A program made the translations under genes and the position numbers. A stretch of DNA of 39,987 bases from a bacterium. Its GTDB lineage: Bacteria; Hydrothermota; Tepidihabitantia; Tepidihabitantales; Tepidihabitantaceae. Positions within the stretch are counted from its first letter, which is position 1, and each line of letters opens with the position of its first letter. The notes under the pieces are model-generated. The model saw only the letters and a list, made by a program, of their open reading frames with translations. It was not told the DNA's origin and made no database searches. Below are positions 1 to 39,987 of this stretch, in pieces. The stretch is from NCBI GenBank assembly GCA_046485285.1, contig JAWOHE010000052.1, forward strand, positions 1 to 39,987. The letters are read 5' to 3'.

Positions 1-51
1 GCCCAAAGTACGCGGGAGGAAGCGCAAAGCAGACGGATTCAGCCCCTAATT

Positions 52-91
52 CGGTTAGCGTCACCGATTTCCGGTTAGCGTCACCGATTTC
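52..91. repeat. 20-bp direct tandem repeat (cggttagcgtcaccgatttc x2)
   Basis: Two identical consecutive copies at 52-71 and 72-91, lying where the other two DGR targets carry their downstream hairpin module. Confidence 0.85.
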
Positions 92-120
92 GGACACAGA
101 TTACCAGATTCACAGACAGG

Positions 121-1332
121 CTACCACGTCCCGGCACAACGGAACCCGAGGAGGTTGTACCGGCGCGACGGTACGAGCCCGAAGCGGAGGGCGCCGCGCA
201 GGTACCTGGCGAGGTCGAGCCAGGACCCGCCGCGGTACACGCGGCTCTAGCCGGTTGCCGGACCCTGCGGGTTGTTGTTTGCGCCCCGGCCGTAGTAGTC
301 CTTGTCGTACCAGTCATCGCACCATTCCCAGACATTCCCGGCCATATCCAAGAGGCCATAGGGCGAGGCTCCGGCCGGAAACGCCCCGACCGGCGCGGTA
401 TTGACATACCCGTCGTCGTAGCCTGTGATGATTGTCCAGTCAGAGTATCGCCGTTTGGCTGACTCGTCCGCGAAGTTCCCATTCCTGCTCGACCCCGGCG
501 CGCTGCTGCCCCACGGGTACTCCCTCGCATCCGTGCCCCGCGCCGCCTTTTCCCATTCCGCCTCGGTCGGCAGGCGCTTGCCCGCCCAGTCGCAGTAAGC
601 CTTGGCGTCGTCCCAGCTCACGTTGACAACCGGGTAGTCAGGGCAGGACCTGAGGTAGTCAGGCTTTCCGAGGAAGTCCGGGTCCTGCGGGTAGCTCCTC
701 CCGGTCGCGTCGCAGAACCGCCTGTACTGGCGGTTGGTCACCTCGTGCTTGTCGATGTAGTACGCGTCCAGATACACCTGCCGCACCGGCTTCTCGTCGT
801 CGAACTCGGTGGAGCCCATCGTGAAGGTCCCGGCCGGAATCTTCACCATCACCGATGAGTCCTTCAGCCACAGCGCCTCCTCGTAGCCCTGCGCGTTACG
901 GCCCCGGGCAACCGGGCCCGCCGGCGCCAGCACCCGGGCGGTGACGACGCAGTCGGAATACCCCTGTGCCTGGATGCGCACCTCGTGCTCGCCGACCGCC
1001 ACCCCGGTCACCGTCGTCGGCGTGTTGCCGACATAGGTCCCGTCGAGTTTCACCGCCGCGCCCGCCGGCGAGGAACTCACCGCCAGCGTGTCGCCGGACA
1101 CCGTCACCTTTCCCTCGACTCGCTTCGGCCTCGGCCTGCTCGTCTCGACCGGCACCAGCCTGACCGGCCTGCCGTCTTCGCCCGTGCACTCCGCGCAGAA
1201 GTTGTCCTCGTCCGGGTAGGTCGCCCCGCACTTCGGGCACTTCCTTGCGGCAAGCGCGACCGCCGCGACGAGCAGCAAGGTAACGGCTGCGATCACGATG
1301 CGCCTGCCTCGACTGACGCTCTGAACGTTCAT
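121..1332 (-). pseudogene. DGR target 1: secreted Zn-ribbon/PEGA/FGE-sulfatase (CLec-fold) protein interrupted by in-frame TAG at 247-249
   Basis: ATG at 1332 after AAGGAGG RBS. Signal peptide, CPKC..CAEC motif, PEGA-like segment (SSSPAGAAVKLDG..GNTP), FGE motifs (RLPTEAEWEKAARG, DMAGNVWEWC). The frame continues past the TAG as SRVYRGGSW...LGFRCAGTW* to 121, matching the C-termini of its paralogs. Confidence 0.8.
129..252 (-). repeat. DGR variable repeat VR1
   Basis: Colinear with the TR. By manual alignment 23 of 32 TR adenines are substituted; the only non-adenine difference is TCG->TAG. Confidence 0.92.
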
Positions 1333-1400
1333 CTGCAGTACCTCCTTTGCAGGTTTGCCTGCACCGGCATCGCTGAATCGTAACCCGCGCCGTCGGCCAG

Positions 1401-2465
1401 TCAACCGGCCAGCAGGCCGGCGCGGCCCAGCACCTGCCGGTTCAGCCGGTAGCTGTTACCCCACCGGCTGTGCCCGAGCCAGGCGGTGAGCGACTCGCGC
1501 ACCCGCCGGTTGCGCGCCGCGCCGCTTCCGGCCGCCAGCTTCCTGAGAGCCCTCGCATAGCGCACCGCGGTCGCCTTCCGCACCAGCCGGTGGCCCGGCC
1601 AGACCCGGAACCCGAGGAACTCCGCGCCGTCGCCGGTGCGCCAGACCCGGGTCCGCGCTTCGTGCAGCGTCAGCCTGAGGTCCCACAGGAAGCGCTCGAT
1701 GTCGCGCCGGACTCCGTGCAGCGCCGACGGGTTGTCGGCGAAGACCGCGAAGTCGTCCATGTAGCGCAGGTAGCGCCGACAGCGCAGTTCCTCCTTGACG
1801 AAGTGGTCCAGCTTGTTCAGGTAGACATTGCCGAAGAACTGGCTGGTCAGGTTGCCGATCGGCAGGCCGCGCACACGGGCAAGCGGCGTAAACAGGTCGT
1901 CGCCCGGGAACCAGGCGAGCTCGTACTCCGGCTCGAGGATACCGGCGCCGCTGGCCAGAATCAGCTCACACAGCGCCAGCACCCGCCGGTCCCGGATGCG
2001 CCGGTCGAGCTGTCGCCTCAGTATCCCGTGGTCCACCGACGGGTAGAACTTGCGGATGTCGCCGCGGAGGACGAACCGGCTCCCCCGCGCCCAGCGCTGG
2101 TAGCGGGCGAGCGCCCGGTGCTGGCCCTTGCCCCTCCGGCAGGCGTAGGAGTCGTGGATGAACCCGGTCTCGAAAACCGGCTCAAGAATGGCGTGGAGGG
2201 CGTGGTGGACAACTCGGTCCCGGAACGGCGCCGCGGTTATCAATCTGCGCTTCTGGTCCTCGACGTAGAAGTTGCGGTAAGGCCCGGGCCGCCACTCACC
2301 GGAGACCAGTTCGCGCTGGAGCCGCAGGAGTCCGGGCTCTAGGTTCAGCTCGAATGCCGCGACATCAGGCCGGCCGCGTTTCCCTCGCCGGGCCTGCCGG
2401 AAAGCGGCCAGCAGGCTTTCGAACCGGACCATTCGCTCGAACCGGCCGCCGAAGCTGTGCGGCAT
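1401..2465 (-). CDS. DGR reverse transcriptase
   Basis: RT motifs PFRDRVVHHA, DIRKFYPSVDH, GLPIGNLTSQ (SQ signature typical of DGR RTs), RYMDDF and FLGFR. About 354 aa with no maturase or endonuclease tail. Adjacent to TR and avd. Start taken at MPHSF (ATG 2465). Confidence 0.95.
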   Translation of the reverse strand: MPHSFGGRFERMVRFESLLAAFRQARRGKRGRPDVAAFELNLEPGLLRLQRELVSGEWRPGPYRNFYVEDQKRRLITAAPFRDRVVHHALHAILEPVFETGFIHDSYACRRGKGQHRALARYQRWARGSRFVLRGDIRKFYPSVDHGILRRQLDRRIRDRRVLALCELILASGAGILEPEYELAWFPGDDLFTPLARVRGLPIGNLTSQFFGNVYLNKLDHFVKEELRCRRYLRYMDDFAVFADNPSALHGVRRDIERFLWDLRLTLHEARTRVWRTGDGAEFLGFRVWPGHRLVRKATAVRYARALRKLAAGSGAARNRRVRESLTAWLGHSRWGNSYRLNRQVLGRAGLLAG

Positions 2466-2655
2466 CACGCAAGGTCGCCCGGGCGCGGGCCGCGGGCGCC
2501 AGCCGCCTGCCGGTCCGCGCCCGGACTGCTCCATTGTGGTCAGCCGCGCAAGCCTGCCACGGCCGACTCAGGACACGGGCAATCCGGTAGCCTCTCAGCG
2601 CAGTCCGCCGGTCCGTGGACCGGCGGCATCTGGTCGAAAGCTCCGAGGCCACTGC
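2466..2655 (-). ncRNA. Structured spacer between TR and RT (likely 3' part of the DGR template RNA)
   Basis: Non-coding interval with inverted repeats 2605-2614/2617-2626 (perfect) and 2479-2492/2511-2524 (one mismatch). Position matches the DGR spacer region. Confidence 0.5.
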
Positions 2656-2780
2656 TCCCGGCACAACGGAACCCGAGGTTGTTGTTCCGGTTCGATGGTT
2701 CGTTCCTGTTGCGGTTGGCGCTGCGCAGGTTCCTGGCGTTGTTGTTCCAGGACCCGCCGCGGTTCACGCGGTTCGAGCCA
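2656..2780 (-). repeat. DGR template repeat (TR)
   Basis: AAC-rich copy of the target C-terminus (reads GSNRVNRGGSWNNNARNLRSANRNRNEPSNRNNNLGFRCAG; 13 AAC codons, 32 A) between avd and RT. Three VR copies in the window differ from it at its adenines. Confidence 0.95.
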
Positions 2781-2795
2781 TTTCTGCCCGTGCCC

Positions 2796-3146
2796 TCAAC
2801 CGGGCAGCCGGGTCTGTTGTCGAATCCAGCCGCCCAGAAGCCTGCCGATTTCATCAATCTCCCTTGCCGCATACTCGTATGAGTTTGTCGCGAGCACCTT
2901 CAGCTCGTGGCTCAGCCGCACCAGCACGCGCAGTGTCTCGAGCGCGGCGTCGGCCCTGTCCAGCAGGGCCAGCTTGTCGCGCCGCCGGTTTGCGGACACC
3001 GCCGCCTCCAGCACGGTCAGCGCCCGGTCCTCGATTCTCACCGCCAGCGAGAACCTCAGCGACTTCGGGAACTTCTGCGTGTGCCGTAACAGCCAGCAGG
3101 AGAAATCGAAGCTACGCTGAATTACCAGAAACTCCGTTCTTGCCAT
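2796..3146 (-). CDS. avd: DGR accessory variability determinant (Avd), four-helix bundle
   Basis: 116 aa, basic and helical, with KFPKSLRFSLAVRI and EIGRLLGGW motifs. Immediately upstream of the TR. Confidence 0.9.
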   Translation of the reverse strand: MARTEFLVIQRSFDFSCWLLRHTQKFPKSLRFSLAVRIEDRALTVLEAAVSANRRRDKLALLDRADAALETLRVLVRLSHELKVLATNSYEYAAREIDEIGRLLGGWIRQQTRLPG

Positions 3147-3163
3147 TTTTCGCCGCCCGTCGA

Positions 3164-3232
3164 GCGGCGGCTTCGCCGCCGCCCCCGGAGCCCAGATATT
3201 CAGATTTCCAGATTACCAGATTCACAGACAGG
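3164..3232 (-). other. Conserved post-VR cis module: AATCTG octamer repeats plus GC hairpin (gcggcggc-GAA-gccgccgc)
   Basis: Nearly identical to 11986-12056. The 8-bp stem with 3-nt loop at 3164-3182 resembles the target-recognition hairpin found downstream of DGR VRs. Confidence 0.75.
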
Positions 3233-5200
3233 CTACCACGTCCCGGCACAACGGAACCCGAGGTCGCGGCTCCGGTACGACGGCGCGTACCCGACGCGGT
3301 GGGCGCCGCGCAGGCCCCAGGCGACGTTGAGGTTCCAGGACCCGCCGCGGAGCACGCGGAACGAGCCGGATGACGGCCCCGGCGGGTTGCGGTCCACGCC
3401 TTTGCCGTAGTAGTCGCTGTCGTACCAGTCATTGCACCATTCCCAGACATTCCCGGCCATATCGAGCAACCCATAGGGCGAGGCGCCGGCCGGGAACGAC
3501 CCGACCGGTGAGGTATGTCGGTAGCCGTCTTCGGTATAATTGCCCGGGTCATAGTTTGCCCGGTATCTCCCACCCGCGTCCGGCGCTTCATTGCCCCACG
3601 GATACTTCCGCCCATCCGTGCCCCGCGCCGCCTTCTCCCATTCCGCCTCGGTCGGCAGACGCTTGCCCGCCCAGTCGGCATAAGCCCTGGCGTCGTCCCA
3701 ACTGACATTGACCACGGGATAGGACGGATAGGACTGAAAGTAGTTGGACATGCTCTCGAAACCCGGGTCCTGCGGGTAGCCCCGGCCGGTCGCGTCGCAG
3801 AACTTCTTGTACTGCCGGTTGGTCACCTCGTGCTTGTCGATGTGGTACGCGTCCAGATACACCTGCCGCACCGGCTTCTCGCCGCTGTCCGCGTCGCTCG
3901 CGTCCGACCCCATCGTGAAGGCCCCGGCCGGAATCCTGACCATCACCGACGAGTCCTTGAGCCACAGCGCCTCCTCGTAGCCCTGCGCGTTCCGGCCGAG
4001 GGAGCGCATACCGCCTGCCGCCGGTCGCTCACCGCTCACCGCAGGCTGTTCGGCTGCTCCGGGCCCGGCAGGAGCGGCATCCCTGCCGCGATTGCCCGTC
4101 AGAACGACCAACAACACCACCGCGGCGATGGCAATGCCGATGCCGATGCCGAGAACCGCCTTGCGGCGAGGAGGGTGATGAGTGATGAGTGATGAGTAAT
4201 GCGGAACCTCCGGCACCGCCGCCACCGGGTCCGGTATCGTCTTCCGCATCACCGCTTCCGGCCGTATGCTGTGAGCTGGCGGCTGTCGGCCTTTCTCCTC
4301 ATCGGGCTGTAAGCTGTCGGCTGGTGGCTGTGGGCTTCTCTCCTCCGGCTGTAAGCTGTGAGCTGTCAGCCGTAGGCTGTTCTCCAGCGCTTCTGCGAAT
4401 TCCTCACAGCTCTGGAACCGCTCCTGCGGCTTCTTCCGCATCGCCTTGAGTATCACCCGTTCCATCGCTTCGCTGATTCCCGGGTTCGCCCTGCGCGGCG
4501 GTATCGGCGGCTCCTGCAGGTGCGCCTCGAAGAACGAGGAGGTGTCGGATTCGTCAAATGGCAGTCGGCCGGTCGCGGCCTCGTACAGGGTACAGCCGAG
4601 CGAGTAGATGTCCGTGCGCCGGTCCAGCCGCTTGTCCAGCACCTGCTCCGGCGACATGTAAGCCGGAGTGCCGACCCGGTGGCCGGATACCGACACGCCG
4701 GTGTTGCCGGAGACGATCCGGGCAATCCCGAAGTCGCCGACCTTTGCCCCGAACTCGGTCAGCATTATGTTCAAGGGCTTCAAATCACGGTGGACGATTC
4801 CGTGCCGGTGGGCGAACCCGACCGCGGAGAGCACCTGACCGAAGAGCCGCCCGAGTTCTTCCGGCGGCAGTGCGCCCCGGGCCTTCACCAGCCCGGCAAG
4901 GTCCCGCACCCCGCGGACCCCGGCGATGTATTCGAGTATCAGGAACAGGCCGTCCTCGTTCTCGACATAGTCGAAGAGCGAGACGATGTTCGGGTGGCCC
5001 CTGAGCCGGGCCTGGGAGTTGGCCTCGTCCGCGGCCCGGCGGGCCGCTTCCGGGTCCCCGAAGATGAGCTTGGGGGAGAGGAGCTTGACCGCCACGACCT
5101 GGCTCTCGATTTTCCGGTGCACTGCGCGATAGACCACGCCCATCCCGCCCCGGCCGACCTCTTCGGTGATGCGGTAGTTGCCGACAAGAACGCCAATCAT
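3233..5200 (-). CDS. DGR target 2: membrane Ser/Thr (Hanks) kinase with C-terminal FGE-sulfatase/CLec variable domain
   Basis: Kinase motifs GRGGMGVVY, VAVK, HRDLKPLN, DFG, GTPAYMSPE. TM helix AVLGIGIGIAIAAVVLLVVLTG. FGE domain ends in the VR (RGGSW...LGFRCAGTW). Confidence 0.93.
   Translation of the reverse strand: MIGVLVGNYRITEEVGRGGMGVVYRAVHRKIESQVVAVKLLSPKLIFGDPEAARRAADEANSQARLRGHPNIVSLFDYVENEDGLFLILEYIAGVRGVRDLAGLVKARGALPPEELGRLFGQVLSAVGFAHRHGIVHRDLKPLNIMLTEFGAKVGDFGIARIVSGNTGVSVSGHRVGTPAYMSPEQVLDKRLDRRTDIYSLGCTLYEAATGRLPFDESDTSSFFEAHLQEPPIPPRRANPGISEAMERVILKAMRKKPQERFQSCEEFAEALENSLRLTAHSLQPEERSPQPPADSLQPDEEKGRQPPAHSIRPEAVMRKTIPDPVAAVPEVPHYSSLITHHPPRRKAVLGIGIGIAIAAVVLLVVLTGNRGRDAAPAGPGAAEQPAVSGERPAAGGMRSLGRNAQGYEEALWLKDSSVMVRIPAGAFTMGSDASDADSGEKPVRQVYLDAYHIDKHEVTNRQYKKFCDATGRGYPQDPGFESMSNYFQSYPSYPVVNVSWDDARAYADWAGKRLPTEAEWEKAARGTDGRKYPWGNEAPDAGGRYRANYDPGNYTEDGYRHTSPVGSFPAGASPYGLLDMAGNVWEWCNDWYDSDYYGKGVDRNPPGPSSGSFRVLRGGSWNLNVAWGLRGAHRVGYAPSYRSRDLGFRCAGTW
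3241..3367 (-). repeat. DGR variable repeat VR2
   Basis: All substitutions versus the TR are at TR adenines (about 23), plus one extra NNC codon in the first AAC run. Confidence 0.92.
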
Positions 5201-5211
5201 GGCCGGGAGCC

Positions 5212-5242
5212 CACAGCCGACAGCTCACAGCCATCAGCTATC
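5212..5242. repeat. Heptamer array (cacagcc/gacagct/atcagct) downstream of the four-helix gene
   Basis: 7-nt periodicity; inverted relative to the array at 5673-5707. Confidence 0.7.
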
Positions 5243-5293
5243 CGGACATGGGCAACAGAACATCTGCTCCGGACGACGGTCAACCGTATGGAC

Positions 5294-5656
5294 CTATTCA
5301 TCAGCCGCCGTGACGCGCTGTAACAGCCGGGTCAGCATTCTCTTGACTTCTTCGTACTTCGCTTCCAGCCCGGCAACTTCACCCGGCTTCGCGTACCCTA
5401 GCCTTCCGGCAAGGCTCAACTGGTAACGAACTTCCTCGCAGGAGCCGATAGCGATATTCACGAACCGGGCGAAGTCTCTCTGGCTGGACCGGGCCGCACC
5501 CTCGACAAGGTTCATCGGTATCGAATACGCGGCACGCCGCATCTGCGACGTGAGTCCGAACTGCTCGCTCCGCGGAAACTGCCCGGTCAGGAGATACACC
5601 CGGAGTACCATTTCGTCTGCCAGCTTGAATACTTCGTACTTACCGATGTTTCTCAC
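5294..5656 (-). CDS. Four helix bundle protein (23S rRNA IVP-like family)
   Basis: FPRSEQFGLTSQMRRAAYSIPMNLVEG...FVNIAIGSCEEVRYQL is the family pattern. GTG start at 5656 after GGAGG. Confidence 0.88.
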   Translation of the reverse strand: MRNIGKYEVFKLADEMVLRVYLLTGQFPRSEQFGLTSQMRRAAYSIPMNLVEGAARSSQRDFARFVNIAIGSCEEVRYQLSLAGRLGYAKPGEVAGLEAKYEEVKRMLTRLLQRVTAADE

Positions 5657-5672
5657 CTGACCTCCGCGGCCC

Positions 5673-5707
5673 GCTGGCTGTAAGCTGTAAGCTGATAGCT
5701 GACGGCT
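5673..5707. repeat. Heptamer array (gtaagct/gatagct/gacggct) upstream of the four-helix gene
   Basis: 7-nt periodicity; 5694-5707 is the reverse complement of 5229-5242 with one mismatch. Confidence 0.7.
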
Positions 5708-5711
5708 CCTC

Positions 5712-8303
5712 TCATACAATATCCCTCCTCCTCAGCGCGAGCGCGGCGAGGATGGTGAAGACAGCGGTCAGGAAGGACAGCACCAGCAGGCCGGGGACGA
5801 GCCCGAGCGTCGGCATCTCCTTGAACCAGTAGAAGGTGTTCGCCCCATCCCGGGTCATCGCCAGCGCGGGCGTGAGCTGGCCGACGGTCCGGGTGCTGAA
5901 CCGTGACAGGACGTCCAGCACCCAGCGCGATATCATCAGGTTCGAGAAGAACCTCATCGGCCCGAGCTGGGGCAGGGGCACGACCATCCCGGCGAAGAGC
6001 ACCTGCGGTATCAGCGTCAGCGGCACCAGCCCCATCGCGCCCTCGGGCGATGACAGGAGAGCGGAAATCAGCAGGCCCATCGCCGACCCGGCAATCCCGC
6101 CCAGGGTCAGGACCGCGGTGTAGCCGAGGATACTGCCCGGCAGTTCCGCCACCATCAGCTTGACGATGACCGACAGCACGAGGCATTGGACGAACAGGAA
6201 CACCGCCAGCACAAACGCCTTGGACAGGATGTACGGCGCAATCTTCAGGTTCACCATCCTCTCCCGGCGATAGACCGACCACTCGGCGACGATTTCCCGG
6301 CAGGAGTTGGTCGCCCCGAACCATATCGCCGCCAGCGCCAGCATGAACAGCACCCCGCCCATCGCCTCGTAGCCCTTGTCCCCGAAGACCAGCCCGATGA
6401 GCAGGGCGATTATCGGCGCCTGGGCGAGCAGGACCGCGGTGCCGGCGGTGTCGGAGAGCTTCATCCGCCAGTAGCGCCGGACCAGGATGCCCCACTGGCG
6501 CAGGCCGTTGGTCGGCTGGCGCCCGGTCTTCGCGCCGACCCCGGTCTTGACGCTCTTGACCTCCATCCGGCCCGCGACATAGTCCGCATAGTACCGGGAC
6601 TCCCGGAACTTCCGCTCCCAGTACTCGCCCGGCCGGTAGATCGGCTCGCCGCACTTGTCGCACTTCGGCAGGGGGCGGGGCGCGGTCGGGAACTTCCGGT
6701 CGCACTTCGGGCAGTACTTGCCGCCGAGGTAGAACAGCAGCTTGCGCGGGTCGTCCCGGCCGATCCCGCCGAAGTGGTCGAAGACCTCCCGGCCCGGCCC
6801 GTGGTAGACCAGCCTGCCCTCGTCCACCAGCAGGACCATGTCGAGCGTGTCGAATGTCGAGCGGGACTCGACATTGTGGGTCGTCAGTATCACCGACCGA
6901 CCGCCGCGCGCGGCCTCGGCCAGCACCTCGGTCACTTCCTCCGCGGTCGCCGGGTCGAGCCCGGACAGCGGCTCGTCGAGGAACAGGCAGGCCGGTTCGG
7001 TTATCAGCTCCTGGGCGAGGTTCACCCGCTTGCGCTGGCCGCCGGAAATCCCCCGCTTCTGCGGGTCGCCGATGCGGACGTTGCGACAGCCGTCCAGCCG
7101 CAGGTCGCTGATGACCTCGTCCACCCGTTGCTTCACTTCCGCGTCCGAGGTGTCCTCGGGCAGCCTGAGCTTGGCGGTGTAGTAGAGCGACTGCTCGACG
7201 GTCAGCGACCGGTGGATGATGTCGTCCTGCGGCACGTAGCCGATATTGCCGCGCAGGGCGTCGTAGTTCGCGTAGAGGTCAACCCCGCCGAACCGGACCA
7301 GGCCGGTCGCACTGCTGTCGTAGCCGGTGATGACGTTGAGCAGGGTGGTCTTGCCCGAGCCGGACGGCCCGATGAGTCCGGTGAACTCGCCCGGGCAGGA
7401 GACGAAGGAGATGTTCTGGATGATGACCGTGCTCGGGACCTCTTTGCGGATGTCGGCGGCCTCGAGCTTGACCTGGCCGGGCTCGGCCGGATGCCTCAGC
7501 CGCTCCTCCTCAAACGCGAGCGCGTATGATCCTAGGCCGATGGTGTCGCCCCGGGCGAGCAGGGCCTCGGTGACCCGCCGGCCGTTGACGAAGGTGCCGT
7601 TCATCGAGCCGAGGTCCCTGATGAAGGTGCCCGACCCGCGGCGCTCGATGCGGCAGTGATGCCGGGAGACCTGGGGGTAGTTGACCACGAGGTCGTTGTC
7701 GGTGGCCCGGCCGATGCTCAGTCGGTCCCGGTCGAGGTGGATGACCCGGTCCTGCTTCCTGTCCCCGAGCGCGCGCTCACCGAACCGGCGCGAGGCCAGC
7801 CGCGAGAACTCCGGCCGGCGCTCGCTCACGCGCCCGGCGCCGCCTGCCACCCCGCCCGACTCGTCGCGGGCCGGCGGGCGGTCGGCGGACGGCTCGTCTC
7901 CGTCCGGCCGAGTCAGGCGGCATTCCACGACCGCTTCCTGCTCAACCCGAAATCGCAATGCCCCGCTCCGACCCAGTCTTACGACCTGTCCGGACTCGAC
8001 CCGGCTCTCGGTCACCCGCTCTTTTCCCGCGCCGACGTAGGTGCCGTTCAGCGAGCCGAGGTCGCGCACGACCGCGCGCCCGGCGGCATCGGTCCCGACC
8101 CAGCAGTGCAGGCCCGAGATGCTGTGCTCCGGGTCCTGCACCTCGAGGAGGAGCGGCTCGCCCTCGGTCGGCAGTCCCAGCTCCGCCCGCCGCCGGGCCG
8201 CGTCCTCGAGCTTCTCCTTCCAGTAGCCGATGAGCACCCCGGCCCGGGGAAGTTCGCACTCCTCACCTTGCCTCGGCCCGGCGATGATGCTCAGCCTGGC
8301 CAC
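5712..8303 (-). CDS. FHA-FHA-ABC ATPase-permease fusion (Rv1747-like ABC transporter)
   Basis: Two FHA-like segments (ISGLHC..DLGSLNGTYV; IGRATDND..VSRHHC..DLGSMNGTFVNG), Walker A GPSGSGKTT, ISGGQRKR signature, FLDEP Walker B and C-terminal ABC-2-type TM helices. Confidence 0.9.
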   Translation of the reverse strand: MARLSIIAGPRQGEECELPRAGVLIGYWKEKLEDAARRRAELGLPTEGEPLLLEVQDPEHSISGLHCWVGTDAAGRAVVRDLGSLNGTYVGAGKERVTESRVESGQVVRLGRSGALRFRVEQEAVVECRLTRPDGDEPSADRPPARDESGGVAGGAGRVSERRPEFSRLASRRFGERALGDRKQDRVIHLDRDRLSIGRATDNDLVVNYPQVSRHHCRIERRGSGTFIRDLGSMNGTFVNGRRVTEALLARGDTIGLGSYALAFEEERLRHPAEPGQVKLEAADIRKEVPSTVIIQNISFVSCPGEFTGLIGPSGSGKTTLLNVITGYDSSATGLVRFGGVDLYANYDALRGNIGYVPQDDIIHRSLTVEQSLYYTAKLRLPEDTSDAEVKQRVDEVISDLRLDGCRNVRIGDPQKRGISGGQRKRVNLAQELITEPACLFLDEPLSGLDPATAEEVTEVLAEAARGGRSVILTTHNVESRSTFDTLDMVLLVDEGRLVYHGPGREVFDHFGGIGRDDPRKLLFYLGGKYCPKCDRKFPTAPRPLPKCDKCGEPIYRPGEYWERKFRESRYYADYVAGRMEVKSVKTGVGAKTGRQPTNGLRQWGILVRRYWRMKLSDTAGTAVLLAQAPIIALLIGLVFGDKGYEAMGGVLFMLALAAIWFGATNSCREIVAEWSVYRRERMVNLKIAPYILSKAFVLAVFLFVQCLVLSVIVKLMVAELPGSILGYTAVLTLGGIAGSAMGLLISALLSSPEGAMGLVPLTLIPQVLFAGMVVPLPQLGPMRFFSNLMISRWVLDVLSRFSTRTVGQLTPALAMTRDGANTFYWFKEMPTLGLVPGLLVLSFLTAVFTILAALALRRRDIV

Positions 8304-8361
8304 GGCAATCTCCCTTCTGGCTCATCACTTCTGAATCCGGCCGCTTCCTTCTCGTCACTCA

Positions 8362-8868
8362 TTACTCATCACTTCCTGACACCGCTTCCCTCAACCGCTC
8401 CCGGACCGCCAGCCGTTCCTCGACCCGGAAGCCCAGCCGCACCCGGCCCAGTGGCGTCCTCAGCCGGTACTCGCCCTCGACCCGGCAGGCCGCGTCATCG
8501 CCCGCCAGCCGCGGCAGGGACCGCAGGATGCCCGCCGCGTCGGGCGTGAACGGCAGGCGGACCAGGGTCGCGACGCCGGGCCGCAGTTCCAGCTCGCCCG
8601 GGTACCTGCCCCGGCCGACCGCCGTTCCCTCAACCGCCAGCCGGTACTCGAGCTCGCTCAGCCGCACCGCGAACCGGTTCGGGTTCGTCGCGACCACGGC
8701 CAGCTCCAGACCCTGCTCCGGGTTCCAGGCCAGGCCGGCCAGCCGCGCCTCGACCGGCTTCACCAGCCACGAGCAGGAAACCGCCGGCAGCAGCAGGCAC
8801 GGCCAGGCGCGAACCACCAGGCGGACAATGCCGCGCACGGAACTGCCGACCGCGTCTCCGGCTCGCAC
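8362..8868 (-). CDS. LEA type 2 (WHy-domain) lipoprotein
   Basis: Lipobox-like LPAVSC; ATNPNRFAVRLSELEYRLAVEG..VGRG is the LEA_2 pattern. Start uncertain. Confidence 0.7.
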   Translation of the reverse strand: MRAGDAVGSSVRGIVRLVVRAWPCLLLPAVSCSWLVKPVEARLAGLAWNPEQGLELAVVATNPNRFAVRLSELEYRLAVEGTAVGRGRYPGELELRPGVATLVRLPFTPDAAGILRSLPRLAGDDAACRVEGEYRLRTPLGRVRLGFRVEERLAVRERLREAVSGSDE

Positions 8869-8869
8869 T

Positions 8870-10306
8870 TCACAGCCTCTGGAACACGTGCCCGCACCGG
8901 GTGCAGAACCTCGCGGCGGCCTTGCGCGTCGTCCCGCAGTCCGGACAGGTCCGCCTGCCCCAGCACCAGGTCACCCGCACCGTGTCGCCCCGGTTCAGCG
9001 GCGCGCCCGCCGCCGGCCGGGCAGTGACCACCGCGCCCGGCGCGGCATCGTCCGCAAGCACGCTGTCGGCGGCAACCAGCACCAGGCCCTGCTCCTGCGC
9101 CAGCCGCCGCGCCGAGGCGAGGCTGACTCCCGCCAGCTCCGGAAGCACGAACCCGGCCGTCGGCTGTCTGCGTGCCAGGAGGACTCCGCCGACCACCGCC
9201 ACAACCAGCACCGCCGCGATGCCAATGACGAGAACCGCCTTGCGGCGAGGAGGGTGATGAGTGTCTTCCGCTGACCGCTTGCCGCCGCCCGCTCTCTTCA
9301 CTCTTCCCTCTTCGCTCCTCACTTCCTCCTCCGGCACCGCCGCCACCGGGTCCGGTATCGTCTTCCGCATCACCGCTTCCGGCCGTATGCTGTGAGCTGG
9401 CGGGTGTCGGCCTTTCTCCTCATCGGGCTGTAAGCTGTCGGCTGCTGGCCGCAGGCCTCTCTCCTCCGGCTGTCGGCTGTCCGCCAGCGCCTCCGCAAAC
9501 TCCTCACAGCTCTGGAACCGCTCCTCCGGCTTCTTCGCCATCGCCTTGAGTATCGCCCGTTCCATCGTTTCGCTCAGCCATGGATTCCTCTGCCGCGGCG
9601 GCGGCGGCGGCACGGACAGGTGCTGTTCCTCCATCGAGGTCGTCGAGGTCGCCTGGAACGGCATCGCGCCCGCGGCCAGTTCGTAGAGCACGCAGCCCAG
9701 CGAGTAGATGTCGGTGCGCGCGTCCAGCGGCCGGTTCAGCACCTGCTCCGGCGACATGTAGGCGGGAGTGCCGACCCGGGTGCCGGAGAGCGAGATGTTC
9801 GTGTCGCCGCCGATTATCTTGGCGATGCCGAAGTCGGCGATCTTCACCAGCCCGGACTCGGCAAACAGGATGTTCAGCGGTTTTATGTCCCGGTGCAGGA
9901 CCCCGTGCCGGTGCGCGCAGGACACGCCCTCGAGTATCTGCCGGAATATCTCCCGGGTCCGGGCCTCGGGCACCGGCCCGAGCTTGACCAGGTCGCCGAG
10001 GTTCTTCGCCCGCTGGCCGCCGGGCAGGACCATGCCTTCGAGATACTCCATCACGATGTAGTACTGCCCGTCGTGCTCGAAGAAGTTGTGCAGGGTGACG
10101 ATGTTCGGATGCTTGAGCCGGGCCTGGGTCTTCGCCTCCTCGAAGAACCGCTGGCGGAACCGGACATCCCGGGTCAGGATGGCATCGAGCGTCTTCATCG
10201 CCACTTCCTGCTCGAGGAGCCGGTGCACGGCCTTGTACACGACCCCGAACCCGCCCTCACCGAGCTTGTCGGTGATGCGATAGTCGCCGATGGATTGGCC
10301 GATCAT
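8870..10306 (-). CDS. Membrane Ser/Thr kinase with PASTA domain and C-terminal zinc ribbon
   Basis: Kinase motifs GEGGFGVVY, HRDIKPLN, DFG, GTPAYMSPE. TM helix, PASTA-like LPELAGVSLASARRL..PAAGAPLNRGDTVRV, then CPDC..CTRC. Confidence 0.9.
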   Translation of the reverse strand: MIGQSIGDYRITDKLGEGGFGVVYKAVHRLLEQEVAMKTLDAILTRDVRFRQRFFEEAKTQARLKHPNIVTLHNFFEHDGQYYIVMEYLEGMVLPGGQRAKNLGDLVKLGPVPEARTREIFRQILEGVSCAHRHGVLHRDIKPLNILFAESGLVKIADFGIAKIIGGDTNISLSGTRVGTPAYMSPEQVLNRPLDARTDIYSLGCVLYELAAGAMPFQATSTTSMEEQHLSVPPPPPRQRNPWLSETMERAILKAMAKKPEERFQSCEEFAEALADSRQPEERGLRPAADSLQPDEEKGRHPPAHSIRPEAVMRKTIPDPVAAVPEEEVRSEEGRVKRAGGGKRSAEDTHHPPRRKAVLVIGIAAVLVVAVVGGVLLARRQPTAGFVLPELAGVSLASARRLAQEQGLVLVAADSVLADDAAPGAVVTARPAAGAPLNRGDTVRVTWCWGRRTCPDCGTTRKAAARFCTRCGHVFQRL

Positions 10307-10313
10307 AGGATTA

Positions 10314-10345
10314 GCGATGAGTTATGAGTAATGAGTGATGAGTCA
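10314..10345. repeat. TGATGAG-type heptamer array
   Basis: gcgatga gttatga gtaatga gtgatga. Related arrays at 4175-4201 (same orientation) and at 8321-8375 and 11884-11914 (opposite orientation). Confidence 0.65.
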
Positions 10346-10478
10346 CGGACAGGAATGGCGAAGGGTCGGCGAGCGATGCGTAGAGAACAGGAACAGTGAT
10401 GAGTATCGTGTAATGAGAGAGGACAGGACCGGCCTGGCCGATGGTCGCCTGTCTCTTCCCGCTGCGTTCTCGCTTCAC

Positions 10479-11888
10479 TCATAACCCATCACCTCCTTCT
10501 GCTGTCCCTGTGTCTTTATCCGGCGCTCGCGCGCTGTCGGGCTTCGTTTCATCTTCCGGGCTGTCTGCTGATGGCAGTAAGCTGTCGGCTGTCGGCTGAG
10601 AGCTGTCCGCCTCCGTCCGACCGCTCTCGGCAGTAAGCGGCAAGCTGTCGGCTGATGGCTGACCGCTGTCCTCTTCCGGCGGGCTCAGCAGGTCACGTGC
10701 CTGCCTCTGGAATCCGGGCCCGATGCTCACGGAGCCGGCTGCCGGTTCGAGGCTGGTCGGGTCCTGTGTTGCGCCGGGCGCCGTGCTCGTCTGCCCCTGC
10801 CCGGGGCTGTCTGCTTCCTGCCGTTCCGGGCTGTCGGCTGGAAGCTGCAGACTGTCGGCTTCCTCTTGTCTCAGGCTGTCAGCTGGAAGCTGTAAGCTGT
10901 CGGCTTCCGGCTGTCCGCTGTCCACGGCCGGCCGTTCCAGGTACCGCCAGACCGCAAACGCAAGCACGAGCAGGAAGACCAGCCCGGCAAGCACCAGCGG
11001 CAGCGCCCGTCGGCGGCCGGCGCGCCGCGGGCGCCGCGGCGCGGACGCGGTCAATGGCATCGTTTCCCGGCCGTGCGCAGTCGGCTGTAAGCTGTCGGCT
11101 GCCCGCGCCGCTTCGCCCGCCTGCACCACAATCACCGTCACGTTGTCCGGCGCGCCGCGCTTCTTGACCTGCTCGACGATCTCCAGCACCGCCCGGTCCG
11201 GCGGATGCCGGAGCAGGATGTCGCGCAGTTCCTCGTCCTCCAGCACCCCGTGCGCGCCATCACTGCTGAGCAGGAACCGGTCCCCGGCCCGCGGTTCGAG
11301 CTCGAAGGACTCGGCCTCGGACCTGGCTATCCCGAGCGCGCGGCTGATGATGTTCCGCTTCGGGCTGTTCCGGGCCTGCTCCGGGGTCATCAGGCCCTTG
11401 CTGACCAGCCGGGCGACCAGGGTGTGGTCGTTGGTAATCTGCGACATCTGCCCGTCGCGCAGGAGGTAGCACCGGCTGTCGCCGACGCTGGCGATGTATG
11501 CCTTGTCACCGTGAAGCACGAGCGCGGTCAGGGTCGCGCCCATTCCCTTCCGCTCCGGCGCCTCGGCGGCCGCCGCCACCGCCTCGTGGGCCGCCCGCAT
11601 CGCCTGCGCCAGCATCCGGCCCGGGTCGCCGGCCCACGGTCGCCGGTAGTAGTGCTCGCTGAGCGCGTCCACGCCCAGCCTGCTCGCGACCTCGCCCGCC
11701 GCCTCGCCGCCCATCCCGTCCGCTACCGCGTACAGCCTGCCCCGCTCCACCAGCAAACGGTCCTCAACTGCACTCGGGACGAAGAGCGCATCCTCGTTCT
11801 TGGGCCGGGCCGGGTTCAGTCCCCGGTCGGTGGCAGAGCCGATGGATGGAGGACAATCGCCCACCGCCGCCTCCTTATCCCGACTCAT
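10479..11888 (-). CDS. Membrane-anchored PP2C/Stp1-family Ser/Thr phosphatase
   Basis: Motifs NEDA, VADGMGG, GATL, VGDSRCY, DHTLV, LLSSDG, DNVT. TM helix followed by a low-complexity ADSxQP repeat tail. Confidence 0.92.
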   Translation of the reverse strand: MSRDKEAAVGDCPPSIGSATDRGLNPARPKNEDALFVPSAVEDRLLVERGRLYAVADGMGGEAAGEVASRLGVDALSEHYYRRPWAGDPGRMLAQAMRAAHEAVAAAAEAPERKGMGATLTALVLHGDKAYIASVGDSRCYLLRDGQMSQITNDHTLVARLVSKGLMTPEQARNSPKRNIISRALGIARSEAESFELEPRAGDRFLLSSDGAHGVLEDEELRDILLRHPPDRAVLEIVEQVKKRGAPDNVTVIVVQAGEAARAADSLQPTAHGRETMPLTASAPRRPRRAGRRRALPLVLAGLVFLLVLAFAVWRYLERPAVDSGQPEADSLQLPADSLRQEEADSLQLPADSPERQEADSPGQGQTSTAPGATQDPTSLEPAAGSVSIGPGFQRQARDLLSPPEEDSGQPSADSLPLTAESGRTEADSSQPTADSLLPSADSPEDETKPDSARAPDKDTGTAEGGDGL

Positions 11889-11985
11889 TGCTCATCACCC
11901 TTCACTCATTACTTCCTCTCAATGCGCGGCACGGGACAGGTTGCGGCCGTCCCGGCGCAGAGGTATGACCGCATCATCAGCCGTC

Positions 11986-12056
11986 GAGCGGCGGCTTCGC
12001 CGCCGCTCCCGGAGCCCAGATATTCAGATTTCCAGATTACCAGATTCACAGACAGA
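11986..12056 (-). other. Conserved post-VR cis module: AATCTG octamer repeats plus GC hairpin (gagcggcggc-GAA-gccgccgctc)
   Basis: 10-bp perfect stem at 11986-12008; module nearly identical to 3164-3232. Confidence 0.75.
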
Positions 12057-13142
12057 CTACCTTGTCCCGGCACAACGGAACCCGAGGAAGATGATCCGGA
12101 ACGATGGTTCGTACCTGCCGCGGTAGGCGCTGCGCAGGGACCCGGCGTTGTTGAGCCAGGACCCGCCGCGGTACACGCGGGGCGAGCCAGTCGCCGGGCC
12201 CTGCGGGTTGCGGTCCACGCCTTTGCCGTAGTAGTCGCTGTCATACCAGTCATTGCACCATTCCCAGACATTACCCGCCATATCCAGCAACCCATAGGGC
12301 GACGCACCCGCCGAAAAGCTGCCCACCGGCGCCGTGAACTCGTAGCCGTCCCGCCGCCAGACGGCCCGGTCCGAGCCTTCGCCCCAGTTCGCCCGGTATC
12401 TTCCGCCCGCATCCGGCTCCTCGTTCCCCCACGGGTACTTCCGCGCATCCGTGCCCCGGGCCGCTTTCTCCCATTCCGCCTCGGTCGGCAGGCGCTTGCC
12501 CGCCCAGTCGCAGTAAGCCCTCGCGTCGTTCCACGACACCAGCACTGCCGGGTGGTTCTCGGTGCTGTACCCGTAGTACGTCCGCCAGCTCACCCCGGAC
12601 TTGGTCAGCCACTTCGACAAGTCGGTGTCGTAGACGTAACCGGTACCCTCCTTCTCGGCGTCGGTCCGGTACCCGGTCGCCTTCACGAACCTCTCATACT
12701 GCCGGTTCGTCACCTCGTGCTTGTCCAGCCAGAACTCGTCGAGATACACCCTGTGCTGGGGCCGCTCGTCGGACTCTCCCTCGCCCGTGACGCTCCCCAT
12801 CCAGAACTCGCCGGCCGGGACCTTCACCATCACCGACGAGTCCTTCAGCCACAGCGCTTCCTCGTAGCCCTGAGCGTTCCGGCCCAGCGCCTTCATTCCG
12901 GCCGGTGCAGTCGGCGCCGGGGCCGGCGCCGGGGCAGGCCTCGGCGCGGGCCTCGGCACCGGCACCAGCCGCAACGGCTTGCCGTCTTCGCCCGCGCACT
13001 CCGCGCAGTAGTTGTCCTCGTCCGGGTAGGTCGTCCCGCAGTTCGGGCACCGCTTCGCCGCCAGCGCGAGCGAGACGACCATAACCAGCAGGATGCCGGC
13101 CGCCATCCGCCCGGCCCGGCCCGCAAATCGCCGCGAGTTCAT
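12057..13142 (-). CDS. DGR target 3: secreted Zn-ribbon + Pro/Ala linker + FGE-sulfatase/CLec protein
   Basis: RBS AAGGAGG, signal peptide, CPNC..CAEC, PAPAPAP linker, FGE motifs and C-terminal VR (RGGSWLNNAGSLRSAYRGRYEPSFRIIFLGFRCAG). Confidence 0.92.
   Translation of the reverse strand: MNSRRFAGRAGRMAAGILLVMVVSLALAAKRCPNCGTTYPDEDNYCAECAGEDGKPLRLVPVPRPAPRPAPAPAPAPTAPAGMKALGRNAQGYEEALWLKDSSVMVKVPAGEFWMGSVTGEGESDERPQHRVYLDEFWLDKHEVTNRQYERFVKATGYRTDAEKEGTGYVYDTDLSKWLTKSGVSWRTYYGYSTENHPAVLVSWNDARAYCDWAGKRLPTEAEWEKAARGTDARKYPWGNEEPDAGGRYRANWGEGSDRAVWRRDGYEFTAPVGSFSAGASPYGLLDMAGNVWEWCNDWYDSDYYGKGVDRNPQGPATGSPRVYRGGSWLNNAGSLRSAYRGRYEPSFRIIFLGFRCAGTR
12065..12189 (-). repeat. DGR variable repeat VR3
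   Basis: 18 of 32 TR adenines substituted and no non-adenine differences in manual alignment. Confidence 0.93.
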
Positions 13143-13172
13143 CGCACGCGCCTCCTTTCTTGCGCCCCGCCC

Positions 13173-13673
13173 TCAGCGCCCGTCCTCCCCGCCTCCGGCC
13201 TGCGCCCTCTTCATCAGCGGCCTCAGCAGCGACGCGGCGGTGAAGTTCTGCTCCGAGGTCGCGGCGATCGAGTATGACCCGCGTACCTGGTACTTGACCC
13301 CGCGCTTCGCGACCGCCGACCTGATGCCGGTCAGCACGCTGCCGGCCTTGACCGACAGCGGCACCGCGATGACCTGCGACCCCTCGGCCTCGACCGTCAC
13401 CGGCGCCTGCTGTTCGCCCGAGGCGACGACCGCGCCGTCGATGATGACCTCGTACTTGATGTCCGAGACCGAGACCGTCATCTTCGACGGGTTGCTGACC
13501 TTGAGCTCGAGCTTTGCCGGGAACTCGAACAGCTCGAGCCCGACCGGGGCGAGGTCGAGCAGGACCGCGCCCGCCGTGCCGGACAGGAAGGTCGCGCAGG
13601 CCGGACCGAGCCCGGCGCAGGCGGCCGCCAGCAGCAGGACCATCCCCGCGCGCCGACTTGCCTTGTGTCTCAC
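13173..13673 (-). CDS. LEA type 2 family protein (probable lipoprotein)
   Basis: GTG at 13673 after GGAGG; hydrophobic N-terminus with Cys; LKVSNPSKMTVSVSDIKYEVIIDG..VASG LEA_2 pattern. This is the 3' part of ORF 13173..14828. Confidence 0.7.
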   Translation of the reverse strand: MRHKASRRAGMVLLLAAACAGLGPACATFLSGTAGAVLLDLAPVGLELFEFPAKLELKVSNPSKMTVSVSDIKYEVIIDGAVVASGEQQAPVTVEAEGSQVIAVPLSVKAGSVLTGIRSAVAKRGVKYQVRGSYSIAATSEQNFTAASLLRPLMKRAQAGGGEDGR

Positions 13674-13690
13674 GGTTTGCCTCCCGTCGC

Positions 13691-14665
13691 TCACTGGCGG
13701 GCCCGGCCGGTGTAGGCCGCGAGCCGGTCCGCCACGTCGAACACGCCCGTGACCTGCACCGGCTCGACCGACCGGCCGCCCTCGGCCTCGAGCGTGTAGT
13801 AGCCGCGCACCCGGTAGCTGACCCTGCCGTGCGCGACCAGCGCGGCCGCGGCCCGGCCCAGCCGGTCGTGGCGGATGTTCACGCTCAGCACGCTCGCCGC
13901 GGCCCGGCCCGGCGGCAGTTCGACATCGCAGGCGTGCTTCGCGCTGGCGAGGTAGAAAGTGTCCACCTCGAGCTTGTAGTAGAACGCCCGGATCCGGCCG
14001 GGCACGAGGTTGGGGTTGGTCGCGGCGAGCCCGACCGCGAGCGTGAAGCCGTCGCCGCCGGCATCGGTCGCCTCGACCGAAGTCAGCTCGATTGCCGGGC
14101 GGGCGAAGGACAGCGGCACCGGCGGCGGCGGCGGCGCGGTGCTGATAACGAGGTTGACCGGCTGTCCCCGCATCAGCTCCGTGCCCGCCGGCGGGTCCAT
14201 CCTGACGATCCGGCCAGGCGGGTACTCGGTCGTCCGCTCGGTCGTGACCTTGCCCGGGACGAGGCCCGACCTCGGCAGCTCGACGGCGGCGTCCTCGCGC
14301 TTGAACCCGGCCAGCTCCGGCACGACCTTCACCGGGCCCTTGCTGACCGTGACCCGCACCGTGTCGTCCTTCTTCACCAGCGTCCCGGCCGCCTGCTCCT
14401 GGCCGAGTATCACGCCCGCCGGTGCCGAGTCGTCCGGCCTGCTCAGCTCCTCCCGGAGCGCCAGCCCGAGCGCGCCGGCGTCCGCCGCCGCCTCCGCGAA
14501 GGGCCGGCCGACGAACTCCGGGACCTTTACCCTGTTGCGCGAGCCGGCGCTGGCCATCACCACGATGACCACGATGACCGCGACGACCGCGAGCGCGACC
14601 ACGATGTAGCGCGTGGTATGCCCGCCCGGTGTCCGGGCCGGGGGGTCTTTCTTCGTCAGCTCCAT
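13691..14665 (-). CDS. Membrane protein with two PASTA domains and C-terminal LEA_2 domain
   Basis: ATG at 14665 after AGGAGG; N-terminal TM; PASTA repeats (VPEFVGR..AGTLVKKDDTVRVTVSKG; VPELAG..PPAGTELMRGQPVNLVIS); TNPNLVPGRIRAFYYKLEVD LEA_2-like segment. Confidence 0.8.
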   Translation of the reverse strand: MELTKKDPPARTPGGHTTRYIVVALAVVAVIVVIVVMASAGSRNRVKVPEFVGRPFAEAAADAGALGLALREELSRPDDSAPAGVILGQEQAAGTLVKKDDTVRVTVSKGPVKVVPELAGFKREDAAVELPRSGLVPGKVTTERTTEYPPGRIVRMDPPAGTELMRGQPVNLVISTAPPPPPVPLSFARPAIELTSVEATDAGGDGFTLAVGLAATNPNLVPGRIRAFYYKLEVDTFYLASAKHACDVELPPGRAAASVLSVNIRHDRLGRAAAALVAHGRVSYRVRGYYTLEAEGGRSVEPVQVTGVFDVADRLAAYTGRARQ

Positions 14666-14929
14666 CTCTCCTCCTTGTCCTGCCTGCCGCCGCATTGCCG
14701 CGGCCTGCCGGCCACTCGACGCCGGTCCGGGCCCGGTCGGCGGCGTTGCCGATTGACTTCGTGTGACTTGTTACCCGGCCGGTCGGCCGGGCGCGACTGA
14801 CTGTCCGTGCGGCCGGTCTGCGGCCCACGGCGCGATGCGAGCACTCGCTTACCTCCTCTGCCGCGACGCGTTCACAATGCCGCTGTCGCGCCCGCGGCCC
14901 TGCGCGTCAGGGCACATCTGCCTTAAGCG

Positions 14930-14956
14930 ATTATAGCCGCAATTGCCCTCTGTCAA
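14930..14956 (-). promoter_or_regulatory. Putative sigma70 promoter for the kinase/DGR cluster
   Basis: TTGACA-N15-TATAAT on the minus strand in GC-rich intergenic DNA. The spacer is shorter than optimal. Confidence 0.55.
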
Positions 14957-15228
14957 GCGACCGGCGACTCCACCGCGGTCCGGAAGCTGGTGAAGACAGA
15001 CTGACCCGGGCCTGCGAACAGGCGGCGGGAGGCCAGAAGTCTCCCGCCGCACGCTTGAAGCAGGCTGCCGCCGCTCTGCGGCGTCGCACGGCCGGACAGG
15101 CGTGGCGGTGGCGCCGGGCGCGGCTCGAAGCGCTCCGGGCAGTCTGCCGGGGCGCCAGCCGGGCGGCCGGGGTAGGGAAGCTGGGGGCGCGGGTCAGCCG
15201 GCCGCAACCGCTTCGGGCGACGCGCCCG

Positions 15229-16686
15229 CTAGCGGGCGATGATGATTCGCCGGCCCGGGCCGGCGAATCCGTAGCCACGGGCATCCTCGCCGCGCAGGAA
15301 GTACACGCCCGGCGCGAGGCAGGAGACGTCGTTGGGACCGGGCGCGAGCGCCATCACCCGGCGGCCGGAAGCGGAGAAGAGGAACCGGAAGGCCGCGGGG
15401 TCGGGCAAGCGGGGGAGGACGAGCGAGCCGCGGACGATGGTCGGCAGTTCCGCCGGGCCGTGCGCCGGGAGGCCTTCGGCGATGCCGACGGTGTCGTCGA
15501 CGTAGAAGCTGACCGTGACCGCCGTATCCGCGGCGCCGTCGGAGAAGGCGAAGGTCGCCTCGTGGCGGCCCGGCGCGAAGCCGCTCCGCGCGGCGCGGAA
15601 GGTGACGCCGCGCCAGTAACGCCGGTTGTCGGGCACGAGGACGAGGCTGTCCGGGCTCCCGACAAAGGCGAGCAGGCGGCGCGTCGGCGGGTTGGTATCC
15701 GGATCGGTGTAGTCGGCCGAGAAGTTGAACAGGGTCCCGGGTGTGCCGGTGTCGGGCACGACGCGGGCCGAGGCGACAGCGAGCGGGCGATTCGCGCCGA
15801 GGGCCGGGCGCTGGGTGCGGGTGGCGTGGAAGAGGCCGGGCAGGGTCGTGTCCCTGGTCGCGGCGCCGCTCACCGTGATTGTCTGGGTCGCGGCCGCGGC
15901 CCAGAGCCAGCCCGCGGAATTGGGCCAGGGGCCGAAGCGGGCATCGCCGGCGAGGTCGGCGACGCGCAGGCGCATCAGCAGGCGGTTGCCCGCGGTCGAG
16001 GCATCGACGTCGCCGATGCGCTCCGGGGTAGCGCCGGTGTAGCGGTTGATGGCGAAGAGCCCGGTTTCCATCACCGGCCAGGCGCTGACATAGACCGCGG
16101 CGAAGACCCAACTGTCGGACGGCGCCTCGGGGTTGGAGAAGCCGAGCGAGTAGGCGAACCACTTGAGGAGCCCGCCCGAGGTCGGCCAGGACGTGTGGTT
16201 GTTGGTCAGCTCGACGTAGAAGCGCTCGGCCGAGCGGCCGACCCGGGCGCCGGTGAGGTCGAGCCACGGGCCTTCCGGGCTGAGGGCGTCGCCGGTGGTG
16301 TCGCGGGCGATGCGGGCGAGCAGGTTGTCGGGAACCGGCCAGGCGTCGGCCTCGTTGAGCGGCGACTGGGTCGCGAAGGCGCCATTCTGCCCGGCGTTGA
16401 CGTAGTACCAGAGAATGCCGGGCCCGGGCGGGACCGCGAACGCGGCCTGCCAGGTGCTGTCGTAGCCGGGCCGGGCGAGGCGGGAAATCGGCCGCTCGGT
16501 CCAGGTCCGCTGGCTGTCGGTCGAGACGAACACCCGGGCGGCGATGGTGTCAAGGCCGGGCGCGGAGGGGGTCGCGAGGTCGGCGTGGACGAGCATCGTG
16601 CCGATCGGCGCCGAGTTCGACACCTGGCCGATGCCACCGCCGGCCGCGGCAAGCCAGAGCAGGCCCAGCGCGAGGGCAGTTCTCAT
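15229..16686 (-). CDS. Secreted protein with T9SS type A-like C-terminal sorting domain
   Basis: Signal peptide; C-terminus LFSASGRRVMALAPGPNDVSCLAPGVYFLR; paralog of 16732-18222. Confidence 0.7.
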   Translation of the reverse strand: MRTALALGLLWLAAAGGGIGQVSNSAPIGTMLVHADLATPSAPGLDTIAARVFVSTDSQRTWTERPISRLARPGYDSTWQAAFAVPPGPGILWYYVNAGQNGAFATQSPLNEADAWPVPDNLLARIARDTTGDALSPEGPWLDLTGARVGRSAERFYVELTNNHTSWPTSGGLLKWFAYSLGFSNPEAPSDSWVFAAVYVSAWPVMETGLFAINRYTGATPERIGDVDASTAGNRLLMRLRVADLAGDARFGPWPNSAGWLWAAAATQTITVSGAATRDTTLPGLFHATRTQRPALGANRPLAVASARVVPDTGTPGTLFNFSADYTDPDTNPPTRRLLAFVGSPDSLVLVPDNRRYWRGVTFRAARSGFAPGRHEATFAFSDGAADTAVTVSFYVDDTVGIAEGLPAHGPAELPTIVRGSLVLPRLPDPAAFRFLFSASGRRVMALAPGPNDVSCLAPGVYFLRGEDARGYGFAGPGRRIIIAR

Positions 16687-16731
16687 CGCCACGCGATGTT
16701 AGCGCTTGCCGCCCGCGCGGTCAAGTGGCGG

Positions 16732-18222
16732 TCAGTCGGCGAGGCGGAGCAGGCGCAGCCCGGCCGCGCCGGCGCCGGCGCGCAGGAAGTAGACGCCGGA
16801 AGGCACCGGCCGGCCCGATTCGTCGGTGCCGTCCCAGCGCTGCCGGCCGGGCAGGAATCGGCGGACGAGCCGGCCCGAGGGGGCGAAGAGCACCGCGCCC
16901 TGCCAGCCGGGCGGGATGAGGAGCTCGACCGCGTGCCGGAACGGGTTGGGCGCGGCCGTGAATCCGACCGGGGCGGGCGGGAGCTCGGCGACCGCGGTCG
17001 TGTCGGTGACGACGAAGCTGTCCGGGCCGGACGTCACCGTCGCGAGGCCGTCGGAGAAGAGGAAGTGGAACCGGTGGACGCCGGGCGCAAAGCCGCCCCG
17101 CCGGTCGCCGAAGACGACCGGCCGGTGCCAGCGGTGGCCATTGGGCACGAGTTCGATGGTGTCGGCACCGACGACGAGCTTGCGCAGGACCGGGAGGTTG
17201 GTATCCGGGTCGGTGTAGTCGGCGCTGAAGGCGAACTCGGTCGAGGGGCCGCCCTGCCGGGGAACGACGGTGGGAAGGCTGAGGACTGGGGAGCGGTTCT
17301 GGCCGACGACGAAGCCGGGGGAGCGGTCGACGTACCAGCGGGACTGGTTCGAGGTGTCGTGGAGCGTCGCGTTCTGGTTGATGTCGACCGAGCGGGTGTC
17401 GCCCCGGGCCGCGCGGAGGTGGCCGGAGGGTATCGGCCAGGGCCCGAACTTCGGGTGGGTGGCGAGGTCCGCGATGCGGCAGCGCATCGAGAGGACGTTG
17501 CCCGCGGTGTTGTACTCGATGTCGCCGACGCGCTCGAACTCGCTGGTGTAGCCGTTGATGACATACAGGCCGGGCTGGTACAGGCCGAGGATGTTGCCGT
17601 AGGCGAGCACGAAGGAGAAGGTGTCCTGCGCCGCGTCCGGGTTGCGAAACCCGACGGCGTAGAGGTACCAGCGCAGGGGAATGGTCGTGCTGACCGGCCA
17701 GGAGGTGTGGTTGTTGGTCACCCGGGCGTAGATCCACGCGTCGGAGATGCCGAACCGGACGTCGGTCAGGTCGAGCCAGTTTCCGGGCGGGTTGTTGACC
17801 ATGTCGCCCGCCGGCTCGAAGGCGACCGGGGCGAGCAGGGCCGGGGCCGGCGGCCAGGCGTCGGCGGCGTTTTTCGGGCCCTGGGTCGCCCAGTTGGCGC
17901 CGTCCTCGGACTGGACGTACCAGAGCACCGTGCCCGAGCCGGGCAGGGTGAAGCCGCCCTGCCAGGTGCTGTCCCAGCCGGGGAGGGCGAGGCGGGCCAT
18001 GTCGGCCCGGCTCCAGCTCGCGCCGGCGTTGGTGGACCAGTTGACCCAGGCGGTGATGTTGTCGTCCTCAACCGGGCCGGCGATGTCGGCCTGGACGACG
18101 ACCGTGCCGCCGGGCGGCGGGGCGGAGCTCGAGACGTTGGACAGCACCGGCGCGGTCCACGCGCCGGCGAGGGCGACGAGCCCGGCGAGGCCGAGCAATA
18201 GGCGGTCCGGCCTGCGAAGCAT
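16732..18222 (-). CDS. Secreted protein with T9SS/FlgD-Ig-like C-terminal domain
   Basis: Signal peptide; C-terminal APNPF..SGRLVRR..WDGTDESGRPVPSGVYFLR. Shares DSTWQ, NNHTSWP and FSADYTDPDTN with its neighbour. Confidence 0.75.
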   Translation of the reverse strand: MLRRPDRLLLGLAGLVALAGAWTAPVLSNVSSSAPPPGGTVVVQADIAGPVEDDNITAWVNWSTNAGASWSRADMARLALPGWDSTWQGGFTLPGSGTVLWYVQSEDGANWATQGPKNAADAWPPAPALLAPVAFEPAGDMVNNPPGNWLDLTDVRFGISDAWIYARVTNNHTSWPVSTTIPLRWYLYAVGFRNPDAAQDTFSFVLAYGNILGLYQPGLYVINGYTSEFERVGDIEYNTAGNVLSMRCRIADLATHPKFGPWPIPSGHLRAARGDTRSVDINQNATLHDTSNQSRWYVDRSPGFVVGQNRSPVLSLPTVVPRQGGPSTEFAFSADYTDPDTNLPVLRKLVVGADTIELVPNGHRWHRPVVFGDRRGGFAPGVHRFHFLFSDGLATVTSGPDSFVVTDTTAVAELPPAPVGFTAAPNPFRHAVELLIPPGWQGAVLFAPSGRLVRRFLPGRQRWDGTDESGRPVPSGVYFLRAGAGAAGLRLLRLAD

Positions 18223-18296
18223 CGCAGGATGATAGGCGCGGCGCGCGGGCGGTCAACAGGCTGAGGCCGACCGGCGGCGGGAGGTGACTGTTGACG

Positions 18297-19859
18297 CTAG
18301 ACCTCGCCCTCGTCAGGGGAGGGCGCGGGTCCGGGTCGGGGTTCGACCCGACGGCGGTTGCGGCGGCGGAGGTAGTCGGCAAGTCCGCGACCGACACGGA
18401 CCAGACCGACGAGCACGACGAGAAATTCGAGCCGGCCGAGGAACATCCCGCCGATCTCGGCCCAGAGAATCGCGGGCGCGGTGCCCGGGCCGGTGACGCC
18501 GACCGAGAGACCGGTGGTGGCGAGCGCCGAGGCGAACTCGAAGAGCGCCTCCTGGACCGAGCAGCCGGCCCCGAGGAGGACGAGCACGCCGGCGACGTAG
18601 GTCGCGAGGTAGAGGAAGACGAAGCCCGCGACGCGGCGCAGGTCCTGGTCGACGATCGTCGCCTGCGTCCCGCCGCGCCAGACCGAGTAGTGGACGACGG
18701 CGTTTCGCGGCAGGAAGCGCCGGCGGATGTCCCAGACGACGGACTTGAACAGGAGATAGACCCGGTACTGCTTCACTCCGCCGGCGGTCGAGGAAACCGC
18801 GCCGCCGACGGTCATCAAGATGATCAGGACGAAGATGCCGAGGCCGTTCCAGGGCGCGTAGCCGGTGATCGAGTAGCCGGTGGTTGTCAGTGCGGAGGCG
18901 GTTTCGAACAGGGCGACGCGGGCGGAGTCGACGAAGCCGAGCCCGAGCCGACCGACCGTCCCGACCGCGACGAGCAGGAACGACCCGGCGAGGACGACTC
19001 CGGCGAGGCGGAGTTCGCCGTTGCGGCCGACCGCGCGCACCCGGCCGCGCCAGAGCGCGTGATGCAGCGTGAAGCTCGTCGCGCCGGCGAGCATCAGCGC
19101 GATGGTGATGAGCTCGATGCCGGCGTTGCCGAACTCGCCGATGCTGCCGGCCCGGGTCGAGAAGCCGCCGGTCGAGAGCGCGGAAAAGGCGTGACACACC
19201 GCTTCGAAGGGCGCCATCCCTGCGAGGACATACGCGGCGATCCCGGCCGCGGAGTAGCCCGCGTAGAGAAACATGAACATCCCGGCCGACTTGCGGACGT
19301 GGGGCAGGAGCGGGTCGGAGTGGCCCTCGGCAACGGACAGCGCCGGGGCAAATGGCCCGACGATCGCGGCGAGCATCACGATCGCGAAGCCCGCGCCGCC
19401 AAGGAACTGGAGCCAGCTTCGCCAGAAGAGCAGGAGCTGCGGCAGGCCACGGACGTCGAAGACCGACAGCCCGGTCGTCGTGATGCCGCTGACCGACTCG
19501 AAAAGCCCGTGGAGGAAGTGTGCGCGCGCACCGATGATGAAGGGCACAGACCCGACGAGACCAGCGTAGAGCCAGATGGCGGTGACGATGGCCGCGCCGT
19601 CGGTCAGGTTGAGAGCATACCGGCGGCCGCGGCGGCAGGTGACGAGCAGGGCCAGACCAAAGGCGACCGATGCGCCGCCCGGCAGCCAGAAGGCCGGGGC
19701 CAGCGCCCGTTCCTGCGGGAACGCGAGGAGCAGGAGCAGCGGGACGAGGGTGACGAGGCCGAAGCTGAGCGTCAGCAGGCCGGACGAGAACCCAAATGCC
19801 GCCAGCCGCTCGCGCCGGAAGCCCGCCTGGCGATCCCCGGGCAGCTCAGGCGGTTTCAC
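18297..19859 (-). CDS. trkH: Trk potassium uptake permease
   Basis: Multi-TM protein with four pore loops (FESVSGITTTGLS, SALSTGGFS, SALTTTGYS, SALATTGLS) and GRLE motif. Confidence 0.9.
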   Translation of the reverse strand: MKPPELPGDRQAGFRRERLAAFGFSSGLLTLSFGLVTLVPLLLLLAFPQERALAPAFWLPGGASVAFGLALLVTCRRGRRYALNLTDGAAIVTAIWLYAGLVGSVPFIIGARAHFLHGLFESVSGITTTGLSVFDVRGLPQLLLFWRSWLQFLGGAGFAIVMLAAIVGPFAPALSVAEGHSDPLLPHVRKSAGMFMFLYAGYSAAGIAAYVLAGMAPFEAVCHAFSALSTGGFSTRAGSIGEFGNAGIELITIALMLAGATSFTLHHALWRGRVRAVGRNGELRLAGVVLAGSFLLVAVGTVGRLGLGFVDSARVALFETASALTTTGYSITGYAPWNGLGIFVLIILMTVGGAVSSTAGGVKQYRVYLLFKSVVWDIRRRFLPRNAVVHYSVWRGGTQATIVDQDLRRVAGFVFLYLATYVAGVLVLLGAGCSVQEALFEFASALATTGLSVGVTGPGTAPAILWAEIGGMFLGRLEFLVVLVGLVRVGRGLADYLRRRNRRRVEPRPGPAPSPDEGEV

Positions 19860-20508
19860 CGGTGAGCCGCCGGATGGCCGGGCCGAGCTCCTCGGGCAGG
19901 GCGAGGAGGAGAACCCGGTCTCCGGCTTCGAACCTGAACCCGCCCCGGACGACGGAAGCCCGGTCCGCGCGGACGACGCAGCCGACCAGGCACCCCGCCG
20001 GCAGGCCGAGCGCGGCGACCTCGCGGCCGACCGCGGGTGCCGACGCCGCGAGACGGATCTCCGACACGACGACCCCGCCGCCGACCGCGAGCTGGCTGAC
20101 GATCTCGTCGAACCCGACCTGGCGCTCGATCATCGCCGCGACCGTCCCGGTCAGGCTGATGGTCTCGGTGATGCCGAGGCGCGTGAAGACCTCGACCTTG
20201 GCCGGGTCGTTGACCAGCGCCAGGGTGCGCGCGACCCCGAACCGCTGGCGGGCGAGCTGGCACATCACCAGGTTGTCGGCGTCGCGCTGGGTCAGCGCGG
20301 CAAGAAGGGCGGCCCGGCCGGCGCCGGCGTCTTCGAGAATCTCCGGGTCGGTGGCGTCGCCGCAGACGACCGTCGCCTTGAGCCGGGCCGCCAGCCAGTC
20401 GCACTCGGCGCGGTCCGGGTTGATGACTGTGACCGTCAGGCCCCGGGCGACGAGGGTCCGGCCCAGGTAGCGGCAGAGAATCGCGCCGCCGGCGAGGATG
20501 TTCTGCAT
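19846..20508 (-). CDS. trkA: TrkA-family potassium uptake protein (RCK-N + RCK-C)
   Basis: VVCGDATDPEILEDAG..DADNLVMC and C-terminal RCK-C (VGREVAALGLP..GDRVLL). ATG 20508 overlaps the upstream TGA. Confidence 0.8.
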   Translation of the reverse strand: MQNILAGGAILCRYLGRTLVARGLTVTVINPDRAECDWLAARLKATVVCGDATDPEILEDAGAGRAALLAALTQRDADNLVMCQLARQRFGVARTLALVNDPAKVEVFTRLGITETISLTGTVAAMIERQVGFDEIVSQLAVGGGVVVSEIRLAASAPAVGREVAALGLPAGCLVGCVVRADRASVVRGGFRFEAGDRVLLLALPEELGPAIRRLTGETA

Positions 20509-20921
20509 CACTGCTCCTGCCCCGGCCGCGCCAGCCGGTCGCGGAGCGCGGCGACCATCAGCCGGGAGGGCGACAGCGCCTCGACGCCGAGCTCCCGGTA
20601 GACACCCTCGCGCGCCGGGTCGTAGCACCGCGCCAGCACCAGCCGGACGTCGAACGCCGTCCGGCAGACCTGCGCGACCATCAGGTTGAGGTTGTCGTCG
20701 CGGGTGACGACGACGGCCGCGTCGGCCTGCTCCATCCGGCACTGCCGCAGCACGGCAAGGTCGCCGGCGTCGCCCCGGACCGTGAAGCCGGTGAACTCCG
20801 GCGGCAGGGCATCGAGCTTGGACTGGTCGCTGTCGAGCGCGACGACGCTGTGGCCGGCCTGTGACAGCGCATCGGCAAGCGCCGACCCGGTCTGGCCGCA
20901 GCCAACGACGACGACGAACAC
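20508..20921 (-). CDS. trkA: TrkA-family NAD-binding protein (RCK-N only)
   Basis: VVVGCGQTGSALA Rossmann motif, GDAGD, DDNLN. Confidence 0.82.
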   Translation of the reverse strand: MFVVVVGCGQTGSALADALSQAGHSVVALDSDQSKLDALPPEFTGFTVRGDAGDLAVLRQCRMEQADAAVVVTRDDNLNLMVAQVCRTAFDVRLVLARCYDPAREGVYRELGVEALSPSRLMVAALRDRLARPGQEQ

Positions 20922-20923
20922 CG

Positions 20924-21607
20924 CTATTCCCTGGAACGGTAGGTCCCAAGCGGGGTCCGGAACGTGGCGGTGCGGTCGAGGTTGGTGCGCGCCTGGCGGT
21001 TGGCCGGGTCGAGCTGGAGCGCCACGCGGTACATCTTCTGCGCCGCCGGGATGTTCTCCTGCAGCTCGAACAACACGCCCTTGAGGTTGAAGGCCTCCGC
21101 CTTGGTCGAGTCGAGCGCGATGGCCTTCTCAATGAGCCGGAACGCCGCCTCGAAGCGGCGGTCGTTGATGCAGCGCTTGGCAAGCTGGAGGTGTTCGTCG
21201 TAGGACTGGGCCTTTTCCTCGCGCAGGCCGGCGCGGTCGAACAACTCGCGGAGCAGCCCGCGCAGCTGGTCCGGCGTCACCGGTTTCTCGAGGAAGTCGA
21301 CCGCGCCGAGACGCATCGCCTCGACCGCCCGCTCGACGGTGCCGTAGGCGGTGACGATGACGACGCGGACGTCGGCGTGGTCCTTCGCCACCCGGCGCAG
21401 GACCGCCATGCCGTCCATGCCCGGCATGTTGAGGTCGAGGAGCATCACGTCGAACCGGCGCTCGGCCAGTGCGGCGAGCGCTTCCTCGCCGGTGATGGCG
21501 GTTACGACCTCGAGCTCCGGGCTCTCCAGCGCCCGGCTAACGGTCAGTCGGATGTTCTTTTCGTCGTCGACGACGAGCACGGACTTCCGTTCCGGCGTAT
21601 CACTCAC
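20924..21607 (-). CDS. Response regulator with C-terminal TPR
   Basis: VLVVDDE, LLDLNMPGMDG, TAYG, KP receiver motifs and a TPR-like tail. GTG start overlaps the HK stop. Confidence 0.88.
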   Translation of the reverse strand: MSDTPERKSVLVVDDEKNIRLTVSRALESPELEVVTAITGEEALAALAERRFDVMLLDLNMPGMDGMAVLRRVAKDHADVRVVIVTAYGTVERAVEAMRLGAVDFLEKPVTPDQLRGLLRELFDRAGLREEKAQSYDEHLQLAKRCINDRRFEAAFRLIEKAIALDSTKAEAFNLKGVLFELQENIPAAQKMYRVALQLDPANRQARTNLDRTATFRTPLGTYRSRE

Positions 21608-23451
21608 GCTGACTCCTTTCCGCCCGCGACCGCCGCCACGGGCAGGGCGAACGTGAAACGGCTGCCCCGTCCCAGCTCGCTCTCGACCCATATTGTACCG
21701 TTGTGGGCCCGCACGATCTCGCGGGCGATCGCCAGCCCCAGCCCGCTGCCGCCCTGGGTGGCCTCGCCCTCGACGCGGTAGAACGGCTCGAACACGCGGT
21801 TCTGGACCTCGGCCGGGATGCCCGGGCCCTCGTCGGCCACCGTCACGAAGACGCGACCGCCGACGTGCCGCGCCGCGACCGTCACCGCCGCGCCCGCGGG
21901 TGAGTGGCGCACGGCGTTGCTGAGCAGGTTCACGAGCACGAGCAGGATGCGTTCCGGGTCGGCCTGCACCGGCGGCAGGTCGTCCGGAAGCTCGCCCTCG
22001 AGGCGGACCGACCGGGCCACGGCCTGGGAGGTGACCGCCGCCCGCGCGCGCTCGAGCAGCAGGGCCAGGTCAACGCGCTGGGGCCGCATCTCGACCCGTC
22101 CCGACTCGATGCGGGACAGGTCGAGAAGCTCGTGGACGGTCGCCTTGAGCCGGTCGGTCTCCTCGCGGGCGGTCGCGACCAGCTCGCGGCCGCGCTCGTC
22201 GAGCGACAGCTCCTCGAGGAGCCGGACCGCCATCGTCAGCGCGGTCAGCGGCGTCTTCAGCTCGTGCGACGCGGTCAGCACGAACTCTGTCCGCATCCGG
22301 TCGAGCTCGCGGAACTTGCTGATGTCCTGGAGGAACAGCACGACTCCGAGGCTGCGGCCCTCGTCGGTCCGGACGGGCGTGAAGGCGTAGCGGTAGTGCA
22401 TTCGCCGGCCGTCGCGCGTGACCTCGAGCTCCTGGTCCGCGCCCGGCGGCATCGCGCCCTGCTCGTGGGTGTGGCGCAGCTGGCCGAACATCCGCTCGTC
22501 GCGGAGCACCTCGAGGAAGTGCCGGCCGATGACCTGCTCGCGGTGCAGCCCGACCGAGGTGAGCGCCGCGGCGTTGGCGCTGGTTATCTTGTACTCGGAG
22601 TCGAAGGTCAGGATGCCGTCACCGATGACCGCGAGGATGGCGTCGGCCTTGGTGCGCTCGGCGACGATGCGCGCGACGTCCATATCCCGGTACTGCTTGA
22701 GGCGCTTGACCATTGCGTCAAACGCCTGGGCGAGCTGGCCGATCTCGTCGCGCGAGGGCGGGGCGATGTAGACGTCGAGATTCCCCTCGGCGACCTCGTT
22801 GGCCAGCGCGGTCAGCCGGCGGACCGGGGCGGTGATGCGCCGGGAGAGCCAGACACTGAGGAGGATGCCGCCGGCCAGCGCCAGTACCCCGACCAGGATC
22901 GTCAGCACCAGCGAGCGGACCGCCATCCGATGAGTGGCCAGACTCGCGTCGTGCATCTGGCCGCGGTTCAGCTCGACGAGTTCGCTGACCCGGACCGCCA
23001 CTGCCTGCCGGGCCGGGACGGTCCGGGTCAGGTAGAAGCTGCGGGCGGCCATCGGGTCCGCGGCCAGCAACCGGGCGAAAGTGCGGTGGCGGGCGAGGTG
23101 GATGGTGTAGAGCGACTCGGCGGCCCGGGCGGCCGACGCCTCGCCGGGCAGGGTGATGTTGTCCTTTTCGCGGCCGAGCCACTGGAAGAAGTCCGCCTCG
23201 GCCGCGGTGAACTCCTCGTCCGGCGAAGCCGACGCGCCGGCCAGCGCGCGGAGCTCGGCAACGTCCTGCCGGGCGAGAGCGAGGAGCATCCCGTGGGCGG
23301 CCTCGATGCTCCGGTAGTTCTCGCTCAGGATGGCCTGGGCCGAACGGCCAAGTTCCATCAACAGGAAGAAGGCGCCGACCCAGACGAGGACGACCAGCGC
23401 GAGGTTTGCCGCCTGTCCGACCAGCACGCGCACACGCAAGGGTATACGCAT
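21604..23451 (-). CDS. Sensor histidine kinase (periplasmic sensor, HAMP, PAS, HisKA, HATPase)
   Basis: Two TMs, HAMP (DEIGQLAQAF), SHELKTPLT H-box, NLLSNA, DEGPGI, GSGLGL. Confidence 0.92.
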   Translation of the reverse strand: MRIPLRVRVLVGQAANLALVVLVWVGAFFLLMELGRSAQAILSENYRSIEAAHGMLLALARQDVAELRALAGASASPDEEFTAAEADFFQWLGREKDNITLPGEASAARAAESLYTIHLARHRTFARLLAADPMAARSFYLTRTVPARQAVAVRVSELVELNRGQMHDASLATHRMAVRSLVLTILVGVLALAGGILLSVWLSRRITAPVRRLTALANEVAEGNLDVYIAPPSRDEIGQLAQAFDAMVKRLKQYRDMDVARIVAERTKADAILAVIGDGILTFDSEYKITSANAAALTSVGLHREQVIGRHFLEVLRDERMFGQLRHTHEQGAMPPGADQELEVTRDGRRMHYRYAFTPVRTDEGRSLGVVLFLQDISKFRELDRMRTEFVLTASHELKTPLTALTMAVRLLEELSLDERGRELVATAREETDRLKATVHELLDLSRIESGRVEMRPQRVDLALLLERARAAVTSQAVARSVRLEGELPDDLPPVQADPERILLVLVNLLSNAVRHSPAGAAVTVAARHVGGRVFVTVADEGPGIPAEVQNRVFEPFYRVEGEATQGGSGLGLAIAREIVRAHNGTIWVESELGRGSRFTFALPVAAVAGGKESA

Positions 23452-23562
23452 TCCGGATTATACAACCGGGCCGAACCGGCGCAAGGGATGGCCCGGCCGG
23501 GCCCGGCAGGGTTGACAGCCGGGCGCCGCAGCCTATCCTCTCGGTACCCGAAAGGAGCAACG

Positions 23563-24105
23563 ATGAAAGCAGTCAAGCTCGCAATGGCGTTCGCGCTCGT
23601 CGCCGCCATCTTCTGCGGCGGCCAGAAGGCCGAAGCGCCGAAGGCCGAGGACCCGACCGCCGGGATGCCGGCCTTCGCCTTCGAGCCGATCACCGAGACC
23701 GAGGGCCAGAAGTTCTTCACCGCACTGCCCGGCGTGGCGGCCGCGCTGAAGGCGGCCGAATACGCCCCGGAGGAGAAAGAGGGCGAGGAGATACCGGCGG
23801 CGCTCAACCGCGTGGTCGGCGGGATGGAAGAGGTCGCCGGCGTCAAGGAAGCCCTCGAGCAGAGCGGCACCTCCTGGGCCGAGTTCGGGCCGACGATGCA
23901 CAAGGTGATGGCCGCCTCGGCCGCGTTCACCCTCGACATGGCAGTGTCGATGTCCGAGCAGCTCTCGGATGACACCGAGGAAGGCAAGGAGATGATGGCC
24001 GAGATCGAGAAGGCCAAGGCCTTCTGCGCCAAGGTGCCTCAGGAGAACCGGCAGTTCATCGTCCAGAACATGGACAAGCTCGAAGCCCTCAACGACGTTA
24101 ACTGA
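23563..24105 (+). CDS. Hypothetical acidic lipoprotein
   Basis: AAGGAG RBS, ATG at 23563, signal peptide ending AAIFC; TTGACA-N16-TATCCT upstream. Confidence 0.7.
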   Translation: MKAVKLAMAFALVAAIFCGGQKAEAPKAEDPTAGMPAFAFEPITETEGQKFFTALPGVAAALKAAEYAPEEKEGEEIPAALNRVVGGMEEVAGVKEALEQSGTSWAEFGPTMHKVMAASAAFTLDMAVSMSEQLSDDTEEGKEMMAEIEKAKAFCAKVPQENRQFIVQNMDKLEALNDVN

Positions 24106-24124
24106 TAACTTTACAGCCATTTAC

Positions 24125-24149
24125 GCGGGGCAGGGTTATCCTGCCCCGC
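24125..24149 (+). terminator. GC hairpin after lipoprotein gene (terminator-like)
   Basis: gcggggcagg-gttat-cctgccccgc, a 10-bp stem 20 nt after the stop. No clear U-tract. Confidence 0.5.
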
Positions 24150-24437
24150 TCGGCTATCCGCCGCGGGGCGACTCTTAAATAGTGTCTATTTATAAACAGC
24201 AGGCGTCTGGCGATTCGAGGGGCAATCGGGCGGGACGTCTTGGAATGGGCGCTCGTGCGGCTAAGCGACTGGCTGGTATGGCGATAGCCCGAAGCTGGGA
24301 CGGTTGCCTGCAACCATCGGGCGGTTCGGCCAGTCTATAAGGCTGAAGCCGGGCGGCGGTTCTACTGCCGACGGCTTCGACCCAATGCTCAGGCCGACTG
24401 GTTCCTGTGCCCAATGCTGGTGAAAGAGGAGCAGAGT

Positions 24438-25439
<1,002 letters not shown>

Positions 25440-25441
25440 CG

Positions 25442-26380
25442 ATGGCCGGTCCCGACGAACGGGCCCGGGCGCTGGCGGCGCGGGCGCGGATCCGGCAGGT
25501 CGAGATTCGGACCCGCCGGCTGGTCAACACGCTCTTCTCGGGCGACTACAAGTCCAGCTTCAAGGGCCGGGGCATCGAGTTCCTCGACCTGCGCGAGTAC
25601 CTGCCCGGCGACGACGTCCGGACAATCGACTGGAACGTCAGCGCCCGGTACGGGCTGGCGCGCGGGGCAGGTTACCACCCGTTCGTCAAGAAGTTCGCCG
25701 AGGAGCGCGAGCTGGTGGTGATGCTGGTCGTCGATGCGTCGGGTTCGAGCCGGTTCGGGACGCGCGGGCGGCTGAAGCTCGAGCAGTCGGCGAACCTCGC
25801 CGCGACGCTCGCCTTCTCGGCGATCCGGAACAACGACAAGGTCGGGTTGGTCTTCTTCACCGACCGGATCGAGCGCTACGTGCCGCCGCGAAAGGGCCGC
25901 TCCCACGTCCTGCGGCTGATCCGCGACATCCTCTACTTCGAGCCCGAGGGCAGGGGGACCGCGCCGGCGCGCGCGCTCGAGTTCCTGATGAACGTCGTCA
26001 AGCGCCGGGCGATCGTCTTTCTCGTCTCGGACTTCCTCGGGCCGGGCTTCGCGCCGGCGGAGGTGCGGACCCCGCTCGGCATCGCGGCCCGGCGCCACGA
26101 CCTCGTCGCGGTCTCGGTCGCCGACCCGGCCGAGGAGCGCCTGCCCGGGCTCGGACTGGTCGAGGTCGAGGACGCCGAGACCGGCGAGCTCGCGACGATC
26201 GACTGTGCCGACCCGGCCCTGCGCCGGGCGTTCGAGCAGCACCGGGCCGAGCGCCGGGAGGAGCTGGCCGGGCTGCTGCGCCGGCTCGGGATCGACCACG
26301 TCCCGGTCCGGACCAACGAGGACTTCACCCGGGCCCTGCACCGGTTCTTCCAGGCGCGGGCGAGGAGGTACCGGCAGTGA
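25442..26380 (+). CDS. DUF58 domain protein
   Basis: GRGIEFLDLREYLPGDDVRTIDWNVSAR and VSDF motifs; follows moxR. Confidence 0.9.
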   Translation: MAGPDERARALAARARIRQVEIRTRRLVNTLFSGDYKSSFKGRGIEFLDLREYLPGDDVRTIDWNVSARYGLARGAGYHPFVKKFAEERELVVMLVVDASGSSRFGTRGRLKLEQSANLAATLAFSAIRNNDKVGLVFFTDRIERYVPPRKGRSHVLRLIRDILYFEPEGRGTAPARALEFLMNVVKRRAIVFLVSDFLGPGFAPAEVRTPLGIAARRHDLVAVSVADPAEERLPGLGLVEVEDAETGELATIDCADPALRRAFEQHRAERREELAGLLRRLGIDHVPVRTNEDFTRALHRFFQARARRYRQ

Positions 26381-27405
26381 GCCGGACCCGGCCGGGCGCG
26401 CTCGCGCCGGCAGTCCTCGCGGTGCTGTTGCTCGCCGCACCGGTCGCGGCTCAGGACCCGGCCCCGGCCGACACCGCCGCGGCGGACACGGCCCGGCCCG
26501 CGTTCCGGTTCGTCGAGGACGGGCCGGTGCGAGTGACCGCGCGGCTCCTGCCGCGCCGGACGACGAAGCCGCTGACGGTCGGCGACCGGTTCAAGGTCGA
26601 GCTCGCGGTCCGGCGGCATCGCGACCAGCGGCTCTCGCCGCCGGTGCTCGACGACGAGCGCTTCGTCGTCGTCGACGGGCGGACGGTGACGAACTACGAC
26701 GGCGACACGATCGTTGACCGGCACGAGCTCGAGCTCGCGGCGTTCGCGGCCGGCGAGCTCCACCTGCCCGGCTTCATCGTCACCTTCCCGGGCGATGACG
26801 GCGTGCTCGCGGCGCGCTCGGAATCGCTGCCGCTCGAGGTCGCGAGCGTCCTGCCCGACTCGATGCCGGACATCAACGACCTCAAGCAGCAGATCGCGTT
26901 CCCGAACCTGCTGCCGCTCTGGCTCGCGCTCGCCGCGCTGGCGCTCGCCGCGCTTGTGTTCTACGGCCGGCGGCTCGCGCGGCGCTGGCGCCGGCGCCGG
27001 CTTGCCGGCGCGCCGCTGCCCGACCCCTGGGTCGAGGCGCTCGGCGCGCTCGCGGCGCTGCCGGTCGCGGAGTGGCTGGCGGCCGGCGAGGTCAAGCGCT
27101 ACTACTACGCGGTGTCGGACATCCTCAAGCGCTACCTGACCCGGCGCTTCGACTTCCCGGCGCTCGACCAGACGACGAGCGAGATGGTGCTGGCGATGAA
27201 GGCGGCGCGGGTCCCCGAGCGCGAGGAGTTCGCCCGGTTCTTCCGGCGCGCGGACTTCGTCAAGTACGCCAAGCTGGTGCCCGACCAGGCCGAGCTCGAG
27301 GCGGCGGTGACGACCGCCCGGGGGTTGGTCGATCGGACGACGCCGGGCGAAAAGACCCCGGACGGTAAGCCGGCCGGCGCGCCGGTCGGGGGGAGGCCGC
27401 GATGA
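26377..27405 (+). CDS. bat-operon membrane protein (BatD-like/DUF4381-like)
   Basis: Signal peptide, central TM, C-terminal ILKRYL..QTTSE..ADFVKYAK pattern typical of the gene between DUF58 and batA. Confidence 0.7.
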   Translation: MSRTRPGALAPAVLAVLLLAAPVAAQDPAPADTAAADTARPAFRFVEDGPVRVTARLLPRRTTKPLTVGDRFKVELAVRRHRDQRLSPPVLDDERFVVVDGRTVTNYDGDTIVDRHELELAAFAAGELHLPGFIVTFPGDDGVLAARSESLPLEVASVLPDSMPDINDLKQQIAFPNLLPLWLALAALALAALVFYGRRLARRWRRRRLAGAPLPDPWVEALGALAALPVAEWLAAGEVKRYYYAVSDILKRYLTRRFDFPALDQTTSEMVLAMKAARVPEREEFARFFRRADFVKYAKLVPDQAELEAAVTTARGLVDRTTPGEKTPDGKPAGAPVGGRPR

Positions 27406-28376
27406 GCTTCGCGCACCCCTTGGCGTTCGCGCTGCTGGCGCTGGTGCCGGCGTTCCTCTGGTGGATGCTGGCCAAGCGCCGGGCGACGCTGACCTGGAGC
27501 GACCTTTCGTTCCTGCGCCGGGCGCCGAACCGCGGGCGTTGGCTCCGGGTCGTCCCGCTCGCGCTCCACGCGCTGGCGCTGGCGGCGATGGTCGTCGCGC
27601 TGGCCCGGCCCCAGCGCGGCCGGCAGTTCGAGGAGGTCGAGACGCGCGGCATCGACATCATGCTCGCGATCGACGTCTCGGGCAGCATGCAGGCCGAGGA
27701 CTTCGCGCCGCGCAACCGGCTGACGGTCGCCCGCGAGAAGGCCAAGGAGTTCGTCGAGCGCCGGACCGGGGACCGGGTCGGACTCGTCGCCTTCGCGGCG
27801 ACGGCGCTGACCCAGTGCCCGCTCACCCACGACAAGAACATCGTCAACCAGCTCATCGACCGGCTCGACTTCGGGATGCTCGAGGACGGGACCGCGATCG
27901 GGCTCGGGCTCGGCACGGCGGTGGCGCGTCTGCGCCGGAGCCAGGCGCGGGAGAAAGTCGTCGTCCTGCTGACCGACGGCGTCAACAACACCGGCGACAT
28001 CGACCCGCTGACCGCGGCCCAGACCGCGGCGAGTTTCGGCATCAAGGTCTACACGATCGGGGTCGGCTCGACCGGGCCGGTGCGCTTCCCGGTCCAGGAC
28101 CCGGTCTTCGGCCGCCGCTACGTCCAGACCCAGATTGACCTCGACGTGGCCGCGCTCGAGCGCATCGCCGAGACGACCGGCGGCCGGGCGTTCCTCGCGA
28201 CCGACGCCGCGGCGCTGGGCCGGGTCTACGAGGAGATCGACCGGCTCCAGCCGACCAGCTTCAAGGTCCGGCGCCACACGGTCTACAACGAGCTCGCCGG
28301 CCTGCCGCTCCTGCTCTCGGTCGTCCTCTTCGCCGCGGCCGCGCTCGCCGCGGCGCTGCTCCGGAGGCTGCCGTGA
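27402..28376 (+). CDS. batA: vWA domain protein BatA
   Basis: N-terminal FAHP TM, ALARPQ, MIDAS DVSGSM, GTAIG, LLTDG. Confidence 0.88.
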   Translation: MSFAHPLAFALLALVPAFLWWMLAKRRATLTWSDLSFLRRAPNRGRWLRVVPLALHALALAAMVVALARPQRGRQFEEVETRGIDIMLAIDVSGSMQAEDFAPRNRLTVAREKAKEFVERRTGDRVGLVAFAATALTQCPLTHDKNIVNQLIDRLDFGMLEDGTAIGLGLGTAVARLRRSQAREKVVVLLTDGVNNTGDIDPLTAAQTAASFGIKVYTIGVGSTGPVRFPVQDPVFGRRYVQTQIDLDVAALERIAETTGGRAFLATDAAALGRVYEEIDRLQPTSFKVRRHTVYNELAGLPLLLSVVLFAAAALAAALLRRLP

Positions 28377-29422
28377 TAAGGTGGGGCGCGCCGGCCTACC
28401 TCTGGCTGCTCCTGGCGGTGCCGGTGCTGGCGGCGCTGGCGCTGCTGCTCGGCCGGCTCAAGCGGCGACGGCTGCTGCGGGCGGTCGACGCCGAGCTCGT
28501 GCCGGCGCTGACCGCGAGCCGGGCGGCCGGGCTCGCGGCGCTCAAGAACGTCCTGCTCCTCGCCGGGATGGTCTTCCTGCTCCTCGCCGCGGCGCGGCCG
28601 AAATGGGGCGAGAAGCTCCAGCTCTACAAGGGCCGGGGCATCGACGTCGTCATCGCGCTCGACGCCTCGAAGTCGATGCGGGCCGAGGACGTCAAGCCGA
28701 ACCGGCTCGACCGTGCCAAGGCCGAGCTCGCGGCGCTGATCGGCGAGCTCGCCGGCAACGCGGTTGGCATCGTCGCGTTCGCGGGCGACGCCCACGTCCT
28801 CTGCCCGATGACGACCGACGTCGACGCGGCCCGGCTCTTCCTCGACATCATCGACCCGGACGCGATGCCGGTGCCGGGGACCGACTACGGCCGGGCGATC
28901 GACGCCGCGCTCGAGCTCTTCAACCCGAAGGAGAACGCCCACAAGGCGCTGGTGCTGGTCACCGACGGCGAGGACCTCGGCCGGAACACGCCCCAGGCGG
29001 TCCAGCGCGCGGTCGAGGCCGGGGTGCGGATCTACCCGGTCGCGTTCGCGACCGTCGAGGGCGCGCCGATACCGGAGTACGACGAGCGGGGGAGCCTGCG
29101 CGAGTACAAGAAGGACAAGGACGGGACAATGGTGATGTCGCGGATGGACGAGCGGGCGCTGATCCTGATCGCCAAGGCGACCGACGGCCGGTTCCTGCGG
29201 GTCGAAGGCTTCTCGGCCGACCGGCTGGTCGGCGAGTTCGACCGCCTGCGCAAGAAGGAAATCGGCGGCGGCACGTTCACCGAGTATGTTGAACGCTACC
29301 AGTTGTTCCTTATCATCGCATTCGTGCTGATACTCGCCGGACTCGGGCTGAGCAACCGGCGCTGGCCGTGGCTGCGGCTCGGCAGGGCAGCGGCCGGGCC
29401 GACGTCGGGGGAGAGCCGCTGA
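28373..29422 (+). CDS. batB: vWA domain protein BatB
   Basis: AARPKWG, DASKSMRAEDVKPNRL, VTDGED. Confidence 0.85.
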   Translation: MIRWGAPAYLWLLLAVPVLAALALLLGRLKRRRLLRAVDAELVPALTASRAAGLAALKNVLLLAGMVFLLLAAARPKWGEKLQLYKGRGIDVVIALDASKSMRAEDVKPNRLDRAKAELAALIGELAGNAVGIVAFAGDAHVLCPMTTDVDAARLFLDIIDPDAMPVPGTDYGRAIDAALELFNPKENAHKALVLVTDGEDLGRNTPQAVQRAVEAGVRIYPVAFATVEGAPIPEYDERGSLREYKKDKDGTMVMSRMDERALILIAKATDGRFLRVEGFSADRLVGEFDRLRKKEIGGGTFTEYVERYQLFLIIAFVLILAGLGLSNRRWPWLRLGRAAAGPTSGESR

Positions 29423-30066
29423 TGGCCGCGCGACGCCTGCCCGGACGCGCGCCCGGCGTCCTGCTCGGCCTCGTCGTCCTCGGCCTCGCGGCGAGCCCGG
29501 CCCGGGCCGACGTCGGCGCGCTGATGCGGCGTGGCAACGGGCTCTTCGCCCGGGGCCGGTTCGACGAGGCGCTCGCCGCCTACCAGCAGGCCGAGGTCCG
29601 CGAGCCGGACGCGACCGCGATCCGCTTCAACGCCGGCAACGCGCTCCACCGGCTCGGACGCTACGACGAGGCCCTGCGCGAGCTCGAGCTGGTGATGACC
29701 GACCGGAACCAACGCCGCCGGGCCGACGCGCTCTACAACATCGGCAACACCCTGTTCCGGGCCGGCCGGCTCGGCCCGGCGATCAACAGCTACAAGGCCG
29801 CGCTCCTGCTCAACCCGGACGACCGGCAGGCGAAACAGAACCTCGAGTACTGCCTGAAGAAGCAGGAGGAACAGCAGAACCAGGAACAGCCGCCGGATTC
29901 CTCGGGCCAGGACCAGCAGCAGCAACAGCCCCAGCCGAGGCCGGAGCCGGAGATGAGCCAGGAGGAGGCCGAGCGGATGATGCAGGCGCTCGACAACAAG
30001 GAACGGCGCGAGCAGGAGAAGGCCCAGGCCCCGACCCGGCAGAAGCAGGTCGAGAAGGACTGGTGA
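29422..30066 (+). CDS. batC: TPR protein BatC
   Basis: TPR repeats (FNAGNAL, YNIGNTL), Q-rich linker, C-terminal EKDW. Confidence 0.82.
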   Translation: MAARRLPGRAPGVLLGLVVLGLAASPARADVGALMRRGNGLFARGRFDEALAAYQQAEVREPDATAIRFNAGNALHRLGRYDEALRELELVMTDRNQRRRADALYNIGNTLFRAGRLGPAINSYKAALLLNPDDRQAKQNLEYCLKKQEEQQNQEQPPDSSGQDQQQQQPQPRPEPEMSQEEAERMMQALDNKERREQEKAQAPTRQKQVEKDW

Positions 30067-31874
30067 CGATGGCGGGCGGTCGGGTCGCGCTCGCACTCGG
30101 CGTCGTCCTCGCGCTCGCCCTCCTCGCCCCGCCCGCCCGCGCGGCGGAGCTTGAGTTCGCGGCCTCGGTCGACCGGTCCCGGGTCGGCGTCGGCCAGCGC
30201 TTCGCGCTGACCGTCACCGTCTCCGGCACCAACCTCGGCCGCGTGCCCCAGCCCCAGCTCCCGGACCTCTCCGGCTTCAACCAGCTCGGCAGCACCTCAT
30301 CCCAGTCGACCAACATCTCGGTCGTCAACGGCCGGATGACGCGCCAGGAGACGATCAGCTTCATCTACTTCCTCGCCGCCCGCGAGACCGGCGAGCTCGT
30401 CATCGGGCCGTGCCGGCTGACGCACGGCGGCAGCAGCTACTCGACCAGCCCGATAACCATCTCCGCGGTCGCGGCCGACCAGGCGCCGGGCCAGCCGCCG
30501 GCCCGGCCGCCGATGCCGGACCCCTTCGACCCCTTCGGCCCGCCGGCCGAGCCGGTCTCGACCGACGACATCCAGCTCGTCGCCGGCGCGGACCGGACCT
30601 CGGTCTGGCAGGGCGAGCAGGTCACCGTGACCTGGACCTTCTACACCCGGCGCCAGGTCGCCAGCCTCAACCTCGCCCAGGTCCCGGCGTTCGCCGGGTT
30701 CTGGTCCGAGCGGCTTTTCGACGCGGACAAGCTCGACTACCGGCAGGCCCGGCTCGGCGACCGCGAGTACAGCGCGGTGACACTCAAGCGCGTCGCGCTC
30801 TTCCCGACCCGGTCGGGCCGGCTCGAGGTCGGCGCGATGCGGGTCGCGGGCGCGGTCGTCCGGCGGGGCGGTTTCTTCTTCGACAGCACCGAGCCGTTCG
30901 AGGTCGGCTCGCGCCAGCTCGCGGTCGAGGTCCGGCCCCTGCCCGACTCGGGCCGGCCGGCGAGCTTCTCGGGCGGGGTCGGCAGCTTCACGGTCTCGGC
31001 CGCGCTCGACCGCGACAGCTCGGACGGCGGCGCGCCGGTCAACCTGACGGTCAGGGTCGAGGGCACGGGCAACATCCAGCTCGTCGGCGAGCCGAAACTG
31101 CCCCAGGTCGCCAGCCTCCGCGTCCTCAACCCGGAGACCCGGGACCGGATCACCCGCGCCGACGGCCGGGTCCGGGGCAGCCGCGAGTTCGTCTACCCGC
31201 TGATTCCCCAGGCATCGGGCCGGCACGCCCTGCCGCCGGTCGAGTTCGGTTTCTTCGACCCGGTCGCGGGCAGCTACTACGTCCGGACGACGCCCTCGCT
31301 CGAGTTCGTCGCGACCGGGGTGACGGCGGGCGCGCCGCTGGCCGAGGCCGAGCCCGGGGTCAGGGTCATCAGCACCGACATCCGGCACATCAAGACCGGC
31401 GCGCGGCCGGCCGCGATCGCGGGCGGGCTCGCGGCCGGGCCGCCCTGGTGGGGCTGGCTCTGCTACCCGGCCGGGCTCGGCGCGCTCCTGCTCGGCGTCG
31501 CGCTCGGCGCGCACCGGCGCCGGCTCGAGCAGGACCGCGGTTACGCCCGGGGCCGGCGGGCGAGCCGGCTGGTCCGGCGGCGGCTGGCCGAGGCCGGCCG
31601 GCTCCTGCGCGCGGGCCGCGAGCGGGAGTTCTACGCCGCGCTCGCCGGCGCGGTCGCCGGCTACGCCGGGGACCGGTTCAACCTCGAGACCGGCGGGATG
31701 ACCGGCGACGAGCTCCGGGCCGCGCTTGCCGGCCGGGGCGTCGCCGAGCCGACGGTCGGGCAACTGCTCGAACTCGTCCGGGCCTGCGACGTCGCGCGGT
31801 TTTCGCCCGGGCTGGCCTCCTGTCCGGCGCCGGAGCTGTTCGATCGGGCGCGGAAGGTGCTGGAGGAACTGTGA
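30063..31874 (+). CDS. batD: BatD family protein
   Basis: Signal peptide, ASVDRS..VGQRF, GGVGSF, EGTGN, C-terminal TM; operon position. Confidence 0.85.
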   Translation: MTMAGGRVALALGVVLALALLAPPARAAELEFAASVDRSRVGVGQRFALTVTVSGTNLGRVPQPQLPDLSGFNQLGSTSSQSTNISVVNGRMTRQETISFIYFLAARETGELVIGPCRLTHGGSSYSTSPITISAVAADQAPGQPPARPPMPDPFDPFGPPAEPVSTDDIQLVAGADRTSVWQGEQVTVTWTFYTRRQVASLNLAQVPAFAGFWSERLFDADKLDYRQARLGDREYSAVTLKRVALFPTRSGRLEVGAMRVAGAVVRRGGFFFDSTEPFEVGSRQLAVEVRPLPDSGRPASFSGGVGSFTVSAALDRDSSDGGAPVNLTVRVEGTGNIQLVGEPKLPQVASLRVLNPETRDRITRADGRVRGSREFVYPLIPQASGRHALPPVEFGFFDPVAGSYYVRTTPSLEFVATGVTAGAPLAEAEPGVRVISTDIRHIKTGARPAAIAGGLAAGPPWWGWLCYPAGLGALLLGVALGAHRRRLEQDRGYARGRRASRLVRRRLAEAGRLLRAGREREFYAALAGAVAGYAGDRFNLETGGMTGDELRAALAGRGVAEPTVGQLLELVRACDVARFSPGLASCPAPELFDRARKVLEEL

Positions 31875-32587
31875 GCGCGCTCCTCCTCGCGCTGCTCGTC
31901 GCGACCGGCGCGCCGTCGTTCTTCGAGCAGGGCAACGCCGCCTACGAGGCGGGCGACTACGAGCTGGCGATCGCCGGCTACGACTCGGCGGCGCGGGCGC
32001 CGAGCGCGGCGGTCTTCTACAACCGCGGCAACGCCCGGTTCAAGCTCGGCCAGCTCGGCCGGGCGCTCGCCGACTACCGGCGGGCGCGGGTGCTCGCGCC
32101 GGCCGACCCGGACGTCCGGCACAACCTCGAGTTCGTCCGCGCCTACCGGCCCGACCGGACCCTCGAAATCGTCAACCCGCTGGCCCGGCTCGCGACCGCG
32201 GCCCTGCGCGCGACCGGCCTGCCGCTGGCCCGGCTCGCGACCGGGTTCCTCGCCTTCGCCGCGCTCGCCGGCCTCGGGCTCTTCGCGCTGTCCCGGGCGC
32301 GGGGCTGGCTCTGGGCCGGGGTCGGGCTCGCGGTCCTCGCCGGCTGGTCGGCGGCATCGTGGCTGAGCTGGTCGGCCGAGGTCGGGCCGGACCAGGCGGT
32401 CGTGACGCGGCCGGAGCAGGCGCTCCGCTCCGGGCCGGGCGAGGAGTACAAGGACATCCTCATCGTCCACGACGGGCTCGAGGTCTCGGTCCGCGAGCGG
32501 CGCGGCCGCTGGGTGCTGGTCCAGGCGCCGGGCGGCGAGGGCGGCTGGGCGGACTCGGGCGCGGTCGAAACCATCTTCCCGCGCTGA
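31871..32587 (+). CDS. batE: TPR + SH3 protein BatE
   Basis: FEQGNAAYEAGDY, YNRGNARFKLG, C-terminal SH3b-like (LRSGPG..HDG..GW). GTG overlaps the batD stop. Confidence 0.82.
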   Translation: MSALLLALLVATGAPSFFEQGNAAYEAGDYELAIAGYDSAARAPSAAVFYNRGNARFKLGQLGRALADYRRARVLAPADPDVRHNLEFVRAYRPDRTLEIVNPLARLATAALRATGLPLARLATGFLAFAALAGLGLFALSRARGWLWAGVGLAVLAGWSAASWLSWSAEVGPDQAVVTRPEQALRSGPGEEYKDILIVHDGLEVSVRERRGRWVLVQAPGGEGGWADSGAVETIFPR

Positions 32588-32628
32588 CCTTGTGACCGGC
32601 CGGCGCCGGTCTATAATCTGCCCACCCG

Positions 32629-34677
32629 ATGAATGACAGCGACTGCAGGCCCGCGGTCCCCGAGGGCTGGGACAAACAGCTCAACGCCGCGCAACTGCGG
32701 GCGGTGACCCACGGCGACGGGCCGCTGCTCGTCATCGCCGGCGCCGGGACCGGCAAGACGCGGACATTGGCCTACCGGGTCGCCTGGCTCATCGGCCGGG
32801 GCGTACCGGCCGAGCGGATCCTGCTCCTGACCTTCACGCGCCGGGCCGCGCAGGAGATGCTCAACCGGGCCCACGCGCTGACCCGGCAGGCGACGGAGCG
32901 GGTCTGGGGCGGAACCTTCCACGCGGTCGGCAACCGCCTGCTCCGGACGTACGGCAAGGCGGTCGGGCTCGACCCGGCGTTCACGGTCGCCGACGAGGGC
33001 GACTCGGCCGACCTCCTCGGCTACATCCGCACCGAGCTCGGCTTCACCTCGAAGGACAAGCGCTTCCCGCGCAAGGCGACGATCCGGGCAATCTACTCCC
33101 GGGTCGTCAACTCGCGCGAGCCACTCGAGGACGTCCTCGAAAAGGAGTACCCGTGGTGCCGGGAGGCGGACAAGGGACTGCGCGAGATCTTCAAGCGCTA
33201 CACCGCGCGCAAGCAGGAGCGGCAGATCCTCGACTACGACGACCTGCTCCTGTTCTGGAAGGCGCTGCTCGACGTCGAGCGGGTGCGCGTTGCTGTCGGC
33301 GGGATGTTCGACCACGTGCTCGTCGACGAGTACCAGGACACCAACATCATCCAGGCCGAGATCCTCGCCGGCCTGCGCTGCGAGAACCACAACATCACCG
33401 TCGTCGGCGACGACGCCCAGAGCATCTACCGGTTCCGGGGCGCGACGGTCCGCAACATCCTCCAGTTCCCGGAGCAGTTCCCGAACACGACGATCGTCAC
33501 GCTCGAGGACAACTACCGCTCGGTCCAGCCGGTGCTCGACGTCGCCAACAAGGTGATGGAGCACGCGCGGCAGAAGTTCACCAAGAGCCTGCGCTCGGAG
33601 CGCCAGAGCGGCCAGCGGCCGGTGCTCTTGACCTGCGTCGACGAGTCCGAGCAGTGCCGGATGGTCTGCGAGCGGGTGCTCGCCCACATGGAGGAGGGCA
33701 TCCCGCTCCGGCGCCAGGCGGTGCTGTTCCGGGCCGGCCACCACTCGGACATGCTCGAGGTCGAGCTCGCCCGGCGCAACATCCCGTTCCACAAGTACGG
33801 CGGCCTGCGCTTCGTCGAGGCCGCGCACGTCAAGGACCTGCTCGCCCTGCTCCGGGTGCTCGAGAACCCGCACGACGACGTGAGCTGGTTCCGGGTGCTC
33901 GAGATGCTCGACGGCGTCGGCCCGAAGTCGGCGCGGAAGGTCGTCGACTTCCTCCACGAGGCGGGCTCGCTCGAGGCGCTCGGCGACTGCCCGGTGCCGC
34001 CGGCGGCGCGCGAGGACTTCGGCGGGCTCGCGGCCGCGCTCCTGACCGTCGCCCGGGCCGGCCGGGGCCTGCCCGTCGCCGGCCAGATCGAGGAGCTCCG
34101 GCGCTACTACGAGCCGCTGCTCGGCCGGCTCTACGACAACCCGGTGCCGCGCGCCCGGGACCTCGAACAGCTCGAGGGCATCGCCGGCCGCTACCGGAGC
34201 CGCTCCGACTTCATCACCGACCTGACCCTCGACCCGCCCCAGTCGACCGCCGACCTCGCCGGGCCGCCGCACAAGGACGACGACTTCCTGATCCTCTCGA
34301 CGATGCACTCGGCGAAGGGCTGCGAGTGGAAGGCGGTCTTCGTCATCCACGCCGCCGACGGGATGATCCCGTCGGACATGGCGACCGGCGACGACGAGGA
34401 AATCGAGGAGGAGCGGCGGCTGTTCTACGTCGCGGTGACCCGGGCCGAGGACCGGCTCTACGTCCTGTTCCCGCTCCGCTACTACACCAAGAAGCACCGG
34501 CTCGGCGACGGCCACCTCTACGCCCAGCTCACCCGGTTCATCCCGCCCGACGTCGCGCCGCTGTTCGAACAGCAGGTCGTCCGCTACGGCTTCGCCGAAC
34601 CGGCCGCGCCCGAGTTCGAGGACGGCTTCCCGGACGCGGGCGAGGTCCGGCGCCGGATCGACGAACTGTGGGAGTGA
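32629..34677 (+). CDS. ATP-dependent DNA helicase, UvrD/PcrA/Rep family
   Basis: AGAGTGKT, TFH, DEYQDT, VGDDAQSIYRFRGA, NYRS, TMHSAKGCEW, EERRLFYVAVTRA. Confidence 0.93.
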   Translation: MNDSDCRPAVPEGWDKQLNAAQLRAVTHGDGPLLVIAGAGTGKTRTLAYRVAWLIGRGVPAERILLLTFTRRAAQEMLNRAHALTRQATERVWGGTFHAVGNRLLRTYGKAVGLDPAFTVADEGDSADLLGYIRTELGFTSKDKRFPRKATIRAIYSRVVNSREPLEDVLEKEYPWCREADKGLREIFKRYTARKQERQILDYDDLLLFWKALLDVERVRVAVGGMFDHVLVDEYQDTNIIQAEILAGLRCENHNITVVGDDAQSIYRFRGATVRNILQFPEQFPNTTIVTLEDNYRSVQPVLDVANKVMEHARQKFTKSLRSERQSGQRPVLLTCVDESEQCRMVCERVLAHMEEGIPLRRQAVLFRAGHHSDMLEVELARRNIPFHKYGGLRFVEAAHVKDLLALLRVLENPHDDVSWFRVLEMLDGVGPKSARKVVDFLHEAGSLEALGDCPVPPAAREDFGGLAAALLTVARAGRGLPVAGQIEELRRYYEPLLGRLYDNPVPRARDLEQLEGIAGRYRSRSDFITDLTLDPPQSTADLAGPPHKDDDFLILSTMHSAKGCEWKAVFVIHAADGMIPSDMATGDDEEIEEERRLFYVAVTRAEDRLYVLFPLRYYTKKHRLGDGHLYAQLTRFIPPDVAPLFEQQVVRYGFAEPAAPEFEDGFPDAGEVRRRIDELWE

Positions 34678-34728
34678 GCCCGGGGCAGGGGTTGACACCG
34701 GGCCGGGCCGGCGGCATCCTCTGAGGCG

Positions 34729-35697
34729 ATGAAAGGCTCACGGCCCAGGGTCGCGGTCGTCGGCAGCATGGTGATGGACCTCGTCTTCCGGGTCGCGCGC
34801 CGGCCGCGGCTCGGCGAGACGCTGGCGGGCGAGGAGTTCGGGATGTACCTCGGCGGCAAGGGCTTCAACCAGGCGGTCGCCTGCCACCGGCTCGGCGCCG
34901 AGACCGCGTTCGTCGGCCGCTGCGGCGAGGACGCCTTCGGCGAGATGTTCCTCGCCCGGATGCGGGAAGAGGGGATGTCCGACCGTCACGTCGGCCGGGA
35001 CCCGGTCAACGGCACCGGCGCGGCCGCGCCGATGGTCTACCCGGACGGCGGCAACAGCATCGTCGGCGTGCCCCGGGCCAACCTCGCGCTGACGCCGGCC
35101 GAGGTCGAAGCGGCCGAGGAGGCCATCGCCCGGGCCGACCTGCTGATGCTCCAGTTCGAGGTCAACCCGGCGGCGTCGCGGCGGGCGGCCGAGCTCGCGC
35201 GCCGGCACGGGACCCTCGTCCTGCTCGACCCGGCACCGGCCCACGGCGGGAGCGGGGACGTCGACTGGCCGCACGACTACCTCGTGCCCAACGAGCTCGA
35301 GGCCGACACCCTCGCGCCGGGCGAGACCCCGGAAGAATGGGCGCGAGGACTGCTCGGCGGGCTCCGGGCGCTCGTCATCAGCCGCGGCGAGCGCGGAGCG
35401 GTCGTCGTCGACCGCGCCGGGATGCGCGAGCACCCGGGCTACCGGGTCGCCGCGAAGGACACGACCGGCGCCGGTGACGCGTTCCGGGCCGGGCTGGCGG
35501 TCGAAATCGCCCGCGGCCGGGACATCGACGCGGCGGTCCGGTTCGCCAACGCCTGTGGCGCGCTCGCCTGCACGGTCGCGGGCGCGGAGCCGTCGATGCC
35601 GACCCGGGCCGCGGTCGAGGCGTTCGCGGCCGGGCACGTGCCGGCCGGCCCGGCGTCGGCCGGGGAGGAAGGGGAGGTGCCGGATGATATTGATTGA
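34729..35697 (+). CDS. rbsK: Ribokinase
   Basis: PfkB motifs VVGS..D, GGKGFNQA, PNELE, DTTGAGDAF. Confidence 0.85.
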   Translation: MKGSRPRVAVVGSMVMDLVFRVARRPRLGETLAGEEFGMYLGGKGFNQAVACHRLGAETAFVGRCGEDAFGEMFLARMREEGMSDRHVGRDPVNGTGAAAPMVYPDGGNSIVGVPRANLALTPAEVEAAEEAIARADLLMLQFEVNPAASRRAAELARRHGTLVLLDPAPAHGGSGDVDWPHDYLVPNELEADTLAPGETPEEWARGLLGGLRALVISRGERGAVVVDRAGMREHPGYRVAAKDTTGAGDAFRAGLAVEIARGRDIDAAVRFANACGALACTVAGAEPSMPTRAAVEAFAAGHVPAGPASAGEEGEVPDDID

Positions 35698-36319
35698 CAG
35701 CGCGAAGTTCGAGGAAGTCACGCGGGCGATGGAGCTCGGCTACGTCACCGGCGTGACGACGAACCCGATCCTGATGGCGCAGGTCGCCGAGCCGGCCGAG
35801 AAGGTCATCGCCGCGCTCTGCCGGGTCGCGCGCGGGCCGGTCTTCTACCAGCTCGTCGCGGCCGACCACGAGGCGCGCAAGGCCGAGGCCAGGAAGATGC
35901 ACGCGCTCTGCCCGGAGCGGGTCGTCGTCAAGATCCCGGCGACGAGCGAGAACATGCGGCTGGTCGCCGAGCTCTCACCCGGGATTCCCTGCGCGGTCAC
36001 CGCGGTCTACGCCGCGCACCAGGCCTGGGTCGCCTGCGAGGCCGGCGCCGGCTACGTGATACCCTACCTCAACCGGGCGACGCGGCTCCAGGGCGACGGC
36101 AGCGAGCTCGTCGCCAACCTCGTCGCGGTCGCCGAGGAGTGCGGGACCCAGACCGAGGTGCTGGTCGCCAGCATCAAGACGCCGGCCGAGGCCGCCGCGG
36201 CGGTGCTCGCCGGCGCCGACCACCTGACCCTGCCGCTCGAGGTCATCCTCAGGCTCGGCGACCACCCGCTCAGCGACGCGGCGATCGTCGAGTTCAACCG
36301 CGCGGCGCGGGCGGACTGA
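35684..36319 (+). CDS. Transaldolase / fructose-6-phosphate aldolase family protein
   Basis: MILIDSA, GVTTNP, VVVKIP (Schiff-base Lys), PYLNR, LVASIK. ATG 35684 after GGAGG. Confidence 0.85.
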   Translation: MILIDSAKFEEVTRAMELGYVTGVTTNPILMAQVAEPAEKVIAALCRVARGPVFYQLVAADHEARKAEARKMHALCPERVVVKIPATSENMRLVAELSPGIPCAVTAVYAAHQAWVACEAGAGYVIPYLNRATRLQGDGSELVANLVAVAEECGTQTEVLVASIKTPAEAAAAVLAGADHLTLPLEVILRLGDHPLSDAAIVEFNRAARAD

Positions 36320-37052
36320 CCGGCGGCTCGCCCGGCCGGTCCGAGAAATCCCGGAGCGCCGGGTGGCGGCGGAAGCTCTGGGCGGCGTGGAGCCGGGTCG
36401 CGCGGAAGAATATCACCCAGGTCAGCGCGGCGTAGACCGGCAGGACCAGCAGCATCAGCGGCCGGCGGTCGAGCGCGAAGATGATGAAGTCGTAGACGCC
36501 GTGGGCGAGGACCGCGAGCCCTAGCCCGGCGAGCTGGAGCCCGGCGGCCCGGAGCCGCGTGCCGGCGAACTTTGCCTCGCCCAGCCAGTAGCCCATCAGC
36601 ACGCCGTAGAAGGCGTGGCCGGGCACCGCGAGCAGGGCGCGCAGGACGCCGACCCCGAACCCGCCCGCGTAGACGTAGAGCAGGTTCTCGACGGTCGCGA
36701 AGCCGAGCGCGGCGGTCACCGCGTACATTATCCCGTCGTAGGGCTCGTCGAACTCGGGCCGGTCGTAGGCGACGAGCCGGACGACGACGAACTTCCAGCC
36801 CTCCTCGACCATCCCGACGACGAGGAGCGCGCCGACGAACCGGGCGAGCAGGCTCGGCGCGGACGACGTCCAGCCGGTCATCTGCTGGAGCGCGTAGGAG
36901 GTCGCCATCGCCGGGACGAGGGCGGCCGCGCCGAGCGCGAAGACGAGCAGGAGGAGCCGGAGCGGTTCCTTCTTGTAGCGGTCGCGGAGGTAGAAGAAGA
37001 CGCCGAGCGCGAGCGCCGGGGCGAGGGCGACCGCGGCGAGCGAGAGCAGCAT
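36294..37052 (-). CDS. prsW: PrsW-family intramembrane metalloprotease
   Basis: DRYKKEP, VEEGWKF, FDEPYDG, GFATVEN, GHA, HGVYD. Confidence 0.87.
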   Translation of the reverse strand: MLLSLAAVALAPALALGVFFYLRDRYKKEPLRLLLLVFALGAAALVPAMATSYALQQMTGWTSSAPSLLARFVGALLVVGMVEEGWKFVVVRLVAYDRPEFDEPYDGIMYAVTAALGFATVENLLYVYAGGFGVGVLRALLAVPGHAFYGVLMGYWLGEAKFAGTRLRAAGLQLAGLGLAVLAHGVYDFIIFALDRRPLMLLVLPVYAALTWVIFFRATRLHAAQSFRRHPALRDFSDRPGEPPVSPPAPRG

Positions 37053-37360
37053 CAGGCGGCCGCGCGGCCCGGGCGCGGGTTCAAGCCGGCCCTGTCCGCG
37101 ACGCGCGGGGGTAGGAGCGGCTTCCAGGCCGCGATGTCCGTCCGGCCCGCAGGCGCAGGGCGCGCAGGGCCGCGCCCAGCCCAGGGGTGAGGACGAAGGT
37201 CGAGGCCGGAGTTTCCTTCATTGGATTTCCAAAGGCGAGTTTAGCGCAAACGCCGGCGGCGTGCAAGGGGCAGGATGGCGCAAACCGGGGCAGGGCGGGC
37301 AGTTAGGCGGGTCGGCGCGCCGCACTCGGGGCGGATTCCGCGGGGAGAGCCGCTCGCGGT

Positions 37361-37389
37361 TTGACCGCGCGGCGCATTGCGGCTAGAAT
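37361..37389 (+). promoter_or_regulatory. Putative sigma70 promoter
   Basis: TTGACC-N17-TAGAAT upstream of the glycosyltransferase. Confidence 0.55.
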
Positions 37390-37421
37390 AGCAGACTTCG
37401 CTTAGCAACATCATCAGGACT

Positions 37422-39692
37422 ATGAGGAACAGCAAGACCGGGTTCGGCAAGGTCGCCTTCATCGGCAACTACGTGCCGAGACGCTGCGGCATCGCGACGT
37501 TCACGGCCGACATCTGCGAGTCGATGGCGCGCGAGGCGCCGGACATCGAGTTCCTGACCGCGGCGATGAACGACCGGGTCGAGGGCTACGACTACCCGGA
37601 CCGGGTGCGGTTCGAAGTCGCCCAGAACGACGTCGCCGAGTATCGCCAGCTCGCCGACTTCCTGAACATGGGCCGGGTCGACCTGGTCTGCATCCAGCAC
37701 GAGTACGGCATCTTTGGCGGCCCGGCCGGCAGCCACCTGCTGATGACCCAGCGCCGCCTGCGGATGCCGGTCGTGACGACCCTCCACACGGTCCTGCGCG
37801 AGCCCGACGACCAGCAGCGCAAGACGCTGACCGAAGTCTGCCAGCTTTCCGACCGCGTCATCGTGATGAGCGAGCTCTGCCGCCGGCTCCTCGGCGAGGT
37901 CTACGGCGTGCCGGAGGCCAAGATCGACCTCATCCACCACGGCATCCCGGACATCCCGTTCGTCGACCCGAACTACTACAAGGACCTGTTCGGCGTCGAG
38001 GGCCGCCGGGTGATGCTGACCTTCGGCCTCCTGTCGCCGAGCAAGGGCATCGAGAACGTCATCAAGGCACTGCCGGCGATCAGCGAGCGGTACCCGGACA
38101 TCGTCTACCTCGTGCTCGGCGTCACCCACCCGCACGTCAAGCGCGAGAAGGGCGAGGAGTACCGCGTCGAGCTCCAGCGCCTCGCCCGCGACCTCGGGGT
38201 CCAGGACCACGTCGTCTTTCACAACCGGTTCGTGGACATCGACGAGCTCTGCCGCTTCCTCGGCGCGGCCGACGTCTACATCACGCCCTATCTCAACCCG
38301 GCCCAGGCGGTGTCCGGGACCCTCGCCTACTCGCTCGGCTCGGGCAAGGCGGTCGTCTCGACGCCCTACTGGTACGCCGAGGAACTGCTCGCCGAGGGCC
38401 GCGGCCGGGTCGTGCCGTTCCGCGACCCGGGAGCGATTGCCGCGACGACGGTCGAACTCTTCGCCAACGAGGCCGAGCGGCACATCATGCGCAAGCAGGC
38501 CTACGCGTTCGGCCGCCGGATGATCTGGAAGGAAGTCGCGCGGGACTACCTGGCCTGCTTCCAGCGCGCCGCCGGGGAGCGGCTGCGCGGCCCGGTGCTG
38601 GTCGACCGCGTCGCGGTCGAGGACCCGCTCGACATGGCCCTGCCCGAGCTCAACCTCGACCACCTGCTCACCCTCACCGACGACACCGGCATCATCCAGC
38701 ACGCCCGCAACACCGTGCCCAACCTGAGCGAAGGCTACACGATCGACGACAACATCCGGGCGCTGATCGTCGTCCTGCGCGCGCAGGCGCACGACAAGGA
38801 CACCGCGCTCCTCCGCCGGCTGACCGGCCGGTACCTCGCCTTTGTCGCCTACGCCTTCAACCGCGACAACGGCCGCTTCCGCAATTTCCTCGGCTACGAC
38901 CGCCGCTGGCTCGAGGCCGCCGGGTCCGAGGACGCCCACGGCCGGGCGCTCTGGGGGCTCGGCTACGCGATCCGGGCCTCGCGCGACGACGCCTTCGTCG
39001 CGCTGGCGATGAACCTCTTCGACGCGGCCCTGCCCGCAGTCGAGCTCTTCACCAGCCCCCGGGCCTGGGCCTACACCCTGCTCGGCCTGTCCTACTACGC
39101 CCGGCGCTTCCCCGGCGCCAGCAACGCCAGCCGGGTCCGCGACGCACTGGCCAAGCGCCTGCTCGCGCAGTACCGGGCCGGCGCCGGCGACGACTGGCCG
39201 TGGTTCGAGCGGGCGCTTGCCTACGGCAACGCCCGGCTCAGCCAGGCGCTCATCCGCGCCGGCGCCGACCTCGCCAACGAGGAGATGACCCGGGCCGGGC
39301 TCGAATCGCTGGAATGGCTGGTCCGGATGCAGACCGCCGCGGCCGGCAACTTCTCGCCCGTCCCAAATACCGGCTGGCAGTGCGGCAAGCCGCGGTCGCA
39401 CTTCGACCAGCAGCCGATCGAGGCCCAGTGCACCGTCGAGGCCTGCTTCCGGGCCTGGCGCGTCACCGGCGAGCGCCGCTGGCGCGAGCGGATGAGCCTC
39501 GCCTTCGAGTGGTTCCTCGGCCGCAACGACCTCGGCCGGCCGCTCTACGACTACGCCAGCGGCGGCTGTCATGACGGGCTCCACCCGCAGGGCGTCAGCG
39601 CCAACGAAGGCGCCGAGTCGACGCTCGCCTTCCTCGGCGCCCTGCTGACGATGCGCCACGCCGAGACCGCCGACGCGGAGGAGGGAGCATGA
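37422..39692 (+). CDS. GT4 glycosyltransferase with C-terminal alpha/alpha-barrel (glycosidase-like) domain
   Basis: PRRCGIATF, QHEYGIFGG, FGLLSPSKGIE, SGTL; C-terminal DDTGIIQHA, GYTIDDN, FDQQP, NEGAES. Confidence 0.85.
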   Translation: MRNSKTGFGKVAFIGNYVPRRCGIATFTADICESMAREAPDIEFLTAAMNDRVEGYDYPDRVRFEVAQNDVAEYRQLADFLNMGRVDLVCIQHEYGIFGGPAGSHLLMTQRRLRMPVVTTLHTVLREPDDQQRKTLTEVCQLSDRVIVMSELCRRLLGEVYGVPEAKIDLIHHGIPDIPFVDPNYYKDLFGVEGRRVMLTFGLLSPSKGIENVIKALPAISERYPDIVYLVLGVTHPHVKREKGEEYRVELQRLARDLGVQDHVVFHNRFVDIDELCRFLGAADVYITPYLNPAQAVSGTLAYSLGSGKAVVSTPYWYAEELLAEGRGRVVPFRDPGAIAATTVELFANEAERHIMRKQAYAFGRRMIWKEVARDYLACFQRAAGERLRGPVLVDRVAVEDPLDMALPELNLDHLLTLTDDTGIIQHARNTVPNLSEGYTIDDNIRALIVVLRAQAHDKDTALLRRLTGRYLAFVAYAFNRDNGRFRNFLGYDRRWLEAAGSEDAHGRALWGLGYAIRASRDDAFVALAMNLFDAALPAVELFTSPRAWAYTLLGLSYYARRFPGASNASRVRDALAKRLLAQYRAGAGDDWPWFERALAYGNARLSQALIRAGADLANEEMTRAGLESLEWLVRMQTAAAGNFSPVPNTGWQCGKPRSHFDQQPIEAQCTVEACFRAWRVTGERRWRERMSLAFEWFLGRNDLGRPLYDYASGGCHDGLHPQGVSANEGAESTLAFLGALLTMRHAETADAEEGA

Positions 39693-39987
39693 TCGACGAC
39701 GGCCAGCTCTTCCAGCGCCTTCCCGGCAACCCGATCCTGACCGCGGCGCAGTGGCCGCACACCGTCAACGCCGTGTTCAATCCCGGCGCGGCCCTGATGC
39801 CCGACGGCACCACCCTCCTGCTCTGCCGGGTCGAGGACCGCCGCGGCATCTCCTGCCTCTGGGCCGCCCGCTCCGAGGACGGCGTCTCCGGCTGGCAGAT
39901 TGACCCCGGGCCGGTGCTCTTCCCGGACCCGCAGAACCACCCGGAGGAGACCTGGGGCGTCGAAGACCCGAGGATCGTCTGGCTCGA
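39689..39987 (+). CDS. GH130-family glycosidase/phosphorylase (runs off window end)
   Basis: NPIL..NAVFNPGA..LCRVEDRRGIS..WGVEDPRI. ATG overlaps the GT4 stop. Confidence 0.8.
   Translation, partial: MIDDGQLFQRLPGNPILTAAQWPHTVNAVFNPGAALMPDGTTLLLCRVEDRRGISCLWAARSEDGVSGWQIDPGPVLFPDPQNHPEETWGVEDPRIVWL

Follow-up and report, generated by a model that had tools for sequence, protein, structure and literature searches.

The diversity-generating retroelement (DGR) of Bordetella phage BPP-1 (mtd-avd-TR-brt) is the prototype of its kind, in which the target gene is followed by avd, the template repeat (TR), a spacer and the reverse transcriptase (RT). This element is borne by a phage and has one target, a tail fibre; a GC-rich, A-free 3' segment is shared by TR and VR, and a GC-rich inverted repeat lies behind the VR (PMC3240598). 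The RTs of DGRs are recognized by R74, I181 and the motif [I/V/L]GxxxSQ in place of QGxxxSP, as set out in the account of PMC7826257. In Treponema denticola, one TR serves several related targets, and TvpA (2Y3C) adopts the FGE-subclass C-type-lectin fold without formylglycine activity (PMC5758913). Similarly, the study of the Thiohalocapsa PB-PSB1 loci (PMC10907252) and a DGR survey (PMC5758913) describe multi-target loci, targets that combine a kinase with a C-terminal CLec/FGE domain, and unequal diversification of the targets within one locus. Indels opposite AAC have been published as well.

The window considered in this work, i.e., the whole stretch of 39,987 nucleotides that was analysed (C15:1-39987), carries on a bacterial chromosome what we hold with high confidence to be a complete DGR of the standard avd-TR-RT kind. 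The locus shares with BPP-1 the order of target, avd, TR, spacer and RT, the presence of Avd, the A-free GC-rich shared 3' segment and the GC-rich inverted repeat behind the VR; unlike the phage-borne, single-target prototype, it is chromosomal and possesses three targets, all FGE-type lectin membrane proteins. Compared with TvpA, the targets are far closer to true FGEs (5e-51, whereas 2y3c_A is matched by target 3 at 1e-13), one of them is fused to a Ser/Thr kinase, and all lie near the TR. The Thiohalocapsa and survey loci, as far as they are described in the two sources, belong to other host lineages and to STAND/NACHT conflict systems, in contrast to the small single-pass proteins found here in an STK/PP2C/FHA-ABC cluster. 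All features listed in a preliminary description of this DNA have already been described for DGRs, and the general knowledge of DGRs is unchanged; the locus instead offers a reference case, clean and complete, for cellular DGRs from a lineage that has been little studied, for which our literature search found no paper containing both "diversity-generating retroelement" and "WOR-3".

Organization of the locus

Every part of the DGR lies on the minus strand of the window, with avd, TR, spacer and RT in canonical order (Table 1). A repeat search of the window yielded a single family of four copies (129-253, 2656-2780, 3241-3365 and 12065-12189), and this search, together with Pfam, recovered avd, TR, RT and three TR-like copies where the preliminary description had placed them. 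All three targets are located within 13 kb of the TR, and the surrounding gene content is that of an ordinary chromosome, with no phage genes around the DGR. A genome of another genus (G022; RT 70% identical) shows the whole cassette and its neighbours in syntenic arrangement.

Table 1. Features of the retroelement and its targets, in window coordinates
Feature	Coordinates	Strand	Remarks
Truncated TCTG array after VR1	97-117	minus	three TCTG, no GC hairpin behind
VR1	129-252	minus	downstream of the premature stop of target 1
Target 1	247-1332	minus	TM (11-29), zinc ribbon, PEGA, FGE-sulfatase; 361 codons, then premature TAG
DGR reverse transcriptase	1401-2465	minus	RVT_1, 8ub7_A alignment
Spacer (Sp) of DGR RNA, TR to RT	2466-2655	minus	conserved helices
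Template repeat TR (core common to VRs)	2656-2779	minus	124 nt, 33 A
avd accessory gene	2796-3146	minus	Pfam bAvd and NCBIfam DivGenRetAVD
GC hairpin, GAA loop, after VR2	3163-3184	minus	56 nt beyond VR end
8-nt periodic TCTG array after VR2	3193-3228	minus	five TCTG; TRF
Target 2	3233-5200	minus	Ser/Thr kinase, one TM helix (349-367), FGE-sulfatase ectodomain; intact
VR2	3241-3367	minus	127 nt, one extra NNC codon
GC hairpin, GAA loop, after VR3	11987-12007	minus	centroid fold keeps stem, z -3.1 for 112-nt flank
8-nt periodic TCTG array after VR3	12017-12056	minus	six TCTG; TRF period 8, 3.9 copies
Target 3	12057-13142	minus	signal-anchor/TM (10-28), zinc ribbon, FGE-sulfatase (C-type-lectin fold); intact
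VR3	12065-12188	minus	at 3' end of intact target 3

The TR is present as a single copy in its own 2.34-Mb genome. A genome-wide TR search, as the preliminary description had proposed, recovered the three VRs and no additional target, the other 12 hits having E >= 0.3; this genome is 88% complete, and therefore further targets may exist. A fifth FGE gene of the same genome (contig C90) is not TR-like, and contig C363 of G002, a genome of the same genus, carries an FGE gene whose 3' end is without TR likeness. The sequence is a high-GC MAG consensus and the window starts at a contig end. The VRs could be chimeras of several population variants, and an assembly error could affect the first 130 nt.

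Reverse transcriptase, Avd and spacer

The RT is recognized by Pfam RVT_1 in an open frame of 1401-2534, and its closest solved structure is 8ub7_A (2.4e-54, 188 bits), as compared with 3.1e-23 for a group II intron RT. We take 8ub7 to be the BPP-1 enzyme, the residue numbering of which fits bRT. The RT aligns with 8ub7_A (numbering as for bRT in PMC7826257) over its whole length, residue for residue over 10-341, and it retains Arg74, IGNLTSQ and YMDD, with IGNLTSQ facing I181-Q187 of bRT and YMDD facing YMDD, i.e., the motifs of the DGR clade; a 28-residue insertion (query 172-199) sets it apart from 8ub7_A. Clustering with group II intron or retron RTs was the alternative named in the preliminary description; curated models, structure search and alignment all group the enzyme with DGR RTs, and the scores reach 141.5 against a cut-off of 300 for the maturase model TIGR04416 and 42.6 against 235 for the retron St85 model NF038233. 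Among related RT loci, an adenine-biased repeat pair is found on the RT strand in 55 of 82 and in 35 of 80 cases (two sets). The frame of the RT remains open to 2534, yet 2534-2466 forms a conserved RNA hairpin, and in four of five relatives a stop codon separates the upstream ATG from the RT N-terminus; both observations support the start at 2465 that had been assigned earlier.

The avd gene is identified by Pfam bAvd (79.4 bits, cut-off 40) and by NCBIfam NF033474 DivGenRetAVD (104.6 bits, cut-off 80). The helices of the spacer RNA covary, with 20 of the 63 pairs predicted by RNAalifold from six sequences showing compensatory changes, and a search of Rfam with positions 1-14000 returned no family for the spacer RNA or elsewhere, the lone hit having an E value of 0.96. 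A four-helix-bundle gene at 5719-5294 was also considered as a DGR part, for which no support was obtained (no BLASTP alignment to Avd); five four-helix-bundle genes score above the cut-off in the genome.

Differences between template and VRs

The counts refer to the TR core, which contains 33 adenines, or 32 when the boundary A is excluded. Substitutions between the TR and the VRs fall almost entirely on TR adenines (64 of 65), as against a single change in the 273 non-adenine comparisons pooled over the three VRs. In VR1, 23 of 33 adenines and 1 of 91 other positions are changed (Fisher 3e-16); in VR3, the corresponding figures are 18 of 33 and 0 of 91 (Fisher 5e-13); and VR2, after removal of its extra codon, differs at 23 of 33 adenines (24 under other gap placements) and at 0 of 91 other positions. 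The sole indel is the 3-nt insertion of VR2, lying opposite an AAC-AAC-AAC run of the TR. These recounts, with the boundary A included, reproduce the 23, about 23 and 18 changed adenines of 32 that had been counted by hand, as well as the single non-A substitution and single indel, and the computed alignment thereby settles in favour of adenine enrichment a point on which the preliminary description had made its reading depend.

At the altered adenines, A is replaced by T in 30 cases, by G in 20 and by C in 14, and 31 of the 33 adenines are altered in at least one VR. The TR codons comprise 13 AAC, 2 AGG, 1 AGC, 1 GAA and 1 CCA, none of which is convertible to a stop by A-substitution, and the arithmetic gives 4^32 = 1.84e19 DNA variants and 3.5e17 peptide variants; the census, the no-stop property and both earlier figures (4^32 and about 3e17) were correct on recalculation. 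The TR and all three VRs share an identical A-free segment of 21 nt, after which divergence begins; such a shared GC-rich segment followed by TR/VR divergence has the appearance of an IMH/IMH*-type 3' boundary.

Target proteins and proposed mechanism

Pfam FGE-sulfatase is found in 247-1404, 3233-5200 and 12057-13142. Target 2 scores 171 bits for Pkinase and 230 bits for FGE-sulfatase, and its translation holds HRD and DFG motifs; target 3 scores 242 bits for FGE-sulfatase and also matches Zn_Ribbon_1, its TM call denoting a hydrophobic segment. In both of these targets, the VR lies at the 3' end of an open gene and the FGE-sulfatase match reaches profile position 254 of 255. When target 3 is aligned with 6s07_A, the segment containing both FGE cysteines, which we presume to be the catalytic ones of the C-terminal stretch, faces N, a gap and variable VR residues. 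By these cysteines, target 3 would not qualify as a catalytic FGE, and the targets are best regarded as putative non-catalytic FGE-type proteins, because the VR replaces the stretch that holds the two cysteines of a real FGE.

By homology with the BPP-1 element, transcription would yield the TR together with its structured spacer, an RT-Avd complex would copy the TR into cDNA with misincorporation opposite adenines, and the cDNA would replace the last ~124 nt of targets carrying the matching A-free 3' segment and flank. Each target is predicted to cross the membrane once and to bear an FGE-type lectin domain that is non-catalytic, target 2 being a putative receptor Ser/Thr kinase. The target genes belong to a conserved signalling cluster (kinase / PP2C / FHA-ABC), and the most likely role of the element is therefore to vary which ligands are bound by membrane proteins that would act as sensors. 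Within this conserved phospho-signalling cluster, it would diversify the ectodomains of one receptor Ser/Thr kinase and of two paralogs that lack a kinase domain, which fits the view of cellular DGRs as tuning sensors.

Integrity of target 1 and activity of the element

Target 1 is interrupted by an in-frame TAG at 249-247 on the minus strand, resulting from a C to A change at TR core position 5 (TCG to TAG). This codon is the only non-adenine TR/VR difference, and TCG is kept in the TR, in VR2, in VR3 and in both VRs of the syntenic genome. The open frame consequently ends at the second VR1 codon, the frame otherwise continuing to a TAG at 123-121, and VR1 lies outside an intact gene because target 1 is stopped before it. 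A profile search of the genome likewise flagged "1 TAG" inside the FGE match of target 1. The claim of three variable targets therefore holds for the three VRs, and it does not hold for target 1 as an open gene containing its VR.

The TAG could be a consensus or assembly error, with all three targets intact, as it is a single MAG base situated 250 nt from the contig end, within sequence that recurs three times in the contig; this reading appears rather unlikely. Independently of the TAG, VR1 has a degraded 3' flank: it holds three TCTG repeats where five or six are found behind the other VRs, the GC hairpin is missing, and a 20-nt tandem duplication stands in their place. Moreover, no systematic error is visible at CTCGAG-like sites, the genome containing 2785 CTCGAG and 48 CTAGAG, with 48.5 expected for the latter. 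TAG also behaves as an ordinary stop, and recoding was rejected: no CUA-anticodon tRNA is found among 41 tRNAs, and TAG terminates 1087 of 3388 long open frames. With the TAG taken as genuine, the loss of a target would be visible here while still under way.

Comparison of the paralogs gives 0-1 differences at the 91 non-A positions of the VRs, as against 12-23 differences (10-19%) in the 120 nt directly upstream. This contrast shows that TR sequence replaced all three VRs at a time when the genes had already diverged; the VRs are thus homogenised to the TR, and three paralogs have received TR information. The statement that the element "is or recently was active on several targets" is sustained on the evolutionary scale by this homogenisation, with only two targets demonstrably intact. 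For a strain-level comparison of VRs, the searches returned no near-identical contigs, the most similar RT reaching 69% identity among metagenome contigs and 65-70% among genomes.

It is rather unlikely, in our judgment, that the DGR is intact in sequence and no longer active, the three VRs being frozen products of past retrohoming. Such a history would agree with the nonsense codon and damaged 3' flank of one target, and with the lack of a close RT in four other searched same-genus genomes, by which the element is patchy and can be lost. However, integrity and conservation extend to every component (RT, Avd, TR and spacer helices), the TR has acquired no codon from which a stop could arise, and just 1 non-adenine difference per 273 comparisons is seen despite the 10-19% divergence of the flanks. 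A reading without any retroelement, in which the C-terminal blocks form a hypervariable region that is maintained by selection or by conversion between the paralogous genes, the TR being a fragment of a gene, is scarcely conceivable: the TR does score as an FGE-sulfatase fragment (27.4 bits), as expected if it is target-derived, but neither selection nor conversion would restrict 64 of 65 differences to the adenines of a non-coding copy, and that copy lies between avd and a DGR-type RT in canonical order.

TCTG arrays and hairpins behind the VRs

The hairpins behind VR2 and VR3 consist of 8-10-bp GC stems with a GAA loop, VR1 having none. A GC-rich inverted repeat downstream of the VR is recorded for 34% of surveyed DGRs and is hence not obligatory (PMC5758913). 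In the phage set of PMC3240598, as described there, the hairpins have 4-nt GRNA loops and stand 4-34 bp off, as compared with the 3-nt GAA loop located 56 nt past the VR in this locus; the gap between VR and hairpin is filled here by the TCTG array, which, like the RT insertion, distinguishes the locus from BPP-1.

Arrays of the TCTG type with a 7-8-nt period recur between VR and hairpin across the RT clade and are absent behind TRs. It is a tentative possibility, found described nowhere, that target recognition in this large clade of cellular DGRs includes such an array. If functional, the array would label the end of a gene as an acceptor for the DGR, would explain why target 1, with half of its array and its hairpin lost, may be leaving the system, and would contribute a testable element to the problem, still unsolved, of how the cDNA of a DGR locates and enters a target. 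Pairing of the array with the spacer RNA was considered and rejected, the 7-nt complement present in the window not being kept in relatives. A 15-mer of the array behind VR2 occurs in the 2.34-Mb genome solely after the three VRs.

Organization of the locus

The locus is almost certainly a complete, standard diversity-generating retroelement (DGR), in which avd, a template repeat (TR) and a reverse transcriptase (RT) are accompanied by three paralogous targets carrying TR-derived variable repeats (VR1–VR3). All DGR parts and their neighbours lie on the minus strand and are listed 5′ to 3′ on that strand in the table, followed by repeats and features of related loci. The host bin comprises 2.34 Mb in 102 contigs (88% complete), and the window has a G+C content of 70%. 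The remaining window genes are ordinary chromosomal ones (TrkH/TrkA, histidine kinase, a MoxR-BatA-BatD operon, UvrD, PfkB, transaldolase, PrsW and glycosyltransferase), and no phage genes were seen in the window. Two tandem paralogous frames of ~490 codons each, without Pfam match, are linked by repeat families 1512 nt apart. Moreover, ADSLQP-like peptide repeats, located in the linkers of target 2 and the PASTA kinase and in the PP2C phosphatase (C-terminal half), are encoded by a DNA repeat of 7/14-nt periodicity, which is also present in the intergenic DNA ahead of target 2.

Features of the DGR locus, with repeats and counterparts in related loci (L numbers) and other contigs of the genome (C numbers)
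Feature	Sequence	Positions	Strand
Target 3: TM segment, zinc ribbon, FGE-sulfatase domain	window	13142-12057	-
PP2C phosphatase with TM segment	window	11888-10479	-
Ser/Thr kinase with PASTA and zinc ribbon	window	10306-8870	-
LEA_2 protein	window	8868-8362	-
FHA-ABC transporter	window	8303-5712	-
23S_rRNA_IVP-family four-helix-bundle protein	window	5719-5294	-
Target 2: Ser/Thr kinase, one TM helix, FGE-sulfatase domain	window	5200-3233	-
avd	window	3146-2796	-
TR	window	2779-2656	-
TR-RT spacer, 190 nt	window		-
RT	window	2465-1401	-
Target 1: TM, zinc ribbon, PEGA, FGE-sulfatase	window	1332-247	-
TCTG array behind VR2	window	3193-3228	
TCTG array behind VR3	window	12017-12056	
20-nt tandem duplication, VR1 flank	window	52-91	
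7/14-nt periodic repeat	window	4248-4384, 5201-5242, 9369-9501, 10554-11106	
Tandem paralogous frames	window	15229-16692, 16732-18222	-
IVP-family gene	L103	8805-9170	
IVP-family gene	L104	4322-4654	
IVP-family gene	L106	4849-5217	
Heptanucleotide array	C53	28036-28074	
Heptanucleotide arrays (four)	C62		
Heptanucleotide array	C72	15017-15077	

Template-directed variation

A repeat search of the window returned one family of four copies, exactly where the preliminary description had placed the TR and the three VRs. In the computed alignment to the TR core (124 nt, 33 adenines), 23, 23 and 18 adenines are changed in VR1, VR2 and VR3, respectively, versus 1, 0 and 0 of the 91 other positions in each; this enrichment (Fisher, 3e-16 for VR1 and 5e-13 for VR3) is the reverse of the outcome named beforehand as refuting a DGR. 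Adenines are replaced by T (30), G (20) and C (14) over the three VRs together, with 31 of the 33 altered in at least one VR, and VR2 has one additional codon within an AAC-AAC-AAC run, so that the earlier count of a single non-adenine substitution and a single indel stands. No TR codon can yield a stop through adenine substitution, and the repertoire per target, recomputed as 1.8e19 DNA variants and 3.5e17 peptide variants, reproduces the former estimate (~3e17 peptides). The proposed genome search with the TR for more targets found no copy beyond the three VRs, and the genome has no second RT.

Between paralogs, VR non-adenine positions differ at 0–1 of 91, whereas the adjacent upstream 120 nt differ at 12–23 of 120, which indicates that the VR backbone was brought back to the TR sequence once the genes had diverged. 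Such homogenization supports past activity on all three targets as distinct from present activity; the statement that the element "is or recently was active" holds over evolutionary time. No near-identical contigs occurred in the genome and metagenome collections searched. According to passages of PMC5758913 and PMC10907252, ~15% of DGRs have several targets per TR, and one figure shows a case with three; kinase-plus-lectin targets are also described, as are indels opposite AAC, frame-damaging changes outside adenines and unequal target activity in one locus. Hence, the locus belongs to a known kind of DGR.

Target proteins and the early stop in target 1

The FGE domains of the targets are near true FGEs (~5e-51) and match TvpA of Treponema denticola more weakly (1e-13). 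When aligned with 6s07_A, the VR spans the segment in which the enzyme has two cysteines; in their place are variable residues and a gap of three residues. Judging from this replacement, the domain is a binder rather than an enzyme. The single hydrophobic segment of each target places lectin domain and kinase on opposite membrane sides.

The sole non-adenine difference, C to A at TR core position 5, converts TCG to TAG at 249–247 in VR1, and the frame of target 1 consequently stops 41 codons early, ahead of the conserved lectin-fold end; TCG is retained in the TR, VR2, VR3 and both VRs of G022, a relative genome from another genus of the family. The preliminary claim of three variable targets is thus right as to three TR-like copies, but it overlooked the closed frame. 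[quoted passage not shown] A later homing event could overwrite the TAG. Alternatively, the TAG may be a one-off consensus error; position 1 of the window is a contig end, which calls for caution about VR1, and no sign of systematic sequence error was found. Recoding is ruled out, because no CUA-anticodon tRNA occurs among 41 tRNAs, and TAG, terminating 1087 of 3388 long open frames as well as targets 2 and 3, is an ordinary stop in this genome.

Reverse transcriptase, spacer and relatives

The best solved relative of the RT is chain 8ub7_A (2.4e-54, 188 bits), which we take to be bRT, versus 3.1e-23 for the next, a group II intron RT. The RT and 8ub7_A are collinear over residues 10–341, with Arg74, IGNLTSQ and YMDD present; a passage of PMC7826257 names bRT R74 and I181, with which the 8ub7_A numbering agrees, and defines the DGR signature motif as [I/V/L]GxxxSQ. 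Against curated group II and retron models, the RT scores far under the cut-offs. Among relatives fetched with it, an adenine-biased repeat pair (on the RT strand, adenines of one copy account for 80% or more of the mismatches) was found in 55/82 genome loci and 35/80 metagenome loci, many of the others being 1–3 kb contigs; two VRs lie within 6-kb flanks in ~16 of the 55. Taken together, these results identify a DGR-type RT rather than one clustering with group II or retron enzymes, the second outcome named as contrary.

The G022 RT is 70% identical, and its locus (L103) keeps the same order (kinase-PASTA, PEGA-FGE gene, LEA_2, FHA-ABC, IVP, kinase-FGE target, avd, TR, RT, second FGE target) with two adenine-biased VRs; a metagenome contig (L106) has the identical gene set in different order. 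No close RT was found in four other genomes of the window's genus (83–96% complete). An IVP-family gene (Avd superfamily) lies directly upstream of a DGR target in 4/4 sub-clade loci with that side on the contig, and tblastn of the window protein gave no match in more distant loci; given five 23S_rRNA_IVP-family genes in the genome, this neighbourhood may be plain synteny.

The RT frame is open as far as 2534, and in 4/5 relatives (64–69% identity) a stop separates the upstream ATG from the RT N-terminus. The stretch between 2534 and 2466 forms, in RNA alignment folding, a long hairpin with compensatory changes, and a start at 2465 puts residue 10 opposite bRT residue 10. The spacer has conserved helices; of the 63 base pairs predicted, 20 show a double change in one or more of the six sequences. 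No Rfam family matches the spacer. In L105, L106, L107 and L108, a stop codon precedes the RT N-terminus and no ATG lies nearby, and the start codon may be non-canonical. In L103, at about 11850–12300, the spacer is ~580 nt long and carries three copies of a ~55-nt MITE-like repeat with an internal inverted repeat; RT, TR and both VRs look intact there despite it.

Repeat arrays behind the variable repeats

Behind VR2 and VR3, TCTG recurs five or six times at intervals of 8 nt (TRF period 8), and this array is followed by an 8–10-bp GC stem with a GAA loop, 56–58 nt past the VR end. The VR1 flank has three TCTG and no hairpin, an exact duplication, whose unit is absent elsewhere in the genome, taking the place of the distal half. 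Within the genome, the array 15-mer occurs behind the three VRs only. Both the array and the hairpin also follow the two G022 VRs and are present in L106, L107 and L109; in L109, the stem has compensatory changes.

The survey covered 114 VRs with adenine bias and at least 100 nt downstream, from the window and fetched loci, which are mutually related so that the counts are not independent. A 6–10-nt tandem repeat within 90 nt downstream was found behind 27/114 VRs, versus 32/2276 windows drawn at random from these loci and 1/91 windows behind TRs; at least three TCTG in 49/114 versus 23/2276; and a GC hairpin in 45/114 versus 68/2276, with GAA the commonest loop (13/45) and a median start of 53 nt. 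Similarly, TCTG arrays occur in 33/114 flanks versus 0/252 ORF-free control stretches from these loci, and almost never behind TRs; among 71 flank similarity clusters, 21 have a TCTG array and 32 any such repeat. In many DGRs of the clade (loci from L024–L184), arrays of 7–8-nt pyrimidine-rich units, of TCTG, CCCTTT/CTTTTAC or GTCTTTTT type, lie between VR and GC hairpin.

Hairpins described in a passage of PMC3240598 have 7–10-bp stems and 4-nt GRNA loops at 4–34 bp, unlike the more distant GAA-loop hairpins here, and part of PMC5758913 reports inverted repeats in 127/372 DGRs. Neither inverted-repeat passage mentions repeat arrays, and the literature search, as far as the sources seen extend, found no published description of them behind VRs. 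That the array is a functional, undescribed acceptor element is a tentative and rather doubtful proposal, and the array is the one feature here whose interest might extend past this locus. Heptanucleotide tandem arrays are also abundant in the genome (by TRF, 47 with period 7 and 65 with period 14); they resemble the 8-nt flank arrays but are not identical to them; their recurring units are of TCTGCAA and GGTTCAA type, and several lie next to gene starts.

Follow-up and report, generated by a model that had tools for sequence, protein, structure and literature searches.

The window, a 39,987-nucleotide stretch from a bacterium of the Tepidihabitantaceae (contig JAWOHE010000052.1), carries an island at positions 247-14695 whose genes all lie on the minus strand, as do the other features given below. 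The first-pass annotation had described a co-oriented signalling cluster at 3233-14665; Pfam domains bear out the gene content and the shared orientation, but that range omits the DGR core and a third DGR target at 247-3146. Starting from the highest coordinates, g01 (13691..14695) encodes a membrane-anchored protein of 334 aa with two PASTA stretches (Pfam 4.2e-25), LEA_2 (4.5e-06) and a hydrophobic segment at residues 31-49, and is followed by g02 (13173..13643, start placed at the MVLLL ATG), a small LEA_2 protein (6.2e-13) with a hydrophobic N-terminus; orthologues of g01 occur in the relatives G022, G023 and G014, where g02 likewise comes next. The 361-aa product of g03 (12057..13142) combines a signal anchor (hydrophobic residues 10-28) with Zn_Ribbon_1 and an FGE/CLec domain (FGE-sulfatase 7.8e-72) that contains VR2. 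Next come g04 (10479..11888), a PP2C (PP2C_2 1.7e-13) of 469 aa with a TM segment at residues 295-313 and a repeat-rich extracytoplasmic tail, and g05 (8870..10306), a Hanks kinase (Pkinase 2.1e-57) of 478 aa with a TM segment at residues 358-376, PASTA (6.9e-08) and a Zn-ribbon. The 168-aa LEA_2 protein g06 (8362..8868; 2e-10) is a lipoprotein candidate: Cys32 follows a hydrophobic stretch and is invariant in 4/4 orthologues, so that lipoprotein status can be kept for g06 only. A single polypeptide of 863 aa with the order FHA-FHA-ABC(NBD)-ABC2 permease is encoded by g07 (5712..8303; Pfam FHA x2, ABC_tran, ABC2_membrane), and g09 (3233..5200) encodes a 655-aa Hanks kinase (Pkinase 4.2e-50) with a single TM helix and an FGE/CLec domain (FGE-sulfatase 4.7e-68) that contains VR1. 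The bAvd accessory protein g10 (2796..3146, 116 aa; bAvd 3.5e-22), the DGR reverse transcriptase g11 (1401..2534, 377 aa; RVT_1 4.5e-19) and g12 (121..1404), a Zn-ribbon, PEGA and FGE/CLec gene (Pfam) with VR3, complete the island. TM and hydrophobic segments were throughout called by hydropathy only.

Between g07 and g09 lies g08 (5294..5656), for which a four-helix protein had been suggested. The helix bundle stands; its identity is that of a second Avd-like gene (Pfam 23S_rRNA_IVP 4.4e-34, bAvd 1.5e-06; TIGR02436 112.7 bits, over the cut-off of 24), with a likely GTG start at 5656 preceded by GGAGG. Among relatives it is found only in those that bear a DGR, G022 and G014, and was not seen at the G023 or G037 loci. 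Together, bAvd, TR, RT and this second Avd-like gene make up a complete DGR that rewrote three FGE/CLec-fold VRs at TR-adenine positions. The TR core (2657-2779) has 32 adenines and 17 variable codons; no stop can be reached from any TR codon by mutation, and some 10^17.5 protein variants are possible as computed from the TR. In VR1 (3242..3367, g09 residues 612-653) 27/28 mismatches coincide with adenines of the TR, which confirms the proposed DGR targeting of the kinase-TM-CLec protein; in VR2 (12066..12188) all of the 19 do (19/19), with no indel; and in VR3 (130-252) 24 of 26 do. Soluble variable binders had been proposed as well, and the variable CLec genes are indeed present, but one of them, g12, is shortened to an ORF at 247..1404 by an in-frame TAG (247-249) that replaces TCG of the TR, a C-to-A change away from adenine. 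Downstream of VR1 (3163..3222; flank alignment, DNA fold, TRF) and of VR2 (11986..12046; DNA fold, TRF period 8) are octamer repeats, AATCTGG-type at VR2, and a GC hairpin, which at VR2 has a 10-bp stem (z = -2.88, DNA fold). The two flanks have about 95 nt in common, and by flank comparison and DNA fold the VR3 flank lacks the GC hairpin.

The DGR might be in decay, with VR differences that are historical, retrohoming lost and the specificity of the kinase now fixed, as could be read from the 3-nt insertion in VR1 relative to the TR, from the VR3 stop codon and missing hairpin, and from G023, which has the island and retains a DGR target and the VR flank motif with RT and TR undetected. Against this, the reading frames of the RT and of both Avd-like proteins are open, with 67-77% identity to their G022/G014 counterparts (g10 77% in G022; g11 67-70%, in G022 and G014 only, aligning from about residue 24), VR2 is identical to the TR outside adenines, the TR codons cannot yield stops, and the insertion in VR1 is one extra NNC codon within an AAC run, as expected of slippage. 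Decay is thus very unlikely. Nevertheless, given the extra codon of VR1 and the stop and missing hairpin of VR3, present DGR activity is putative for each target, and the MAG consensus may be chimeric across the hypervariable region.

The cis target of the DGR is the Hanks Ser/Thr kinase g09. Its kinase motifs (K39, HRDLKPxN 137-144, DFG 156-158, SPE 183-185) are invariant in an alignment of seven orthologues, and the only hydrophobic segment between its kinase and FGE domains, residues 349-367, is kept in 7/7. A VR beyond the TM helix of a kinase with intact catalytic motifs, as first proposed, is therefore what the C-terminal FGE domain and single TM helix provide. Modelling of the ectodomain, a check also proposed at that stage, gave an AF2 model for residues 396-655 (pLDDT 94.7, pTM 0.93) with Foldseek matches to FGE (TMq 0.81-0.83) and TvpA (2y3c, TMq 0.73), the latter found by sequence too (1.6e-19). 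Given that the genome encodes Omp85/BamA (4 matches), the variable domain is most likely exposed to the periplasm rather than the cell exterior, and the antigen-receptor or self/non-self role suggested earlier is speculation.

The exporter g07 has six hydrophobic segments and an ABCG-like ABC portion. Its FHA-2 is canonical, with GR, SRxH and NGT motifs in 5/5 orthologues and the Rv1747 FHA domain (6cah, 9e-15) as best PDB match; FHA-1 is without the canonical Arg in 4/5. Between the two runs a long, variable linker with Ser and Thr. All FHA matches of the genome (2/2, both in g07) and its sole PP2C_2 match (1/1, g04) are confined to the island, which also has 3/4 of the LEA_2 matches and 2/4 of the kinases, and the confinement of FHA and PP2C_2 lends support to a writer, an eraser and a reader that belong together. 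The island is probably an accessory envelope-signalling unit of an uncultured diderm WOR-3 bacterium, with sensor domains under DGR control. As a whole, the reading favoured here, at a probability of roughly 60%, is that a DGR-tuned kinase sensor signals to the FHA-ABC exporter and that the PP2C resets the system. Ligand binding by the variable FGE domain would activate the kinase, probably via dimerisation, and the domain may do so as part of the kinase or from the free Zn-ribbon-FGE proteins, much as TagR acts on PpkA. Together with its PASTA paralogue g05, g09 would phosphorylate Thr in the inter-FHA linker of g07 or in the kinases themselves; FHA-2 would read these marks so that the exporter is switched or clustered (cf. 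PknF on Rv1747), and the membrane PP2C would restore the initial state, with the LEA_2 envelope proteins as putative periplasmic accessories. The DGR would re-evolve sensor recognition in the lineage and leave the signalling core untouched. If this reading is true, the specificity of a sensor is re-evolvable through a mutagenic retroelement.

Comparative evidence bears on whether the parts are coupled at all. An FHA-ABC orthologue is present in 6/41 relatives and in 6/272 genomes of the phylum (WOR-3), so the island is rare. In four of the other five holders (G022, G023, G014, G037) the contig also carries a cluster kinase, and G002 is fragmented. Synteny of the island extends to three other genera, and the DGR is present in three genomes; conservation of the neighbourhood, which had been named as a check, holds for G022, G014 and G023 and, in part, for G037, in rearranged form. 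In G022, in whose block no PP2C was found, the kinase VR is A-mutated relative to that genome's own TR (25/27 mismatches at A), as is another VR (17/20). G016 has a sister module of FHA-FHA-TPR, PP2C, STK-FHA, STK and ZnR-PASTA-FGE.

The contrary view, that a housekeeping-type PASTA-kinase/PP2C/FHA-ABC envelope module merely sits beside a DGR cassette and that the kinase-CLec protein has other substrates, draws on gene order, which is reshuffled between genera, on how frequent STK-FGE fusions are in the absence of FHA-ABC (74/120 best homologues), and on the absence of a full FHA-ABC orthologue from all of 80 other-phylum loci with kinase and/or FGE homologues of g09, which means that the coupling is not general to STK-FGE proteins. 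L022, a Chloroflexota MAG, has a DGR-targeted STK-TM-CLec (24/27 mismatches at A) with no FHA-ABC nearby. Yet g05 is a paralogue of g09, with 59% identity over residues 1-375 and a shared 153-nt tract at 95% identity, the FHA-ABC gene stands immediately before the Avd-like gene and g09 in this genome (G000), G022 and G014, and the genome has no FHA or PP2C_2 match elsewhere. Further, adjacency of STK-FGE and FHA-ABC arises independently: a separate, DGR-free block (STK-TM-FGE / TPR / unknown / FHAx3-ABC) is conserved in 10 metagenome contigs, at identities of 59-90% and 71-94%, that source names put in Pyrinomonadaceae/Blastocatellia (Acidobacteriota). Unrelated neighbours are on this evidence unlikely.

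The same patchiness (6/272 genomes) resembles that of defence islands and would fit anti-phage or inter-bacterial conflict, in which periplasmic variable sensors would pick up proteins of an invader, or damage to the envelope, and the kinase would set off a response that either protects or kills the cell. DGR-diversified CLec sensors have been proposed in conflict systems (PMC7159879, PMC10907252), and membrane damage is sensed by the TagQRST-PpkA pathway, as described in PMC13713981. However, PADLOC returned only a generic kinase, RT and ABC-ATPase and nothing for CLec, LEA_2, PP2C or Avd-like genes; Pfam shows neither a STAND NTPase, vWA-MoxR or nuclease nor any other effector in the island; and TssC was not found in the 88%-complete genome. 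A conflict role is accordingly improbable, and signalling to the exporter remains the preferred reading.

Among known systems, the PASTA kinase/PP2C pairs (Stk1-Stp1, PknB-PstP, PrkC-PrpC) resemble the island in the kinase-TM-PASTA layout of g05 and in the best NCBIfam models, a Stk1-family PASTA kinase for both kinases and Stp1/IreP for g04. The kinases reach 334 and 282 bits, under the curated cut-off of 450, and g04 reaches 201.5, under that of 230; the host here is diderm, and a PASTA kinase on contig C79, outside the island, is probably the housekeeping one. The pknF-Rv1747 operon of Mycobacterium tuberculosis shares two N-terminal FHA domains, NBD and ABC-2 permease in one polypeptide beside a TM Hanks kinase, the nearest structure for FHA-2 and a long, variable, Ser/Thr-bearing linker, and PknF is described as positively regulating Rv1747 via phosphorylation of linker Thr (PMC3138270, PMC3908365, PMC8339232). 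Unlike that locus, compared here at the level of shared domains, the island has two kinases whose sensor domains are PASTA or a hypervariable FGE, its own PP2C, three LEA_2 proteins, a DGR and an FHA-1 that mostly lacks the canonical Arg, in a diderm WOR-3 rather than an actinobacterial host.

The closest system-level parallel, missed in the first-pass annotation, is the threonine phosphorylation pathway TagQRST-PpkA-PppA-Fha1 of the Pseudomonas aeruginosa H1-T6SS, which as set out in PMC13713981 likewise comprises a Hanks kinase of the inner membrane with a periplasmic domain, PP2C, FHA reader, ABC-type complex in the inner membrane, lipoprotein and FGE protein, the last being TagR, a periplasmic member of the FGE-sulfatase superfamily that promotes PpkA activation. 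A T6SS sheath gene was not found in the genome at its 88% completeness. In place of the one periplasmic TagR, FGE is here free in g03 and g12 and kinase-fused in g09, likened to it at superfamily level; FHA domains are fused to an ABC transporter where Fha1 stands alone; lipoproteins are LEA_2, likened to TagQ by their place in the parts list; and the FGE domains are DGR-diversified, a feature that does not figure in that account as far as it could be consulted. DGR-targeted kinase-CLec proteins are themselves already known, as is the "antigen sensor" idea (PMC10907252): in cyanobacterial DGR targets the N-terminal domain is reported to be a kinase more often than any other (PMC7517822), and Pkn1/PknD-CLec targets appear in MAG surveys (PMC11661182). 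An island of kinase-CLec, FHA-ABC, PP2C and LEA_2 with a DGR was not found in the published literature, and supplementary tables of DGR surveys may list one. With those targets and the TvpA/Mtd class g09 shares a C-terminal CLec/FGE VR diversified at TR adenines, and with the kinase-CLec ones also a Hanks kinase at the N-terminus; most of the cyanobacterial targets are predicted to be cytosolic, whereas g09 has a predicted TM helix and periplasmic VR. Two Zn-ribbon-FGE proteins that are not kinases draw on the same TR, and g09 itself stands within a conserved island with FHA-ABC, PP2C, PASTA kinase and LEA_2.

Twelve co-oriented genes on the minus strand, running from 14695 to the contig end, occupy one end of the window, which is contig C15 of a 2.34 Mb source MAG that is 88% complete. 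The most far-reaching reading, to which we give a probability of roughly three in ten, is that these genes form a programmable receptor pathway in which DGR-rewritable periplasmic FGE domains, one fused to a Hanks kinase and others free and TagR-like, evolve ligand specificities that are read by a private pThr circuit gating an ABC exporter. In minus-strand order, the island encodes TM-PASTAx2-LEA_2, LEA_2, Zn-ribbon-FGE (g03), PP2C-TM (g04), Pkinase-TM-PASTA-Zn-ribbon (the PASTA kinase, g05), LEA_2 (g06), FHAx2-ABC-ABC2 (g07), a 23S_rRNA_IVP four-helix protein (g08), Pkinase-TM-FGE (g09), bAvd (g10), the template repeat (TR), RVT_1 (g11), and Zn-ribbon-PEGA-FGE (g12); every domain named in the first-pass annotation is borne out by Pfam. 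Beyond 14.8 kb lie two proteins without a Pfam match and then TrkH/TrkA, and the island therefore starts at about 14.7 kb, while the contig end cuts it just past the third variable region (VR). The large minus-strand ORFs directly upstream of the island (15229-16692, 487 aa; 16732-18222, 496 aa) match no Pfam family at E <= 0.001. A chimeric assembly was considered and rejected, as the identical gene order is found on a 157-kb contig of the relative G022. A promoter and terminator scan of 1-15300, which may not cover the promoter type of this phylum, gave 10 terminator-like sites against 6.3 +/- 2.5 in shuffled sequence and none between the minus-strand genes. PADLOC returned only generic kinase, RT, and ABC matches on the island.

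Some features of the island concern its texture. A repeat of 7/14-nt period, built of GCTGTNN units around the core GCTGTAAGCTGT, occurs 11 times in the window where 0.06 matches would be expected, and 11 of the 16 genome-wide matches sit in a single 7-kb stretch. It occupies 4257-4380, 5208-5239, 5664-5706, 9369-9501, 10554-10680, 10807-10941, and 11064-11106. Its presence between genes, in either orientation, as well as in the disordered linkers of the PP2C protein and the two kinases, where ADSLQP-like peptide repeats result, points to an origin at the level of the DNA. A CxxC...CxxC Zn-ribbon motif likewise recurs on the predicted extracytoplasmic side (12057-13142, 247-1404, and 8870-10306), behind the signal anchor in the two free FGE proteins and, in g05, C-terminally after the PASTA domain, with the same placement in proteins of the relatives G022, G037, and G016. 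A "zinc ribbon" outside the cytoplasm is unusual, and the motif may be a disulfide module.

The DGR in the window is genuine. Its RT gene (RVT_1 4.5e-19, 2534..1401) lies directly downstream of the TR (2657-2779), and its translation contains a YMDD motif that we take to be the RT active site. The TR core holds 32 adenines; its variable codons number 17, a stop can arise at none of them, and about 10^17.5 protein variants are possible. It aligns with three VRs in the window, and the mismatches are restricted almost entirely to TR adenines (27/28 in VR1, carried by g09; 19/19 in VR2, carried by g03; 24/26 in VR3, carried by g12). The bAvd match (3.5e-22) reaches 79.4 bits where the cut-off is 40, and the VR is C-terminal in a target of FGE/CLec fold with its 3' flank kept. 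VR1 and VR2 have in common about 95 nt of this flank, which we infer to serve as the IMH or a cruciform; it contains four octamers of the AATCTGG type along with a GC hairpin (9-10 bp, GAA loop). Only the first ~37 nt are present at VR3. The VR3 flank (1-120) is without the GC hairpin, contains at 52-91 a 20-nt sequence duplicated perfectly in tandem, and adjoins the contig end. VR1 has one extra NNC codon within an AAC-AAC-AAC run, read as an insertion in VR1 because G022 has three codons in its TR at this point as well. VR3 opens with TAG (247-249) in place of the TCG of the TR; this C-to-A substitution does not fall on a TR adenine, and it truncates the gene. Either oddity may be an artefact, the MAG consensus across a hypervariable region perhaps being chimeric. 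The four-helix gene g08, listed in the first-pass annotation as part of the cluster, is present in the three DGR-bearing loci only. Given its TIGR02436 match and a weak match to Avd, g08 is a second Avd-like gene and is read, from these profile matches, as a putative second DGR accessory instead of a signaling part.

One target of this DGR is the receptor kinase g09. Its kinase domain is well supported (Pkinase 4.2e-50), and an alignment of 7 orthologues shows no change at the residues that in Hanks kinases make up the catalytic lysine, HRD loop, DFG, and activation-segment motif (K39, H137-R138-D139...N144, D156-F157-G158, and S183-P184-E185), in agreement with the earlier claim of intact catalytic motifs. 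Hydropathy places a single peak, at residues 349-367, between kinase and sensor, as it does in 6 orthologues, and VR1 corresponds to residues 612-653. Residues 396-655 were modelled with AlphaFold2 from a 59-sequence alignment, at high confidence (pLDDT 94.7, pTM 0.93); the best structural matches of the model are formylglycine-generating enzymes (TMq 0.81-0.83), TvpA, the variable protein of Treponema, is matched as well (TMq 0.73, E 2.7e-16), and sequence searches agree. The catalytic cysteine pair of FGE is missing from the C-terminal segment: the catalytic cysteines (C336/C341 in the human enzyme) presumably map to this segment, which is here the VR, with its sole cysteine in the terminal GFRCAG. 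Four matches above cut-off to the Omp85 family in the genome make the organism most likely diderm, and the variable domain would therefore face the periplasm. Thus the first-pass placement of a variable receptor domain past the kinase TM holds insofar as one TM is found by hydropathy, but the compartment predicted is the periplasm rather than the outside, which alters which ligands are plausible.

Kinase-FGE fusions are very common: 8000 candidates were scored, 7967 had E <= 1e-3, and among the best 120 of these the order kinase-then-FGE was found in 74, with exactly one hydrophobic segment separating the two domains in 59 of the 74. Two STK-FGE orthologues, P0002 (G023:C16, across the join of loci L013 and L014) and P0009, have a PASTA domain placed after the kinase domain and before the single TM; in P0002 it spans residues 291-352 (Pfam 1.7e-11) and the TM spans 427-445, which puts PASTA on the predicted cytoplasmic side, an unusual location. 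Within the window, the juxtamembrane/TM tracts of g05 and g09 are 95-96% identical at the DNA level (4207-4359 vs 9328-9480; 4138-4184 vs 9217-9263), against about 74% for their kinase domains. The orthologues do not conserve this tract; it was therefore rejected as evidence for a shared FHA-docking site, and a recent gene conversion from one paralogue to the other is the likelier explanation.

The only output module in the island that carries FHA domains is g07, which combines two FHA domains, an NBD, and an ABC-2 permease on one polypeptide and has a Hanks kinase gene as its neighbor, as expected of an Rv1747-type transporter. Its second FHA domain has an Rv1747 FHA domain as best PDB match, and its transporter part is ABCG-like. 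The motif residues of FHA domains, the Gly-Arg arginine among them, serve in pThr binding. In FHA-2 the motifs GR, SRxH, and NGT are intact in 5/5 orthologues, but FHA-1 deviates, with Tyr replacing the Gly-Arg arginine in 4/5, so that canonical pThr-binding residues are found in one of the two domains. The linker between them is variable and contains Ser and Thr. In the assembled genome (88% complete), the only two FHA matches are these domains and the only PP2C_2 match is g04. The island also holds 3/4 of the genome's LEA_2 matches and 2/4 of its Pkinase matches; PASTA is not specific to it (3/9). With no second set of FHA and PP2C domains found in a genome this small, the candidate wiring is unusually constrained. 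A predicted complex of the g05 ectodomain with the LEA_2 protein g06 and the free FGE protein g03 scored 0.16 against a mark of 0.32, too low to speak either way on binding.

To compare the islands of relatives, the twelve proteins were searched by tblastn and blastp in the corresponding genomic regions. P0002, to which the kinase-CLec protein is most similar, comes from G023, a genome of the same GTDB family with the NCBI source name candidate division WOR-3 bacterium, and the source genome probably belongs to WOR-3. Full-length or nearly full-length g09 orthologues occur in G022, G023, and G014, representing two other genera of the family. The G022 island reads PASTA-LEA, LEA, STK-PASTA, ZnR-PEGA-FGE, LEA, FHA-ABC, four-helix, STK-TM-FGE, Avd, TR, RT, and ZnR-FGE (STK, Ser/Thr kinase; ZnR, Zn-ribbon) and is bordered by opposite-strand genes; G014 has the same island split across two contigs; G023 has PASTA-LEA, LEA, STK-PASTAx4-TPR, LEA, STK-PASTA-TM-FGE, PP2C, and FHA-ABC; and a short contig of G037 holds STK-PASTAx2-ZnR and FHA-ABC. 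The neighborhood is thus conserved in three relatives and partly in a fourth, but not in every component, as neither tblastn nor blastp finds a PP2C in the G022 island and G023 is without a close RT. An FHA-ABC orthologue is found in 6/41 relatives and, with 3 candidates scored per genome, in 6/272 genomes of the phylum. FHA domains occur in 9/41 relatives, and in G014, G022, G023, and G037 both matches fall within the FHA-ABC gene. Orthologues of the DGR RT (67-70% identity) are limited to 3/41, namely the source genome, G022, and G014. In G022, 25/27 mismatches between the kinase VR and its own TR are at adenines, as are 17/20 for the downstream FGE gene; the upstream FGE gene does not carry a VR of the G022 TR. 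In G023 (95% complete) the VR flank motif is kept, with no second VR copy. A sister module is present in other WOR-3 genera, in two more of the FHA-bearing relatives (G016 and G040; L180, G016:C34:78000-93000, and L181, G040:C33). By Pfam, the G016 module consists of FHA-FHA-TPR, PP2C, STK-FHA, PEGA, Ig, STK, and ZnR-PASTA-FGE (669 aa); a T9SS-sorting-domain protein comes next, and no ABC transporter or DGR RT is seen in the module.

In other phyla the parts are found in different combinations. A metagenome scan with g07 recovered at least 80 distant FHA-ABC loci (33-40% identity), with no close relative among the matches listed; in the 80 loci listed, the neighbors include a kinase in 25, PP2C in 16, FGE in 13, RT in 1, and LEA_2 in 0. 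Ten of these 80 (L134, at 4247-12724, with L122, L127, L130, L136, L142, L152, L156, L163, and L164) hold a four-gene block next to leuS that encodes an STK-TM-FGE protein (754 aa), a TPR protein, a 473-aa protein without a Pfam family, and an FHAx3-ABC protein (1080 aa). Across the ten loci the genes of the block show identities of 59-90% and 71-94%, the source names are Pyrinomonadaceae/Blastocatellia (Acidobacteriota), and no RT or DGR is found in the ten loci. STK-TM-FGE and FHA-ABC are therefore kept adjacent in a second, unrelated lineage. A genome-contig scan with an STK-CLec alignment gave at least 600 stretches, mostly kinase-only or FGE-only, and the matches listed did not include the WOR-3 relatives. 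Among them, 80 loci from other phyla were examined; none contained a full FHA-ABC orthologue, which speaks against a general coupling of the two, and one contained a DGR, and a small FHA gene adjoins the kinase in L019, L036, and L029. The DGR-bearing locus, L022 (Chloroflexota MAG DAOUCN010000076.1, 493-4263), provides a second public case of a DGR-targeted STK-TM-CLec, with 24/27 mismatches at A, its VR at 2456-2576 and TR at 4143-4263 with RT and Avd in between; a second STK-TM-FGE paralogue lies at 6422-8302.

We infer that the island operates as one circuit, in its coupling as well as in its activity. By analogy with known kinase systems, a ligand would bind the variable periplasmic FGE domain and the g09 kinase would become activated; Thr residues of the transporter or of the kinases would then be phosphorylated, the marks might be read by FHA-2 with altered exporter activity or clustering as a result, and the PP2C protein would reset the state. 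To our knowledge, what cellular DGR targets do after binding is largely unknown, and the kinase-CLec targets that we know to have been described are mostly predicted to be cytosolic, with no known substrates. In this regard the island is a complete candidate circuit: a hypervariable periplasmic sensor feeds a kinase, which is accompanied by a PASTA paralogue and a phosphatase, and the ABC exporter is the one output that bears FHA domains. If the programmable pathway is real, it would be the prokaryotic counterpart of a diversified antigen receptor whose downstream effector is defined. Although its host is uncultured, the circuit is unusually well delimited and amenable to tests with recombinant proteins.

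The observation made in the first-pass annotation is confirmed and its interpretation stands in part; the concept of a variable sensor and key components had already been published. Two sources propose a sensor role for DGR-diversified CLec domains (PMC7159879, PMC10907252), and others describe DGR-targeted STK-CLec proteins in cyanobacteria, mostly predicted to be cytosolic (PMC7517822), and in MAG surveys (PMC11661182). An STK atlas includes a family that combines a TM region with an FGE-sulfatase domain (10.1101/2025.01.12.632604). In the available part of Roux et al., cellular DGR targets are mostly membrane-anchored binders, and the only kinase target mentioned is viral and CotH-like. A DGR-diversified TM kinase in an FHA-ABC/PP2C/PASTA/LEA_2 island was not found in the literature, although supplementary tables of DGR surveys may list such loci; nor was any literature found on DGRs in WOR-3, or any beyond the TagQR paper that joins FGE-sulfatase, kinase, FHA, and ABC transporter.

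That paper proposes that in P. aeruginosa the periplasmic FGE-superfamily protein TagR and the lipoprotein TagQ dimerise PpkA after membrane damage (PMC13713981). All six types of part in TagQRST-PpkA-PppA-Fha1 are present in the island: a membrane Hanks kinase, a PP2C, an FHA protein, an ABC-type complex, a lipoprotein, and a periplasmic FGE-superfamily protein (PMC13713981). The association with a T6SS, however, is not shared: TssC/VipB has no match in the 88%-complete genome, and no T6SS gene lies within the island. It may be conjectured by analogy that the free Zn-ribbon-FGE proteins g03 and g12 are TagR-like co-sensors and the LEA_2 proteins TagQ-like partners, while the kinase-to-exporter chain takes its analogy from PknF-Rv1747. 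Taken together, TagR acting on PpkA and the Acidobacteriota pairing of STK-TM-FGE with FHA-ABC without a DGR suggest a general and under-appreciated role of FGE-fold domains as periplasmic sensors of Hanks kinases, with a DGR recruited here to diversify them. The known parts are a DGR target of the kinase-CLec class and a circuit resembling both PknF/Rv1747 and TagR/PpkA; their combination appears to be new.
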